In this document: piece after piece, positions 1 to 64,000 of the stretch
Layout: the number at the start of each line of letters is the position of its first letter
Numbering within the stretch: position 1 is the stretch's first letter
NCBI GenBank assembly: GCA_000708835.1
Contig: DF237101.1
Span: forward strand, 62,001-126,000
Direction of reading: 5' to 3'
Source: Klebsormidium nitens
Taxonomy: Eukaryota > Plantae > Klebsormidiophyceae
DNA: 64,000 nt
Position numbers and translations under genes: made by a program
The notes under the pieces: generated by a model
The model's input: the letters and a program-made list of their open reading frames with translations, nothing else
Database searches by the model: none
Told to the model about the DNA's origin: nothing

Positions 1-3000
1 TCAAGAAATGCCTTGCAGACGTAGGAGACACCTCTTCGCGCTTCGACAAGCTCAAGAGGTTCCCTGGGGGGCCGGACCTGTACGCCTATCGCGTTAGCGG
101 CGCACGCGTGTGTCCGTATGGTGTGAGCCACAGCGGCTCGAACAACTTTTGTGTCCTGGTACGTGGTCGCGGTCTTTTCTACAAGTGCAACAGCTCCGAG
201 TGCTGCGACGTTCATCCGCAGCGCAAGATCGGGGAGCTCACGGCACAGGAGAGCATGGTGTGGGGGGCGAGACGGCCTCGGTTGCTGAGGACGACCTGAC
301 CGTGTACGACATGCTGACGAAGGCCTTTGTGGATTACTGGGCGTTTAAAGGAGACATGGGCGGCAGTCGGATTGTTGCGCAGATGTACTCCAGATGCCAC
401 AGGTGAAGCTACCTTTCGTCGTTTCTCATTCAAGCTCCGCAATCTTGGGTGATTGTTTGAAGAGTTTCCAGGCTCTTTCAATACGTGACCTCAAATCCAA
501 GATTGGTCGGGCTGTACTCCTCTCTTGTGAGCGAACTTCGACTTCTTGAGAGCCCTACCGAAATTGCAACTCGAATGGTGGCCGCTGATGCTGTGTCCGA
601 ATGTCCAAGTTTTTGGAGTCAGCAACCTGAGATGACGTCAGCAGTCCCCCCTCGCTCCCTCGGCTCCAGTTGACAGCTTGCGTCGTGTCCGTGTGTCCTT
701 TTGAGCCCGCAATCCCTTTGACGGCGGCAGCGATTGCGCCATAATCTCTTGCGGAACCAATCGTCTGCTTTGCATCTTGTGTCGGAGTGTCCCCATTTTG
801 TGCACATCTCTTTCTTAGCAGCTCGGTGTGACAACCGCAGTCACCTCAACCGATGAGCCTTGCTTCGTTTGCACGTAGATCAATGGGCATCATGGCCCAG
901 TTTTCCCACGATGGAGCTTGACTTTTCGAAGCGGCCAGAGAAGCGACACCTTTCCTCTTCCTTTTAACTGCAGGATCTGGTATGATTCGGAGGGCAAGAC
1001 TTGGTGGATATGGGATGGGAAGCGCTTCAAGCAGGCTGCAATCGAGACGGTCAAATATATCTGCATTCATCAGCTGAGCACCGTTTACGGTCGACTTCGA
1101 GCAGAATTGAAGGAGCAGATAGATGAGACCGTCGACGAGAATGAAAAAAAGTTGCTGAGCAAGCGTCTCGACAAAGTGAGACGCTACTACGACGCTGGTG
1201 AGATTGGCTCGACCTTGACGATCATGGCAGGGGAGATGGCCCTGGATTTGGTTGGGGAGCTGGACGCCAATCCGGACATCCTGAACGTTCAGAACGGGGT
1301 CATCAACCTGCGCACTGGCCAGCTCGACATTCACAGGCCGGAGTACTTGTGCACCAAGCTAGCTGACGTCAACTTCAAGGTGCGCTTCAAGGTTTTGGAT
1401 TGTGATGTCGTATTTGTGCAGCTGTAGAGACACATACCGCCAGAGTGTTGGTTGAATGAAGAGAAGAGGTCACCTCAGAGCTTCTTTGTGCTGATATCAA
1501 CCTCCATGAAACCCCTCGAAATCACATTTACAGATTGAGGGGTTTCTTGTATGAAACCTTGTGGCCTTTGTGAGATGTTGAAGTCTTGAGGCTGCCACCT
1601 CAGGAATTACTTGCACGTCCTAGCTTTGATCATGTCCAAGCAAGCCGAGATGCCATGCAAAGTAGTGTGCAGCAAGGACTTGATGCTTTCTGCGTTGTGG
1701 CCTTGCAAGTAAGCAGATCGTAAGAAGCTCCGGACGACCCGTTCCTTGCAGGGGCTCAGTCATCCGACCCCCACCATCCGCAATTTCCTGGACGACATCT
1801 TCAACGGCGACCAAGCACTCATTGAGTTCATGCGGAGGCTATGGGGGTACGCCATAAACGGGCGGATTAGCGAGGAGATCATTGTGTTCTTACTCGGGAG
1901 CGGCGGTAGGTCGCTCACACCAAAACCGCTCTGATTGCTCTTGTTTGGGCGTCTCTTGGGATCCCCGTTTTCGAAAGCAACCCAATGAGAGAGCAGTCTT
2001 CAGCCATCCCCTCAAGGTCTGCTGCAATTGATAGCGTCCGAGTGTCCGCGCTCCGTGCTTACCTTCTCGAAGGGCCTCCTTTTGGTGACGTCAGCAACCA
2101 TGCCACCCAATAGCTTCTAGGTGTCCGAGTGTCTGAGCGCTCTGCCCGCCTCTTGGAAGATGTTCCTTCCAGATGACGTCATCAACCATCACACCCACAT
2201 TTCCGCTCTTGATAGCTTCCAAATGTCCGAGTATTTTGAGCTCTGTGCCCACTTTTAATAGATAGGGGTTTCAGCAGGCAGTCCGACTACTCAAGCTCTA
2301 CTCGATGTGCAGGGAATGGCAAGGGGGTCTGCAAGGAGATGCTCGAGAACACGCTGGGCGAGTACTACGGCGTGATGGCCAAGGACGCTGTGGTGAAGCC
2401 TCCCGGGCAGCGACCCCCCACCAAGGGTGCTGCCACGGGCTACCTCGCTGAATTAAAGGGCTTCCGGGTTGCTATCACGGACGAAACGAGCCCGGGCGAG
2501 CGCGTTGATCTCGGGCTCGTCCTCATGATGACCGGCGGGGGAAAGCAGAGTTTTCGAAACCTCTTCGAGAAAAACGCTACGATCCGCTTTACCCATACGC
2601 CTTTCATCCAAACCAACTACGATCCTGAGATTCCCCCGACCCTGGCAAAGCAGGCCAACATTGACCGCCGCCTCATCGTGGTTCGATTCCCAAACGAGTA
2701 CGTGTCTGAGAACAAGTTCGACGAAACGAACCCTAGCCATAGGCTCGTGGATGGCAGTCTGAAGCAGCGGATGCAGACGCCAGCGGTCTGTGAAGAGTTC
2801 CTCACGTTCTTGATCCAAGGGAGCTGCGCTTGGTACGAGGACCCCACGGTCTTGCGCCGGCACCCGCCGGCCGTTCAGGCGGCCTCGATGGCGTGGCTGC
2901 AGCGTGGAGACAAGCTGCAGACCTTCCTGCAGTCGGAGCACTGCGTCCTGGATGCAGCTGACACGCCCGAAGCCGCAAAGACCGTCACGTGGGAGGACGA

Positions 3001-3172
3001 ATTCTGGAGACAGTTCCAGTTGTTTGCAGGGCTGAAGATTGCCAAGGAGGAGTTGGCTAGGCAGATGCGGGAGAAAGGGTATGGGAGAACGAAGCGCGCT
3101 GGGCGTTTCACCGGCGATCTCGCTTCCCAGCGGAGCTCTTGCTATGTAGGCTTCAAGTGCGAGTACGATTGA
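1..3172 (+). CDS. Intron-containing primase-associated D5-like SF3 helicase (5'-truncated by the window; one -1 frameshift at the G6 run 262-267)
   Basis: Exons <1-402, 974-1379, 1752-1905, 2313-3172; GT-AG introns 403-973, 1380-1751, 1906-2312 all restore frame. Spliced motifs: CPYGVSHSGSNNF...C, LNVQNGVINLRTG, Walker A LGSGG|NGKG (split by intron 3), Walker B VAITDE, motif C IQTNYDP. Confidence 0.85.
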
Positions 3173-3748
3173 CACGCGTCCACCTTGTAAAAGCCGGTTG
3201 CTGGCCTGTTCCATGAGGCTTGCTTCGACGAGAAGAATTGTACATAGACTGATTGCCCACCTCTTGGAAAAATAGGCCATTAGGAGCGAGCAGAATTGAG
3301 AAGCATTTTCCCGTCACAAAACTAGTCGATTGCTTTCAAGTTTCTTCCACTAGTCTTGCATTGACCATCGGGTAGAACTGTACATAAGTTATTGTTTTCT
3401 GCCGACCTTTCAGAGAGTAGGCTCTAGGTACGGGTTACGATTGAGAGGCCATTCCACGAAAACGAAAAAAACAAATCGCTTGCTGTTCCGTTAGTGGTGC
3501 TTTATTGAGTAGTATTGTATACAAGGTAGATCAGGTGCCCACCTTTGTGGAGTTAGCATAAATGATACTCTAGCTAACAAGTCCTTTGGCTCGTGGCCGT
3601 TTGCGTACATGGTCACATATGTTACCAAGCATGCTGTTGGTACAAAATCCAACCGTATGATGCATGTCACTCATGGAAACCGTAGCAATTAGTGGTTCGA
3701 TACACATGGCATACTACACTATGACGGTGAATTTGGATGAAGGCTGAC

Positions 3749-4270
3749 TGGCTGCTGACGTCATGACAAGGGGACCTTCTGAGAAGGTATGCACAGGTCT
3801 CGGACACTTGGGCGCAAGCTTAGCCACCATCAACTACAGCAGATAGATATTGCTAGTGGAATGGCTGCTGACGTCATGAAAAGAGGACCTTTAGAGAGGG
3901 TATGCACAGGTCTCGGACACTTGGACGCAAGCTTAGCCACCATCAACTACAGCAGATACATATTGCTAGTAGAATGGCTGCTGACGTCATGAAAAGAAGA
4001 CCTTTAGAGAAGGTATGCACAGGTCTCGGACACTTGGACGCAAGCTTAGTCACCATCAACTTCAGCAGATACATATTGCTAGTAGAATGGATGATGACGT
4101 CACGAAAAGGGGACCTTCCGAGAGAGTATGCACAAACCTCGGACACTTGGACGCAAGCTTGCCACCAACAACTACAGTAGACACATATTGTCGGTGGCAT
4201 GGCTGCTGACGTCATCAAAAGGGGAACTTCCGAAAAGGTCTGCGCAATTCTCGGACACTTGGACGCACGC
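3749..4270. repeat. Tandem array, about 5 copies of a 113-bp unit
   Basis: TGACGTCA at 3756, 3869, 3982, 4095 and 4207 (spacing 113, 113, 113, 112). CTCGGACACTTGGRCGC is present in every unit. The repeated MHRSRTLG/MHKPRTLG ORF starts at 113-bp spacing reflect the same array. Confidence 0.95.
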
Positions 4271-4414
4271 GCGTTTCCACGAAATGTCACCGGCCTCTAA
4301 AGGTGAAGCGCGCGGCACGTCTCTCTCGTCTGTTGCTCCTTACAAAAAGTCGCATCGAGGCTTAGAAGGATGCAAGATGGACATTCATAAAGATTCGAGC
4401 GGTCTAAGCACGAG

Positions 4415-5558
4415 ATGGCGGATTCCAACTTCGCTTCGCTGCATCACTCCGTTGTGCCCGAAGCATCTAGACCGCAATGGGAGAGGCGGAACAACCGCTA
4501 CGTTTGCCTTGAAAATCATTCTGATCGACCAGAAGGAGCGTGCAGCAGGGACTTTGCATCGAAGCAAGCTCTCGAGGCCCACCGCGCAACAACCCATTGC
4601 GAGCCAGCAAAGCTGCCCAGCGAGCGTCCCATCTCTAGGTTGCGAGGATTGAGCCCTAATGAAGCCCATCGCATAGCGCAGCGAAGCAATCATGCTGCAG
4701 TTGCGAAGTACCGAGATACTTTGAAAGGAAAGTGGGCCACGTTCAGAGCCCGCCATATGGCAAAGTACCGCAATCTCTCGTTGAAAGCTCTACCGGCGCC
4801 CCCAGAGCCCGAGGCACCGCCCTACATGTTGCCGCCAGTCTCGTGGCTTCTGGCAGACGCTCAGTTCACCCCCAACGAGGTGAAAGCGCGGTTCGCTTCG
4901 GGTAACATCCAACTGAGCCACTCGACCTGGTCCCTGAGGTTTCACCCGGACAAGGTTCAGGTGAGGTGGTCTAAACCCTGCCTTCATAGACCCTTGGCAA
5001 TCAAACAAATGACTAATCATACTGTACATCTTTGCTCAATTATGATGCTTAAAGTGTATATCAAGTCACATTCCTATCATGCGATTCTTTCAATAGTGTA
5101 CATCTTTGCTCATTTGGATGCTTAATAAAAATTGAGAATATCTACAGTTGCCAACAAGTCCTCGTTCTTTGTGATAATAGGAGAGAAGCCCGCACCATTT
5201 GGAAGAGTTTGGACGACACTACATCCACGAGCTACGCAAGCTTGGGAGGGAGAGAGCGGGACCTGCTCACAACGCGATACAAGCTCTCTATGCCACCGAG
5301 CAGTTTGCGCCTCTAAACGAGCGCTTCAAGCAAGGCATCTACGCTAGAAAGGCAGGAGGAAGGCACTGGGAAGCATGGCTCAACGAGGAGGTTGCACTCG
5401 TCACAGATTACCTTGTCCATCTTTTAAGAGTTGTAGAATACGAAAGCCAGGTGCAACGTGCAAAGGAGTTGCTCAACGCTCGAGAGGCTTGGATTGACGA
5501 ACAGCTAAAGAGGCGCTTTCGGAGGTCCAAAGCGTTTTTGAGGCACAACGAGCCGTAG
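4415..5558 (+). CDS. Two-exon protein with an N-terminal C2H2-like zinc finger and a J-domain-like HPD motif
   Basis: CLENHSDRPEGACSRDFASKQALEAHRATTH (C..C..F..L..H..H) and LRFHPDK. Phase-0 intron 4961-5180 (CAG|GTGAGG ... AATAG|GAG) joins ORF 4415 to ORF 5199-5558 in frame. Confidence 0.55.
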
Positions 5559-5636
5559 TACAAAAGGCCTTTACCACTTTCGTCTTCGTAACCAATAGAA
5601 TTATGCTCAGTTACATAATGAACCAAGTAGAATTAA

Positions 5637-6188
5637 ATGGATTCGATTGTTTGTCAACAACCGAAGGACAGAGCTGCAATGATCGAATTGGACAATCAGG
5701 TAAATAAGTCTGTAAGGTTGGCCATCATCCGTTCTTATCAGGAGCTCGGCTGTACCAACACTTATCTTGACATCGGAACTCTAGCAGGCTTGAGATCGTT
5801 GACTCCGCCACACAACCTCGCCCGAATCACTCAGAAGGTCGTGAAGTCATTGAATGCGGAAGGTTTTCATGCCTTATGGGACAAGTCCGGCTTACATAGC
5901 CCCTCGTTATATTCCGTCTATGTCGACTGGGGAAATGCACTGAAGAGCGCAAGAAAGGCAGAGCGTAAGGCCCACTATCGGGCTCGAAATGTCAATGCCA
6001 ATGCCCTAGAACGGAGGATCCTCCCTTCGAACCAGAGAAGTTGCAATCTTGACTGCACGGCAGCTAGAGATGGCGGTGATGACTCAGGAAACGAGAACAT
6101 CGAAGTATACCTGCTCGAGTTGCTCGCAAATCCGGCCAAGACCCGCAATAAGCAGAACAATGAAGAGAGTGTCAGCCCGTCTGGATAA
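5637..6188 (+). CDS. Hypothetical protein (183 aa) of the virus-like element
   Basis: ATG-initiated intronless ORF, co-oriented between element genes; no recognisable motif. Confidence 0.55.
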   Translation: MDSIVCQQPKDRAAMIELDNQVNKSVRLAIIRSYQELGCTNTYLDIGTLAGLRSLTPPHNLARITQKVVKSLNAEGFHALWDKSGLHSPSLYSVYVDWGNALKSARKAERKAHYRARNVNANALERRILPSNQRSCNLDCTAARDGGDDSGNENIEVYLLELLANPAKTRNKQNNEESVSPSG

Positions 6189-6456
6189 AATGAATGGCCA
6201 TTTACTGCTCGAGAGGTGAAATCTGTCCTTCAATATTCACATTATCTAATATAATCACTTTTTCGCGAAAAATCGACTTTTTCAACCGGGTTGGATACCC
6301 GTTCTACAAGCCTTATTTCTGTTGGAAAACAAGCACAAGCTTTATGCAAACTCAGAAAGTGCAGAAAAATGCAACCAGCCTTATTCACTTTTCCAAAAAC
6401 CCTCAGCCGGTTGGCTGGTCGTTATTTTTATCTAGAGTATCTCAGATAAGCAAGGC

Positions 6457-7518
6457 ATGGAAGCTTCCAATGCAGAGGAGCGCGCTATAGCTGTGCCAAG
6501 GACCCATGAGCTCTTACAAGCCGTGTTTGATGATGGTTCCAGAAAGCTTGTAACTGTGAAGCAATACTGTGCCCATGTTGTTCGTCTCTTTAAGGGTATG
6601 TTTGATGAAGAGTCGGAGATATCAGATTTCGAATGGTTGAAAGATGCGCCGAAAGTGATTGCTTACTTTTCCGATGCATATCCAGACAAGCTCTCAATGC
6701 AAGCAACTGGGATCAATCCTCTTCTTGTCCTAGTCAAGAAGGAGTTTCCAAGAGACACAAAATTGTATCACAGTTACTATAGGCGATACCAAGAGGTGCG
6801 CGAACTGATGGAAAAGGCACGCCCTCCGCCACAGGTAATGACAGAAGCCGAAAGTCGCAACTGGAAGACACTCTCTCAGATCGACGACAAACGTGTCCAG
6901 CTGCAGAGACGAGTGAACCGCTCCATACTGCCCAAGGGTCCCGGACAGCTCACAACGGCCGATAAGGTCATCTTGATCCGCTATCTCGTTCTGTGCTTAT
7001 ATTCTCAGAGCCCCTCCCTGCGTAACGACTATTCAAACCTCCCCGTGATCCGTTTCGAGGATATGCACACCCCTTCCGCAAAAACGTTGACGTCTGGAAA
7101 TGGCAACTATCTCTTGGAGTACGCGAAGGGGCAATTCCGAATGGTCTTGAAAGATTTCAAAACGGCCAAGACGTATGGGGAGCAGGCAATCGACTTACCG
7201 ACACGAACTTGCAACGTGATTGCGGAGACTCTTGAGGTGTTTCCTCGAAAGTACCTTCTAAGTCGTATGCGGACGCCGGATGAGCCAATGAGCCGCAATT
7301 ACCTCACAAAGTTCTGCTGCTCCATTTTCGACGACGCGAATGTCGGTACGTGCTTGCTGCGCAAGATATGCGTCTCGAATGCAATGAAGGATGCGCCCAG
7401 CATCCTAGAGCGAGAAGTTCTTGCCAAACAGATGCTTCACTCTGCCTCGGTGCAAATGCGGACTTATGAGAAGCATTATAGGCCAGATGGCACGAACATT
7501 CAGTTCGATGACGCTTAA
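6457..7518 (+). CDS. Tyrosine recombinase/integrase (OLV11/Polinton-like-virus type)
   Basis: Catalytic residues in order: PSLRNDY (R), DFKTAKTYG (K), TCLLRKICVS (xxxR, His replaced), LAKQMLHSASVQMRTYEK (H...Y). 353 aa, intronless. Confidence 0.85.
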   Translation: MEASNAEERAIAVPRTHELLQAVFDDGSRKLVTVKQYCAHVVRLFKGMFDEESEISDFEWLKDAPKVIAYFSDAYPDKLSMQATGINPLLVLVKKEFPRDTKLYHSYYRRYQEVRELMEKARPPPQVMTEAESRNWKTLSQIDDKRVQLQRRVNRSILPKGPGQLTTADKVILIRYLVLCLYSQSPSLRNDYSNLPVIRFEDMHTPSAKTLTSGNGNYLLEYAKGQFRMVLKDFKTAKTYGEQAIDLPTRTCNVIAETLEVFPRKYLLSRMRTPDEPMSRNYLTKFCCSIFDDANVGTCLLRKICVSNAMKDAPSILEREVLAKQMLHSASVQMRTYEKHYRPDGTNIQFDDA

Positions 7519-7576
7519 GTCTCAATGTATCGTTTGTCATTGAGGTTTGAGCGAGTTTGCAGCACTTGGCAGAAAT

Positions 7577-7912
7577 CTAGCGGACCTCGGCTGCTATGTA
7601 TGGGAGGAGGTTCCTTGAAAGGCTGTCACCAATGTCGAATCGTGAACTTGTGGCCGATGGTATTGAAAAACCCGCCTTTTGGAGCCTCTCGAGTGTCTGC
7701 TTGTGAAACTTCTTTGTGTTTCCTGAAAGGTAGCGTGCATAGGCCTTTTGGAGCAGGATCCGCTCCTGATTGCGAGCATAATAAGCCCGCATGTGCTCTT
7801 TGTGCTTTTCAGGATGTTGTTGCTGATAACGTCGATGATTCTGACAGGCACGGCAGGGGCAGGGCCGGGTGTCGTCAACAAAGTCATCAGTGGCTCCAAA
7901 GGCCACGGACAT
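7577..7912 (-). CDS. Small basic helical protein (111 aa), virus-like
   Basis: ATG at 7912; HRRYQQQHPEKHKEHMRAYYARNQERILLQKAYARY is a basic/Tyr helix of a kind common in small ORFs of large DNA viruses; divergent from the primase gene. Confidence 0.55.
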   Translation of the reverse strand: MSVAFGATDDFVDDTRPCPCRACQNHRRYQQQHPEKHKEHMRAYYARNQERILLQKAYARYLSGNTKKFHKQTLERLQKAGFSIPSATSSRFDIGDSLSRNLLPYIAAEVR

Positions 7913-8019
7913 TTGTCCTCCTTATTACTGCGAAAAAAAAGATCGATGCTCGACCGCAATCGAAACTGTGAGTGCGTTCAGATCCCACCGATTTTTTCTT
8001 AGTGGTGACTATATAAATC

Positions 8020-10874
8020 ATGGCTCCGCTAGGTGTCGAGCAAGCTGTCGCTGCCCCTACGGCCTCGGCCTCCGAGTCGACCAAGGCCTCAGGGCCACCA
8101 AGCATCAAAGACGTGATCATGGACCTCGCTGGAAGAGGGCTTTATGCCATCCCCGTGCGAATGTTTTGGGATTCCAACAAGGGCAAGAAGGACGCGGACT
8201 TCCCATACAAATGGAGTAATATGGTTGATCGCAACACCTGGAACGACAAGATTGATGCGGCCCTCTCAGAGGTGTCGAATGCCAACGGTGTTGCTATCCT
8301 CACGGGTGCTAGCAGATTGCTGGTGGTGGATGTGGATAATTCTAGCACTCCCAAAAAACGTGCAGGGATAGAGCTCTGGGACCGCTTGATTGCCACTCAC
8401 GGCGAGCCGTCGACCCTCAAGGCAAAGTCTGGATCGGGTGGGCTGCACTTCTACTTTCGAATCAACAGCCTCGGACTCAATCGCACGAGAAACTTTGCTG
8501 GCTTGAAGTCGGGCGGGACCCTTTACGGGATTGACTCTCGTGCAACAGGCGGCATCATTTTTGCACATCCAGCAGCATACGTGGATGGTGAGGGCATTCA
8601 CCGCCAGTACGAATGGTTCAACGGTCCACCGAGCTATAAAGCTTGCTCTGAGATTCCAGAGTGGCTCGTGCGGATCATCAATGACGGGGCGACAGCGGCG
8701 TTGATGAGATTCAATCGATGGTTGTCAGCGCCGCGCCACATGAGATCACGGAAGCATGCGCATTGGTTGACTCTAAGATGGATATAGCTCATGGCCATTG
8801 CAATGATCAACGCTCGGCTTCCAACAGAGCGTCCAATGACAGAAGTCTTTTACTGAAAGAGTTCTCGGACATGCTAAGAGAGAACGCACGTGATTCTACA
8901 AGCACTTATGCGAGCACGCTGCCACATGGGCTTTATGGCACTTATTACTGCTTTAGGACGAAAGGGCCAAGGACTTGCTACTTTGGCCATCGTCATTCAG
9001 GAAGCAATAACTTCAACCTGCTTAAACGTGGACGCAACGTATACTATCGCTGCCATGGTCAAGAATGCTCTCACAAGCGTGCAGAGAAGCTAGGTGAGTT
9101 AAGCCTCAAAGCTGCATTGCAAGACGCGACGTCTCAAAGAGTTCACCATTCCGATGATATGCGCACCATCACACAATATACGGAGGGGAGTGAGGAGGTT
9201 CAACGGCTTCTACTCAAGTTTATGGCCGAGCACGCCGCCCCTCAAGCTTATTTTAACCTTGGGCGGCTCTTTGGTTATTTTTATCAGATCGAGGGAAGGA
9301 TGCTCACAACGAGGGACACTTCGGAGAAGAAGAAAGATGCTTTGTACTTCTATGTTTGGAACGGCGCTTCTTGGATTCAGGACGCAGCGAACATGGTCGC
9401 TAGCGTCTTCACGTTGCAGATGGGGGTCCTCCTCGCTTGGTATGAGGGCAAACGGGAGAAGTGCTTGGAGGAGCTCCGCTCGCAACATCCCGATCTGCAA
9501 GGGCTCGGGGAAGGCGAAGGGCCTCAATCCAGATCCAAACAGCAAGCGGAACTGATCAAGGCTGCCCAACAGGGATGTCTTAATGAGAGAGATAGGAGAT
9601 TGCCGAGCTTTGGGAGGATCAATGTGCAAGACATTGGTGATGTGAGGAAGTGTCTGCCTGCTGTTGTCAACGAGCTCTTCGTAGAGGATCTAATGGACTT
9701 GTTCGACCAAGACGACCACGTTGCCAACGCTCCAAACGGTCTCATAGACCTCCGGACCGGGAACCTCTCAGGCCATCATCCACAGGATCTTTGCAGCAAC
9801 ACCACAAGCACGTACATCCGAGGTGCCTCAGGAGCCCTGACGGCGCGCTTCCGCAGTTTCTTGATGGATGTTCTGCCACCTGGCAACATCGATTGGCTGC
9901 AGTTGTTCCTTGGATATTGCCTCACTGGCGAGACGAGCGAAGAGCTCTTTGTCATCATGAACGGCGAGGGTGCAAACGGAAAGAGCAGACTCGCGGCCGC
10001 CATACGTCGGGCCTTTGGAAGCTACAGCACGGCAGGCAACAAAGCAATCTTCATCAAGCCTACTTTTAAGGCTAATGCATCCTCTGCTTCGACCCATCTC
10101 ATGCACATCAAGTCCAAGCGCTTCGTCACCAACGAGGAGTCGGAGAAGGACGATCATCTGAACGGAGCATTTCTAAAGGAGGCAGCCTCTGGCAACCCTA
10201 TCGAAGCACGTGAGCTTTTCTGCAAACCACAGGAGTACATCCCGCGATATAAGCTCTGCCTCTTTACTAATTATAGGCCGCACTTTCCAAGCGATGACGC
10301 TGCATTGCTCCGCAGGATCGTACTGATCATGTTCGATTTCATTTACAAAGCTCCGGACGAGCTGGACGTGAACAACAAGAGGCACAAACCGATGGACCTC
10401 ACGCTGAAATCGTATTTCGAATCTGCGGAAGGTGCTGCAGACGTTCTGGACTTTTGTGTGGAGGGCGCGACAATGTACTATGCAAGGAAGGAGCAATCTC
10501 CGGAATCGAAGATTCTCTCGCCCATCCCGCATGCTTTCCGTGCTGCAGCGCAGGAGTATGCAGCCGAGAATGACCACCTCCAATGCTTCATCGACGAGTC
10601 ATGTGTGAAGGGCGACTCTTTCGGCGTCACCAAGGTCGACTTCGTGAACAAGTTTTTGGAATTTTTGTATGCAGGCGGGCACGACACAAGCGTGGCTGGG
10701 GACGGTTTGGCAAGGGCCATGAACGTGAAGGGGTACACGAGCACTTCTAAAGACGGGAAGAAGAACAGAATGATCCGAATGCTAGACAGTAGAGAAAGGA
10801 AAACCGGCTTCTTCGGAATCCGGCTCAAGACTCCTGAAGAAATGGAGGCGGAATTCAATGCAAGTGAGGACTGA
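8020..10874 (+). CDS. Bifunctional Prim-Pol primase fused to a D5-like SF3 helicase (one -1 frameshift at the G4 run 8686-8689)
   Basis: ORF 8020-8787 has Prim-Pol motifs (NGVAILTG, LLVVDVD, SGSGGLHFYF, GIDSRATGG). The second frame opens at 8685 and has CYFGHRHSGSNNF, NAPNGLIDLRTG, Walker A GEGANGKS, Walker B FVTNEE and motif C LFTNYRP. No introns. Confidence 0.9.
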
Positions 10875-11047
10875 GGGGACGTGATACATGTGATACGCAA
10901 TCTGAGGCCTCTCAGCAAGCTTGTATCAGTGCCTGGAAGGCGCTAGAATTGTGGTCATTTGGGCCAGTTTCGACGACACAACGACTCGTAGCAGTGTCTC
11001 ACAGCGCTGGAAATGCAGAGATGGCATCTTGTTGTAGCGCTTATGGT

Positions 11048-11161
11048 TGATGCAATTGATGCAAGATACATCATAATGATATATGATATTCTTTTGAATA
11101 AGAAGCTTCTTCCTCCATTATATATTCTGCTCTGATAAAAATAGCTGCATCAATTGCATCA
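11048..11161. repeat. Perfect 16-bp inverted repeat flanking an 82-nt AT-rich spacer
   Basis: TGATGCAATTGATGCA (11048-11063) and TGCATCAATTGCATCA (11146-11161). Confidence 0.9.
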
Positions 11162-11245
11162 TGCGCATCACACCCATTTTGCGTCTCTTTGTAAAAATCG
11201 TGGTTTTTCGGGCCAGAGCAGCACAACTATTGCATGGAACCAAGC

Positions 11246-14200
11246 GGGCCGTGCAACAATGAGCCCCTTTGAGGAGCCCATCCCCACATTGCAGGACGTG
11301 ATACCGTCTTTGTTTCTAGTATCGAATCTGTATCAGCTCACAGACAAGTCTCTTTAGCACAAAAAGTCAGCCTTGCAACAGCGCCCTCGCAATGGCGGCC
11401 GACCACGCCGCCGCCGCAATGGCAATGCCACGCTTTGCGTTGTCCACCCTCTTCAGCGTCGTGTTGAAACCACCAAGCAGCAAAGGTAGGATCACCATCA
11501 GGCTCTCCAACCCAGAGTACCAACCCAGAGACCGGAAGCCCTTCAGAAAGGAGTTGACCGACTCCACTGCCGACGTGTTGACCCAATGCAACGCGTCATA
11601 GGCGTCAGCGGAATTCGACGGCCCGCACTTGTGCACCTCCTGTCCGGCCTTCGAGAAGTGAAACCTGCACACAAGACAGAGTGTACATAGGAGGTCATGC
11701 GGCGCAACAAGCCTCGTTTTGCCTGCAGACATTGTAGTTTGAAAGTTGATGTATACGTTTTTTAAAGCAATCCACCAATTCCCATTGCTGGATCAGCATG
11801 TATGTACCCACAACACCTCCAGTTCTATGAACGGGAGACGGAATAGAGCTAAGCACAACACACGTTGCCAAATGAGCTCGGATGTACACTCACCTGTCGA
11901 CCACGAAGCGCACGTCCCTGAAGAACGCCGGGGCTCGGCGCATCGAGTAGTTGCGCAGCGCACATGCGTTGTCATGGACCAAGACCTCCGGCAAGTCCTC
12001 TCGTCTCAGCCGAGTGTAGAGCACCGTAAATGCGTCCCGAAGGCTCTCTCCGCGCAGCATGATGTGAAAACCGTAGATGACTCGGTGCGAGCAGCAAAAA
12101 ACAAAGGCCCCTCGACACCTCTTCGGCCGCTTGCTCTTGCTCCCTTTCTTTCCCGACAGCTTTCCGGCCCCCTTCACTAGCCCCGGCACGTGCTCGGCGT
12201 CCCATTCGGTCATCGACTTCCCCGTCGCGCACTTGAACTCCTCCGACGTTCGGCTGCGGCCGTCAGGATGCTCGAAATTGCTGTAGTATGGCAAGCCCCG
12301 TTTCTGCTCCCACCCTGGGAGGGAGTAGCACGCCAATGTATCTTGCTCTTCTCGAAAGCTGTGCCCAACCGGCAGCGGCTGCAGATCCCCCCCGTTCTCA
12401 TCCTTCCCCAGCCGCTCTCTCAAGAGCAGCCGCTCGGCTGCGCTCATCCGACCCCACTGCTCAGAGCTCGGCTTCAATTTCTCGACCCCTCGGAGCAGCT
12501 CGTTTGCCAAACCTCGAGCATCGTCCAGCTGCCGCCGCTCCTCGATTGACAGAGGCCTCGCTTTCGCCTCTCGCAGCAGAGTGACCGCACGGTCAAACGG
12601 CTGGATGGCTTCATGAATCCATCCCAAACGCCCCTCGCCCTCGAATCCAGCTGCGCCCCTCGAAAGAAGGGCCAGCAAGTACAGCTCGTGCAGAGTTCGG
12701 AAGAAGAAGGTGGGAAAGCTGGAGCCTCCATAAGCGTCCAAGAGGCGCCGAAGGATGGGCGCATCCCTCGCAAGGTCCCGACGGTCCTCGAGGGTCGCCT
12801 CTCCTCCTAACAAGAGCCTTTTGACCACGTGCAGCGCGCCACTACCAATCAGGTCCTCGTCCGCGTCGTGAGCTCCGAGCGAATAGAGCAGCTCGGTCCA
12901 TTCCCCGACCCAGCTCTCCCAAAGGTTTGGGTTCCTACCCCGCCGTTGAAAGTCGGCTTGGATGCCCGTGAGGAGCTCGAAAACGGCCAGGTTGCGGTCG
13001 CGGACCATGGTCTGCTGCTCCACCAAGAGGCGCCTCCTGCCATCCTCCGGAAGCGGGCCCTCGGCCTCCCCTGGTCCGAATCGCTTCACGATCCGAGCGT
13101 CCTCATGCGCCAACCCGTCCAGAAGACCCTCGAACTCCACCCTTGAGAGGCGCTGGCCGAGCTTCTCGTCTTTCGGCCGGTTTTGAGAGAGGCGCGCAAT
13201 CGCCTCTCGCAGCTCCGGCTGGAGCAGCAGCTTGCGCTTTAGGCCGCCCCCTTCGAGACCGGCGCCGCAGTAGTCGCGGCCAGAGATTGAGCGCTTCTCG
13301 AAAAGCTGCCCAGCCGAGTCTCTGCTTGGATGGGTGAAGGTGCGCCGCGCGTCAAGGGTCGAGCTTCCAAGGCCGCCCGGCTTTCTCGCGCCGTCGGAGC
13401 TTGCTAGCCCCACGATGCCATCGCAGAGTAATACCTGAACGGGGCGAATGTTCAACTTCGTTCAATGTTCATCGTTCAATGTACCCTTGATGCCATTGTT
13501 CGAACATTCTAGCTATCCTCGGATGTACACTAAGCTCTCCGTGCTTGTTGTTCTGAGAGATGGTCAGTGTCAGTGGCAGTGCACAACTTCGTCGTTCACA
13601 AAATCAAACAGACCGCAAAGACACGAGGGCCATAAGATGTCTTTCTTCTTTCTCTCGTCTCTCGCTTGAGCAGATTACCGATGCTACTCACCCTTGGATG
13701 CGGTCCGCAGATGGAGCAGCAGTCTCGGATGCCAAGCCCAACTAGCTTGAAGAAGTCGAGGCTCGCTCTTCTCCAAGTCTCCTCGCTCGGCACGACGGCA
13801 TCAGGAGAGCGCTGGAAGGCCGCGTGGTCGCGTGCAAGCTCGGCCTTGAAAGAGTGCCCGTGCTGCATCCCTCGCAGGAGCAGCTGGAGGCTCTCCTGGA
13901 CGAAGATCGTTCTGCGGTTCCAGGCGTACAGGCCCAAGTGCTCGCCGTCAAAGTGGATGGCGTGCGCCTCGTCTTGGCACTGGCAGTGATAGACGCGTGT
14001 TCGCACCCCCTGGCTCCAAGACGCTGCAGTGACGGAGGCCTCTACCCACGCCTCCACCCAAGAACCGCCGCACCGAGGAGGGCTCAAGGGTCAGGGAGCG
14101 CTCAAGAGACCCTTCTCCGAGAGCTCCTCAAAGTGGCAATCTCGCAGCTTGCTCACGCGAACGGGGCGCTCAAGCGAGGTCACCAACGGATCATGGAAGT

Positions 14201-17126
14201 TGAGGGCATCGCTCAGCCTCGCAAGCTTGGGCTTTGTGACTTGGGTTGCCTCCGTATTGAGCAGCTGGACAGGGGCGCAAACCGTTGAGCTCTCCCCGTG
14301 CTGGCAGCCACCGTCCGCCAAGGAGGCCAAGCTGCATCTCGTGCACGCGTCTACCCAGCCCCGGATCGCCTCCTTGCCCCTCGCGTCCGCTGGCGGCCTC
14401 CCTTCCCAACCGACTGGCGCAGACGGCTGCACACTCTCTCTATGCGCTGCCCATGCCGTCTTGCTGCGCCTCGCTCTCTTTCGCGGAGGCACGTGCCCTC
14501 TAGAAGCCCGCTTCCTCTCTTGATCGACCCCCCCACTCTCTCCTTCGATGGCGCACGCGCCGGCATCCCGAACAACCGCTCATGCTGGCGGCAGAAGCAC
14601 GACTCGCCCGAGCACTTTGCCGGCTCATGTGGACGCTTCTCGAGTAAGCCAATAAGGTACTCCTCCTCCTCCCTCAGCGCGCTTTCGCCTTCCTGCCCCT
14701 CCGACAAACCTACCCCCGGGCTCTGAGGCATCACTCCATCCCATCGCTCGACCCAGCACAAAGCAGCCATCGACAGCGGTTGAGATGGCTCCATGATTAT
14801 CTGGTTGGCCACCGGGATGCCGCCGGCCTCGCTGAGCGCCCTTCTTGCCGCGGCTATGTGTGAGCATTCCGTCATTGAAGGGCAGCCATCATTCTTGCCT
14901 TGGCACCAGAGCCAAACCCCCTTCTTCTTGTCAAAGCCTTGGAAGACCATGCGCCTTCGCGGGCCGAGGGCCCCTTGGACATTCTCGGCAACTGCAAGGC
15001 AGCTCCCTCGATCGTCCGTAGCTACCCGCTCAACGCGCGCCCCTCTTCCAAGCATCTCGCGCGTGGGAAGCTCAGAGGTTGGTGCCCAGCTCTCGCTAAG
15101 GGCCGCTAGCGCCAACTTGTGAACGCAGGCGGCGTCCTCTGTAAGCCGCCCCCTGTTGCAGGTGCAGCAGAGCTTCCCCAACGTGTTCCACCAGACCGTC
15201 ACTGGTAGCCCATTGACTTTGTCCGGCTTCCCCAACGCCTTTGGTCGACCCTCCCCATTGTGGTCCCAAGGGCTAAGATACAATCTAAGCGGCCGCGGCG
15301 TTTCTGAGTCTGTGGGCAAGAACATGTGGACTGGTGCCTCCGGCGAGACCATCATTCGAAGATAGCGCACAGCTTGCGCCTTGATGCTCGTCGTTGGAGC
15401 GACCTCCTGCAGAGATGCAAGAAGGCAGCACGTCTCTCATTCTGACCTCTCTTTCATTCGGCAGCATTAGCAAGATAGAGCCTTCAGAATCCCAAGTCAT
15501 AAATAGATCAGCAACCTTGTAGCCCTCCACTTCACAACCACTCTCGAGCAACTTCCGGAGGACTGCATACTCACGGGATGTGCGTTGCCGTCTAGTCGCC
15601 CTCATGACATAGCAATGATGGCAGCGGGCACGAGCAGAGCAGAAGGGGCTTGCTACAGACATCTGATTTCTTCTGATGTTTGTAGAGAAATAATGGAGCT
15701 CACCTCAGAACTCTCTGCTGCCTCGCTCAGGCTAGCTCTCGGGCGCACTCCCTTTGCGATGCCGCGATCGCCTATCTGCGTTGCTGCCGTAGAAACGTGC
15801 CGCTCTCCTGGCATCGTCCGAGCGTTCTCTGACGCAGAAAGCTGAGCAGCTCGTCGCCGAGCTCCAATTCCTGCCTCCACGCCCCCTCTTTCGCCTCCCG
15901 CCGCAGAACAACTGCGTTCTGCAGGTCGCCCCTCTTGCTGCCGAGAATCATCATCGACAAACCATCAGCGCTTTCAGCGAGCTTGCCGACCATGTTGTTG
16001 ATGCAAGTCAGGCACACAATCTGTCTGCATTGCTTGCCCTTCGGGACTGCTGCGCTGACAACATAGCCCATCAGAATGCCCCGATCGCTCTTTCGGAATG
16101 CCAGCTTTAATTGCCCCTCCTTGGTCTTGGCCCAAATCTGGTGCAAACAAGTGAGGCACCGCACTGCAAAGCGCTCCTTGCAAGTCTGTACGTCAACCCT
16201 AATATCACCGCAAGCGATCCCCCTCACGCTACCTAGCTCTATGTGCTCGAGCCCACTGCTAAAATGCTGAGGACTAGGTCGAGACTCCATGGTTACCACC
16301 CTTTATTGCCCTACTCTTGGGGGGCGGCGCTCTCTAAGCCCCGCGGGCCTCCCCTCCTACCTGCTACGCCCCGGTCCGGTTTAACCGGCCCTCGAACTTG
16401 CCATTTTAGCCTACCACCTTCTCTCTAAGTTACTGAGCCCCGACCCTGGGCATTTGTGCCCGGTCGCTTGTCCCTAAGTTCCGACCGGTTCGACGCCGCG
16501 GTGGTCGTACTTTTTCAGAACCTTCCAGGGGGGGTGCTGAGGTGGCGTCCTCTCCGGTACATGCAACCTTCTTTACCGTCACGGCCGAATCCGGCACGGT
16601 TGTTAACGATCCATCCACCGTCCGATCTCTCACGATCGATCGTGGCCCTCACTTTTAGTCTCAACTTCATTTGGTACCCCCCCCAGCCTGGTATGCACCG
16701 GCGCTTCCTTTCGTCAATGAGAAACGGAAGTGGCCGTCATCACGCCTTCTTGGATATTCAGCCCATGTGCGCACTCTGGAACTGCCGACAGGTGGCCGCC
16801 GCTACCCTCGGCAAGCGCTCCAGGTGGCGCATTTCCTCACCGGGTTTTTTCGAGCCAAATGGAAGCAATTTTAGCATTGGTGATCACCGGGGCGTGCTTT
16901 TCGAAGCAGTCTTGTCAAATGAGCAGCGACGACGCCAGGCGGTGGGTTGAACGGGACGGCGACAAGACAGTCCGTTGCTTTTGAAAAGAGTCGCTTCTTT
17001 GAGCAATTTCTGGGCAGAAGAAAGGGACTTTAATACGCCCTCCCGTACTCGATGGGCGCGGTATTGCGTAACCCGGTTGGAATTTCACCAGGGTGATTGA
17101 GAAGAGTCCGGAAGAGGGCACGGCCC
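11246..17126 (-). mobile_element. KDZ-type DNA transposon with 9-bp TIRs and a 4-bp TSD
   Basis: GGGCCGTGC at 11246-11254 and GCACGGCCC at 17118-17126, flanked by AAGC at 11242-11245 and 17127-17130. The interval encloses the KDZ transposase, whose stop lies about 120 bp from the left end. Confidence 0.7.
11367..15407 (-). pseudogene. KDZ transposase with SWIM and Cys-cluster domains; disrupted
   Basis: SWIM-like CTCNRG...CVHKL and WCQG...CSHI motifs. CCSICGPHPR|VLLCDG is joined across intron 13435-13691. Also VHDNAC, VVDR|FHFS...H.C across intron 11665-11893, and NTSAVESVNS (D-D-E triad). There is an in-frame TGA at 14091-14093 and a frameshift at the C7 run 14528-14534. Upstream coding segments (15.4-16.3 kb) are not resolved. 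Confidence 0.85.
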
Positions 17127-17739
17127 AAGCGCTCACGTGATGTCCAATCTAGAATATCAGAAGGTGTCGTACGCGCGACATTGAATGCATGCAATCGCGA
17201 TCCTGTGGTTTGGAAGTTTGCGGGAAATTGACGTGGCGCTTTTGTCAGCACATGAACCAATCACAAGGGCCCAACTGTCAGAAATCTGCCGCAAGTCTGG
17301 GACAAACTTTTGACCTCGGAAGGATCCAAACCAATGTTGTCGTGCTCACGTGCAATTTTGGAATGTTCGCACTGGTCTGCCAGTTGCGACGACGAAGACA
17401 AGAAAGTCAGCAAGATCCAGCCAACTTGCTGACTGCCTGCTGACTGCCGACGCTCCCTTTGAACAGCTGAAGAGTCATTTTCCTCCTCCTTGCTTCCTCC
17501 TGATCATTAGTGACCGCAGTAGACCGTCGAGGGAGCGCGACCCTAGGACAAGGCATCTTTGTACCTAGTTTGGCGCGCAGGTTTGCTGTGGGCCAGCTTG
17601 CTTGTCCATTTGAGAAGAAGACTCGTGGGGTCTGAACGGGTTGACTCTTTTAGTTTCCTGCTTTAGCTCACGGCTGTGCTTTGCACCTGGAATGGCTCTT
17701 GAAAATCGTAGGTAATCTAGTCTGTCCAATAAAGCCAGA

Positions 17740-20364
17740 ATGAATACTCTGTGGGGGCCATACAAGCTCAGTGGGGCCACGTCGTTGAGAATCAAAGAGA
17801 GGATGGCAGCTCGACAACAGGACACTGATCTGGATCAGGGCAGCGGGAAGAGGATGCACCTATCTGTCCTCCCTACAATTGCAGAGCATGCGGGGACCGA
17901 TCTGTTGAGCAAGTCCCTGACGCAGGAGCTCAAGGCTGCAGAATGGAAGACTCCTGTGAGGCCCGCTTCTCCCAATAGCATCCTGGAAAGGGCGGAAAGC
18001 GACTCGCCCAGCTCCTCAGCAACGAGTGACAAGTCAGAGGATCTGGAAGTGGAGCAGCAGGATTCGGCAGAGGAGATGGAGGAGGTGGATCTCGTGTCTC
18101 CAACCTCGCCCTTGCCTGGGTTTGAGGCTCCATCAGCCAAGGCACAAGGTCAGTGATCTATCCGCTCCAGTTCCGAATGCACCACGTGCCATTGCCAACT
18201 TGCTGCGGTCAAAGGTCTCTGATGATGTCATCTCCTTGTGACTTAAATGTCAACAGTGGGCTTCCCAAGACTGCTTGACTGGATTTTGCAATAGAACACG
18301 CTCTTTCGTGGAGTGTCCAGCCTTTGGGACACCCATTATGTAGTTGCATTTTGGTTGGGTTGCATAGATGATAGAGCCCATAAAGTCCATAAAGCACCAA
18401 ATGATGCAGCAGTTTGTCTAGTTGGTCGTTTGAGCACCAGGTTTCTTTGTTTGGATTCAAGATTTGTCGTTTGGTTGCTTGTGGTCAGCTCTTGCTTAGC
18501 TTCTTGCTGGAGATGGCTTGCATGTGTGGTGTCATATGCTTTTGTCAGTCACTTGGCTGTCTTGCAGCAATGATGGTCAACCCTGGGTTTCCATATCATT
18601 TGTGGTCAGATCCGTCGACCGAGGAGTTGTTATTTGATAGAGGAAATTCTGATCTGAATTCCTGCATTCAAGGACCATCCATGGAGGCTGCAAAGCCACC
18701 ACACTGATGAGCAGTGCCGAGTGGCACCTGTCAAATGCACCAACTTGAACGGTTGAATGCAACAATCCAGGGTTTGCCTGAGGTGTGCACTTTTCCTGAT
18801 GGATGGGTGTCATGGCAGTGTCGAGATCAGGGTTTGCATGATCTCCAATTGAGTTGCATACTGCGATGCTGCAGCTACTGTCAGACTGGTCTTCTCCGTT
18901 GGGATAAGAGAATGCAGTCCACAAGCTGGGTTATCCTCTTAGGCCGTCACAGGACTTGTGTGGAACGGCATGCATGGTCAATGATTTGCTACAAGCGAGG
19001 TGTCTCATGATCATGCACATTGAGCTTGAGGTTGACTCTTAACTAGCTGATGTTAACCTTGAACTCATTCTTCCTAAAGCACATGTTTTGCTCTAATGCA
19101 AAGTATGCCAGCCTTTTCTTCTCCAATCTTCTCCAAGCTTGATTGATTGTGTGGTCTTTCAAGGGTTCAAACCCTCCTTTTCCTCGGTTTGATTGGGTTG
19201 CTCTACTACTGGATGTACTTCCATCATTCTAAAACAGCTCTGTCAACTAGCTCTGAAATCAACCCTAGTCAGAACCACAGCTATCATGCAAACCTTGCCT
19301 CTAGCCACAAATTTGTTCCTGACGCTGTTGCTCATTCTCATTCTGCAGCCAAGTCGCCGATCTGGTGCCCTGCTCCGGTCTCCGTCCGCCCTTTCTGCCC
19401 TGAGTTTTGGTCCTCTTTCTCTTCCCCGACAAAGCCGTCCCCCTCTGTCTGGGCCTCACTGGATTCCCCTAGCTCCCAGCCAGCTGGCATATGGACAACC
19501 CTACCCAGCCCCAAGCAAGAAAAACTTGCTGAGCGCAGTGCCTCTCCAGAGCCTCTACCCCTGTCCCCTATCAGCTCTCCCAGCTCTCCCCCCCCCCCAA
19601 CATTCTCAGCCAGCATCTACACCTCGGTGCCGAACAACGCACCGATCAGCCGCAGCATGCAGGCCGGGCGCGTCCCTGTCCTCGAGCGGGAGTTCTCATT
19701 CAAGCTGGGGGTCACAGCGGCAGAGCCCCTCCCAGCGGCGTCTGCCAAGCACTTTACGCGGTCCCTTTCCCTGGGGGCGGCAGAGGCTGTGAGAGCGCAC
19801 CCCCTGGCTGCCGTAAAAGCTAAGCAGGCATTGCATTCGGACGCGAACCGGCGTCCCGCATCCGCTGAGAGGGCACTGGGAAAGCTCTCCTCCTCTTTGC
19901 CCAGCCCCAACTTTTTCCCTTCCAATAGGAAGCCCCCATCCCCTGGTACTAGCCCGGTGGTTTCTCCCCGCAGCCAGGGGGGCAGTTTTTCCCAGGGAGG
20001 CCCCCCCCCCAGGAAGCACCAGTGGTGCTGGCGTTGTGGCCAGAGGGGGGACCTGGCGACCACATGCCTGGTTTGCACTGGGGACTTTGCAGTTTGCGGG
20101 GGGTGCGCTCACGAGAGGGCCGCAAAGGGGCGGCGCCCGGACACGTGTCTCTGCGGGGGTTGCATGAGCAGACCCATCGACCCCGCCGTGATCGAGCGGA
20201 TCCAGAGGATGAGCCGGAGTAGTTCATTTGTGGGGAAGCAGACTGGGTTGGGGGGACCCCCCAATGGCAGCGGCCAGCGAGGGGGGGGTGCGCTTATACC
20301 GGCGCAGCACGCGGGGGGAGCGCTTATACCTGCACAGCATGCGGGAGGCGTTCGGAGCCGGTGA
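17740..20364 (+). CDS. Ser/Pro-rich protein with a C-terminal Cys-rich putative zinc-binding module, function unknown
   Basis: Exon 17740-18148 joins exon 19349-20364 in phase 1 (CAA G|CC AAG). Contains WCWRCGQRGDLATTCLVCTGDFAVCGGCAHE...CLCGGC. The start and any internal exons are uncertain. Confidence 0.55.
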
Positions 20365-21545
20365 CCATGCAGGGCCGTGTGTCGGACTGCTGGGATGCAG
20401 CCGGCCACACGGGGGCCCGTTTTGTACACTAGAGTTTTAGGGTTGTACATGTGTAGTCTGAGACTCTGAATTGTTGCACGATACCTTTGTCTTGGTGATA
20501 TAGGCCACTATACCCTTGTCTTGGTGATTTAGGCCATTAGTTGTTGTCCGACAGTCACGTGGTTGCGCCGAAATGGAGCTGTGGAGAGGCCCTTGGTCTA
20601 GGTGGATGTTGTACATTCGTTGTAGGTTCACTGTACCATAGAAAAGTGCGGGAGAGGTGTCTTGAGTTGCATGGACCCCAGCAAAGAGTTGCTTAAGGAA
20701 GTAGTTGAGCAATTCATTCTTTGGGGAGGGGGTTAATGTGATGCATTGTTGGGATCAAACAACGAAAGGAGTCGAAGCGAAGTTGTACTCCTCTGGAGGT
20801 TTGTGGAAAGTCTTACATCTGGACAAGCATGGCAGATGGTGACTAAAATCTTTGCACTTCGTGTGCAACAAGTGGGAGGGGGAGGTTTGTCTAATTTCAA
20901 CGCGCTCGACCATTCTCTCTTATCTTGCGACTTCTGGAATGCATGCACGTATTGCATGATACATATACCCTCCACTCGTGCTCGTGTGCATCTGGTGTGC
21001 TGATATGCATTATCATTGTGTGCGAATTTTGTTGGCAAATACGGTACATTCCATGATCGACGTTGATGTCTGCTCGGTTCAGTCGTATACTGGTAGCTCA
21101 GTATGCAGTAGCTCAAATCTCGGCTTCCTCTGGTTAGCTCAACTGTACCTGAGCGCTGCGAGTGTCCTAGAGCCGTTGACATGCTTGTGTACGTCATGGT
21201 GCTCTTGATCATGTCAGACGGATTATGTGCGCAACTGGTTGTCTACAGACAAATTTCAAACGACATCATGCGTCACTTTGCATGCAGCATGCCGTGCAGG
21301 CCATGCCCCTCCTGACATCACATGCAAAGCCCGAATTGAAACATTCTTTGAGCTCAAGTCGCATTACGCTGCGCCTCATATTGCCTGGCGGGACCATGTT
21401 GCCGAACATCGATAGGTCAACATTCCATGCAGAAAGAGGAAACGTCCTCTTCTGCCAGGCAGTAGAGAAATGCTCAGACGCGCTGTCCAACCTACTGACA
21501 ACAGACGGGTAAGGTTGGTGACCCAGCAATTCAAAGCGCCCCCTT

Positions 21546-24500
21546 CTAGCCTCGCAAAACACCCATGAGCGCATCCTGTTTGCCTCTGACGATGATCGTG
21601 TATACAAGTCGAATGGCGTCCACCCACCCGTCCATGGCGTCGGAGGTTTCCGCAACCTGGAAAACAACGGAACGGTCAATCAGCCCCAAGGGCTAGGTAC
21701 AGTTGTTCGGCAAGAGTCCGCTTGCAAGTTTACAGGGTCTGCGGCGAAACTTTTGGTCGGCAGGATCTATTGCTTTCTTTCAAAAGTAAGTTTCTTTGGC
21801 ATAGTCAAGAAGGTTACTTCAATTCGGATGCGGAAAAGCACAGGTACCAGCCATGCTCTTCTCAAGACCGCAATTTCAGCATGCATTGTCCTCGGTCTAA
21901 AGATCTCCCCCGTGGGTTCGAATCTCTCCTTCCAACGGTTGAAGCTCTCATCTAGTGACAAGATTCGGGCAAGTCTAAAGCATACTTAAAATCATGTATG
22001 TACAGAGGTCCTTCTCTGGCAACGGAAAGGAGGGAAAACGCCTGATTGTGAAGGTACTTCCAGAACTTGTCGGCCTCAAAATTGGTCATTAACAAAGGCA
22101 GCCTCAGGCCAAATAGCACTCCCTTCAACCCCTTTCAACCTCTCGACCCCACTGCGAGAGCTTCTGCTCAACAAAAGTAGGCTATAAAAGTCCTTGGTTC
22201 ACCAGATTAAGCCATTTGCAAAGAGAAGGTCGCGAGCGAAGGCACAACAGGCCAAAACAACTGCAAGACATCTGACTGTTTGCTTAGACAAGTCCTTGTT
22301 TCCAATCATGCTCTTCAGGTCTTAAGCGGCAGCAGCAGCGTTTCCTACCGGTGTAGGACAAGCCTCAAGTAGTCTCGCTATGCCCAAATCCACTTCCCCA
22401 TGAGCTGAATCACCTGACCACCATGCAGCCACCGCAATATTTCACTCAATCCAACAGTAACGCCTTAATCTGTTGTAACTTCGCAAGATATTCGCAATTA
22501 CTCGGGGTGAAATTACTTATGTAACACAAAGGGAATCACGACCCTTCTCACTCACCAGGTACAGCGCAGGGCTGCCATGGATCTCGACGCGGAAGCCGCC
22601 GCCCGCTGGCAGGCTCAAATCGCTCGCGGGCGCTACGGACACGATGCTGCCCATGTCGATCCGCAGCATCTTCTCAAGATCCATCTCCTCGTCGTGCGCG
22701 TGGCTCGAGCTCCCAGCGTGGCGCGCAGGCTCCGGCCTCTCATTTGGTTTCTGTGAACATACACTTCAAATTTGGGTATAGTACGGGTTAGGAACAGTAG
22801 GAACAGTGGGACCAACAACTTGGGATGCTTGAGGTTGGTTTCGGGGTTTGGGGTGGTTATGGGTGTAAAGCCGGTAACATCAAGGGTTGGGTTTTTGGCG
22901 TTGGATTACGAACTGACTATTCCTGAGGCTTACTATCCCTGGAATGAAGAGACATGGTCATCGAGTAGATGTTCTGTGGTACATGTGGGCGCGGTAGCTG
23001 GGCACATGTTACCCCTTCGGCAGTGCTTGTGAGCCAGGTTGAAATCACTGCTTTGCACTGAGAGCATCGCTGAGGGGGCGCGGTCGATTTCTGCACTCGC
23101 AAAAGAGAGCGGTGTTGCCAGCGCCAGTCTTCAGCTTCTTTGCTCTGCCTGAAGCGCAGAATTTGCGGACACTGGATTGACGAGCTTCCCGACTCGGGGT
23201 GCTTTCCGTTTTGAAACAAATTTTTAGGTATTGGGGCCGAATGTCAGCAACTACTCCCTTGCTCGGTTCAATAAATTCAACATGAGTGGGGAGCGGTTCC
23301 CAGCGAAAACCGTGCGGTTCAAGAAATACAGGGCGTCGTTTTCGAAGCAGGCGGCATTGACCACATAGACCGGAGGAAAAGACTGGGCTCCGAAATGACT
23401 TGCTTCTTGGCATAAACGAAGCTGGAAGGTTTTTCTGCTTCGTTGACATTACATGCAGAAAGCACGTCGGTAGGGTCTCCCGCGCGGTAAGGAAGAGCTC
23501 CTGGCAACCATTCCTGAGCCGTTCGAAAGCCAGCCTCAGAAGCATACACACATCCGTGCACAACCCTACTCAGACCAGGCTCGTCTGCACAAGATGTGGA
23601 AGCAGTAGACCAGAGAAACACCGGAAGTATCTTTGAACAACTCCATACCTCATATAGCTGGTCTGCACACTCCGTGGAAGCAGTGGGCACGAGAAAAGCC
23701 AGAAATCTCATAAAGAACTGACTGAGAGAGTTGCCATACCTCGTAAAACGCCTCGTGATCCAGCACGAACCAGCGCTTGGTCCACGTGTCATGGGGGGTA
23801 AGAGCGCCGCTTGCCGGGGGCGTCAGAAGGAAGCCGGACTTGAGAAAGGGGAGGGGCAGCTGCATATGCGGGACAGAATGGTTTAATTTCTGCATCCTAA
23901 TCGAACTTTCCAACGCTGAGCCGTCCCTAGTCCTACTTTGAGCAATCCTCCGGTCTGCTTAAATGCCATGCACCGAATTCTGTTGCTCGCTCCGAACCCA
24001 TGTTTCTGGCTCAGCAACAGCAGGAAGTAAGTTTGATGTGCGAGCTGATGATTGAATGATGACAAACAAGGAAACGACCCTTAAGAGTATGGCTGGCGCT
24101 TTGACGAGGAGGAGGTTTTTTGCATAAGGTTTGAAAAGTGTTCGATTACTTCGAACAGATATGAATACCGCAATGTCTTGACTCGAGAGGTACACAAAAT
24201 CCGCAGCTCACCATCTTTCGGACGAGCCGCAAGGCGCTTACGTACACCTGCGGACAGAACGGCAGTAGATGAGTTAGATCTTGCGACTGTCCGTTTCTTA
24301 ATGCGCGCAACGGTCCGCTTTCCATTCGGCCGCAAGATTGGCTACACGAGGCATTGAGCCGGAGCTGAGGAAAGCACATTGGCGCTGACGTCAGGAGCTC
24401 TCACAACTGTTATTACAGGAGCCCCCGGTTTCCGATCTGTGCGCAATGCGCCGCAAAGGCACTAGCAAGAATCAGCCGAAGTCTAGACCCTCTCAGACGC

Positions 24501-27500
24501 GAGCGCTGAAGTCACGAGCCCTTTCAATTGTTACTCCAGAGCCTCCGGATCTAGAACTATGCACCAGAAAAACAACAGCAGCAATTAGCCAAAATCTAGC
24601 CTGTCAGATGCGAAAGTGTGCGGAAATAGACTCACGGGGTAGTCTGGTTTCAGCGCATGCGCTGCGCATATGTACACTGCCGACTGCGCATAGACGCCCT
24701 GAGGCGTGACGTGCTTCCCGTCGCCTTTCCGCCCGCTGCGTAGGATGTCTTCCGCCCTCCCGTACTGCGGAAACCGGTTCGAGCGGAATATAAGGTCGGG
24801 CGTACTGTGGCCAAAGAGCTACGCCTAACTCGTGACTAAGAATAGTGTCTAAAGAAGTCGTAGGTTGTTGTGCCGAGTCGCATAAGTAACGAAAAAGAAA
24901 GCCGGAGAAAGCCGCTTTCGAACAAGGGTTTACGAGAAGGCGCCGTGAAGGGCTTTAGCAATAGCTACGGGCGCAAGCCGTGCTCGGGGGATGTCAGAAA
25001 ACGGCCGTTCCTGTCCCCGCTCAAAGCTCTCACCGACAGAGCCGAACCAAAGCAGATAGCGCGTATTAATCACAGACTCTCTTTGGTAAAAGCTCAGATT
25101 CCAACGGAGAGGTCAGAAGATGCGACTTGATCCTCGGCATCGCACACGAGCAGGGCCTTTGTCTCACCAACACTGTGCCCAGGTTGTAGACTGCCCGGTG
25201 GAAGTCGAATCGCAGCCGGATGGCCGCCCGGAACTGCAGAGAGAGCGGAACAACGGACCGGGCTTACTTCGACCACGTGGCAGATGGGCCGTCGTAAGCC
25301 GCTCGCATTCATTGCTCTTGCTTCGGTTTGGTTGATTTGGACTCTCAGCGGACCGACGCTCCCACCTTTGTCGTGAGAGCCGGATTGTAAGCAGGAAGGA
25401 CAGTAAGAAAGCAAACACCTCCTGTCAGAAATTTCCTCATCCTAGGAATATATTTGCATCGGGTTTCTGTGACTGGGCCTTGGCGTCAGGTTTCTTGCCT
25501 GAAGACACTGCAATTGGCGGCCAAAGAAAGAATCCCAGACTCGGACTTTACCTTGCTGATGGCTTTCTTCACGATGGCGGCTTTCTCCCGAAGGGGCACG
25601 ATCGTGCCCAGCTCCTGCCACCAAAACATTGCCACGTGTCAGTCACTCAATTCGCCAGAAACCATCTTCAAATGACCACTGTTTGGCGCATGTCGACGCC
25701 TGTGAGCGACCCGCAGAAAGTGCGACGGAACGAAAGTCGGCCGTGTATGCAACTTCTCAGTGGACGCGGGGAGCTCCATGGTAGTGGAGTTACGCAGTGA
25801 AGCTTTGAAAGGAAAACTTCGCCCACCTGAAGAGCGAGCCCCCAGTTGTTGAGCGCCTGTGGGCTGTCCCAGTTGAGCTGCACCGCCCGCTCGTACTTCT
25901 CACACGCCTGACAAACAAAAAGAGAAAGCGAATTTCGTTGAGGCTTCCAGATCCGGGTCTTTTGAGGCCTGCTTACGTTTCAAAAAGGGGCGGGCGTGCG
26001 TTCCGACACGACAGCTTGACACAGAGGCTACTATCTTCGAAGGGGGCTCCTCTGAAGAGTAGCAATGCATTACAAGCATCAAATGCGACGAACACACTCG
26101 AATTCGTGAGAATGGGCAATAAGATTGCTCGCAGCGGGCTTCCGGCTTCACCCAGAAGCACCTCAACGTCGATCCAGTATCGCACACATGCTGAATGCTT
26201 CATATTCAAGTAGAAAACGACCGAGTAGGCCTCAAAAAACGGCCTGACCTGTCTCCATAGCGTCTGCGCCTCCTCTCGCCGCCCCCTGATCTTGGCTCGG
26301 TCCGAGATTGCAATCGCCCAGTTGTAGTACGCCTGTAGGAGACAGTATTCCCAGACTTTAATGAGAGGCAGCCATCGGGACATCCTTCGATAATCCTACG
26401 GCTTTCAGCGTCCATTCGAAACTTGGAGATGAGATTGCGCAAATGCGTTTACTCATACCCAGATACCCCGGAGCAACATACTCGAGGTGAAGGAGTGGTT
26501 CAAGCCGCAAGCCATCATCAACCAGTCCCTACGGCCGAGCGCAGACACCTCTTTGGGACTGCTGGACTGATTCTATCAGACCTCGCTTTGTAAAAGCAGA
26601 AGACTCCTTGGCAATTCTTACTCCACACGCCTTGTATGCTCAATTCCGTTTGACAGCATAACTTCTTCCAGACCAGCTCGACTTTGATATGGTTGTCCTC
26701 AAGTACGAAACGGTGTATTTCCGGTTCTTTATCTGTTTTCTGGTGGATATCCCCCCCCCAGCCAAGGACATTCCATCAAAAACTACACCAGCCCAAGGGA
26801 AAGGCAACGGTTGTTTCAAATCTTGCAGCGTGGAGCCAGCTACTGGCAGTGGCGCACCTTAAAAGCATACACTCTTCAAAATCAGGTCGACTTTTGAGGT
26901 TCGTTTCCTTCAGTTATGCAATGATTGCTTACCTCTTGCAGTGTGGGGCACAGCTGCGTTGCAGTGGCGTACTTCTTGCACGCCTCCTCGAGCAGGCGGT
27001 CCCGCGCCTCGCCCCCCGAGTCTGGCCCCGTGTTGTCAGCACTCTCCTGCAGAACGAGCAGCTTAATTTCACAACGAAATTCGCAGTGCTTGAACGAGGC
27101 TGTGTTCGAAACAAGGCCGCTTCTAACGCAAACGGACTTCTGCTTGTGAGACTTGCCAGGAAGTGACGCATGGACACAACACCAGATCCGATGTAGAGTT
27201 GGCTGCATGTCTTCAGAACGTATCTGTGCATTGAGGTGCATTGAGGTGGATCTCCAACTGACCTGGTGACAAGCCCGGACGAATTCTGCATAACTTTTCG
27301 AGTAATCCCAGCTTTTAGCCCTGGTAGACCTTTAGGGCACAAAGAGGACTGTCCTTCTACTGACACTCGAGGTTCAGCAAAAGGCACACCAGTTGTAAGG
27401 CCTGTGTTTGAGAGCAGAAGGGAGAAGGAAAAGGCTTCCGCCTTACCTGCAATACCAGCGCCCAGTTGTAAAGAGCATCATAATCCTTCGGGTTCCGCTG

Positions 27501-28855
27501 CACAGCATTCTCGTACCTGCGGTTGGAAAGCGCCCCTTGTCAGGATGAGAACAAAGCTTAAAAAAATTTTAAGCTATTGACTAGACTTGTAAATCTCTCC
27601 GTGTTTCTGTTGAGGGCTTACAAGCTTGTGTCCGTAAAAACTCATCTGAAGCGCTCAAGATCAAAACTTCACAATGCCAAAGGGCTTGTCTCTCACGAGT
27701 TGGCAGCTTCTCCTCTACTTCGCGAACCCGAACTGGAAGACTAGTCCAATAGATCTAGAAACCTCAACTACACTCCTCCGCTTTCAAACATTCTGGGGTG
27801 TCTAGGTTCGAATTGGAGCGGTCGGGTAAGAAGGGACCAACGAAGAGCTGCTGCGAACACGGAGGAGAACCACATCACCCAGGGCAGATTGCAAGGGTAG
27901 ATACCGTGCAGAATGTGCGGAACAACCATCGGCCTGACTCCAAACATCATGATAGCAACCTGTCGCAGCGTCAGAATGGTGCTTCTTGCGGCGCGTATAC
28001 TTCCTTCAGCTGGCTGGCCCCCACCTTTTGGCAGCAAACGCTAGGATTCTTTGGCGCGACTTCCCCTCCTGCTCGCCGGTTGCAATACTGTAAAGGACAT
28101 CTCCTACGATGCTGTTTGGTCCGGACGCAACTTGTCCAGGATCGTCCAGCTCGTCCGCGATGGGGTCCTTCTCTTCTGCGTCTGTAAAAGCAAACTGCTA
28201 ACGTGAAGTGGTGGCAACCTTAGCTCACTGACTTGCCCCACTATCTTACATTTTCAAAAGTATGGTGGTGCATTTAGTTGCAGAGAACTTTCTTAAAAAG
28301 TGGTCAAGTGAAAAGCATAGCTCAGATCATGTTCCTGAAGGTGGGCAGTACCTCAGATACCTTCATGATCTATGGACGTCCTGAATCAGGGCGACAAAGA
28401 ACCTGATTACATTGGTTGCAATTTCAGCATATTTACTTGGATCCATCTGCCTTCATCGTCAAACCAATTCACATGCACCCTAAACGAGATTGCAGGAGAT
28501 TAGGGTTTTGTACGTTGCACTGCTTACCTGGAACATTCTTCGCCTCATCATACTCCCTTTCCTCCTTCTCAGCCCCCTCGTCTCCTTCTTGCACATCTGC
28601 CAACTCTGCACTGATCTCGCTGCTCTGTTGCACCTGCTGAACCACGCTTGGCTCTGAAAATGCATTCCAATCAGGCTTTTCCTCTTCTGACGCTGCATCT
28701 GTGATTGTAATTTCTTCCTTCAAGATGCTCGGCTCCTGTGGCCCATCCGCTGAGGGCTCGTCCAATGGAAGCCTGGACGCGAGAGCTGCGAACTCATCGG
28801 CCCCATTGACCACGTCAGGCTCGGTGCTGAACGGATCTTCCCTTGCGCCCTCCAT
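21546..28855 (-). CDS. HLB1: TPR + PH-domain protein HLB1 ortholog
   Basis: Exons read by eye: 28855-28528, 28181-28025, 27516-27447, 27046-26933, 26332-26249, 25907-25827, 25614-25552, 25233-25168, 24764-24636, 24247-24212, 23859-23740, 22750-22556, 21656-21546. They give [83 protein letters not shown] and [13 protein letters not shown], matching Arabidopsis HLB1 as I recall it. Confidence 0.9.
22774..22939 (+). mobile_element. Degenerate copy (F) of the telomere-like-core MITE family, in an HLB1 intron
   Basis: Decayed G/T core (GGTTGGTTTCGGGGTTTGGGGTGGTTATGGGTG...GGGTTGGGTTTTTGG) with imperfect arms AGGAACAGT / ACTATTCCT resembling copy E. Confidence 0.5.
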
Positions 28856-29041
28856 TTTCATGAACAATATCAATGACATTGACAATGTGGAGATGCATGG
28901 AATAAAGTTGGAAAACACCACTGAATAATGATTAGCTCAACCGCTTATACTGTCCCCCGGGGCGAGATAGCTCAGACTGGATTCCCGGTGCAAGAACAGC
29001 TAGGGAACTAGGAAGGTCTTCCAAGTCACTAACACTCTCCA

Positions 29042-29465
29042 CAGTCAGTACGCACGCTCTTGGACCCGCCAGAAAAAGTTCGGAANNNNNNNNNNNNNNN
29101 NNNNNNNNNNNNNNNNNNNNNNNNNNNNNNNNNNNNNNNNNNNNNNNNNNNNNNNNNNNNNNNNNNNNNNNNNNNNNNNNNNNNNNNNNNNNNNNNNNNN
29201 NNNNNNNNNNNNNNNNNNNNNNNNNNNNNNNNNNNNNNNNNNNNNNNNNNNNNNNNNNNNNNNNNNNNNNNNNNNNNNNNNNNNNNNNNNNNNNNNNNNN
29301 NNNNNNNNNNNNNNNNNAATGCGGACCCTAAAGTTTGCTGGCGACGCCTCAGGTTCTTAGAGTGAGGCGTCGCCGCGTTTCCGAACTTTTGTCTTAACAC
29401 AGCCTGCCAACTGGGCACAGAAAAGGACGGTGGTGTCAAAGCCCCAGAAGCGTGCGTACTGACTG
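29042..29465 (-). mobile_element. CAGT-terminal MITE, copy 1 (spans the N gap), TSD TCCA
   Basis: TIR CAGTCAGTACGCACGCT...AGCGTGCGTACTGACTG; TCCA at 29038-29041 and 29466-29469; reverse complement of copy 2. Confidence 0.85.
29086..29317. other. Assembly gap (232 N)
   Basis: Run of N. Confidence 1.
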
Positions 29466-29492
29466 TCCACCGGCCTGGAACATTATAAACAC

Positions 29493-29776
29493 CAGTCAGT
29501 ACGCACGCTTCTGGGGCTTTGACATCACCGTCCTTTTCTGTGCCCAGTTGGCAGGCTGTGTTAAGACAAAAGTTCGGGAACGCGGCGACGCCCTCACTTT
29601 AATTACCTGAGGGCGTCGTCAGCAAACTTTAGGGTCCGCATTTGCGGTTGCCAAAGAGCATTTAATGCTAACCACATCGGACGATCCAAAGGGTCAAAGT
29701 TGGGGGCTGCCCCCATCGATCGACGGTTCCGAACTTTTTCTGGCGGGTCCAATGGCAAGAGCGTGCGTACTGACTG
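29493..29776 (+). mobile_element. CAGT-terminal MITE, copy 2 (284 bp), TSD ACAC
   Basis: 17-bp TIRs; ACAC at 29489-29492 and 29777-29780; internal hairpin CGACGCCCTCA...TGAGGGCGTCG. Confidence 0.9.
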
Positions 29777-29896
29777 ACACCGGTCGCTCGCCAGCCTGCT
29801 TGGAGTGGCCGGTCCTACGAGTGAAATATAAGGCCATTTTGACATATAGTAAAACCACTGCATGCGGGACAGGTCAGCTCAGCCTCATGACTGCGA

Positions 29897-30081
29897 TAAC
29901 TCTCGTGTGACCTAAGAGGCGTGTGACCTAAGATAGGCACCCGGGGGACGGGTGGGGTTGGTATGGTGGTTAGGGTGGGTTGGGGTGCGGAGCGGGTGAT
30001 TATTTGTGTTAGGTTTTTAGTTTGAAGTGCCCGGGTAACTCGTATCTTAGGTCACACGCCCGTTAGGTCACACGAGAGTTA
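29897..30081 (+). mobile_element. Telomere-like-core MITE, copy A
   Basis: 39-nt arms (37/39 complementary; GTGTGACCTAA twice in each arm) around the core GGGACGGGTGGGGTTGG...GGTTAGGGTGGG...GGTGCGGAGCGGGTG...GTTAGGTTTTTAG. Confidence 0.85.
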
Positions 30082-30395
30082 CCGGTATAGCCTCATGCAG
30101 GTCAGCTGAGAAAGTGAGAGGTCGAGCAGAGCAGGTAGAGCTAGGCGTTTCCAATGCCCTTCAATTCAAGTTCACGAGCTCTTGAAGGCCCCACACAAGC
30201 GATCTCAGACTGGAGGATTGGCACAACAGTTTTGCCACATTGCAGCGCAGATTAACTCGTTCTCCGGTGAATTCAAGGAGCACCACCACCACCACCTTCA
30301 ATTGACATCAGCGCCACCACTTTCCTCATCTCTCCATATCAAGAAAGTTGCATCACAGCATTGGTGCATTCAATGTCAAATGCTGACACTTAGAA

Positions 30396-33300
30396 ATGGC
30401 GGAAGAAACGGAATTGGCTGTCAGCATTCCCTGTGCTTACACCATAGAAGCCCTCATCAAGCTCAAAGTGATCCGGGTGTTTGTGTACGCTAGGCTCGAT
30501 TGCGTTCATGACCACCCCCAGAACCAAAGAACCGAGTGCCAACTCGATAGCAATAAGGATAGCACTGAATGTCCCAGCTCAGTGGTTCCTTCTATGACTG
30601 GGGCTGAAGTTGCCCTGGTTGATAAGGGGGGAGCGACAGTCATCCAAGTTTCTATTGCGGACTCTCGAGCAGACTCTTGTAGAAAGCAACGTCGTATGAT
30701 TTCTCTGCCGGAAGAAGTGGTGATTGACAGACAGTCTCTGAGTGTCATCGAGCGCCCCGACCACCTGGAGCTGAAGTTGCAGATTGTGGCATCGCTTGGT
30801 GAGGGCAACTGGGGAGCCGGGAGCAGCTCAAGCAACACCGAGATGAAGACGTTCCAGGAGAAAGGGTGCTTTGCATGTGGAGGGTGCGGACAGCCTGTAG
30901 TAGAACAAGGAATCAAGTGAGTGCTCAATCGATGACTACAAATGATGAGAGGCATGTCTCTCAGATTCTGACAAGTGTTTCATGCTAAGATCGATCAAGT
31001 GTCCCACACAAAGATCTGTTGATGTTACTCACGAGCTTGTTAGCTAAAGTATGATTGACTTTTACATGCCTGTCAGCTAGTTGGTATTGAGCTGAAGCTA
31101 TTAGTAAGAGGAGCTGAAGCTGTGTCATACCATGAAATTCGCAGACTACACATTTTGGAGAATCATTCCTTTTACTCGTCAGGATGTTGCGGCCGTCCCT
31201 GAAAGACCTCTCACCCAGCTAATGAACTATTCACCTGTTCCTTGGTGCGTAAATACTTCGATGGCTTTGGTGGACGAAATCGGTCTCACAGTGTCCCTGA
31301 GAGCTAGGCAGAGTTTCTGTTGCCAGGTTTCTAAGGCTTCGATCCTAGCACTGTGCTCCTCCAATATTGGATTATTTCGTATAGTGTCCACTTGCAGACT
31401 CCCTTGGCGGTTGTCAAAGACGCCTTGGACGCGTTCCAGCCACAGATCATTGTTGTCTCCTCCAATCTGTTCCATCTTGGGTTACATACAAGGACGGTAT
31501 GAACAAGGACTTCCTGATCGAAGAAGCATAAAAGTTGCACTATCAACCCTGTCAATCAAGTACCTACCTCCTGAGAAGAGGCAATCTCTCGGCTCAACCG
31601 TCCAGCTTTCTCACCGCTTGAGTCCTGATTGCAGGCACTTCTTCCCGATGCCGTCTGAGAACTGGGAAGAGCTCGCAGACCACTGGTTCGATCTGCAATG
31701 TGGGTGCGGTGGGCCCGTCAAAGCTTCGAACCTGGCCCGGAAAGTGCAAGCGCGCTTGGTCCCAACTCGAGCCACGTGCCTCGTAGGCACCACGAGCTAC
31801 TTGCTGCATGAAAGCGACCTTGTCGCAAGCGGTGGACAGAAGGAAAGGGAATGGGGCTCTCTGCCAAATGGCCTCCCGGTTGGAAACCAGCCTCTCAACA
31901 CGGAGAGAGCAGTTACGGAGTCGTTGGAAAGAAGCTCGAGCGATGGAGCTGGTTCTTCAGAGGGTGATGCCACGTCACGGGAGGTTTTGCAGCGGCGACG
32001 ACAGAGTGTCATGCATGTTACAGACGAGCAGTCGCTTTACAGTGCAGCAACAATGAGCCCTGCATTTGAGACGCCTGAGTCCGTTCCAATTCAACGAAAC
32101 AACAGTCAGGATGAGGATTGTGAGCCGACCGCCTCCAAAAGCGAACCAAGCAACGAGTTCGACAGCAGTCGTTTGGACGAAGGAAGAGAAGAGGAGAGTG
32201 GTGTGGCTCCTGCTTCGTGCTGTGGACACGTGGAGTCGGCTGCTGACGTGGCAGTCGAGCTGGCGCCGGAACGCATTCAGGAGCTGGCAGAAGGGCCGAT
32301 TGAGGTAACGAAAGTGAACACTGTGATTCCGAAGGTCTCTCACTTTTTCTCTTCCGGGCGAGGTTATTCATTGAGTGCTCTGTCCACTTATTCGAAGGTA
32401 CTGCGCTTGTCTTTCAGGTGAATATTGCCTGTGCTTCGAGGAAGTTCTTCCCTATGCTTCGAGGAAGTTCTTCCGCCTCTATTCAATTTTTGGCTGCAGT
32501 CTTCTACGCATAGATTCAAAAGCGTTTGTGATCCCAACGGTTATCGTCATTGTGACCTTCGCAGCATAGGGGCGAGCGTCTCAATCACTGCCGATCAGTA
32601 TCCATGGGCTTCTTTGAACAGATTCTTGGACCTCCTCGAGGACCTTTACAACAACCACGTGACAAAGTGCCTATCTTTAGATCTTTCAGTTGCAAAGCAT
32701 GAAAATCTGCAGTCAGTCGGTTGAAAGGGAACTTTCTCAAACGTGTCCAAAAGTGGGACTTCTCGTGAACCTCATCGAATCCTGATAAATCTCGTTAAGC
32801 CTCGTCGGCTTCCTAATCGACTTGCAAACGGACGTGCAGCCGACCGAGCCCCTCACGGGCGCCCACAAGTGGATCCGCGTCCGTTGCCCCTGCTGCACGG
32901 AAACGCTAGGAGTGCGTCGAGCCACAGGTCAGGCTTCCTTCCGTTTCTTGCCCGTTCCGTTCCGTTGGTCGCCCAGGTCGGTTCATGCAGTGAAGCTGGA
33001 CCTTGTACTTACACTGAGGATCCTCTTCGATCGGGGCTCCTTCTCTTGCCGCTCTCTGCAACCCCTTTCGAATTGAAAATCAACCTCACCAAGCCCAGGT
33101 TGGCTTGCCTTACCGATGGTTGTATTCTTCTGATTCGTTGGGCCATTCCGCTCGTCCACTCCTCTGTCGGGACCACCGTTCCGTTCGCTTGATTCCCCAT
33201 GCTGTCCCACGCTAGGCTCGCAGACGTGCGGACGAGCCAATCACCTGGAAGCAACACTTCCACTTTCTTCTCTGCGCCGCTTCCATGGAACTCGACACAC

Positions 33301-34752
33301 CTTTGAAAGCTTGCGTTTCTTCCTACGTTGGAAGTTGCCCCGTGAACTGGAGCTAACGTCGGCATGACGTCATCCGTGTGCAGAGGACCAAACGACAGCC
33401 AGCCCAGGCGTGTATCTTTTCAAGCACCGTGTGGTACTGTGCGGGGGAGCCTCGACTTCACCAAGTCGAAAGATCACGTGAGTCTGCATCTCGTCTGGCT
33501 TGTTGGGTAGAAATGAGTGCACGTGATCATAGTTGTTTTGCCGTCCTAATCTGCTAAAAGTGAAAAGCGCCAGCCTCTCGGGAATAACCGCTCTGCCCGT
33601 GTCACATCTGCCCGTGGTTTGATTCTGTAACCCCGCGTGTTAGAGGACTGTATTCGTGGTCCGCTCACTTCACCTTGGTCGTTGGACTTTTCAGCCAGAA
33701 GTTTTGCTTTCTCAGTGCTTCGTTCTGTTTTTGCATCGGTTACACCTGCATTGCCGGCGAACAGTTCAAATTCTGCCTCTTCAACGCTGTCCGTTCCTTC
33801 CCTAGGGCTTCATCCGTCTGCGGTTCTCACTGACTGTTCAAATCGCTCTGTTCAGAATCAGATACGGTTCGTTCGCTACTGCGACGAACAGAACCCCCCA
33901 GCCCGATTAGCAAACGACAAATGAAACGTTGCTGTCTTCAGCTAATCCGCATCTCGTCTGCCAGGCGCGAGGCCCTGTTGGCACACTTCTCGGCACGGCT
34001 CCAGCAGGCCGCGGAGCAGAGCCTCTGCTCGCGCTTCCTTCTACAAGGCCTCCTCACCGGAAAGCCGTACTGCCACGTCACGGTCCTCAGCCGAGAGACG
34101 TTTGTCTGGAGCGGCCTTTTAAACGGGAGCGGCGACGGCAGCCAACGGTCGCAGGGTTTGAAGGTTCTTCTGACATACCCATCGGACGCCGTGGCGGGGT
34201 GAGTAAGAATCTGGATTTGTATGTTGAGCAGACAATGCTCTTTTATTGATGGTGGAGAGAAACAGTGACCTACTCTCAGTTTTTCAGTCGTTAGGTCGAC
34301 AATGCGTTTCGACCGGGTTGGTAAGGTACGGGAATCCAACTTTCGCAGGCGCGAGCGTACGAGTTTAGTTCACCAATCAGTGCCCCGAGTGTGAAGCGAC
34401 CCATTTCGATTTGCCCAGGAGCGGAGTTGCCAAAAGCTGTCTGGTCATGGCACGGCTTCGTCTTCTTACATGAACATGGCTCAGATACGGTGTGCTGGAA
34501 TTTAAGTGCTGTAGACGCAGTTACAAATATTATTTGTCTCGTAGCAAAGAGCGGACTTCCTCGCTGGAAACACATACGGATTGCGCTTCCGCCTGCAGCA
34601 CGCCCGCGGATCCGAAGCGGAGTAACCAGTTCGAGAGAGTCTTCCTTCTAGAGGACGACGCAGAGGAGCTGCTTCGCATCCTGGTCGCCAACAATGAGAA
34701 GTACCCGCTGTCGTGTCGAACCCTTAACCGTGCATCGCTGAGCTTCCTATAG
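30396..34752 (+). CDS. UBE3D: E3 ubiquitin-protein ligase E3D (HECT_2/UBE3D family)
   Basis: Exon 30396-30916 (CFACGGCG) joins exon 31635-32304 (K|HFFPMPSENWEELADHWF..CGC, the family signature). Later exons carry RVRCPCCTETLG, FLLQGLLTGKPYCHV and the C-terminal FLLEDDAEELL...YPLSCRTLNRASLSFL*. Middle exon boundaries are approximate. Confidence 0.8.
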
Positions 34753-36437
34753 GGAGAGTACGAACCGTAGGCAGTTTACAAATCTTCGTAAGCTATCTTG
34801 GCAGCTTGACCTGGCAGCGGCGCTCAAGCTCCGAATATTGATCACCCGGAAGCAATGGGTCGACATACTATTTTCAGTCAATCGAAATATGACTCTATTG
34901 ACCCGGATCCGGACTCCGACAAGGGGAAGGTCCTTGCTTCTCTGATTTACAGCCAGTCAGTTGTGTGTAACAAGATCTTGGTATCTAGCTCGACCAGGAG
35001 ATTGACTCCCTGGCACCAATCACTAGCGCACGGACACCCACTTTACATGCTCAACTACAATGTGCCGTTTAGTATTCAAGTCCGACTTCATGTTATTGCT
35101 TGGGAGGGGAAAAGCGGCGAGGCGCGACGGATGCCACGCCGCGGGCCATTCGCGCCTGGGCTGCGCGGCGGCCAATTGTAAGTAATGGAATTCTGTGCGT
35201 GCTGAACTGCATACCACATGGCACTGTTCAATTAAGATTGGAGTCACGTACGTCAGCTACAGTCCGGAAAATTGATCGTCGGTATGATCTTTATGGTTAA
35301 GCTCACAGTGAGCTCAGAGTTTCATTGAGTTTCCGCTGGCCCATGCAGCGGTATTCGGGTATCAAGTTGTTACCGTCTCCAACATAACGCTTGCATGAAA
35401 CGATATTGGCACTTTACTTGGCATGGTACATAGGCACTTGAATGTGCGAGTTTTACGTGCGCGGGCCACAATCGATCACTGTAACACGTCCAAATGAAGC
35501 CGGACTCACCATGCTGCCATGAATTAGTATACATTCTTGTAAGTATGGCACGATTGCATGGCGGCTGCTTGGTGAGTAGGAGCCATGAGCCGGATTGAAT
35601 GCTAGCTCGATTCACTATCGACAGCCCTTGACTGATTCCTGTTCCTCATGAATGCTATTAGCAAGACGTCTCGATTTTCAGCAGCGCGCGGTATACATCG
35701 AAATTACATTCGATGCAGCCATGCAGTTGATCTGGAAATAGGTACTGTCGAGGCGTTATTCTTCAGGGCTTTGTAGTACGCGGCCGTGGTGAGTCCTGGA
35801 CCAGTCTCATGGAACCTCGCGATTTGCGCCAGGCATCCGAGATGTTCATCAGGCCTGGCAATTTCGATTGTAAGTCTACATTGTTAATTGTTTGACCAAA
35901 TATCAGTCCTCTTTAGTACTTATCCGCACAGATTCGAAACTGAAACCTCGTTCATTGAACTGGTGACCTGAGCTCACATAACAATACGCGCTCTCGCTAT
36001 TCCTGCTTGACTTTGAATTTTTTGACCCCGCAAGCAGCCCCCGCTGTGCAACTTGCGGCGCGCAGTGTGATCCAGTCTGTGCATGCAGCTATCCTCAGTA
36101 CTGTCGCGCTCTTCGCTTTACCTCGCTTCACTTGCTTAACCTAATGACCGAGCTACTTGATTGATCTACGGTTCACATGGTACATTATGGACATACCGAC
36201 AGATGCTTAAAGTTTGACTCTAATGCAAGCGCCCCTCATCCAAGCAAGACTGCTGTTTTGACGGATTTTGGTTGACGCGGGTTGGCACTTTTTCTACACC
36301 CAGCGGACATTTGGACGCGCCTTCTCAGCAGCAGCCGTCGTCCGCAACAGAGAGCGACGCGTTGCCACTGGCGACCTAGTAACTGGAGTCCGACTTTGAC
36401 GGTCCCCTCGCAATACCGGTAACGCCCATTTTACATG

Positions 36438-36586
36438 AGAGCCATTGCACTTAGGATCCAAGCTACCCGGGCGGACAAACTAAATTCCCTAACCAACAGC
36501 ATCACCCGCTCCGCACCCGAACCCATTCTAACCACCAAACTAACACTACCCGTCTCCCGGGCGCCAATCTTGAGTGAAATGGCTCT
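36438..36586 (-). mobile_element. Telomere-like-core MITE, copy B
   Basis: Reverse core (CCCTAACC...CACCCGCTCCGCACCCGAACCC...CTACCCGTCTCCC) flanked by CCCGGG and 19-nt arms (16/19 complementary). Confidence 0.75.
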
Positions 36587-36699
36587 TAATCGAAATGGGA
36601 GTTACCAGAATTGCCTCGCAGACCAGGTAAAGGGGCGACCAAGGACTGCACTTGGAGGGGCAAAGCGTCGCCGAAGCCACGTGGGCGCCCACGCCCTCA

Positions 36700-39600
36700 T
36701 TACGTCAGCGCTCCTTGCTTGACGAAGCTCTTGATGGTGCTTACCAGCAACGGCATGTTGATCGGTTTCGTGAGGTACCTGGCATGAGGAAAGTAGCCAG
36801 GATGCTTGAAAGAGTCCCCGGAGCCTTCCATTATTTGCAGAAGAGAACCGACTCGCGTGCGTCGCAAATTGCGCAAAGGGAACGAACAAAGAAGGTGTCA
36901 AACGTGCCTGTTTTCAGAACGGGCAAAATTGGCCGGTCAACGATTCAAGGTCTCGTGATTCTGAAACGGGAACAAACTGCCCGTTTTTTTTGATATCGAA
37001 AGAGGGTGCCATCCGAGACGTCAGACTTTTTGTTAGAGCTTGAATCCACCCTGGCAGGACCGCTTTGCACAAGCAAGCATGGCGGCAGCATGGGTCTAGC
37101 GCGACTCCTTTTGTTTACTGACACACACTCGGCACCGCCGAAATGGATCAGAGCAGCCCAGAGTACGTCCCCAATTGTGATTAATCACCAGGGGTAGAGA
37201 AACATGCAAGTACAGAGGGGAAAAGACATTCTTCGTTGCTTAATACCTCACGTCTCAAGCCTCAAGCGGAAACTATTACAGCTTCTCCCGAGCAACCTGC
37301 CAGTTTTAGTGGGAAAATTGGTCTAAGTTAGTCAGTCTGCTGATGAGTGAAATTAGTCTAAGTTAGATGACACTAAAACTGGCAGGTTGCTCGGGAGAAG
37401 CTGTAATCACATAGAAACACGGCGCGCGTTTTCTCACCCGTCCATCCCGACCCCCAGGCACTTCTCTTTGTCAGTCGCCATTGCGTGCGCTGCACGAGAG
37501 CCACAGCGCAGATCATAGAATCAGGTCGTCGCTTCCGGCAGGAAACTCAAGAAAGACAATAGTAAGCCGAGAGAATAGTAAGGTAACCGCACTGGGACGG
37601 GTAGGGTTGGTTTGGTGGTTAGTGTGGGTACGGGTGCGGAGCAGGTGTATTTTTGGGTTAGGGTTTTTAGTGTTAGTCGGAGCTTATCAGTATCTTGGCT
37701 TACTATTATCTTTCTTGAGAGTTATGCTTCCGGCGTTCTCGGACAGCCAAATGGTGGTCAATTCTCTTCTTACGTCTTTTTGCTGACAACCGGCGGAGGC
37801 GGTCACCCCACTCTACTTACTAGTCTAGTAAATCCTGCTTGGTTGAGGGAAGAGCTTTCGTTGAAACGCGAGGTTAGATTCACGGAGCGAAAACCTCTAC
37901 CAGCGAGTCAACTGTGATCCGTCACTGTTTCTTGTTTCTTCTTTGAAGAGACCAGCTAGTGATGCGAGGCTGCATCCCATTAATCGAAAGTTTCTTCGTT
38001 CTACAACGCGGGCTGCATCACAGGTGCTTGAAATAGAATAATGACGGGTAACACATTCAGTTACGAACCCTTCACTAAACAAGATAATGTACGGGATATT
38101 CAATCTGGGGTAAACAAATAACGGGAGAATCGTTTAAGAGAAATCTTTGATGTTGGATATTTGCTGAATAACTCCTCCCCTTTCAGGAACCTCGCAAGAC
38201 TTGGAACGTCGAAAGAAGGGACTTTCTGCTATGCTGACACTCCGTTCGAAGCCAACCATTGTTCTCGGGCCCACCGTGCCACAAAACAAACCGCAGAACA
38301 AATCCGGCACCAGAGGAGTTCCAAGGCCCAGAGTGGAAGCGAAAACTGCCAACGAGACTGATGCGCACGTGAATCCTCGATCCGCAAACGTTATGTTCTT
38401 TCCTGGAGCTCACCCGTTAAAGCTACGATGGGCACGTGCACTTTCTCCCCCTTCTCTAGTTCCCGGATCTCGGTCGTGGCGCCGTAGCCGTCCAGCACCG
38501 GCATCTGGCAGTCCATGAGAACTAGATCGAAGCAGCCGGACGTCCGCAAGGCCTCGGCCAGGGCGTCCGCGGGGGGTCCAAATTCGGACAGCGAGGGAGG
38601 GGCTTTTTGGGCGTTCAGTTGGAGCTCCATCGCGGCCAAGATGGCGTTCACCGCCTGCGGAATACAAGAATTTCTGGAATAATTTTCTTGGGTCTATTCA
38701 TCGGGAAACGGTGTGAAGAACTCGTCTAGTTCTTGGGATCCAGGAAATTGGGAGTTGGAAGTGCCGGGCTCTTCTCAACTTGAAGACTGCGAGATCAGAA
38801 GCGTTTTGGGGGCAGCTTGAGTCACCGTTGGCTCCGGCGCAGAGGAAAGAGATACTTTGACGTTGAGAGAGCATTTTCCAGGGAGCCAGACAGGGCTGTT
38901 ATGTTGACTGGGGCTTCTTCGTTCAGCTTGCTCCAGATCTTACCCAATCTATTGCATAGACGGCCCTCCATCCCTGCCATCTGTGCCCGACGAAGCACAA
39001 AAAGCAAACCAGTAAAGATTCTCATTTTGGAACACATCCCAACAGTTTCTTGCCTATTGTGCACTGTCACGTAAACTGGAAGGGGCGGACAAGCGGACAC
39101 CAACTCCGACTTTTTTCTTCTGAACACGACTCATCGCCAAATTCGCTCTTAAGCAAGCCTGTGTCATCTGTGGTGCTCCTCCACTCCGCAAAATCTTGGT
39201 CACCAGGAGCTTCTGAAAGAGGTATGACTCAAAACGCAGCTTTTCAAGCTATCCATAAAAGCTGTTTCCCGTCTAAGCAAATACACAGAGAGAAGAGAGC
39301 CAGCAATAAAACCTCTCTGGACATGCTTCCCATCCTATCTCCGTTTCAGAATTGGAAGCCCGAATGAAGTGATCGTGCTTGGCACTGCTTTGATCTCACC
39401 TGCCGCCCGTTCTCGACCGCAAACACACGCGCCCCGACTCTGGTCAGAATCGTCGTCGCCAGCTTTCGCAGCAGTACCGTATCTTCCACGATCAAAATGT
39501 GCACACCCGCGAGCGGCAGGCCCTCTCCCCCGGGCTCCCCTCCAGGTTTGCCAGTCGCCTTGACCTTACCCGGTTGCTTCTCACCGGTCACCTCTTGACT

Positions 39601-42600
39601 GACGCTCGCTTCTGCCGGCGGTGGGTTTGCGGCCCGGGGCTCCCTTATGCTCATTGTAGCCAATCTAGTTGTCATCGTCCGGGTTTCAGAGCTTGCGGAC
39701 GCGGTTCTTTCAGCAAAAAGGGAGGGTGTCCGCCAATCCGTTGGAGTTTCGGGCCCCTTCTCATCGACCGCACCGCGGGTCGCAGCGAACGCTATGCCCG
39801 ATTGGATCATAAGCTCTTGCCTCTCGTCTTCCGTCATAACGACCGGTTTTCTAAACGGGCGGCCTTTCGGTAACCCGTTTTCGGACTCCACTGGGGGCGA
39901 CGCCGGGACTGCAGTCCCCAGAAGGGCGTCCGGATTCCGGTTGTCGCTAAGCATGGCGGTTAGCAGGGACAGCAGCCGCGACGGGTGGAGCACGTCATAC
40001 GCTATGATGCCGCACCCGGAGGCCGCGCGCATCTCCTCGTACATCGCCCCGGGCAGCGCGAAGGAGACGAGCCACGCGACGGCGACACGTGGCGCGTTCG
40101 GGGCCGTCCGATCGTAGTCTCCCAGGAGGGAGCGTAGTGTGACGGATAACGCCTCGGGGCACGGGAACCCGGGCACAACTGACGTGTCGAGAATCAGGAG
40201 CAGGGACCCGGAGAAATTGCCCCGGTTGCTTTGCTTGCTCGAACCGCTTTCTCGAGGAGGCTGCACAAAGAGTTGGGGGCCCGGCGGCGCTATCTCGCTT
40301 GGCGTCGCGTCGCTTTCGCTCGGCCACAACCGGGAGGGCTTCCGGATCTGGGTACTGTTGCTCGCACTACACTGCGGACGTCCGTCCCTGTCAGTCGAAA
40401 GGTCCGCATCTTCGTCCACAGTCTCGATACGGGCGCTGTGCTTGCTGCTGAGCAATTGGGTGAACGTCTCCCGCAGGCCGCCCCACCGCTCGGCCACGTG
40501 AACCCTCAAGCCCCGCCGCGTCATCCAGGCCGCGGCCGCGGCGCGCCCCGCGGGATCCCCCTTCAGGAGCAAGACGGTGGTCCCTTCGACACGAGACAGA
40601 ATGGAACGTTCTCTGCGCGGAAAGTCGGACGCAGACGCGGTGGAGGACATCCGTCGGACTTCCGGCCGTCGAGGTTCCGCTGCGGACGGCAGCGCCGCGA
40701 CTTGCGATGACTTTGCCCCGGTTGCTTGGTTCCCGAGCGCTTTGAACGCCGCTTCCGGTGTGCCGAAAAAGCTTCCGTTGCCGTCGGGGGAGTCTTCCGG
40801 CGGAAGCCCGAGCACGATATGGAACCGGAAGAGACTCCCGGGCTCTGCTTTGTCCTCAATTCGAATGGCGCCCCCCATGAGGGAGACCAGGTTTTTCACC
40901 ATTGCGAGGCCCAGACCGTATCCGCCGCTGTGCCGGGACCCCTGGGTGAAGCTCCCGAGGACTTCCGTCCGCCGGCTGGGTGGAATCCCGACGCCTGTGG
41001 ACGAAAACCCGGAGGAGCGGTCGAGACTATAAGCGGAACACGATACCTCAGGTAAACAGGGCCCTTCAGGCATGCGATGCTTTCCTTCCTAGTGTGGGAC
41101 CGTTGTTCTTCTGGGTTTCAGGCGGTGCTCCTGATTCTACAAGCCAATCTCGTATTCAGACGAAATGTTGCACTACGGGAAGTGAAAGTGGACTGCAGGC
41201 TCCTTCGGGCAAGGGACCGTGAGCAGAATATTCTGAATACTTTACGTTTGGATTAGAAGAATGAGAGGCAGCCTGAGTGGACGGGCGAATGCTCGAAGAT
41301 CTTTGATGCCAGCCTTTGACACCTGAGATTCCTCCCTTGTGTTGTGGAAAGTGTGCAGCTTGATCACTCAAAGAGCAGGTTGATTCAAGTCAAAAGGAGA
41401 GGCAATAAAGGGCAACGAGGTGGCCGTCTGGATAATAATCGTCCAGATTCCCAACAGGCTTCGATGCCCTCAGAATTTGCTATAGAGCCCAAGAAGCAAT
41501 GATGCAGATCCAAAAAAATTACCTGGTCTTTGAAAGCTGCACGCTATCCGAAAATACAGGTTCACCTATGCAGCGCGGCCCCTTATGCATCCGAAGAATC
41601 ATTCTTTGTCGCTGACTATTCGACACTCTTGCCCCACTATGGGTGAAGTGAAAACTGGATGCAGTACTCGGTATAGGAGCAGAGAGCACAGGTTTATTGA
41701 AGAGAGAGCGCCGAACTTTACTGCTCATGCTTCAATCAAAGTGAATCTAAAAGAAGACTTACCGGTGTCGTCCACTTCGAAGACGATCGTTGTCCTCCTC
41801 AAACTCTCAACTCTGCTGGACAGTTTCTTCGACGCGACTCGAATCAACGTTCGGAACACTTTGTGGATGGGCTTTGGCGTTGATGTGGTAGCGGGCGAAT
41901 CGGGCAGAACCGAAGCTCGAACCACTATATGGCCCTCATTCGTGAACTGCGCAAAGGTTGGAGCACGGAGTCATTCTTTGCCAGAGTTTCATTCTTCTTG
42001 GGCTTACGGTGCTGGTGGATGAAGCGTCGAGGTCGAGACAGACTTTTCTTTGCGACCTACTGCCAAGTACTCAAAACCGACAGGCTTGTTCAGGAGTCCC
42101 AGAAAAATTCTCCAGAAGAGCTAATCTGCTGATTGGTGCTCGCAGCAGGAAGCTCTCCCGTCTTCATAACGCTCTTCGCCCCTACCCCAGTTTTCCTACT
42201 CGCGCTACCCCTCTAACGAACAAGGAATCTCGCGTTTCATCATTTGCTAAGCGAGGGAGTAGGGCTTCCATTTAAAATCTAATACTTCTACTAAAATCAG
42301 AAATTTATCACTCTTCTCGAAACTCACCGTCACTGCATTGCCCACCAGGTTCGCCAGGATCTGCCGCACGCGCGCGCAGTCCCCGACGACTCTCCGCGGA
42401 ACGCCGTCGTCCAGGTCGAGAACTAGTGCGACGCCCTTTTTGGCGGACTGCACCGCGAACATGTCCACCAGCGCCTCCAGCTCCTGGCCCAGGTCGAACG
42501 GGCCCGCCTCCAGGCTCAGCTTGCCGGACTCAACCTGGACGTCCGAAGCGCACGGAGGTCAGCGTCCGGAAAAATGGTCCTGACTTGCTGGACTCAACAA

Positions 42601-45600
42601 GTGGACTTCCGAAGCGCACGGAGGTCAGCGTCCGCAGGAATGGTCTCGACTTGCCGGACTCTACCTGGACGTCCGAAGCGCACGGTGTCAGCATCGGCAA
42701 GACGAGTCTCGACTCTCGCAAAAGAGAAAACTTCAGATGAGGGAAGAGTTATTTATGGCGGAGCGTCGTAAGAGTAAGACAAGTACGTGCTCCCATTCCT
42801 AGGCCAGGAGAAGGCATAATGTATCCTGGAAGATGCCAATGACTTGACCAACTCCGTTCTTTAAAAGCAGACGTCGTAGACGCGGCAGAGGCTGTAGCTC
42901 AATGATTGCAACTGATTCAAAGTAGACGACGCTTCAGAAGCTGTGGCTTCATGAATGCATTTGTTTCGAAGCAGAAAGTAGGACTCCTATCCGGAATAAA
43001 ACCTCCAATCAGATCGAACTTTGAAATCCTTAGAAAGTGGTCACGTTAAGATATGCACTCCGTGTTCTGACGTTTGTCAAAGAAGTTGTGGACTACCTTG
43101 TGGAGGTCCAGGATGGACTTGAGGAGGTCTAGCAGCTGCAGCGCGCACAGGCGCACCTGCTTCAGGCTGCTGCGCTGCTCGCTGTGGAGCCGCCCGTCGC
43201 CTAGCAGCACCTCGAGGAGCCCTGCATCCGTTAGAAAGACGTTCCGTTGAAAAGTCCATTCCGTCGGAGAGATTATTCGGTTGGGAAAAAATGGTGGGAA
43301 ACTGGTCCGTTCCAGAGAGCCTTAGTTGGACAAAGAGATTGTGGGGGAAGACTGTTCCGTTCCCCAAAGAGCCTTAAGCGGAGAGATCATTCATTCTCAC
43401 TTTGGCACCTTAAAAATCTAGTTTGCATCTTCTCGTCTTGTACAGATCTTCCGCATACATGTGAACTGATACGGGCGTAATGAGCGAGCGGGCAGACGAA
43501 AGCAAAAGCCTTCGCGTCAGGACAACCAAAAATCAGTTTAGTCGCTTCTAGCCAGTGCCTGCCTAGGAGTGTTCTTTGAGGCCTCACCGATGATGCAGCA
43601 GAGGGGCGTCCGCACGTCGTGGCTCATGGCCGCCAGGAACTGGCTCTTGTAGTCGGACGCCTTTTCCGCCCGGTCCTTGAGCTGCAAACTGTGGATCAGC
43701 TCCGCCCTGAGGAGCATTTCCCGGCTAACCCGGCAGGTTAGCAGCACGGTTAGCACGCAACCTAGCAATAGGACCCCGGCCGTAATTGAACTGATGATGA
43801 TCAGCTCCCGCAAGGAGGTCTGGTCAATGTCGTCCCAGATGACCGACCTGGGAACGGCCATAACCGTAACCTGGAAAAGAAAGGAGAAAATCAGTTGATG
43901 AGGATGAAGATTTGATGGCGTCTGCGAGACTGAGGTTTGAGGTTGCCTCGAAGAAAGGACTTTGAAGCTGAAAGTTTAGCACAGGCAAGACCACAAGCTC
44001 AAGATTTCCCTTTGAGTTGGCCAAAGGAAGTTCGTATCGGGCGAGCTTTGGTGGGGCAAACGTCTGAAACGGTTTCACTGGATCAAGCGAGGAGAGTGCT
44101 GGTAACAAGAAGGGCGGCTGAAGATTGATAAGATATAATGAGGGACGATGGACAACAAAGTTCTATGGATGAAATCCCACTTCTAGGCTGCGTTTTGAGT
44201 CGACAGAGAAGCTTCAATTGACTGACAATCGGCTATCACGCATCTGCATGTGGACCTGAGAGCTTGCAAGTCAAGCTTCCAACGGAACTGCAGTAGAAGG
44301 GAATCTCAATACCGTCGGAGTTTGGAAATCAAAAAACGGTCTGAAGAGCTTCTTTGTCACAGTGAAAAACTTCAAAGAGCGTTGGACGGGGCAGCGCTGC
44401 TGGATGGATGAGGGACACGATGTCATTAGAAGACATCAAATCAGGTTATGACAAGGAGACACTGTCCTTGCAGTCTAGTAGCGTTATTCAGAAGGCTCGA
44501 GCCCTACTATACCAATCATGTACCTCCTCCCTTGACAAGAAGTTGCAGCGCTAGCCAACCTACTTCGCAAGAACTCTTGCAATGGTTGGAAAGTCTTTGA
44601 GCTCGAGCGTTTTCAACGGTACGTACCAAGATTCTGGATTCCACCTCCATAGTGGCACCGGAGATATAGTAGCCCTCCCCCGCCAATGGCACGCTGTGGA
44701 ACTGCGCGATCCCCGTTGCAGGCCACTGTTGACGAGCCGCTGGGGTCGAGAGAAAGCGCGCGGACTCGCGCATGAGCCTGTTTGACGTGTTCAAGGCTTT
44801 CAGAGTCACGTCTAACGATGCTGCAATGGAGAATGAGATTTCCTGGTGTCAGTGATTCCTGGTTCAGGGCAATCAGTCAGGAGGTTTCCCTCGTTGAAAA
44901 AGAACACGCAAAATCATCCGATTTCTTTCTCAAATCAATAATAAACACTCATAAAAACGACTCCATACTTCCACCCTGCGCCATGAATACTCCGCATCAG
45001 CTACCAGTAAGCATCCTGAGCACTAGGGGGACTTCAATCGGACAAGAGGCTACCCGAATCACAGCATTCCTTCACCGATGAGGAGGATGAATAGGATATC
45101 GCTTCAATGTACAGTTCCTAGGACGCGATTCAGTGCTCAATCAGCTTCTCGGTAAATCTGGCATTTCCTTCGAAAGAGGCGCGCCGTTTGAAGGGAGGCG
45201 ATGTGGACAAGCAAAAAGAGGTGCAACTAGTGCTCCACGCCTCCGCATTTTGCTTTACCTCAAGGCAGCTTAAGCTCGAACAAAGGTCAAATGACATCTT
45301 CCTAGTATCGACTTCCAAGGGTCATTCTTAGTCTCCGCACTTGATGGTAATGTCCAAACACACCGGATCACCAAGACTGCCCTGTTGTCCTATCAACTGA
45401 GCAGCTATTGGGAGTATTCTCGCCAGTGGAACTTGCGTTCAGGTTTGACGTCCAAGTTCGACTGAGCTTGCTTCTATCCCCCCCGCCTCGTGTCCTTAAC
45501 ATAAATCCTACGCCCCTTCACCGTCTAGATCTCAGAAAGAAATGCTTTTCAAAAGGACGAACCAGATCATCCCAAGGACTGGGAGTCAAAAATCGAATGC

Positions 45601-47947
45601 GCCTTCACAATGTGATGAGTCAAATCGTTCACGCACTCACTCATTAGCGCGGGATCGTAAGTTCCGGTCAAGTCCGAGCTGGCGATGACTTTCTCGGTGT
45701 ACGCCTCAGAAACATACAGGAGCCCCGCATGCTCCGGCCGAATGCTCGCGAGCAGCTGTGTGAGCGTGTCGGCGGTCGAAGTCCCGAAGGCAACCCCCAG
45801 GGTTGCGTTGCTAACCGGGTCCTTAACCACTTGCGCAGATAGGAAGACCAAGGTGGTGTTCATTGCCCACTGCACCGGGAAAGGCACTGGTCAGGAAGAC
45901 TCTTCAATTCAGCAATGGTAAGCTTCAGCAATAGCAAGATAACCAGCCTGAGACGGGTAGGGTTACTGTGGTGGTTAGGGTGGGTTCGGGTGCGGAGCGG
46001 GTGATTTTGTAGGTAAGGTTTTTTGTGTTAGTGTTGAAGCTCACTATTGCTAGAGCTTACTATTGCTAAATTGAAGAGTTATCTGGTCAGGTCAACTGAG
46101 CTCATCATTCGCGCGGTTCTGATCGCTTCCGGTGGTTGAAGAAGTTGTGCTTCTGGCTGGCGACTTATCTTGATTGGGCTTCGCAAGCTTCGTGCCATCC
46201 ATTTGGGTTGCAACACTCTTCTGAGACTTGCCTTTCCTAGACTCAACTACCAAGTTGCACAGAAACGTGACACGTTTCTGGGCCTTAGCATTCGAGAACG
46301 ACAAGCCAGATACTCAAAGCCCGAGACCTGTCTCCGTTGGTTCAGCTTTGAAAGAAGCATCTCAGAAATTCCTGTCGAGCAAAGTAAAGGATTGGCGGCC
46401 AGGCGAATAACCCCTGAAAGCGAGAGGGCTTACGATGAGACCCCAAGCCATGGCGCCTGTAGTCATCGTCTCCCTGTAGGGCTCCGTGCACCTGAAATCC
46501 GTGGTCCCAATAATAGCAAAAGGCTTCGCAGTCGGGTTGCCAAACGGGTCCACACTTTGAAAGTACAAAGGCACTTTAGTGATTCCGCTGGGGTCCCTCG
46601 GTGGGGCGCTCGACTGGTTGGCAAAAATGTGCCGGATTCTGCCGTCGTCAAACCGGCGGTAGCCGGTGATGAGGCCGTCGTGGGTTTGAAAATGGCACCA
46701 GCTGACGTTGGGGGAGGACTCGAGCGTGGACAAGATGAGGGGGGCAATCTGTAGAGCAGAGAGTAGGAAAGTAAGTGCTTCGATGATAGTAACCTGTCTT
46801 TCTTCTACGGTGTGAAGCTTAGCTACGGATCATTGACCCAAAAACGGTTGGGTGATCGTCGGACCCGAATATATGAACTGGGAGCTCAGAAAGGGTTGGA
46901 CGGAACTCATGGAACGATTGTTTTTGACGGGGTGCCTCTCGGAGCTAAGGCGTTTATGAGGACGTTGGGAGGTGGTAATGTACGGATTGTGTGGATTAGC
47001 TAGGAGCGTTCGTAACAGGGAACCACAGCGCTGAAGGAGAAAGTTCTTGAGGAGAATGAGAACTTTGACACGCGGCAAAGCCGAATGCGGGACAGCCAAG
47101 AGGAATTTAAGATCGTAAGGTGGTCGAATCACAGAAGCTGGCAAGCGGCAACCTGCCGAAATTCATCCGCCTTGAGGCTTCCCTAATGAGGAGGAGCTTT
47201 GACTCCTTATACACTGACTCCAATAAAATGGCTCAAGCTGATGCGATCAAAACGGTCTAAGGGAAATCTGCTGAGACATAGAGCCTTTGAAGATCTCAGT
47301 TTGAGAGAAAAGACGACACTTCCGTAGTTCTGCCTTTCAAATCCTTACCTCTTTCTCGATCACGCTGAAGTCACTCAAGTCAGCCGTCCTCATGCGTGGC
47401 GTGAGGGCGATCGTCGTGGCAATCTGCCTGGACATTCGTGTCGTAGCGCTGAGATACTTTGAAAAAAACTTTGCACCGAAATCCAGTGAGTGCGCCTGAT
47501 TCTCCTTAGTCAGCCGCTCAATGTTGCGACGGGCCACAAAATCCATCTGATACCAAGTCGAGTAGGCCATGGCTGCGATGAGCACACACATGAGTACCTA
47601 TGCGCAGAACGGAAGCAAGTGGTGCGACGTCATTAGAAACACAGCATCTTAGCCGAGTACACAAGTCGCTCAAGTGTGAGAATGTATGAAGGATCTTCAA
47701 CTCCCTCCATCTGACACATGGCAGCAATGAGTGCAAATGCTCACAATGCAGTTAAGTACACGGACTGGTGAAAATCGATCGGAACATAAGATGAGGTAGC
47801 TCACAATGTCTGCGCGACGTTTTTTTGGTCACGTGAAACAAGACTTTGAGCTAGCACAGAGCGTCGGAGATTTAGAAGTGAGATGAAGCTCTGAAGGCAA
47901 GCTTGGCTGCACACCTCTGTTGCCGTCGTTGTCTCATCAGCGGCCAT
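36700..47947 (-). CDS. Membrane hybrid histidine kinase (AHK1/CKI1-like): sensor-TM-HisKA-HATPase-receiver
   Basis: TM segments; H-box KSQFLAAMSHDVRTPL; ILDLHK|VESGK; QILANLVGNAV; FEVDDTG|VGI; GGYGLGLAMV. Receiver motifs ILIVEDT...LLRKL, DLVLMDCQMPVLDGY, IVALT|AHAM and GMDG|YLTKP, stop at 36700. The first exon (ATG 47947) needs one extra base in the T7 run at 47820-47826, so the start is tentative. Confidence 0.9.
37279..37403. mobile_element. Tc1/mariner-like MITE (TA TSD) in the last intron of the histidine kinase gene
   Basis: Perfect 37-bp inverted repeat (37275-37311 / 37371-37407) reading TA|CAGC...GCTG|TA, with a 59-nt spacer containing GTCTAAGTTAG twice. Confidence 0.8.
37546..37719 (+). 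mobile_element. Telomere-like-core MITE, copy C (intronic)
   Basis: 27-nt arms (25/27 complementary) CTCAAGAAAGACAATAGTAAGCCGAGA around the conserved core. Confidence 0.85.
42520..42690 (-). repeat. Three tandem ~65-bp copies spanning a 3' splice site
   Basis: CCGAAGCGCACGG at 42543, 42609 and 42673 (spacing 66, 64). Confidence 0.9.
45899..46079 (+). mobile_element. Telomere-like-core MITE, copy D (intronic)
   Basis: 36-nt arms (32/36 complementary) ACTCTTCAATTCAGCAATGGTAAGCTTCAGCAATAG around the conserved core. Confidence 0.85.
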
Positions 47948-50590
47948 TGGCTCTTGCAAAAGAGCCTTCCTCGCCACGTTTGCACTAATCTCAAGAGCAT
48001 ACCAACTCAGATGAGATACATTTGCAAGAGAAATTGCAAGAACAAATGGAAGAGCGTCTACTGCAGACCCAAAGAACTCCTTACCATGATCCCCAGCCTA
48101 GTGATCAAGACCATATGGTCAAACCCCCCGGTTTTGCGTCCCAGCGATACGGACGTTCGCATCTCCTTGGCCTGCACGACCACTTGGGTGACAGTAGTAC
48201 TACCACTCCCTTCGGGGAGATCCTTCGAAGCCATCACGTGACTCAGGCTTATCTAGGGCCACTACCTGCCAGGGTGGCGCTCAAAAGGCGCCAACGGGTT
48301 CTGTGAACTTCAACCAGCCACTTGATAACTTCAGAAGAGCCTATCATGCTACTGATGACAGGATGTCAGGCTTTTGATTCGCATGTCTATAGTGTGCACA
48401 TCTGATTCTGCCTGCACTTCATGAACCAGCTGATTCAGGTTGATTTATGCTACTCACTCAAGTATGGACCCCACTTTGAGTTTTGACAATACAGGCTTAA
48501 TTTCTTGGAGCTGCTTCCCATTCTGAAGTTGCCGATGTCTTTCTTTGCTGATTCAAAGTGCCAGCTTGAAGAAGCACGTGCAATAGAAGATGGCTTTTCA
48601 GCAAAGACGTTGGCCTGCCAGCTACATGAATTACTGCTGGACAGCTTGCGGTCCGTTTGGCAGAAATATGGCCCTTAAAACCGAAGGTCACTGCAATTGT
48701 TCTTCCGCGGCCCACGCTTTGCGTTATAGTATCTGGACCACAAGCTTCCAGCTCCTCATCCTTTTACCCTTCTAGCGGCCTTTTGTCCAGAGTCTTTTCA
48801 TAAGAGCATTGACTCTGATCTCGAGCCGTCCTCCAATCAATTATGTATGTGAGCGGTCGGCAAGCCTCACAGCTCACGAATGTGAAATCTGAAGAAAACA
48901 GGCCAGCAAACTGGGGTGCTCTTAAAAGTGGACTGCTGAGACTGCTGGCTGCTAGCGGCTGTCTCAAGGCTGGGCTATCTAAGCATGCTAATGCAATGAT
49001 CACTTGAACTGCGCTCAGACCCGAGGGCCGACCGGACGGTCAACCGCTGGAAGTGACCCGCAAGCCGGCGAGCGCGCGCGAGATACCTGCCATCAGGCAT
49101 GGAGGCGGGGCAGAGCCTCGGAGCCCATGACGACATGCATCATTGATGTAGACTCGGACGGTTATAGACTGGGTGAGTTGGTCATGCAAAGCAGGCAAGG
49201 CCTCTGCCCATGAGCCCATCCAATCCCAGTTACCTGGGTAGTTTGCAGCGCAGCCAGGCCAGAGCCCGTTCATCAGAAAGAAATAGTGATGAACACACAC
49301 ACATTCATATCATGTATGCCATAAGGAGCCTATGGCTTAGGTGACTACGGCGTGTAAAAGAGAACATCATCGATCGGCAGCTGTGACGCGCATTGCAGAG
49401 CACCGTGACATAATAGATGCCAGGCCTTTCAATGGCGATGTCTGAAATTGTAAGTCGCGTCGATCTGTTCACGATTGTTGGAGCAAGGCATAGCAGCGAG
49501 GAGTGTGGCCCGTGTGGGAGTGACATTGGAGGTGCTGTGGCACTCACATGCGACTTTGAGATGGCTTGGCCAACGACCATTGTACGTGCATTGTACTAAC
49601 GTTGACATTGATCTCATATTGATATTGATATTGATATTATATCAATAACATTATTGAGTATTAATATATATTGCATCTTGCTTTGCGCGCAATCAATCAT
49701 GAGGCGGCGCTACATGTAAGTTCGTCTGTCTAGTTTGTTGTCGGATCATGGCGGCTTCGTCATGATAATCATGGCGCGTTTTGTCCGCATTGTAATCCAT
49801 CAGAACCAGATATGTTGCATGCATTCCGCCTGACACGAGTATCTTAGCGCAAGGAAGTTCTGGGTGGCTACTCCATCGACATCTTTCTTTTTGCCTGTAT
49901 TATCGTATCTTGCTTAGATCACAACGTACAAGTTACATGCTCCTCTTATGATGCCAAATACTTACAAAGTATTTTTAGCCGTAACCAGCTAAGAATTCGG
50001 GCCAGGTGCATGATACATACATAATTTAAGGAAAGATTGAAGAACCCGGACTGACTACATGAGCCTAAGGTTGTTGATAGGGATAACATTCCTCTTTTGC
50101 ATGAGGGTATAGGCGATCAAGCCCCTTGGAACCAATGATTGTAGACGAGCATGTCGCTAACTCGTGTGGAACATGCTTGTGGAAACTCGTGTATTCCACA
50201 AGCCAAAACCAATCGGTCAGGATGGATCGATATTATATGGTCGCAACTAATGTTGGATACATGAAATCCAGCTAGTGATTTTGAAGGTTCAAGCGGGAAC
50301 AACATCATGCCAGGAAAAATAACTCGTATGGCCACAGACAACCTGCCCTGAATGGAGGCAAGCGAGCCAAAGCTGCGAATGAAGATTGCTTCACTCGATC
50401 CCAAACTATTAGCCCTCGGATACTTGTATTGACTGCAAAAGCCCCCCTAACAAGCCTCTCTTGTCCAGCAAAAACTCTCGGTGCTTTCAGCTTGAAACAT
50501 CTGATTATGTGACCAGCCTGTCACGTCTCAAGACTGGCCATGTTGATCATGCTCAATCGTTAGCAATGGTTTTGGTCGTGGGAGGGCCTG

Positions 50591-51387
50591 TCAACCCTTC
50601 CCAGTCATGGCATTTGCCACCTGGACGCACAAAGGATGCACATTCGGAAGAAGGTCAAAGGTTACTGCTCTGCACTGGAAGGCCTGTTACGGAGATGACA
50701 TTTTTTATCTTGCAAAAAAGTTGCTGGAGACCAAAAGCACGTGTCCTACCTTCTAACCATACCCAACAGAATCGCAGTCACATTCCGATGCTCCCTTAAA
50801 AGACGCCTGCCACTTCCATCTGTCCAACGCCCTTTTAAAGATACCGCTGCTTACCTGTGCTGGCCTTGGCGGGGTCACTTTTTCAGCTCCTAGGGCATTC
50901 CGGATTGGTGGTACAACAAGGGGAAGGGCGAGTCCTGTAAGGCAAACCTGAGCTGAGACTGCGAAGGATGTCAAGAACAGAGAATCCCTGTGGGGCCTTG
51001 TCCTTGAGCTTCAAAGGAAAGACTGGTGAAGAAGCTAGAAACATGACCGTAGAGCACGGCCTTTGAGAGCGACCAGTAGAGAGCATCAGAACACAGCAGT
51101 GCGACAAGCTTCGTCTCCTGCTCTTAACTTTTTAAACCAATTCATTGTTGATACAATGGTGGATGTCGTCAGAAGGAGATCAGCAAGGAGAAAGCATGTC
51201 AAAGAACAGCCAGAAGCAGATTGGTCCTTTACGTAACGTGGAATTGACAGGCAAAACCCTGAGAGGCTGTGATGTTAGAGCGTTGCGATCCACACTTCCA
51301 CGCACCTACTAGTGAGATCCCGCACGACCATACCACCACCGGCTCTCTGATCAGCGCATGACGTAGCCAGCCCCCCAGGCTAGCCAT
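50591..51387 (-). CDS. NDUFA3: Mitochondrial complex I subunit B9 (NDUFA3), plant type
   Basis: Exons 51387-51306, 50934-50855 and 50620-50591 give MASLGGWLRHALIREPVVVWSCGISLVGLALPLVVPPIRNALGAEKVTPPRPAQVANAMTGKG*. Confidence 0.8.
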
Positions 51388-52698
51388 GGCCCCCAGTCCC
51401 TTCAGCAACCGTCGCGCCCGCTTTTTGCGTTGGTTTTTGAGCGGGGGCAAGCGTCCAACCTGATTCGTGAAAAGTGGGAATATCAGACTTTGCACCGTTG
51501 CATGATTGGTGGTTCTGCAGCGCATGTGAGATGACCTACATTTTGACCAATCAACGACTTTGTGCGTGCGCACTCCGCCATTCTTTGGGCCCTGCATTCG
51601 TGTAAGCACTGGCGAGTACAGTGTCTCTGACTGAACCTGGCAAGGCTGCTCAAAATGATCACATTTCATAGCCTTACTCAATATGTTGAGTGCGTCTAAG
51701 GGCGCAACAGGTCAACATCTATCTTAAATACCACTCAAGCAGTACTCGACTAACTACCAACCGATCAAGGCGCAGAAGGAAGATTCTCTGACCTCAATAA
51801 GGGGCACCTTGACGTCAAGACTGGAACGTTGAGGCAGCAGGGCGAAATCTGCCGCAGAACAGTCGGAACCTGCAGTGCTGCTTTCACCTGGACAAACAGC
51901 AATTCTGTAAGACTAAGAATCTGCTGAGCATCTGATCATCATCAACCTGAAACGTTTCTACGTACAGACATATCCGGCAGGAGGATAAGTAATCTAGTTT
52001 TAGAGAAGCAAAAAGGATCCTTCCTGCTGAAATGATCACTCAAAGCGGAGCCTCACCTGACCCTCACCGCCTCCCCAGCCACCTGGACAAGGGCGCCTCC
52101 TCGTAGATCCTATGCAATTTACTAGTCATGTAGCATTTCTGCTTGGAAGAGCAACGTTCGATCACAAATATAAAGTTAAACTGCTGAAAGGAGATTCCTT
52201 TGTAAGGAATTGACACCAGGTTGACGAGCGTTGCCGTTTCAAAGAACGTCTCCATAGAGGCTAAAGGACTAAATATGGCCTTGATAAGCCATATACCGTT
52301 CTGACGGTTCTCAGACAACCCCAGGCATCCCGTCGTCTTGTGCCAAACGAAGTTCGGCCCCTGGATTTTTGCAAAGTCTGTCCATCTTTACGTCTGCATT
52401 TGCAGCTTAACTAGCTAGGCGATGCCTCGCTGTGCATCGCACATGTCACCTTCTCTATGGCGCCCCCTCAGGTTCAACATCCCTGATAGATTCAGCAGCT
52501 TCTACATAGGGGGAACGCCCCAGCAGATGGTTGCAGCCATTCTCCAGCATCCCCGCGCCTTCTCTGCAGCTGACACTTTGGCTTCAGCCAGCTTTGTTGA
52601 ATTTCCGATCAGGAGCAACTAAAAGTTCAGGCAGGCACTGATTCAAGCACTCTTATGCCCCGAAAGCCCTTTGCGTGGGGCTTGCTCGGGAGCTCCCC

Positions 52699-55600
52699 AT
52701 GATGAATGGGAGCAGTAGCGTTCGACGTAGCCCATTGATTGCCATTTCAGCTGAGACTATAGCAATGGCAGTTGCCACCACTAGATTTCAACCTTGCTCC
52801 AGCACTAGTCACTTGGTCCTCATACAGAGCCTCGCAGCAAGCCACTGCTGGGAAGAGTCGTCGTTTACATCTAGAAAGATACAGTCAGGCTGGCTGCAGT
52901 TCTCCAGCTCCAGGACCAACACCGACTGGTTCAGGTCAAAGTCCAAGCCCATTCGCGCCGCAAGAAAAGTAAAGGTGAATGCAGCAGCTGCGGGAGCTGA
53001 TTGCAGCTCCAGACGAGAAGCGAGGGCGCCGGCTTTGGACTCACAAGGGGTGCCCGTGCAGACGAGGAGACTTTTGTGCCTCAGCAACGGGCATGGGGAG
53101 GACGCAATTGCAGTGGCTATCCTCAAGGCACTCAAGGTGGGCAAGCAAAGGTAGTGCCTCTGCGCAAGGCCCGCTGGAACTCTTGCGACAGGAGCTTGAA
53201 GTTTCTGTGCGGTTGTAGGTTGCATTGGCTGGGTTGAAGACCCCAGCGGGCTATTGGTCACAGCATCTGGGTCTGTGGTTAGAAAACTTCGAACATTGAC
53301 CCCACTGCCTGAATCGTAATCAGTGGAGGATCGGTTGTCACAGTTGATCGCGGTTCGTTGCAGTCACCCACCTTCGTCCAGATTGTGCAGTCGAAAAGAA
53401 CCACAGCGCAAACACAAAGATATGATAATCACAATCTGTGACGGTGATGTCATCGTGCTTCTCCAGCACGCTTCAGCAAATCTTTACCTATCATGGAATT
53501 GCGATTCCCTCACGTCTATGTGCCCCTCATCCCTCACCTTTACATGCCTGGCATCTTAGTACAACGAGCATGCTTAACTTGATCTGTACGACCTTCAAGA
53601 CCTCTGCTGTGCTTCTTTCTTCTCCTCTCAATCATTCACATTTTGCTTCCACCCCCCTCCTCGCCCCCCTTCTAGGCAAGTCATTCTGCCACCCCCTTCC
53701 GCAGGAGTTAGCAGAGGAGGAGGATCAGCCCCTGAGCATCGAAGCGCTTCCCTTGGTGGGTTTGGGAGGGGCGTACGTCAGGGCAGGGATCCGGACCATC
53801 GGGCCCGCTCAGATGATGCCAAGTGGCGGCTTCTTGTACATGGATCGCAAGCAGATCGTGGGGGACCTCCAAGCTGGGCTTATGGCGCTCACATGGGAAC
53901 AGGTACGTCACCTCCTGCGGGTGTTACGTTACATACGCTTTCCCCCTTCTTTCCTGAGTGCAGTGAGTCGTCACGAATGTGGGAAGAACGAGGTTCTGCT
54001 TACTTACTCTACAGGTAATGACAATCAATTACTCGCTGCCATATAGGAAGAGTCGTCATACCTTCAGGGTTTAGTCTTAGAAGAATGTAAATCTGAGACC
54101 CACTTGAGAAAGGTTCATGCAAGATACAACTCTTGAGAGGTCCCTTCAATGAAAGCCGGAAGACTCCGTCCTTGTCTGTCAGGTTCAAGGCCGTCGTCAA
54201 TTGGCCCTGATTCGCTGAGCTTCCCATTCTGTTGAGCTCTCAGACTGTTGGGTCTTTTTGTTTTACTTCCAAACGGTCAGTCGAAAGATTCTTTTCAGAA
54301 GCTTCACGAGTAAACAAATTGTGTGGTAGAATCTGAAGACCTGGTGTATCTTTGGACGCTTCTCGTGATCCACTTGGTACATGGATGGCGTCTCTTTGTT
54401 GGACAGGCCCTCTTGAAAGTCACCATTCCGCAAGGAACGTGGTTGCTTAACAATCCAATTTTCGCTGCCTGGTTGCGCCAATCCGTCACACCACATTGCC
54501 ACCCTGTTTGCAGTTAACCACCCTGGTTAAGTGGACCCAAGCGGAAAGTACCGAGAGGGCGACCAGCGCATTGCTTGCCGTGGGAGACGTTCTGCCACTC
54601 GCAATGGCGTGGGTCGCCTCCAAATACGAGAAAACGAGGCGGGAAAAAGACAAAGGCGGGCGGCTGGTCCCGTACGCTTTTGTGGGCACCGCGAAAAGCG
54701 AGTTTTACGTCAAGGAATTAGATGGGAGGAAGCTTGTGCCAGAGAAAAGGGACGCAGGTGAGGTTGTGAAATGCGAGAACAGGGCTGTGAGGATGCAAGA
54801 GATAAAGATTGCTCAAATTTCCAAATTTCCAATCTTGAAATTCGATTCTATACCAGAGACCAAAATCAGCCCGAAAGTCAAGCATGCAATACCCTGCCGA
54901 CATTTAGTTTTCCGGTTGTACATCAACTTCAGTGCGGAAGTTTCTTGATGGTTAAGGATTATCTGGTTCGTGTGCAAAAGTATTCGTTTGCAAGCTGATC
55001 TAGAAGCAAACCTCGAAACCCAAAAGCAAAACGGTTACGAGATTTCTTTCAAAATGCACCAGCTTTCATGTTCGGAGGGTCGAGAAGCTGCTCCATTCCG
55101 CCTGGGCTGTCCAGAAATCCTGAACGAACTCATGGACTCACTAACATTGGAATACGAAGTTCGTCACATGTTCCGTTCGAAGTCGGCAGCACTTCGAGAT
55201 CTGGAAGTTCGTCCTGTATTTCATTCGAGTCGTAACACCCTGAAACCTGGAAATTCAGACTTCAAAAAGAGAGCTTACTATGACTCCCCTGCAGTCGAGA
55301 AGCTGCTCTCCCCTGCCTGCGTCCACCTGCCCTGGGAGCGCGCGCTGATGTCAGCGGACGAGTGCGCGTTCACAGCGCCGCGGGACGCACTCACGGGCGA
55401 AGTGTTGCGGACGCTCCTGCCGGACGGTGTGAAAAGGCGCGTCCTCGATTTGGGCAACCCAATGATGGACGATCTGGCGCCGACGGGCGCCTTGGACGGG
55501 GTTCTGGCAGGGTATGAGGGGTTTAGGCGCGTGGCGATCATGCCGGGGTCGCGCCCTCCTGAGGTGGGTGAGATCGGCTGGCGAGGATGTAGAGGGTGTC

Positions 55601-58048
55601 GCGTGGTCCAACCAAGGGCATTGTGTCGAGCTTCTAAATAATGGAGAGCTTGTGTTCCTCAGGGAAGCAGCTGACAATCAAAGGCCAATGGAGAAGACGG
55701 ACCGAGACTTGGGCGGCTGTTGTTCCTGGATTGCCGCTCGAAGGTCATCGACTGTGCATCAAGCGTCTTTGTGAATCGGATGTTTCGTGACTGTTAGGTA
55801 CCTGCTTTGAACAGAAAGCGGAAGTCGAGAACCCGGTACCTTTGTCCTTGCATTTGCAGTGCAACCTTTGTATAAGCAACATGTAAGTCAGCTTCCGTTG
55901 AAAAGCTCTCTTTCAAGAGCTCCGGTTTCCACAATTGTAAACCCGTCAAATCTGCACGCATTTCTGTTTCTGAGCTTTGAAGGATCAAACCCTTGAGCTT
56001 ATGAGGGTCTGGTGTTGAAGAGTGCGCCGTCATGTCCGCAGGTCCATAGAAACTTTGACACGCTCCTTTCCGCCGCGGATTCCGTCGCCCAAAGCTCGCC
56101 ACACGAGCGCTTCCTCTTCCTGGCGCCTGTCGTTCCCTCGCTGGAAGTTCGGCCGTTTACAGACGCGCTCGCTCGCAACGGCTGGCAGCGAGCGGAGGAA
56201 CCCCTAGAACTCCCCGAAATTAGCGGCGCTTGTGAGTCGCCAACGGAACCGCTTGTGGATGCGTCGGATGAGTCGCTCGAGCGAGGAAACGGCGGACCTT
56301 TGCAAGGGGGGTGGTCAGAGGACGGTACTTCGGAGAATGGTGTAAGAACGTCCGTAAGGTTTGAGAGTGCGTCGACTTTGAAAGAGAGTGAGCAGAAAAA
56401 CGGAAATAAAGTTAGTGCTCGATTACGAGAGCAAGCAGAGCACGCGCAAAGTAGCACGCAACCAAGCGACGGTCCTAGTAGCACCTCGCAACGACCTGAT
56501 GCCGTAGAATGTAGAGATCCAAAACCCACCGGATCCGTTAGTGGACCCTCTCTAACCCGAACGCAGAACGAACATCTGGACGACGTCGTTCCGGAGCCTT
56601 TTGCCGCAGACGGCGGCGGCTGGCCGGAGCCTTCGGAAGGCCCTGTTTCGAGCATACTCTTCCGAAAGCGCGGGGGCGACTCGGCGGTTCTGCTGGTTCG
56701 CGGGGCCTTTGCGGACTGCGCGCAGCGGGCCGAGGCGGGCCTGGCGATGGCCGGGACAGCGACGGAGCAGATGGTAAGGGTTTACTGTTTGAATCTAGCG
56801 ATTGTGGTATGGATTTGAGAGGTTTAGGGTTCGGGGTTTTGGGTTAACCGTTTCTACCGGCAGCAGCCACAAAACTTTCCGAGCGCTTTTCAAAGCTTGC
56901 TTCTGCAGTGTGTTGCGATGCGAGCAGATTTTGATTGTCCAAACATTGCCATCATTTTCTGCGTCACCATCAGCAGGTCGATGGCAAGGGAGCATCTCGC
57001 AGAGCATACATGCTGGACTTTGCAGAGGGCTCGGGTGACATTTCAAGTGCCCGGTTGCTGCAGGTCGAACTCGCTTAACATTTGATTGGCTCGGTTAACA
57101 TTCGACGTGCTCGGTTAACATTCGAAGTGCCCGGTTCCTGCAGGTCGGGCTCGGAAAGCCGGTCTTCACCATGCCCGGGGGAGGGCCCCAGTTTACCTTC
57201 GCCTTTGCGGAGGCGCAGTCGCGGCTGCTGGGTCATTCGGTGAGTCTCGTTCGTTGAGCTCTCAGGGTCTCCTCAATATCCGAAAACATTTTATGTCTCG
57301 GGGTGCTTAGGTGACGGTTCTGCGGACACATACGCTCGCCATCTGCATATTGATCCGATGGTGACTCGGATTCAGCTTTCGAAAGTCTACTGATGTCTGG
57401 ATCACTCGGGCTTTAAGTTTCGTCACAGCATTCGCTCACCCCGATCTCATCGTTTTCTGTCCTTATTGACGGGCGGACATGTCTTACAAACGTTCCCTAT
57501 TACCGGCCGTTACAAAGAATCAACCCACCACTAAAGATTGGAAATCCACAATAATTCTCAAATCTCGCCAGCCTCCTGCCTCGTCAAGCTTTCGTTTCTT
57601 GAAGTCTTTCTGACCCCCGTTTTCCCAGGACAACATTGATAGATGAAAGCACTCGTCTTGCGCTGCGTTTCTGCGGCTTGGCTGCAGCCATAATTCGATA
57701 GTCCCGTAAAGCAGAGCTGCAACGGACGAGAGTCTGCGGTCTAGAACGTTCCTTCGTTTGGTTGTCCTCAACTTTGGCGCTTGTATGGAGAAGATTTGAC
57801 ACATAGCCTGATTGCTGCTATACATATCCAACTCGCAGGTCATCCTCTGCAAATCACCATCTGAGGTGGGGCCTTGCTTTCGGGAAATCTTTTTTGACGA
57901 AAGGCGGCTTGCTGAGATTCGAGAGGATGGGCGACAGCGGATGGGACAGGCCGGCGCGTCCAAGCGCATCGCCCGAGCGATCTGGGATAGGCTGCTGGTC
58001 GAAAACTGCACGCCCGAACTTTCTGAGATAATGACGAGAAGACATTGA
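52699..58048 (+). CDS. Lipid-A-disaccharide-synthase-related protein (TIGR03492-like), probably plastid-targeted
   Basis: LLCLSNGHGEDAIA, ALPLVGLGGAY, MPSGGFLYMD, LAVGDVLPL, YAFVGTAKSEFY, GNPMMDDL, MPGSRPPE, GLAMAGTATEQM|VGLGKPV..PGEGPQFTFAFAEAQSRLLG, RMGQAGASKRIA. The Ser/Arg-rich N-terminus resembles a transit peptide; start is 52699 or 52765. Confidence 0.85.
57045..57147 (+). repeat. 80-bp duplication of a 3' splice site with internal 20-bp repeats
   Basis: AAGTGCCCGGTT(G/C)CTGCAGGTCG occurs twice (AG at 57062-63 and 57142-43); GCTCGGTTAACATTCGA occurs twice. Confidence 0.85.
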
Positions 58049-58783
58049 CAAGGTTACAATCAAAGTAAGCACAGTCAAAGCGGACGTCAAATCGCAAGCT
58101 GTCGCCAAAGTATGTTTGAAAGAATATGGATAGGAGGATGCGCGTTTGCTATTTGCGGCATGTTACCTAATGTATCAGGTGGCCGACGGTTGCCAGCGAT
58201 CTGATTGGATGCCTGTTAGGCCTTCTACGCTCATCGATCCACTAGGTTGCGATGATGTTGTGCAGCATTTACCATGATCAAGTGGTCATCAGTGCAATCA
58301 GGGATATATCATCGGCATCACTGATGCTAGACTGCGTAAGAGAATCTTCAACGCGTGCAGTGCAGTTTTGCAGGCTGCGGTATACACGTCTTTCATATTC
58401 TGGGTCATGATGCAATTTACAACTCAAGTTACATGTGGTTTACTTGATAACTTCCTTAACAACTTGAACCGTTGTACAGCGGGGCCGGAGCTGGCCGTTG
58501 CCAACTTCTGCTTCGCATGATATGCCGCATTCAAGAGGCCGCAAGTCGTTTGTGACGCATCCGCTTGTGGTATGCGAGCTAGGTCATCATGGCAGGCATG
58601 CTATTCGGGCTATGCATTTTTACATGGTCCAACCATACCAATCCGTATATATACGGTCATCCAAGAATGTGGTCGGCTGAAGTTAGCTTCTGCCCAGGCA
58701 AACATGGAACAATCAAAGCAGAGAATATGCAATCCGCGAGCTTCGAAACAACGAAACGCTCAGGATCTGTCTGTATCATAGTG

Positions 58784-59230
58784 CTACAGGAGCAGGTGCT
58801 TCAGCATGTCGAGGCCGGTATCGTACGCATCCAAGCAGCGAGCGACCTCGGCCAGCTGCTTCTGCCTCGACCCTAAGATGCTCCTAAACTCGAGCAACTG
58901 CGCGTCGTAGCTGGCCTGGATGCACGTCGAGACCTCTCGAAGCTGCTTCCCCTTGTTGCCCCTCATCTCAGAAAACTCCAGGGCCTGTCTGTTGTAAGCA
59001 GCAACCGCCTGAGGGAGGTTCTGGCTGTCTTGCTCGGAACTGCGTCTGTCGCTTTGGGATGTGGACACGCAGGCTGGCTTCTGCTCGCGATCGGGACGCG
59101 CCGAGAAGTTGAGCTCTACGCGGTCCTCTTTGGGAGGCAACGTTCTCGTCCTACATTGACGAGTCTTAGTCAGAAGTGGTCCAGAAACAAGGGGCGTTCC
59201 GCGCGTCCAATCCGGACTCTCGATGTCCAA
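58784..59230 (-). CDS. Possible terminal exon of an unidentified coiled-coil protein
   Basis: 148-aa ORF with a helical C-terminus (YDAQLLEFRSILGSRQKQLAEVARCLDAY). Upstream frames do not join cleanly. Confidence 0.3.
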   Translation of the reverse strand: MDIESPDWTRGTPLVSGPLLTKTRQCRTRTLPPKEDRVELNFSARPDREQKPACVSTSQSDRRSSEQDSQNLPQAVAAYNRQALEFSEMRGNKGKQLREVSTCIQASYDAQLLEFRSILGSRQKQLAEVARCLDAYDTGLDMLKHLLL

Positions 59231-61907
59231 TTCGTCCGGAATTATTCAGCCGGGCTTCAGCTGCCGTCAATCGAAAGCTTCGATCAGGAAATCTCTACAG
59301 CCGTGTTAAGATGTCAATGGTGTTCAGGAGATTAAAAGTAATCAATTGCGGAAGTGACAACTTGTCTAAACTTAATTCCTCCATGCCATTCAGAAAGCAC
59401 TTCTGAACAGGGTTTATGGATACGTACGTAACGAGCAAATAGACGGTCAACAAAAAAGAGCAAAGATATCGGGTTCTGGAAAGACATGGTAAAATGATGC
59501 TTCTTCGTGGTGTGGTATGCTTGAAGTTTCTGATGAATGCGCGAGGAAAAGGCTGATCGATTCACAACAATCCAGTCAAAAATGGTGCGTTTCGGCAAAG
59601 GTGTATCCAGGGAGCAGCCACACATTCGCAGCATGAGCGTAAAGGCCACAAGTAGGTCAGTGCTTTCCTCAAGCGGACAATTGATTTTTCGATGCAATGT
59701 TTCAAACTTCGTAGCTCCAGGTTCAGTGATTCCAGAGCAAACACATTGCAGTATGTTCTTGCAGACTCCCATCTTCGCCAGCTCACCTTTGGCCAGAAGT
59801 ACTCTTTAGCGTGGCGGTCTTCTTGAAGGAACTCTCCAAGAGAGAAAGGAACGAGTTGCTGCTTGAGTTTCTGACAAGCCCTGTGATTCGGAGGATCTCT
59901 GGTAGTACACTCTTACGGAATCTGGCCATCGTGGAACTAAGCACGAGGGGCTGGAGCTCTGACCACTCTAGCAGATGTTTTGGCTGCATGCAAGCTGCAA
60001 GAAGAGAAGCAGAGTAATTACGAAGGCTGCGGAAAGGATGTAAGAATTCGAAGGATACTGTTGACCTTCTGCTTCTCTTCAGGGGAGGGATGTGAACGGT
60101 TCGCTCTAAAGCGAAGATAACAGCTTTGCTTGAGCTACAGCTTTCAAAAGATGGAATAGAAGTTCGGTAACCTCGACACAATCTGCGCAGGAGCATGTGG
60201 AGCAAGCAAGCGGTAACACTTGTCGAGATACGGGAAGGAACACGGTCTATGATCGTTTTCGCTTACCAGCCAGGACCTCGAGAAACCATTGAGCGCAGTC
60301 CTTGTCCGAACCGCGCAGGTCTGAAAGCGCTTGTGGAACGGGAAGCCTCTGAACCTGCGTAAGTATTTGCAGAGACGCCCGCTGCTTCGTTCTGGATCTT
60401 TGCATCCAGGCTTTGAAGCCTTCACAAAGTTTCATTCGATTGAATCGAATTTAATGAGCAGATGGAGGAACATTGCACGAAGTGCACAGCGTCTTCCAGA
60501 AGCGTTGTGCACGTTTCCTCATTTGTGATTACAAGATGTCGCTATCTGTTGGCTTACTTTGGCCTCGTAAACGATTCTCTGGTCTGTCTGAAACGTCGGA
60601 CCAGCTTTTTTAGGCGGGAGTGGAGGACGACCCCCCGAGAACTGTCTCCGCTTGCCAGCACTCCCGAGAACGGATTGAACGTCAGCAGCCTCTTGCTGCA
60701 GAATGGAAAACGACTGAGTTCGTTCAATCAAAACTCTTTCAAAAATTCGAAAGTATTGGACATTTTTGAACAGCTTAAACTCCTTGACCTTCACAACGGA
60801 AGGAATCCATTACTAGATGGTACCCTTGCACATTTTCATTGTCCACCATGTCCAATGTTTGAATGATCGGAAGCGAAAAAAGAGAATGACGCGGTGTTTC
60901 TGCATAAGCCGCTCGTTCAGGTTATGAGGCCGGGCGAGGCTTTCTGCGAAGCAAGCTCGGAATCATTAAATGGACGCAGTTCTCGAGAGGTCAACCAGAG
61001 AATCGACTGCAAAAGTTGCTTTGGTATCTGTTGTTGGAAATCGGGAGATTAGTCACGCAGTAGCCAGACTTGACCTTCTGTAGCAAAATCCTCTCTTCCT
61101 CTTACTTCACGAATCCGCCTGCATCTGCCTGGAACGTAGTAGTTTTCACGTACACGAAGCCATTGCCTTCGAGGGTGAAGCATGCGTCATACCTGCTCTT
61201 TGGCTCTTCTTTCATGGCTGTGTTGTAAGGCTTTGAAAGCATCATGATTCTCTACAGTCTTCTCTTCGCTGTAGCCTGTCTCCAAAGGCGAGAGTGTTCT
61301 TGCGAACGGACTGCTAAACTTTCTTTTCCTTTTCTGAGGCTCAGAGACATCCCCCATTCTCACCAGTCACCAACACATTTAGCACAAGCTCCCCACAAGC
61401 TCTAGTCAACAGTTGGATTGAAGCAGTTGACGAGACCCGGAGAACACTCATCGCGTCTTGCAAGCCTCTTGCCTTCGGTCATCTATCGTCTGCAGTCTCC
61501 TTGCAAATCCCCTTTCAAAACACGGCTTCAAAAGTAGCGGAAGCCAGTGGCATTGGAAGGAGCTCAGCTCCACAATCCTTCTTTCCTCTCAAGGCGGATT
61601 GTGCAGACATTCAGACAGAGCTGTTGGTAAGTGTTCTGAATGCCGAAGTCATCGATCGACAATGAAAGCTTAGAGCAGGGCTTGGCTGGAAACTTGAAAG
61701 CTAGACGCGAGCTGAGCTGTGAGTCGAGCGTCTGAAGTATAGCCTATAAGATTACGTCAAGTGTAAGTTTGAATCTCGTCCAATCAGAAAATAACGTGTC
61801 GCCTTGCCGACCACGTTGACCACCTAACACTCAATGTCATTCGTGCCTCATCATCATGAGGCCTAGACCCTTCTGCAATTTGCAGCCATGCCAGGCCGGT
61901 GCCTCTG

Positions 61908-62098
61908 ATGACACGACATTTGAGGAATAGTAAGCTTTTGGAATACCGTAGTAAGCTCAAACCAAACACTAAAATCCTAACCTATAAAAAGTACCTGCTC
62001 CGCACCCAAACCCACCCTAACCCCCAAACTAACCCTATCCGTCCCAGGCTGGTGAGCTTTCTATTCCTAAAGCTTACTGTTCCTACATAAAGTGTCAT
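61908..62098 (-). mobile_element. Telomere-like-core MITE, copy E
   Basis: Reverse core (CCTAACC...CCTGCTCCGCACCCAAACCCACCCTAACC...CCCTATCCGTCCC); arms 61923-61945 / 62062-62084 (21/23 complementary) plus outer ATGACAC/GTGTCAT. Confidence 0.8.
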
Positions 62099-62394
62099 GA
62101 CTTCTGCCTCCGAGGCCGCTGAGTGAAGAACGCTCAATGCCGCTCATACAGCTACATGAGCTGTCACACTCCCGAGTGACATCAGCTCACAACATTGCGG
62201 AGGAGAGCTCAGAGGAGATGCACCCACATCTAGCTCGGGGCAAGGTCTGTTTTGCGGGAGTGCCATGGCTTGTGCTGCCGTGAGCTGCCATCTTTCCTAG
62301 CATCACTTCTTCTTGGTATGGTAGAACTGTATTTCCGCAAAGCCTGATGAACACTCAGAACATTTTCTTCAGGTGTAGTTGCTGAGCTCATCCC

Positions 62395-63349
62395 ATGGAG
62401 CGGAAGCACGCCTGGGCGTGGCTCCTGGGAGGAACGGTCGCCGCAGGTTTCGGTCGGGGGCTCCAGGCGATCCCGGTGGTGGCATGGCTCGAACCTGTCT
62501 TCTTCCTCCAGTTCTTCCACCATTCTAGAGTCCACGAAGTTTCCTGGCGCTCAAAGCTCGGCATTCTGGCAGCTGCGATATTCGCCCAAGCTGCGGGGCT
62601 CACTTTTGCGATGGCAGGGACTCTGAATGACCCATCGTTCACCCCCCTGGGAGTCGCCGTGGTCGCGATTGCAGCCACTCTCGGGAGCACGGCGCTAGTT
62701 CTCATTCCCTACTTTGGTGCCAGCGCGTACCGCCACCGCTATGAGGGGGCTGTAGCTGCTGGCGTGTTCTTCTTCCCTCTCGTGCTCACCGGGCTGTGGA
62801 TCGCTTATGCCAGAGTGTCTCCTTTTGGGACAATGGGCCACAGCGCTTACAGTCAGTCGGACTCGAAGACCCTCGTGCTGACCGCCTCGTTTTGGGGCAT
62901 GTCAGGAATCACATTTCTGATGTCTTGGGGGGCTGCCCTGCTGCATGAGGTCCTTCTGTGCCAGAACCCTGTTCCCCCCCCAAAACTTCCGAGCCCCCGC
63001 AACCCCCCCCTGCCCTACACTGGCGCGCCTTACCTCCACAGCCCCCTGCTGCTGCGCCGGTACAGCGTCGTTGAGCCCCACTTGCAGGGGGCGCTTCCCC
63101 AGGGGGTTACGTGGCACGTGCGTGCTTTCTCAGCGGTGTTCCTCTTAGCGCTGCTCTACGGGGGTGCGCAGACGTCTCTCTTCGCGGGGCGCTTCTATCA
63201 GCGGGGAATTGAGGAGATGTATCATAAAACGTTCGCGGCGTCGTGCATTTTGGAAGACGAGGCCCGAGGGGGGAGCCTGGAACGCCTGTGGGCGGAGACG
63301 GAGGGGCGGGTCGCTGCGGGGGATGATGTTATCCTCTGGTCAGAAACAG
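62395..63349 (+). CDS. Apolipoprotein N-acyltransferase (Lnt)-like protein, large exon; 3' part not resolved
   Basis: Multi-TM N-terminus with Lnt-like motifs (AWLEPV, SPFGTMGHSAYSQ, TASFWGMSGITFLMSW, LLYGG), then the nitrilase-fold catalytic Glu motif VILWSET. Splice donor at 63350. Confidence 0.75.
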
Positions 63350-64000
63350 GTGAGCAATTGTCACTGTGAGAAGTTGACTGCTGTCAGCTTTCACGGTAGG
63401 ATAGAGAGGGGAAAACGTTCCTGTTTATCTGGTGCTCCTTCTGATTTGCACCAATTTTGGACCGATTTGAATGGGGCGTGGAGCCAAGTTCTCTCTGCCC
63501 CTTCCTTTGGTTGGTAGATCGAGGTATAGATTAAGCGTTCGGAGGTTGCAATGAAGGGGCCCAAAGTGAACCTAAGATGTTGTTTGCAGCGGGCCTGGAT
63601 GCTTGAGACGCTCTTTCCGTATTGGCCCCTGTATGACTAGCTGAACTGTCTTGCAGAAGCTGGCCGTGTAACTAGCTCTGTCTCTGTCCCCACCGTAAAC
63701 AGCTCGTCCTCATCCTGTCTGTCTGTTTCACTGGAGGGTAGAGGAGCGAAGGAACAATCTCGATCCAATCTCCATCTCGTTCAAAGACTGACTGATCTTC
63801 AGCAGCCTCTCATCGGGATTCCAAGGAGCCTGATGCTCCCTGGCGATCTGGAAAGCCAGTTTAACAGCGTGAGAGATTCATTTACAGGCATACGACCCCT
63901 GCGCAACCTTGCCCTTCCGCCGGCCAGATGAGTTGTTCTGCTTTCGATTCTGCCGGCTTTTACTTCTCCAAACGAAGATCAAGGACTGACCCCACAGGAT

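What the first reader, a model, noticed from the sequence alone, without database searches (positions are those of the whole stretch)
1..11161. Integrated tyrosine-recombinase + dual primase-helicase element in an algal genome
Seen: a tyrosine recombinase (R-K-R-H-Y), a Prim-Pol/D5 helicase fusion, a second D5 helicase, three small ORFs, a tandem array and an inverted repeat near the right end, packed in 11 kb beside host genes. Established: OLV11-type YRs and primase-SF3 helicases are hallmarks of Polinton-like viruses and virophages. Inference: this is either a partly domesticated PLV or a capsid-less self-replicating YR element. Two helicases could also mean two adjacent copies of different age, with the array marking their junction.
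Basis: partly seen in the sequence, partly recalled or inferred. Interest (0 to 1): 0.8.

Follow-up and report, generated by a model that had tools for sequence, protein, structure and literature searches.

The report
Repeated recombinase-helicase cassette in algal genome
In the alga Klebsormidium, a 6.5-kb block with a virus-type DNA recombinase and a broken virus-type DNA-copying gene recurs in diverged copies and has no shell gene in the sequence at hand, so it is likely a mobile element that would cut itself out, copy itself and re-insert without a virus shell of its own; the second helicase beside it belongs to a separate, spliced gene family.

Summary
The features are real, but they are not one 11-kb element. 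The window is Klebsormidium nitens. Three units lie side by side. (1) 1-4270: the 3' part of a Prim-Pol/D5 gene with three RNA-confirmed introns, a frameshift and its own 113-bp repeat; only 27% identical to the other helicase. (2) About 4400-10874: small ORFs, an intact tyrosine recombinase (R-K-R-H-Y) and a Prim-Pol/D5 gene broken by a real frameshift. (3) 11209-16290: a spliced, likely KDZ transposase gene, not a host gene. Unit 2 is a family: 13 K. nitens primase-helicase models on 13 scaffolds, a second locus with the same YR-to-helicase order at 30% YR identity, and 4 of 27 YR relatives sharing an exact contig length with a helicase relative. No capsid or packaging gene was found in unit 2 or to its right. 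Upstream DNA, ends, circles and empty sites were untestable, and this genome has seven published capsid loci. Best reading: a capsid-less recombinase-plus-replicase element (0.5); rival: decayed Polinton-like virus end module (0.3). An earlier scan note reported KDZ/primase-helicase pairs elsewhere in this genome.

The parts
1..3172 (+). 3' part of a spliced Prim-Pol/zinc-domain/D5 SF3 helicase gene (family 2); starts upstream of the window; introns 403-973, 1380-1751, 1906-2312; frameshift at the G run near 261-267 gives a stop at 297-299
   Evidence: GT..AG joints in RNA-type contigs of runs X5 and X9 (two studies), none in DNA runs X1, X2; spliced part from 266 is open for 518 aa, Walker A GSGGNGK, 64% to P0213; paralogues P0212, P0213 carry an N-terminal Prim-Pol; frame change against P0213
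3749..4267 (.). 113-bp tandem array, 4.6 copies; inverted partial copies in introns of the left gene (630-646, 2034-2106, 2172-2199); inferred to belong to the left unit, possibly an origin
   Evidence: motif search 8 matches against 0.23 expected, 5 in the array, 2 in left-gene introns, 1 at 12252 with 3 mismatches, none in 4400-10900
4415..5558 (+). ORFs 4415-5125 and 5199-5558, predicted to be one gene (307 aa) through an in-frame GT..AG intron 4961-5180: weak C2H2 zinc finger plus HPD motif (J-domain-like); splicing not shown
   Evidence: Pfam zf-C2H2_6 E 0.024-0.07, under cut-off; Atlas first hit a DnaJ cluster at 0.77, lead only; a diverged DNA contig bridges 4965 to 5376
5637..6188 (+). 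183-aa ORF of no known family
   Evidence: no usable Pfam or Atlas hit; a diverged DNA contig carries both 5225-5437 and 5637-5786
6457..7518 (+). intact tyrosine recombinase, 353 aa, of the algal-virus/virophage (OLV11-like) kind
   Evidence: catalytic columns; 27 relatives at 48-77%; 2060 at E<=0.001 by profile; Cre, XerA, lambda integrase head the fold searches; best viral folds in Tetraselmis, Pyramimonas, Aureococcus, Heterosigma viruses, weaker in a virophage
7577..7912 (-). 111-aa basic ORF between YR and Prim-Pol, conserved in other copies
   Evidence: relative P0031 matches 7693-8703 continuously; a diverged DNA contig bridges 7873 to 8044
8020..10874 (+). Prim-Pol / zinc-domain / D5 SF3 primase-helicase gene (family 1), no intron needed, broken by a frameshift at 8686-8689
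   Evidence: Walker A GEGANGKS; ASFV C962R is the only PDB sequence match; lesion present in DNA contigs
11048..11161 (.). 16-bp perfect inverted repeat with 82-base spacer between the converging helicase and KDZ genes; role as an element end not shown
11209..16290 (-). spliced gene, likely a KDZ transposase with CxC4 domain, converging on the family-1 helicase; treated as a neighbouring transposon
   Evidence: Pfam KDZ E 0.045, CxC4 E 0.0013; three minus-strand GT..AG joints in run X5 only; many diverged DNA contigs lie on it

Best explanation
The stretch 4400-10874 is one copy of a repeated Klebsormidium cassette that pairs a tyrosine recombinase with a Prim-Pol/D5 primase-helicase and three small genes, and it is likely a capsid-less mobile element. 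Shown: the gene content, the repeated gene order, an intact catalytic set in the YR, a frameshift in this copy's primase-helicase. Inferred from what these families do: the YR would recombine the two ends and release a circle; the D5 hexamer would open an origin on the circle and the Prim-Pol domain would prime synthesis, with host polymerase likely finishing it; the YR would then re-insert copies, so the element gains copy number without a polymerase or capsid of its own. This copy would need an intact primase-helicase from another copy. Spread between cells, if any, would need the shell of a resident Polinton-like or giant virus. The left helicase with its array is a separate unit of a sister subfamily that has taken on spliceosomal introns; the KDZ gene is a third unit; the locus is a nest of mobile elements.
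For: 13 of 38 helicase hits are K. nitens models with 13 different scaffold lengths, one being this locus. A second K. nitens model, P0044, holds YR, Prim-Pol and D5 in the same order with the YR 30% and the helicase about 56% identical; its YR falls in another subfamily, with P0069, so the pairing has outlasted deep divergence. 4 of 27 YR hits share their exact longest-contig length with one of 29 family-1 helicase hits, against 0.011 ties expected (indirect). Diverged DNA contigs of one genome run bridge 4965-5376, 5437-5637 and 7873-8044, so the small ORFs keep their order in other copies. The cassette is filled by its five or six genes; of 17 open stretches of 200 codons or more in the window only the D5 frame has a Walker A motif, and the 10 scanned outside the cassette gave host-type, KDZ or no Pfam families. 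Helicase models (13) outnumber published capsid loci (7). Families 1 and 2 are each one side of a 100/100 branch.
Against: Nothing upstream of the window could be read, so a capsid module left of the spliced gene is not excluded. K. nitens has seven contigs with PLV-type capsid genes (PMC10120064 supplement) and I could not map them against the YR/helicase loci. YR plus primase-helicase beside inverted repeats is the described end module of PLVs (PMC11296320). No ends were defined: the longest shared word between the likely end regions is a 10-base direct repeat (4369, 11058), at chance level. Divergent capsids would escape Pfam. Only one other K. nitens YR was returned by name (P0020), and only P0044 shows both genes in one record. 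No close relative was found in viral, metagenome or prokaryote contigs, so no free form was seen.
Confidence: 0.5

Rival explanations
1. The cassette is the surviving end module (YR, primase-helicase, inverted repeat) of a Polinton-like virus whose capsid module was deleted or lies upstream, separated by the inserted spliced-helicase unit.
For: OLV11-like YR and primase-S3H are PLV/virophage genes (PMC4642659); the order YR, primase-helicase, inverted repeat matches the end module in PMC11296320; seven capsid loci in this genome; this copy is damaged; a distant relative of the YR sits in a viral contig that I read as a virophage (L002).
Against: More helicase loci than capsid loci; no capsid or ATPase frame in or right of the cassette; the same compact order at a deeply diverged locus; a predicted intron in one cassette gene and shown introns in the sister family, whereas PLV genes are described as intronless.
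Confidence: 0.3
2. The real element is larger: the KDZ transposase and a primase-helicase converge on a repeat region and move together, with the YR cassette either as its cargo or nested between the spliced helicase plus array and the KDZ gene.
Against: None of the 15 joints shown (of 37) links helicase or array to KDZ in another contig; sequence look-ups found no look-alike to that note; KDZ copies are many, so neighbouring by chance in an element nest is easy; none of the 213 fetched proteins holds a KDZ piece.
Confidence: 0.12
3. These are scattered fragments of giant-virus (NCLDV) insertions, with no mobility of their own.
For: K. nitens carries several NCLDV inserts (PMC5294986); the best viral folds for the YR and the helicase are in giant viruses.
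Against: No other giant-virus gene was recognised in the window; identity to giant-virus proteins is 20% or less; the N-terminus is a PF09250 Prim-Pol with weak phage matches; that paper's table lists no D5 for this species as I read the row.
Confidence: 0.08

Closest known systems
End module of Polinton-like viruses (YR, primase-helicase, inverted repeats; Barth et al. 2024, PMC11296320, abstract and sections 7, 8 read) and OLV11-bearing PLVs such as PgVV (Yutin et al. 2015, PMC4642659, passages read)
   Same: YR next to a primase-SF3 helicase, an inverted repeat beyond the helicase, algal host, YR of the algal-virus kind
   Different: no capsid, penton or A32 ATPase in the cassette; about 6.5 kb against 14-40 kb; PF09250 Prim-Pol primase; no terminal inverted repeats found; sister family with spliceosomal introns
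P4-like and PICI/SaPI phage satellites (recalled, not from a call)
   Same: integrase plus primase-helicase plus a few small genes, no capsid; predicted excise, replicate, re-insert cycle
   Different: eukaryotic nuclear genome; helper virus not shown; YR not close to phage integrases (Pfam PF00589 hit only in 3 of 12 distant relatives, under cut-off)
Crypton YR DNA transposons (named in PMC12220804 passage; other details recalled)
   Same: eukaryotic DNA element moved by a tyrosine recombinase through a predicted circle
   Different: Cryptons are not known to me to carry a replicase; this YR has no Crypton-type Pfam hit and its relatives are viral; Ndc10 is the top VIA-align row (Z 9.3, rmsd 13.9, 223 aligned) but at 8% identity
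Transpovirons and Tlr1 (Yutin et al. 2013, PMC3671162, passages read)
   Same: small capsid-less elements with a helicase, tied to the virophage/PLV gene network
   Different: they use a superfamily 1 helicase; transpovirons are linear plasmids of mimiviruses; no YR

Membership tests
Tyrosine recombinase superfamily | catalytic R-K-(H)-R-H/W-Y set | tested here: met
   R189, K235, H328 invariant; R302, Y337 at 90% or more in 24 sequences; the H of H-x-x-R is L
Tyrosine recombinase superfamily | core-binding plus catalytic integrase fold | tested here: met
   model pLDDT 66.8; Cre and XerA fill the top Foldseek ranks at E 0.014-0.08; integrase-family chains fill nearly all of the first 18 VIA-align rows
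OLV11-like YR family | homology to OLV11 / PgVV ORF3 | tested here: inconclusive
   no OLV11 reference was on hand; fold hits in Aureococcus virus (a carrier named in PMC4642659) and Qinghai Lake virophage; profile match to L002 YR prob 43.5, E 0.00024
Polinton-like virus | double jelly-roll major capsid protein | tested here: inconclusive
   no free long frame in the cassette; none recognised to the right; upstream unreadable; no capsid profile on hand
Polinton-like virus | minor capsid (penton) | not testable with these tools
   no profile; small ORFs have no family
Polinton-like virus | A32 packaging ATPase | tested here: inconclusive
   1 of 17 long open stretches has a Walker A motif and it is the D5; upstream unreadable
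Polinton-like virus | terminal inverted repeats around 14-40 kb | tested here: inconclusive
   longest inverted word between 4151-4420 and 10871-11340 is 9 bases; true ends unknown
Polinton-like virus | integrase and replicase (YR, primase-S3H) as accessory module | tested here: met
   PMC4642659 and PMC10120064 passages
Crypton | Crypton-type YR as the only enzyme | tested here: not met
   cassette also encodes a primase-helicase; no Pfam family on the YR
Transpoviron / Tlr1 | superfamily 1 helicase | tested here: not met
   helicase is D5/SF3
Satellite of a helper virus (P4/PICI-like way of life) | packaging into a helper's capsid | not testable with these tools
   no virion or infection data
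Autonomous mobile element | defined ends, empty sites, circles | not testable with these tools

The most novel reading that the evidence does not exclude
Klebsormidium carries an undescribed class of eukaryotic self-amplifying DNA elements made of only a tyrosine recombinase, a Prim-Pol/D5 replicase and a few small genes: a nuclear counterpart of P4/PICI phage satellites, with an old sister lineage that has gained spliceosomal introns and is still transcribed, and which may ride the capsids of the resident Polinton-like or giant viruses.
Probability: 0.3. Interest if true: 0.85.

Novelty: new variant of a known kind. Interest (0 to 1): 0.6.

Why it matters
Surveys of integrated Polinton-like viruses start from the capsid gene (PMC10120064 passages), so elements with only a recombinase and a primase-helicase would be missed. 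If this family is capsid-less, it fills the gap between YR transposons and Polinton-like viruses, tests the idea that the PLV end module can live alone, and does so in a culturable streptophyte alga where circles and empty sites can be checked by PCR. The intact YR is also a new eukaryotic recombinase to assay. If it is only a decayed PLV end, it is an ordinary member of a known kind and the spliced sister gene is the main curiosity.

Tried and rejected
No whole genome was held, and the look-up of accession numbers for ten relatives could not be made, so co-location rests on gene models, contig joints and equal contig lengths. Scans for related loci found no close relative: viral contigs, metagenome contigs, prokaryote genomes; one scan with distant relative P0066 gave 2 loci at 24%; two alignments were too diverse to scan with. 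No listed holder of 1500-11400 is on record as RNA. In the two RNA-type runs laid, the cassette has almost no cover (one 206-base contig at 5440-5645); contigs show presence only, so this is not used as evidence of silence, and contig depth is not used to rank expression. At 80% likeness only the window's own contig appears to lie on 10902-11275, which holds the inverted repeat; a hole proves nothing. Rfam: 0 matches in 1-17000. Atlas: no usable hit for ORF 5637. CpG ratios do not separate the units. Rejected: assembly error as the cause of either frameshift (DNA contig for the right one, RNA-type contig 1-381 with 0 gaps for the left one; same sample as the assembly is possible for the DNA runs); recent duplication of one helicase; one programmed frameshift shared by the left family (P0212 leaves the frame at the same spot but into another frame). 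My first exon join was one base off and was redone. The helicase tree used 23 rows (P0065 dropped, no Walker A match; short or partial models left out) and has few, long-branched outgroups and no PLV reference. Not in print as far as ten searches reach: no paper held both Klebsormidium and Prim-Pol, or Klebsormidium, KDZ and transposon; I saw only listings for most results; subscription journals, Repbase and bioRxiv supplements (the Gezel-14T preprint's may list Klebsormidium PLVs) were out of reach; file 2 of PMC10120064 is cut when stored.
Full report
Host and layout. The best hit of the D5 frame is K. nitens model KFL_001520110 (P0028), identical to the window in all three matched pieces; it is this locus, wrongly fused from part of the YR, the Prim-Pol and the D5. 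No whole genome was held. The first 16.3 kb hold, in order: a D5-type helicase gene running in from the left edge, a 113-bp array, three small ORFs, the YR, a small reverse ORF, a Prim-Pol/D5 gene, a 16-bp inverted repeat, and a minus-strand gene with weak KDZ and CxC4 matches.

The recombinase. The 353-aa ORF has no Pfam family, but 27 relatives at 48-77% and 2060 at E<=0.001 by profile. In 24 aligned sequences R189, K235 and H328 are invariant and R302 and Y337 nearly so. Its model (pLDDT 66.8) finds Cre, Xer and lambda integrase in both PDB searches, each row weak but the list consistent, and, at E down to 1.6e-07, proteins of algal giant viruses, with virophage proteins lower. PMC4642659 (passages) places OLV11-like YRs in PLVs, Organic Lake virophages and Aureococcus virus. 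I had no OLV11 reference, so the label is consistent but not tested directly.

The right primase-helicase. Prim-Pol (8020-8787) and D5 (8718-10874) are in different frames; relatives P0029, P0030 and P0031 read through, and the break maps to a G run at 8686-8689. A 4176-base DNA contig over 7296-11471 agrees letter for letter in runs X1 and X2, one sample. So this copy is broken. The family is large: 13 of 38 hits are K. nitens models with 13 different scaffold lengths. Structural neighbours are generic D5 helicases at 20% identity or less; the Prim-Pol domain has weak phage matches (14 records).

The left helicase is another thing. Contigs of two RNA-type runs from two studies skip 403-973, 1380-1751 and 1906-2312, all GT..AG, and the two DNA runs do not. 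The spliced part from base 266 is open for 518 aa, 64% identical to P0213 and 27% to the right helicase. Two K. nitens paralogues carry an N-terminal Prim-Pol, so the gene begins upstream of the window. It has its own frameshift at a G run near 261-267, present in an RNA-type contig. In a 23-row tree the two families are each one side of a 100/100 branch and together form a 99/98 branch against six or seven distant rows, with long-branch warnings. The array motif occurs five times in the array and twice, inverted, in this gene's introns, and not in the cassette (8 matches, 0.23 expected). I therefore assign the array to the left unit.

Is YR plus helicase a repeated unit? Three lines say yes. 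Model P0044 (KFL_003670050) holds a YR, a Prim-Pol and a D5 in the same order, the YR only 30% identical and in a different subfamily. Four of 27 YR hits share an exact longest-contig length with one of 29 family-1 helicase hits (6906, 11532, 47072, 77129), against 0.011 expected; this is indirect, as the accession look-up could not be made. Of 175 contigs of one genome run laid at 80% likeness, 104 are under 90% alike, and shown joints bridge ORF 4415 to ORF 5199, ORF 5199 to ORF 5637, and the reverse ORF to the Prim-Pol start (15 of 37 joints shown). Against: only one other K. nitens YR came back by name, and no ends were found.

Capsid or not. The cassette has no room for a capsid module, and of 17 open stretches of 200 codons or more in the window only the D5 has a Walker A motif; the ten scanned outside the cassette gave host-type, KDZ or no families. 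But upstream DNA is unread, and the supplement of PMC10120064 lists seven K. nitens contigs with capsid genes of cluster MMPC_86 (rows read; I take this to be the PgVV group from the main text, without checking the column). Thirteen helicase models against seven capsid loci means some copies lack a capsid, not that the family never has one. PMC11296320 (sections 7 and 8) describes exactly YR, primase-helicase and inverted repeats as a PLV end module. This is the main rival.

The right neighbour. Run X5 shows three minus-strand GT..AG joints in 11209-16216, and many diverged DNA contigs lie on it. It is likely a KDZ transposase gene, not a host gene.

Mechanism. By the established chemistry of tyrosine recombinases (circular donors, PMC12220804 passage) and of primase-SF3 helicases (my own knowledge), I infer excision to a circle, origin opening and priming by the primase-helicase, and re-insertion by the YR. 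None of these steps was observed. This copy would depend on a primase-helicase supplied by another copy.

Verdict. Real, multi-copy and not found in ten literature searches (mostly listings seen; passages of 10.1101/2022.07.28.501842, 10.1101/2022.05.02.489867, PMC5294986 and PMC3671162 read; supplements of PMC12220804 had no Klebsormidium row). It is not a single dual-helicase element. It works, most likely, like a PLV end module living alone; membership of the PLVs is undecided. Novelty: new variant of a known kind. Interest 0.6.

Noticed in passing
window 261-267 and 8686-8689: Both helicase genes are broken at a G run followed by CGA, at different places in the protein; paralogue model P0212 leaves the frame at the same spot as the left gene but into another frame. 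Looks like a slippage hot spot; the left gene is still spliced despite an early stop upstream of three introns.
   Followed up: partly
window 4415-5558 (+): Predicted two-exon gene with a C2H2 finger and an HPD (J-domain-like) motif inside the cassette; a J domain beside an SF3 helicase recalls polyomavirus large T (recalled).
   Followed up: partly
window 12118: DNA contigs of other KDZ copies break off here into an unrelated sequence in both DNA runs, possibly another insertion in a paralogue.
   Followed up: no
window 29318-29642, 29897-30081, 37275-37407: Long hairpin-type inverted repeats, MITE-like; an assembly gap of N lies at 29086-29317.
   Followed up: no
window 29913-30091, 36410-36588, 37573-37686, 45918-46073, 61917-62077: A dispersed repeat of about 100-180 bases, 73-86% alike, five copies in both orientations.
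   Followed up: no
window 4369 and 11058: A 10-base direct repeat joins the region just before ORF 4415 and the left arm of the inverted repeat; chance level, but a candidate recombination core.
   Followed up: partly
L002:8799-11453: Viral contig in which a distant YR is fused to a long C-terminal part, near ORFs that look like virophage capsid and protease genes (my reading, not scanned).
   Followed up: partly
window 39349-41088 (-) and 31108-32418 (+): Host genes: a hybrid histidine kinase exon and a HECT_2 exon.
   Followed up: no
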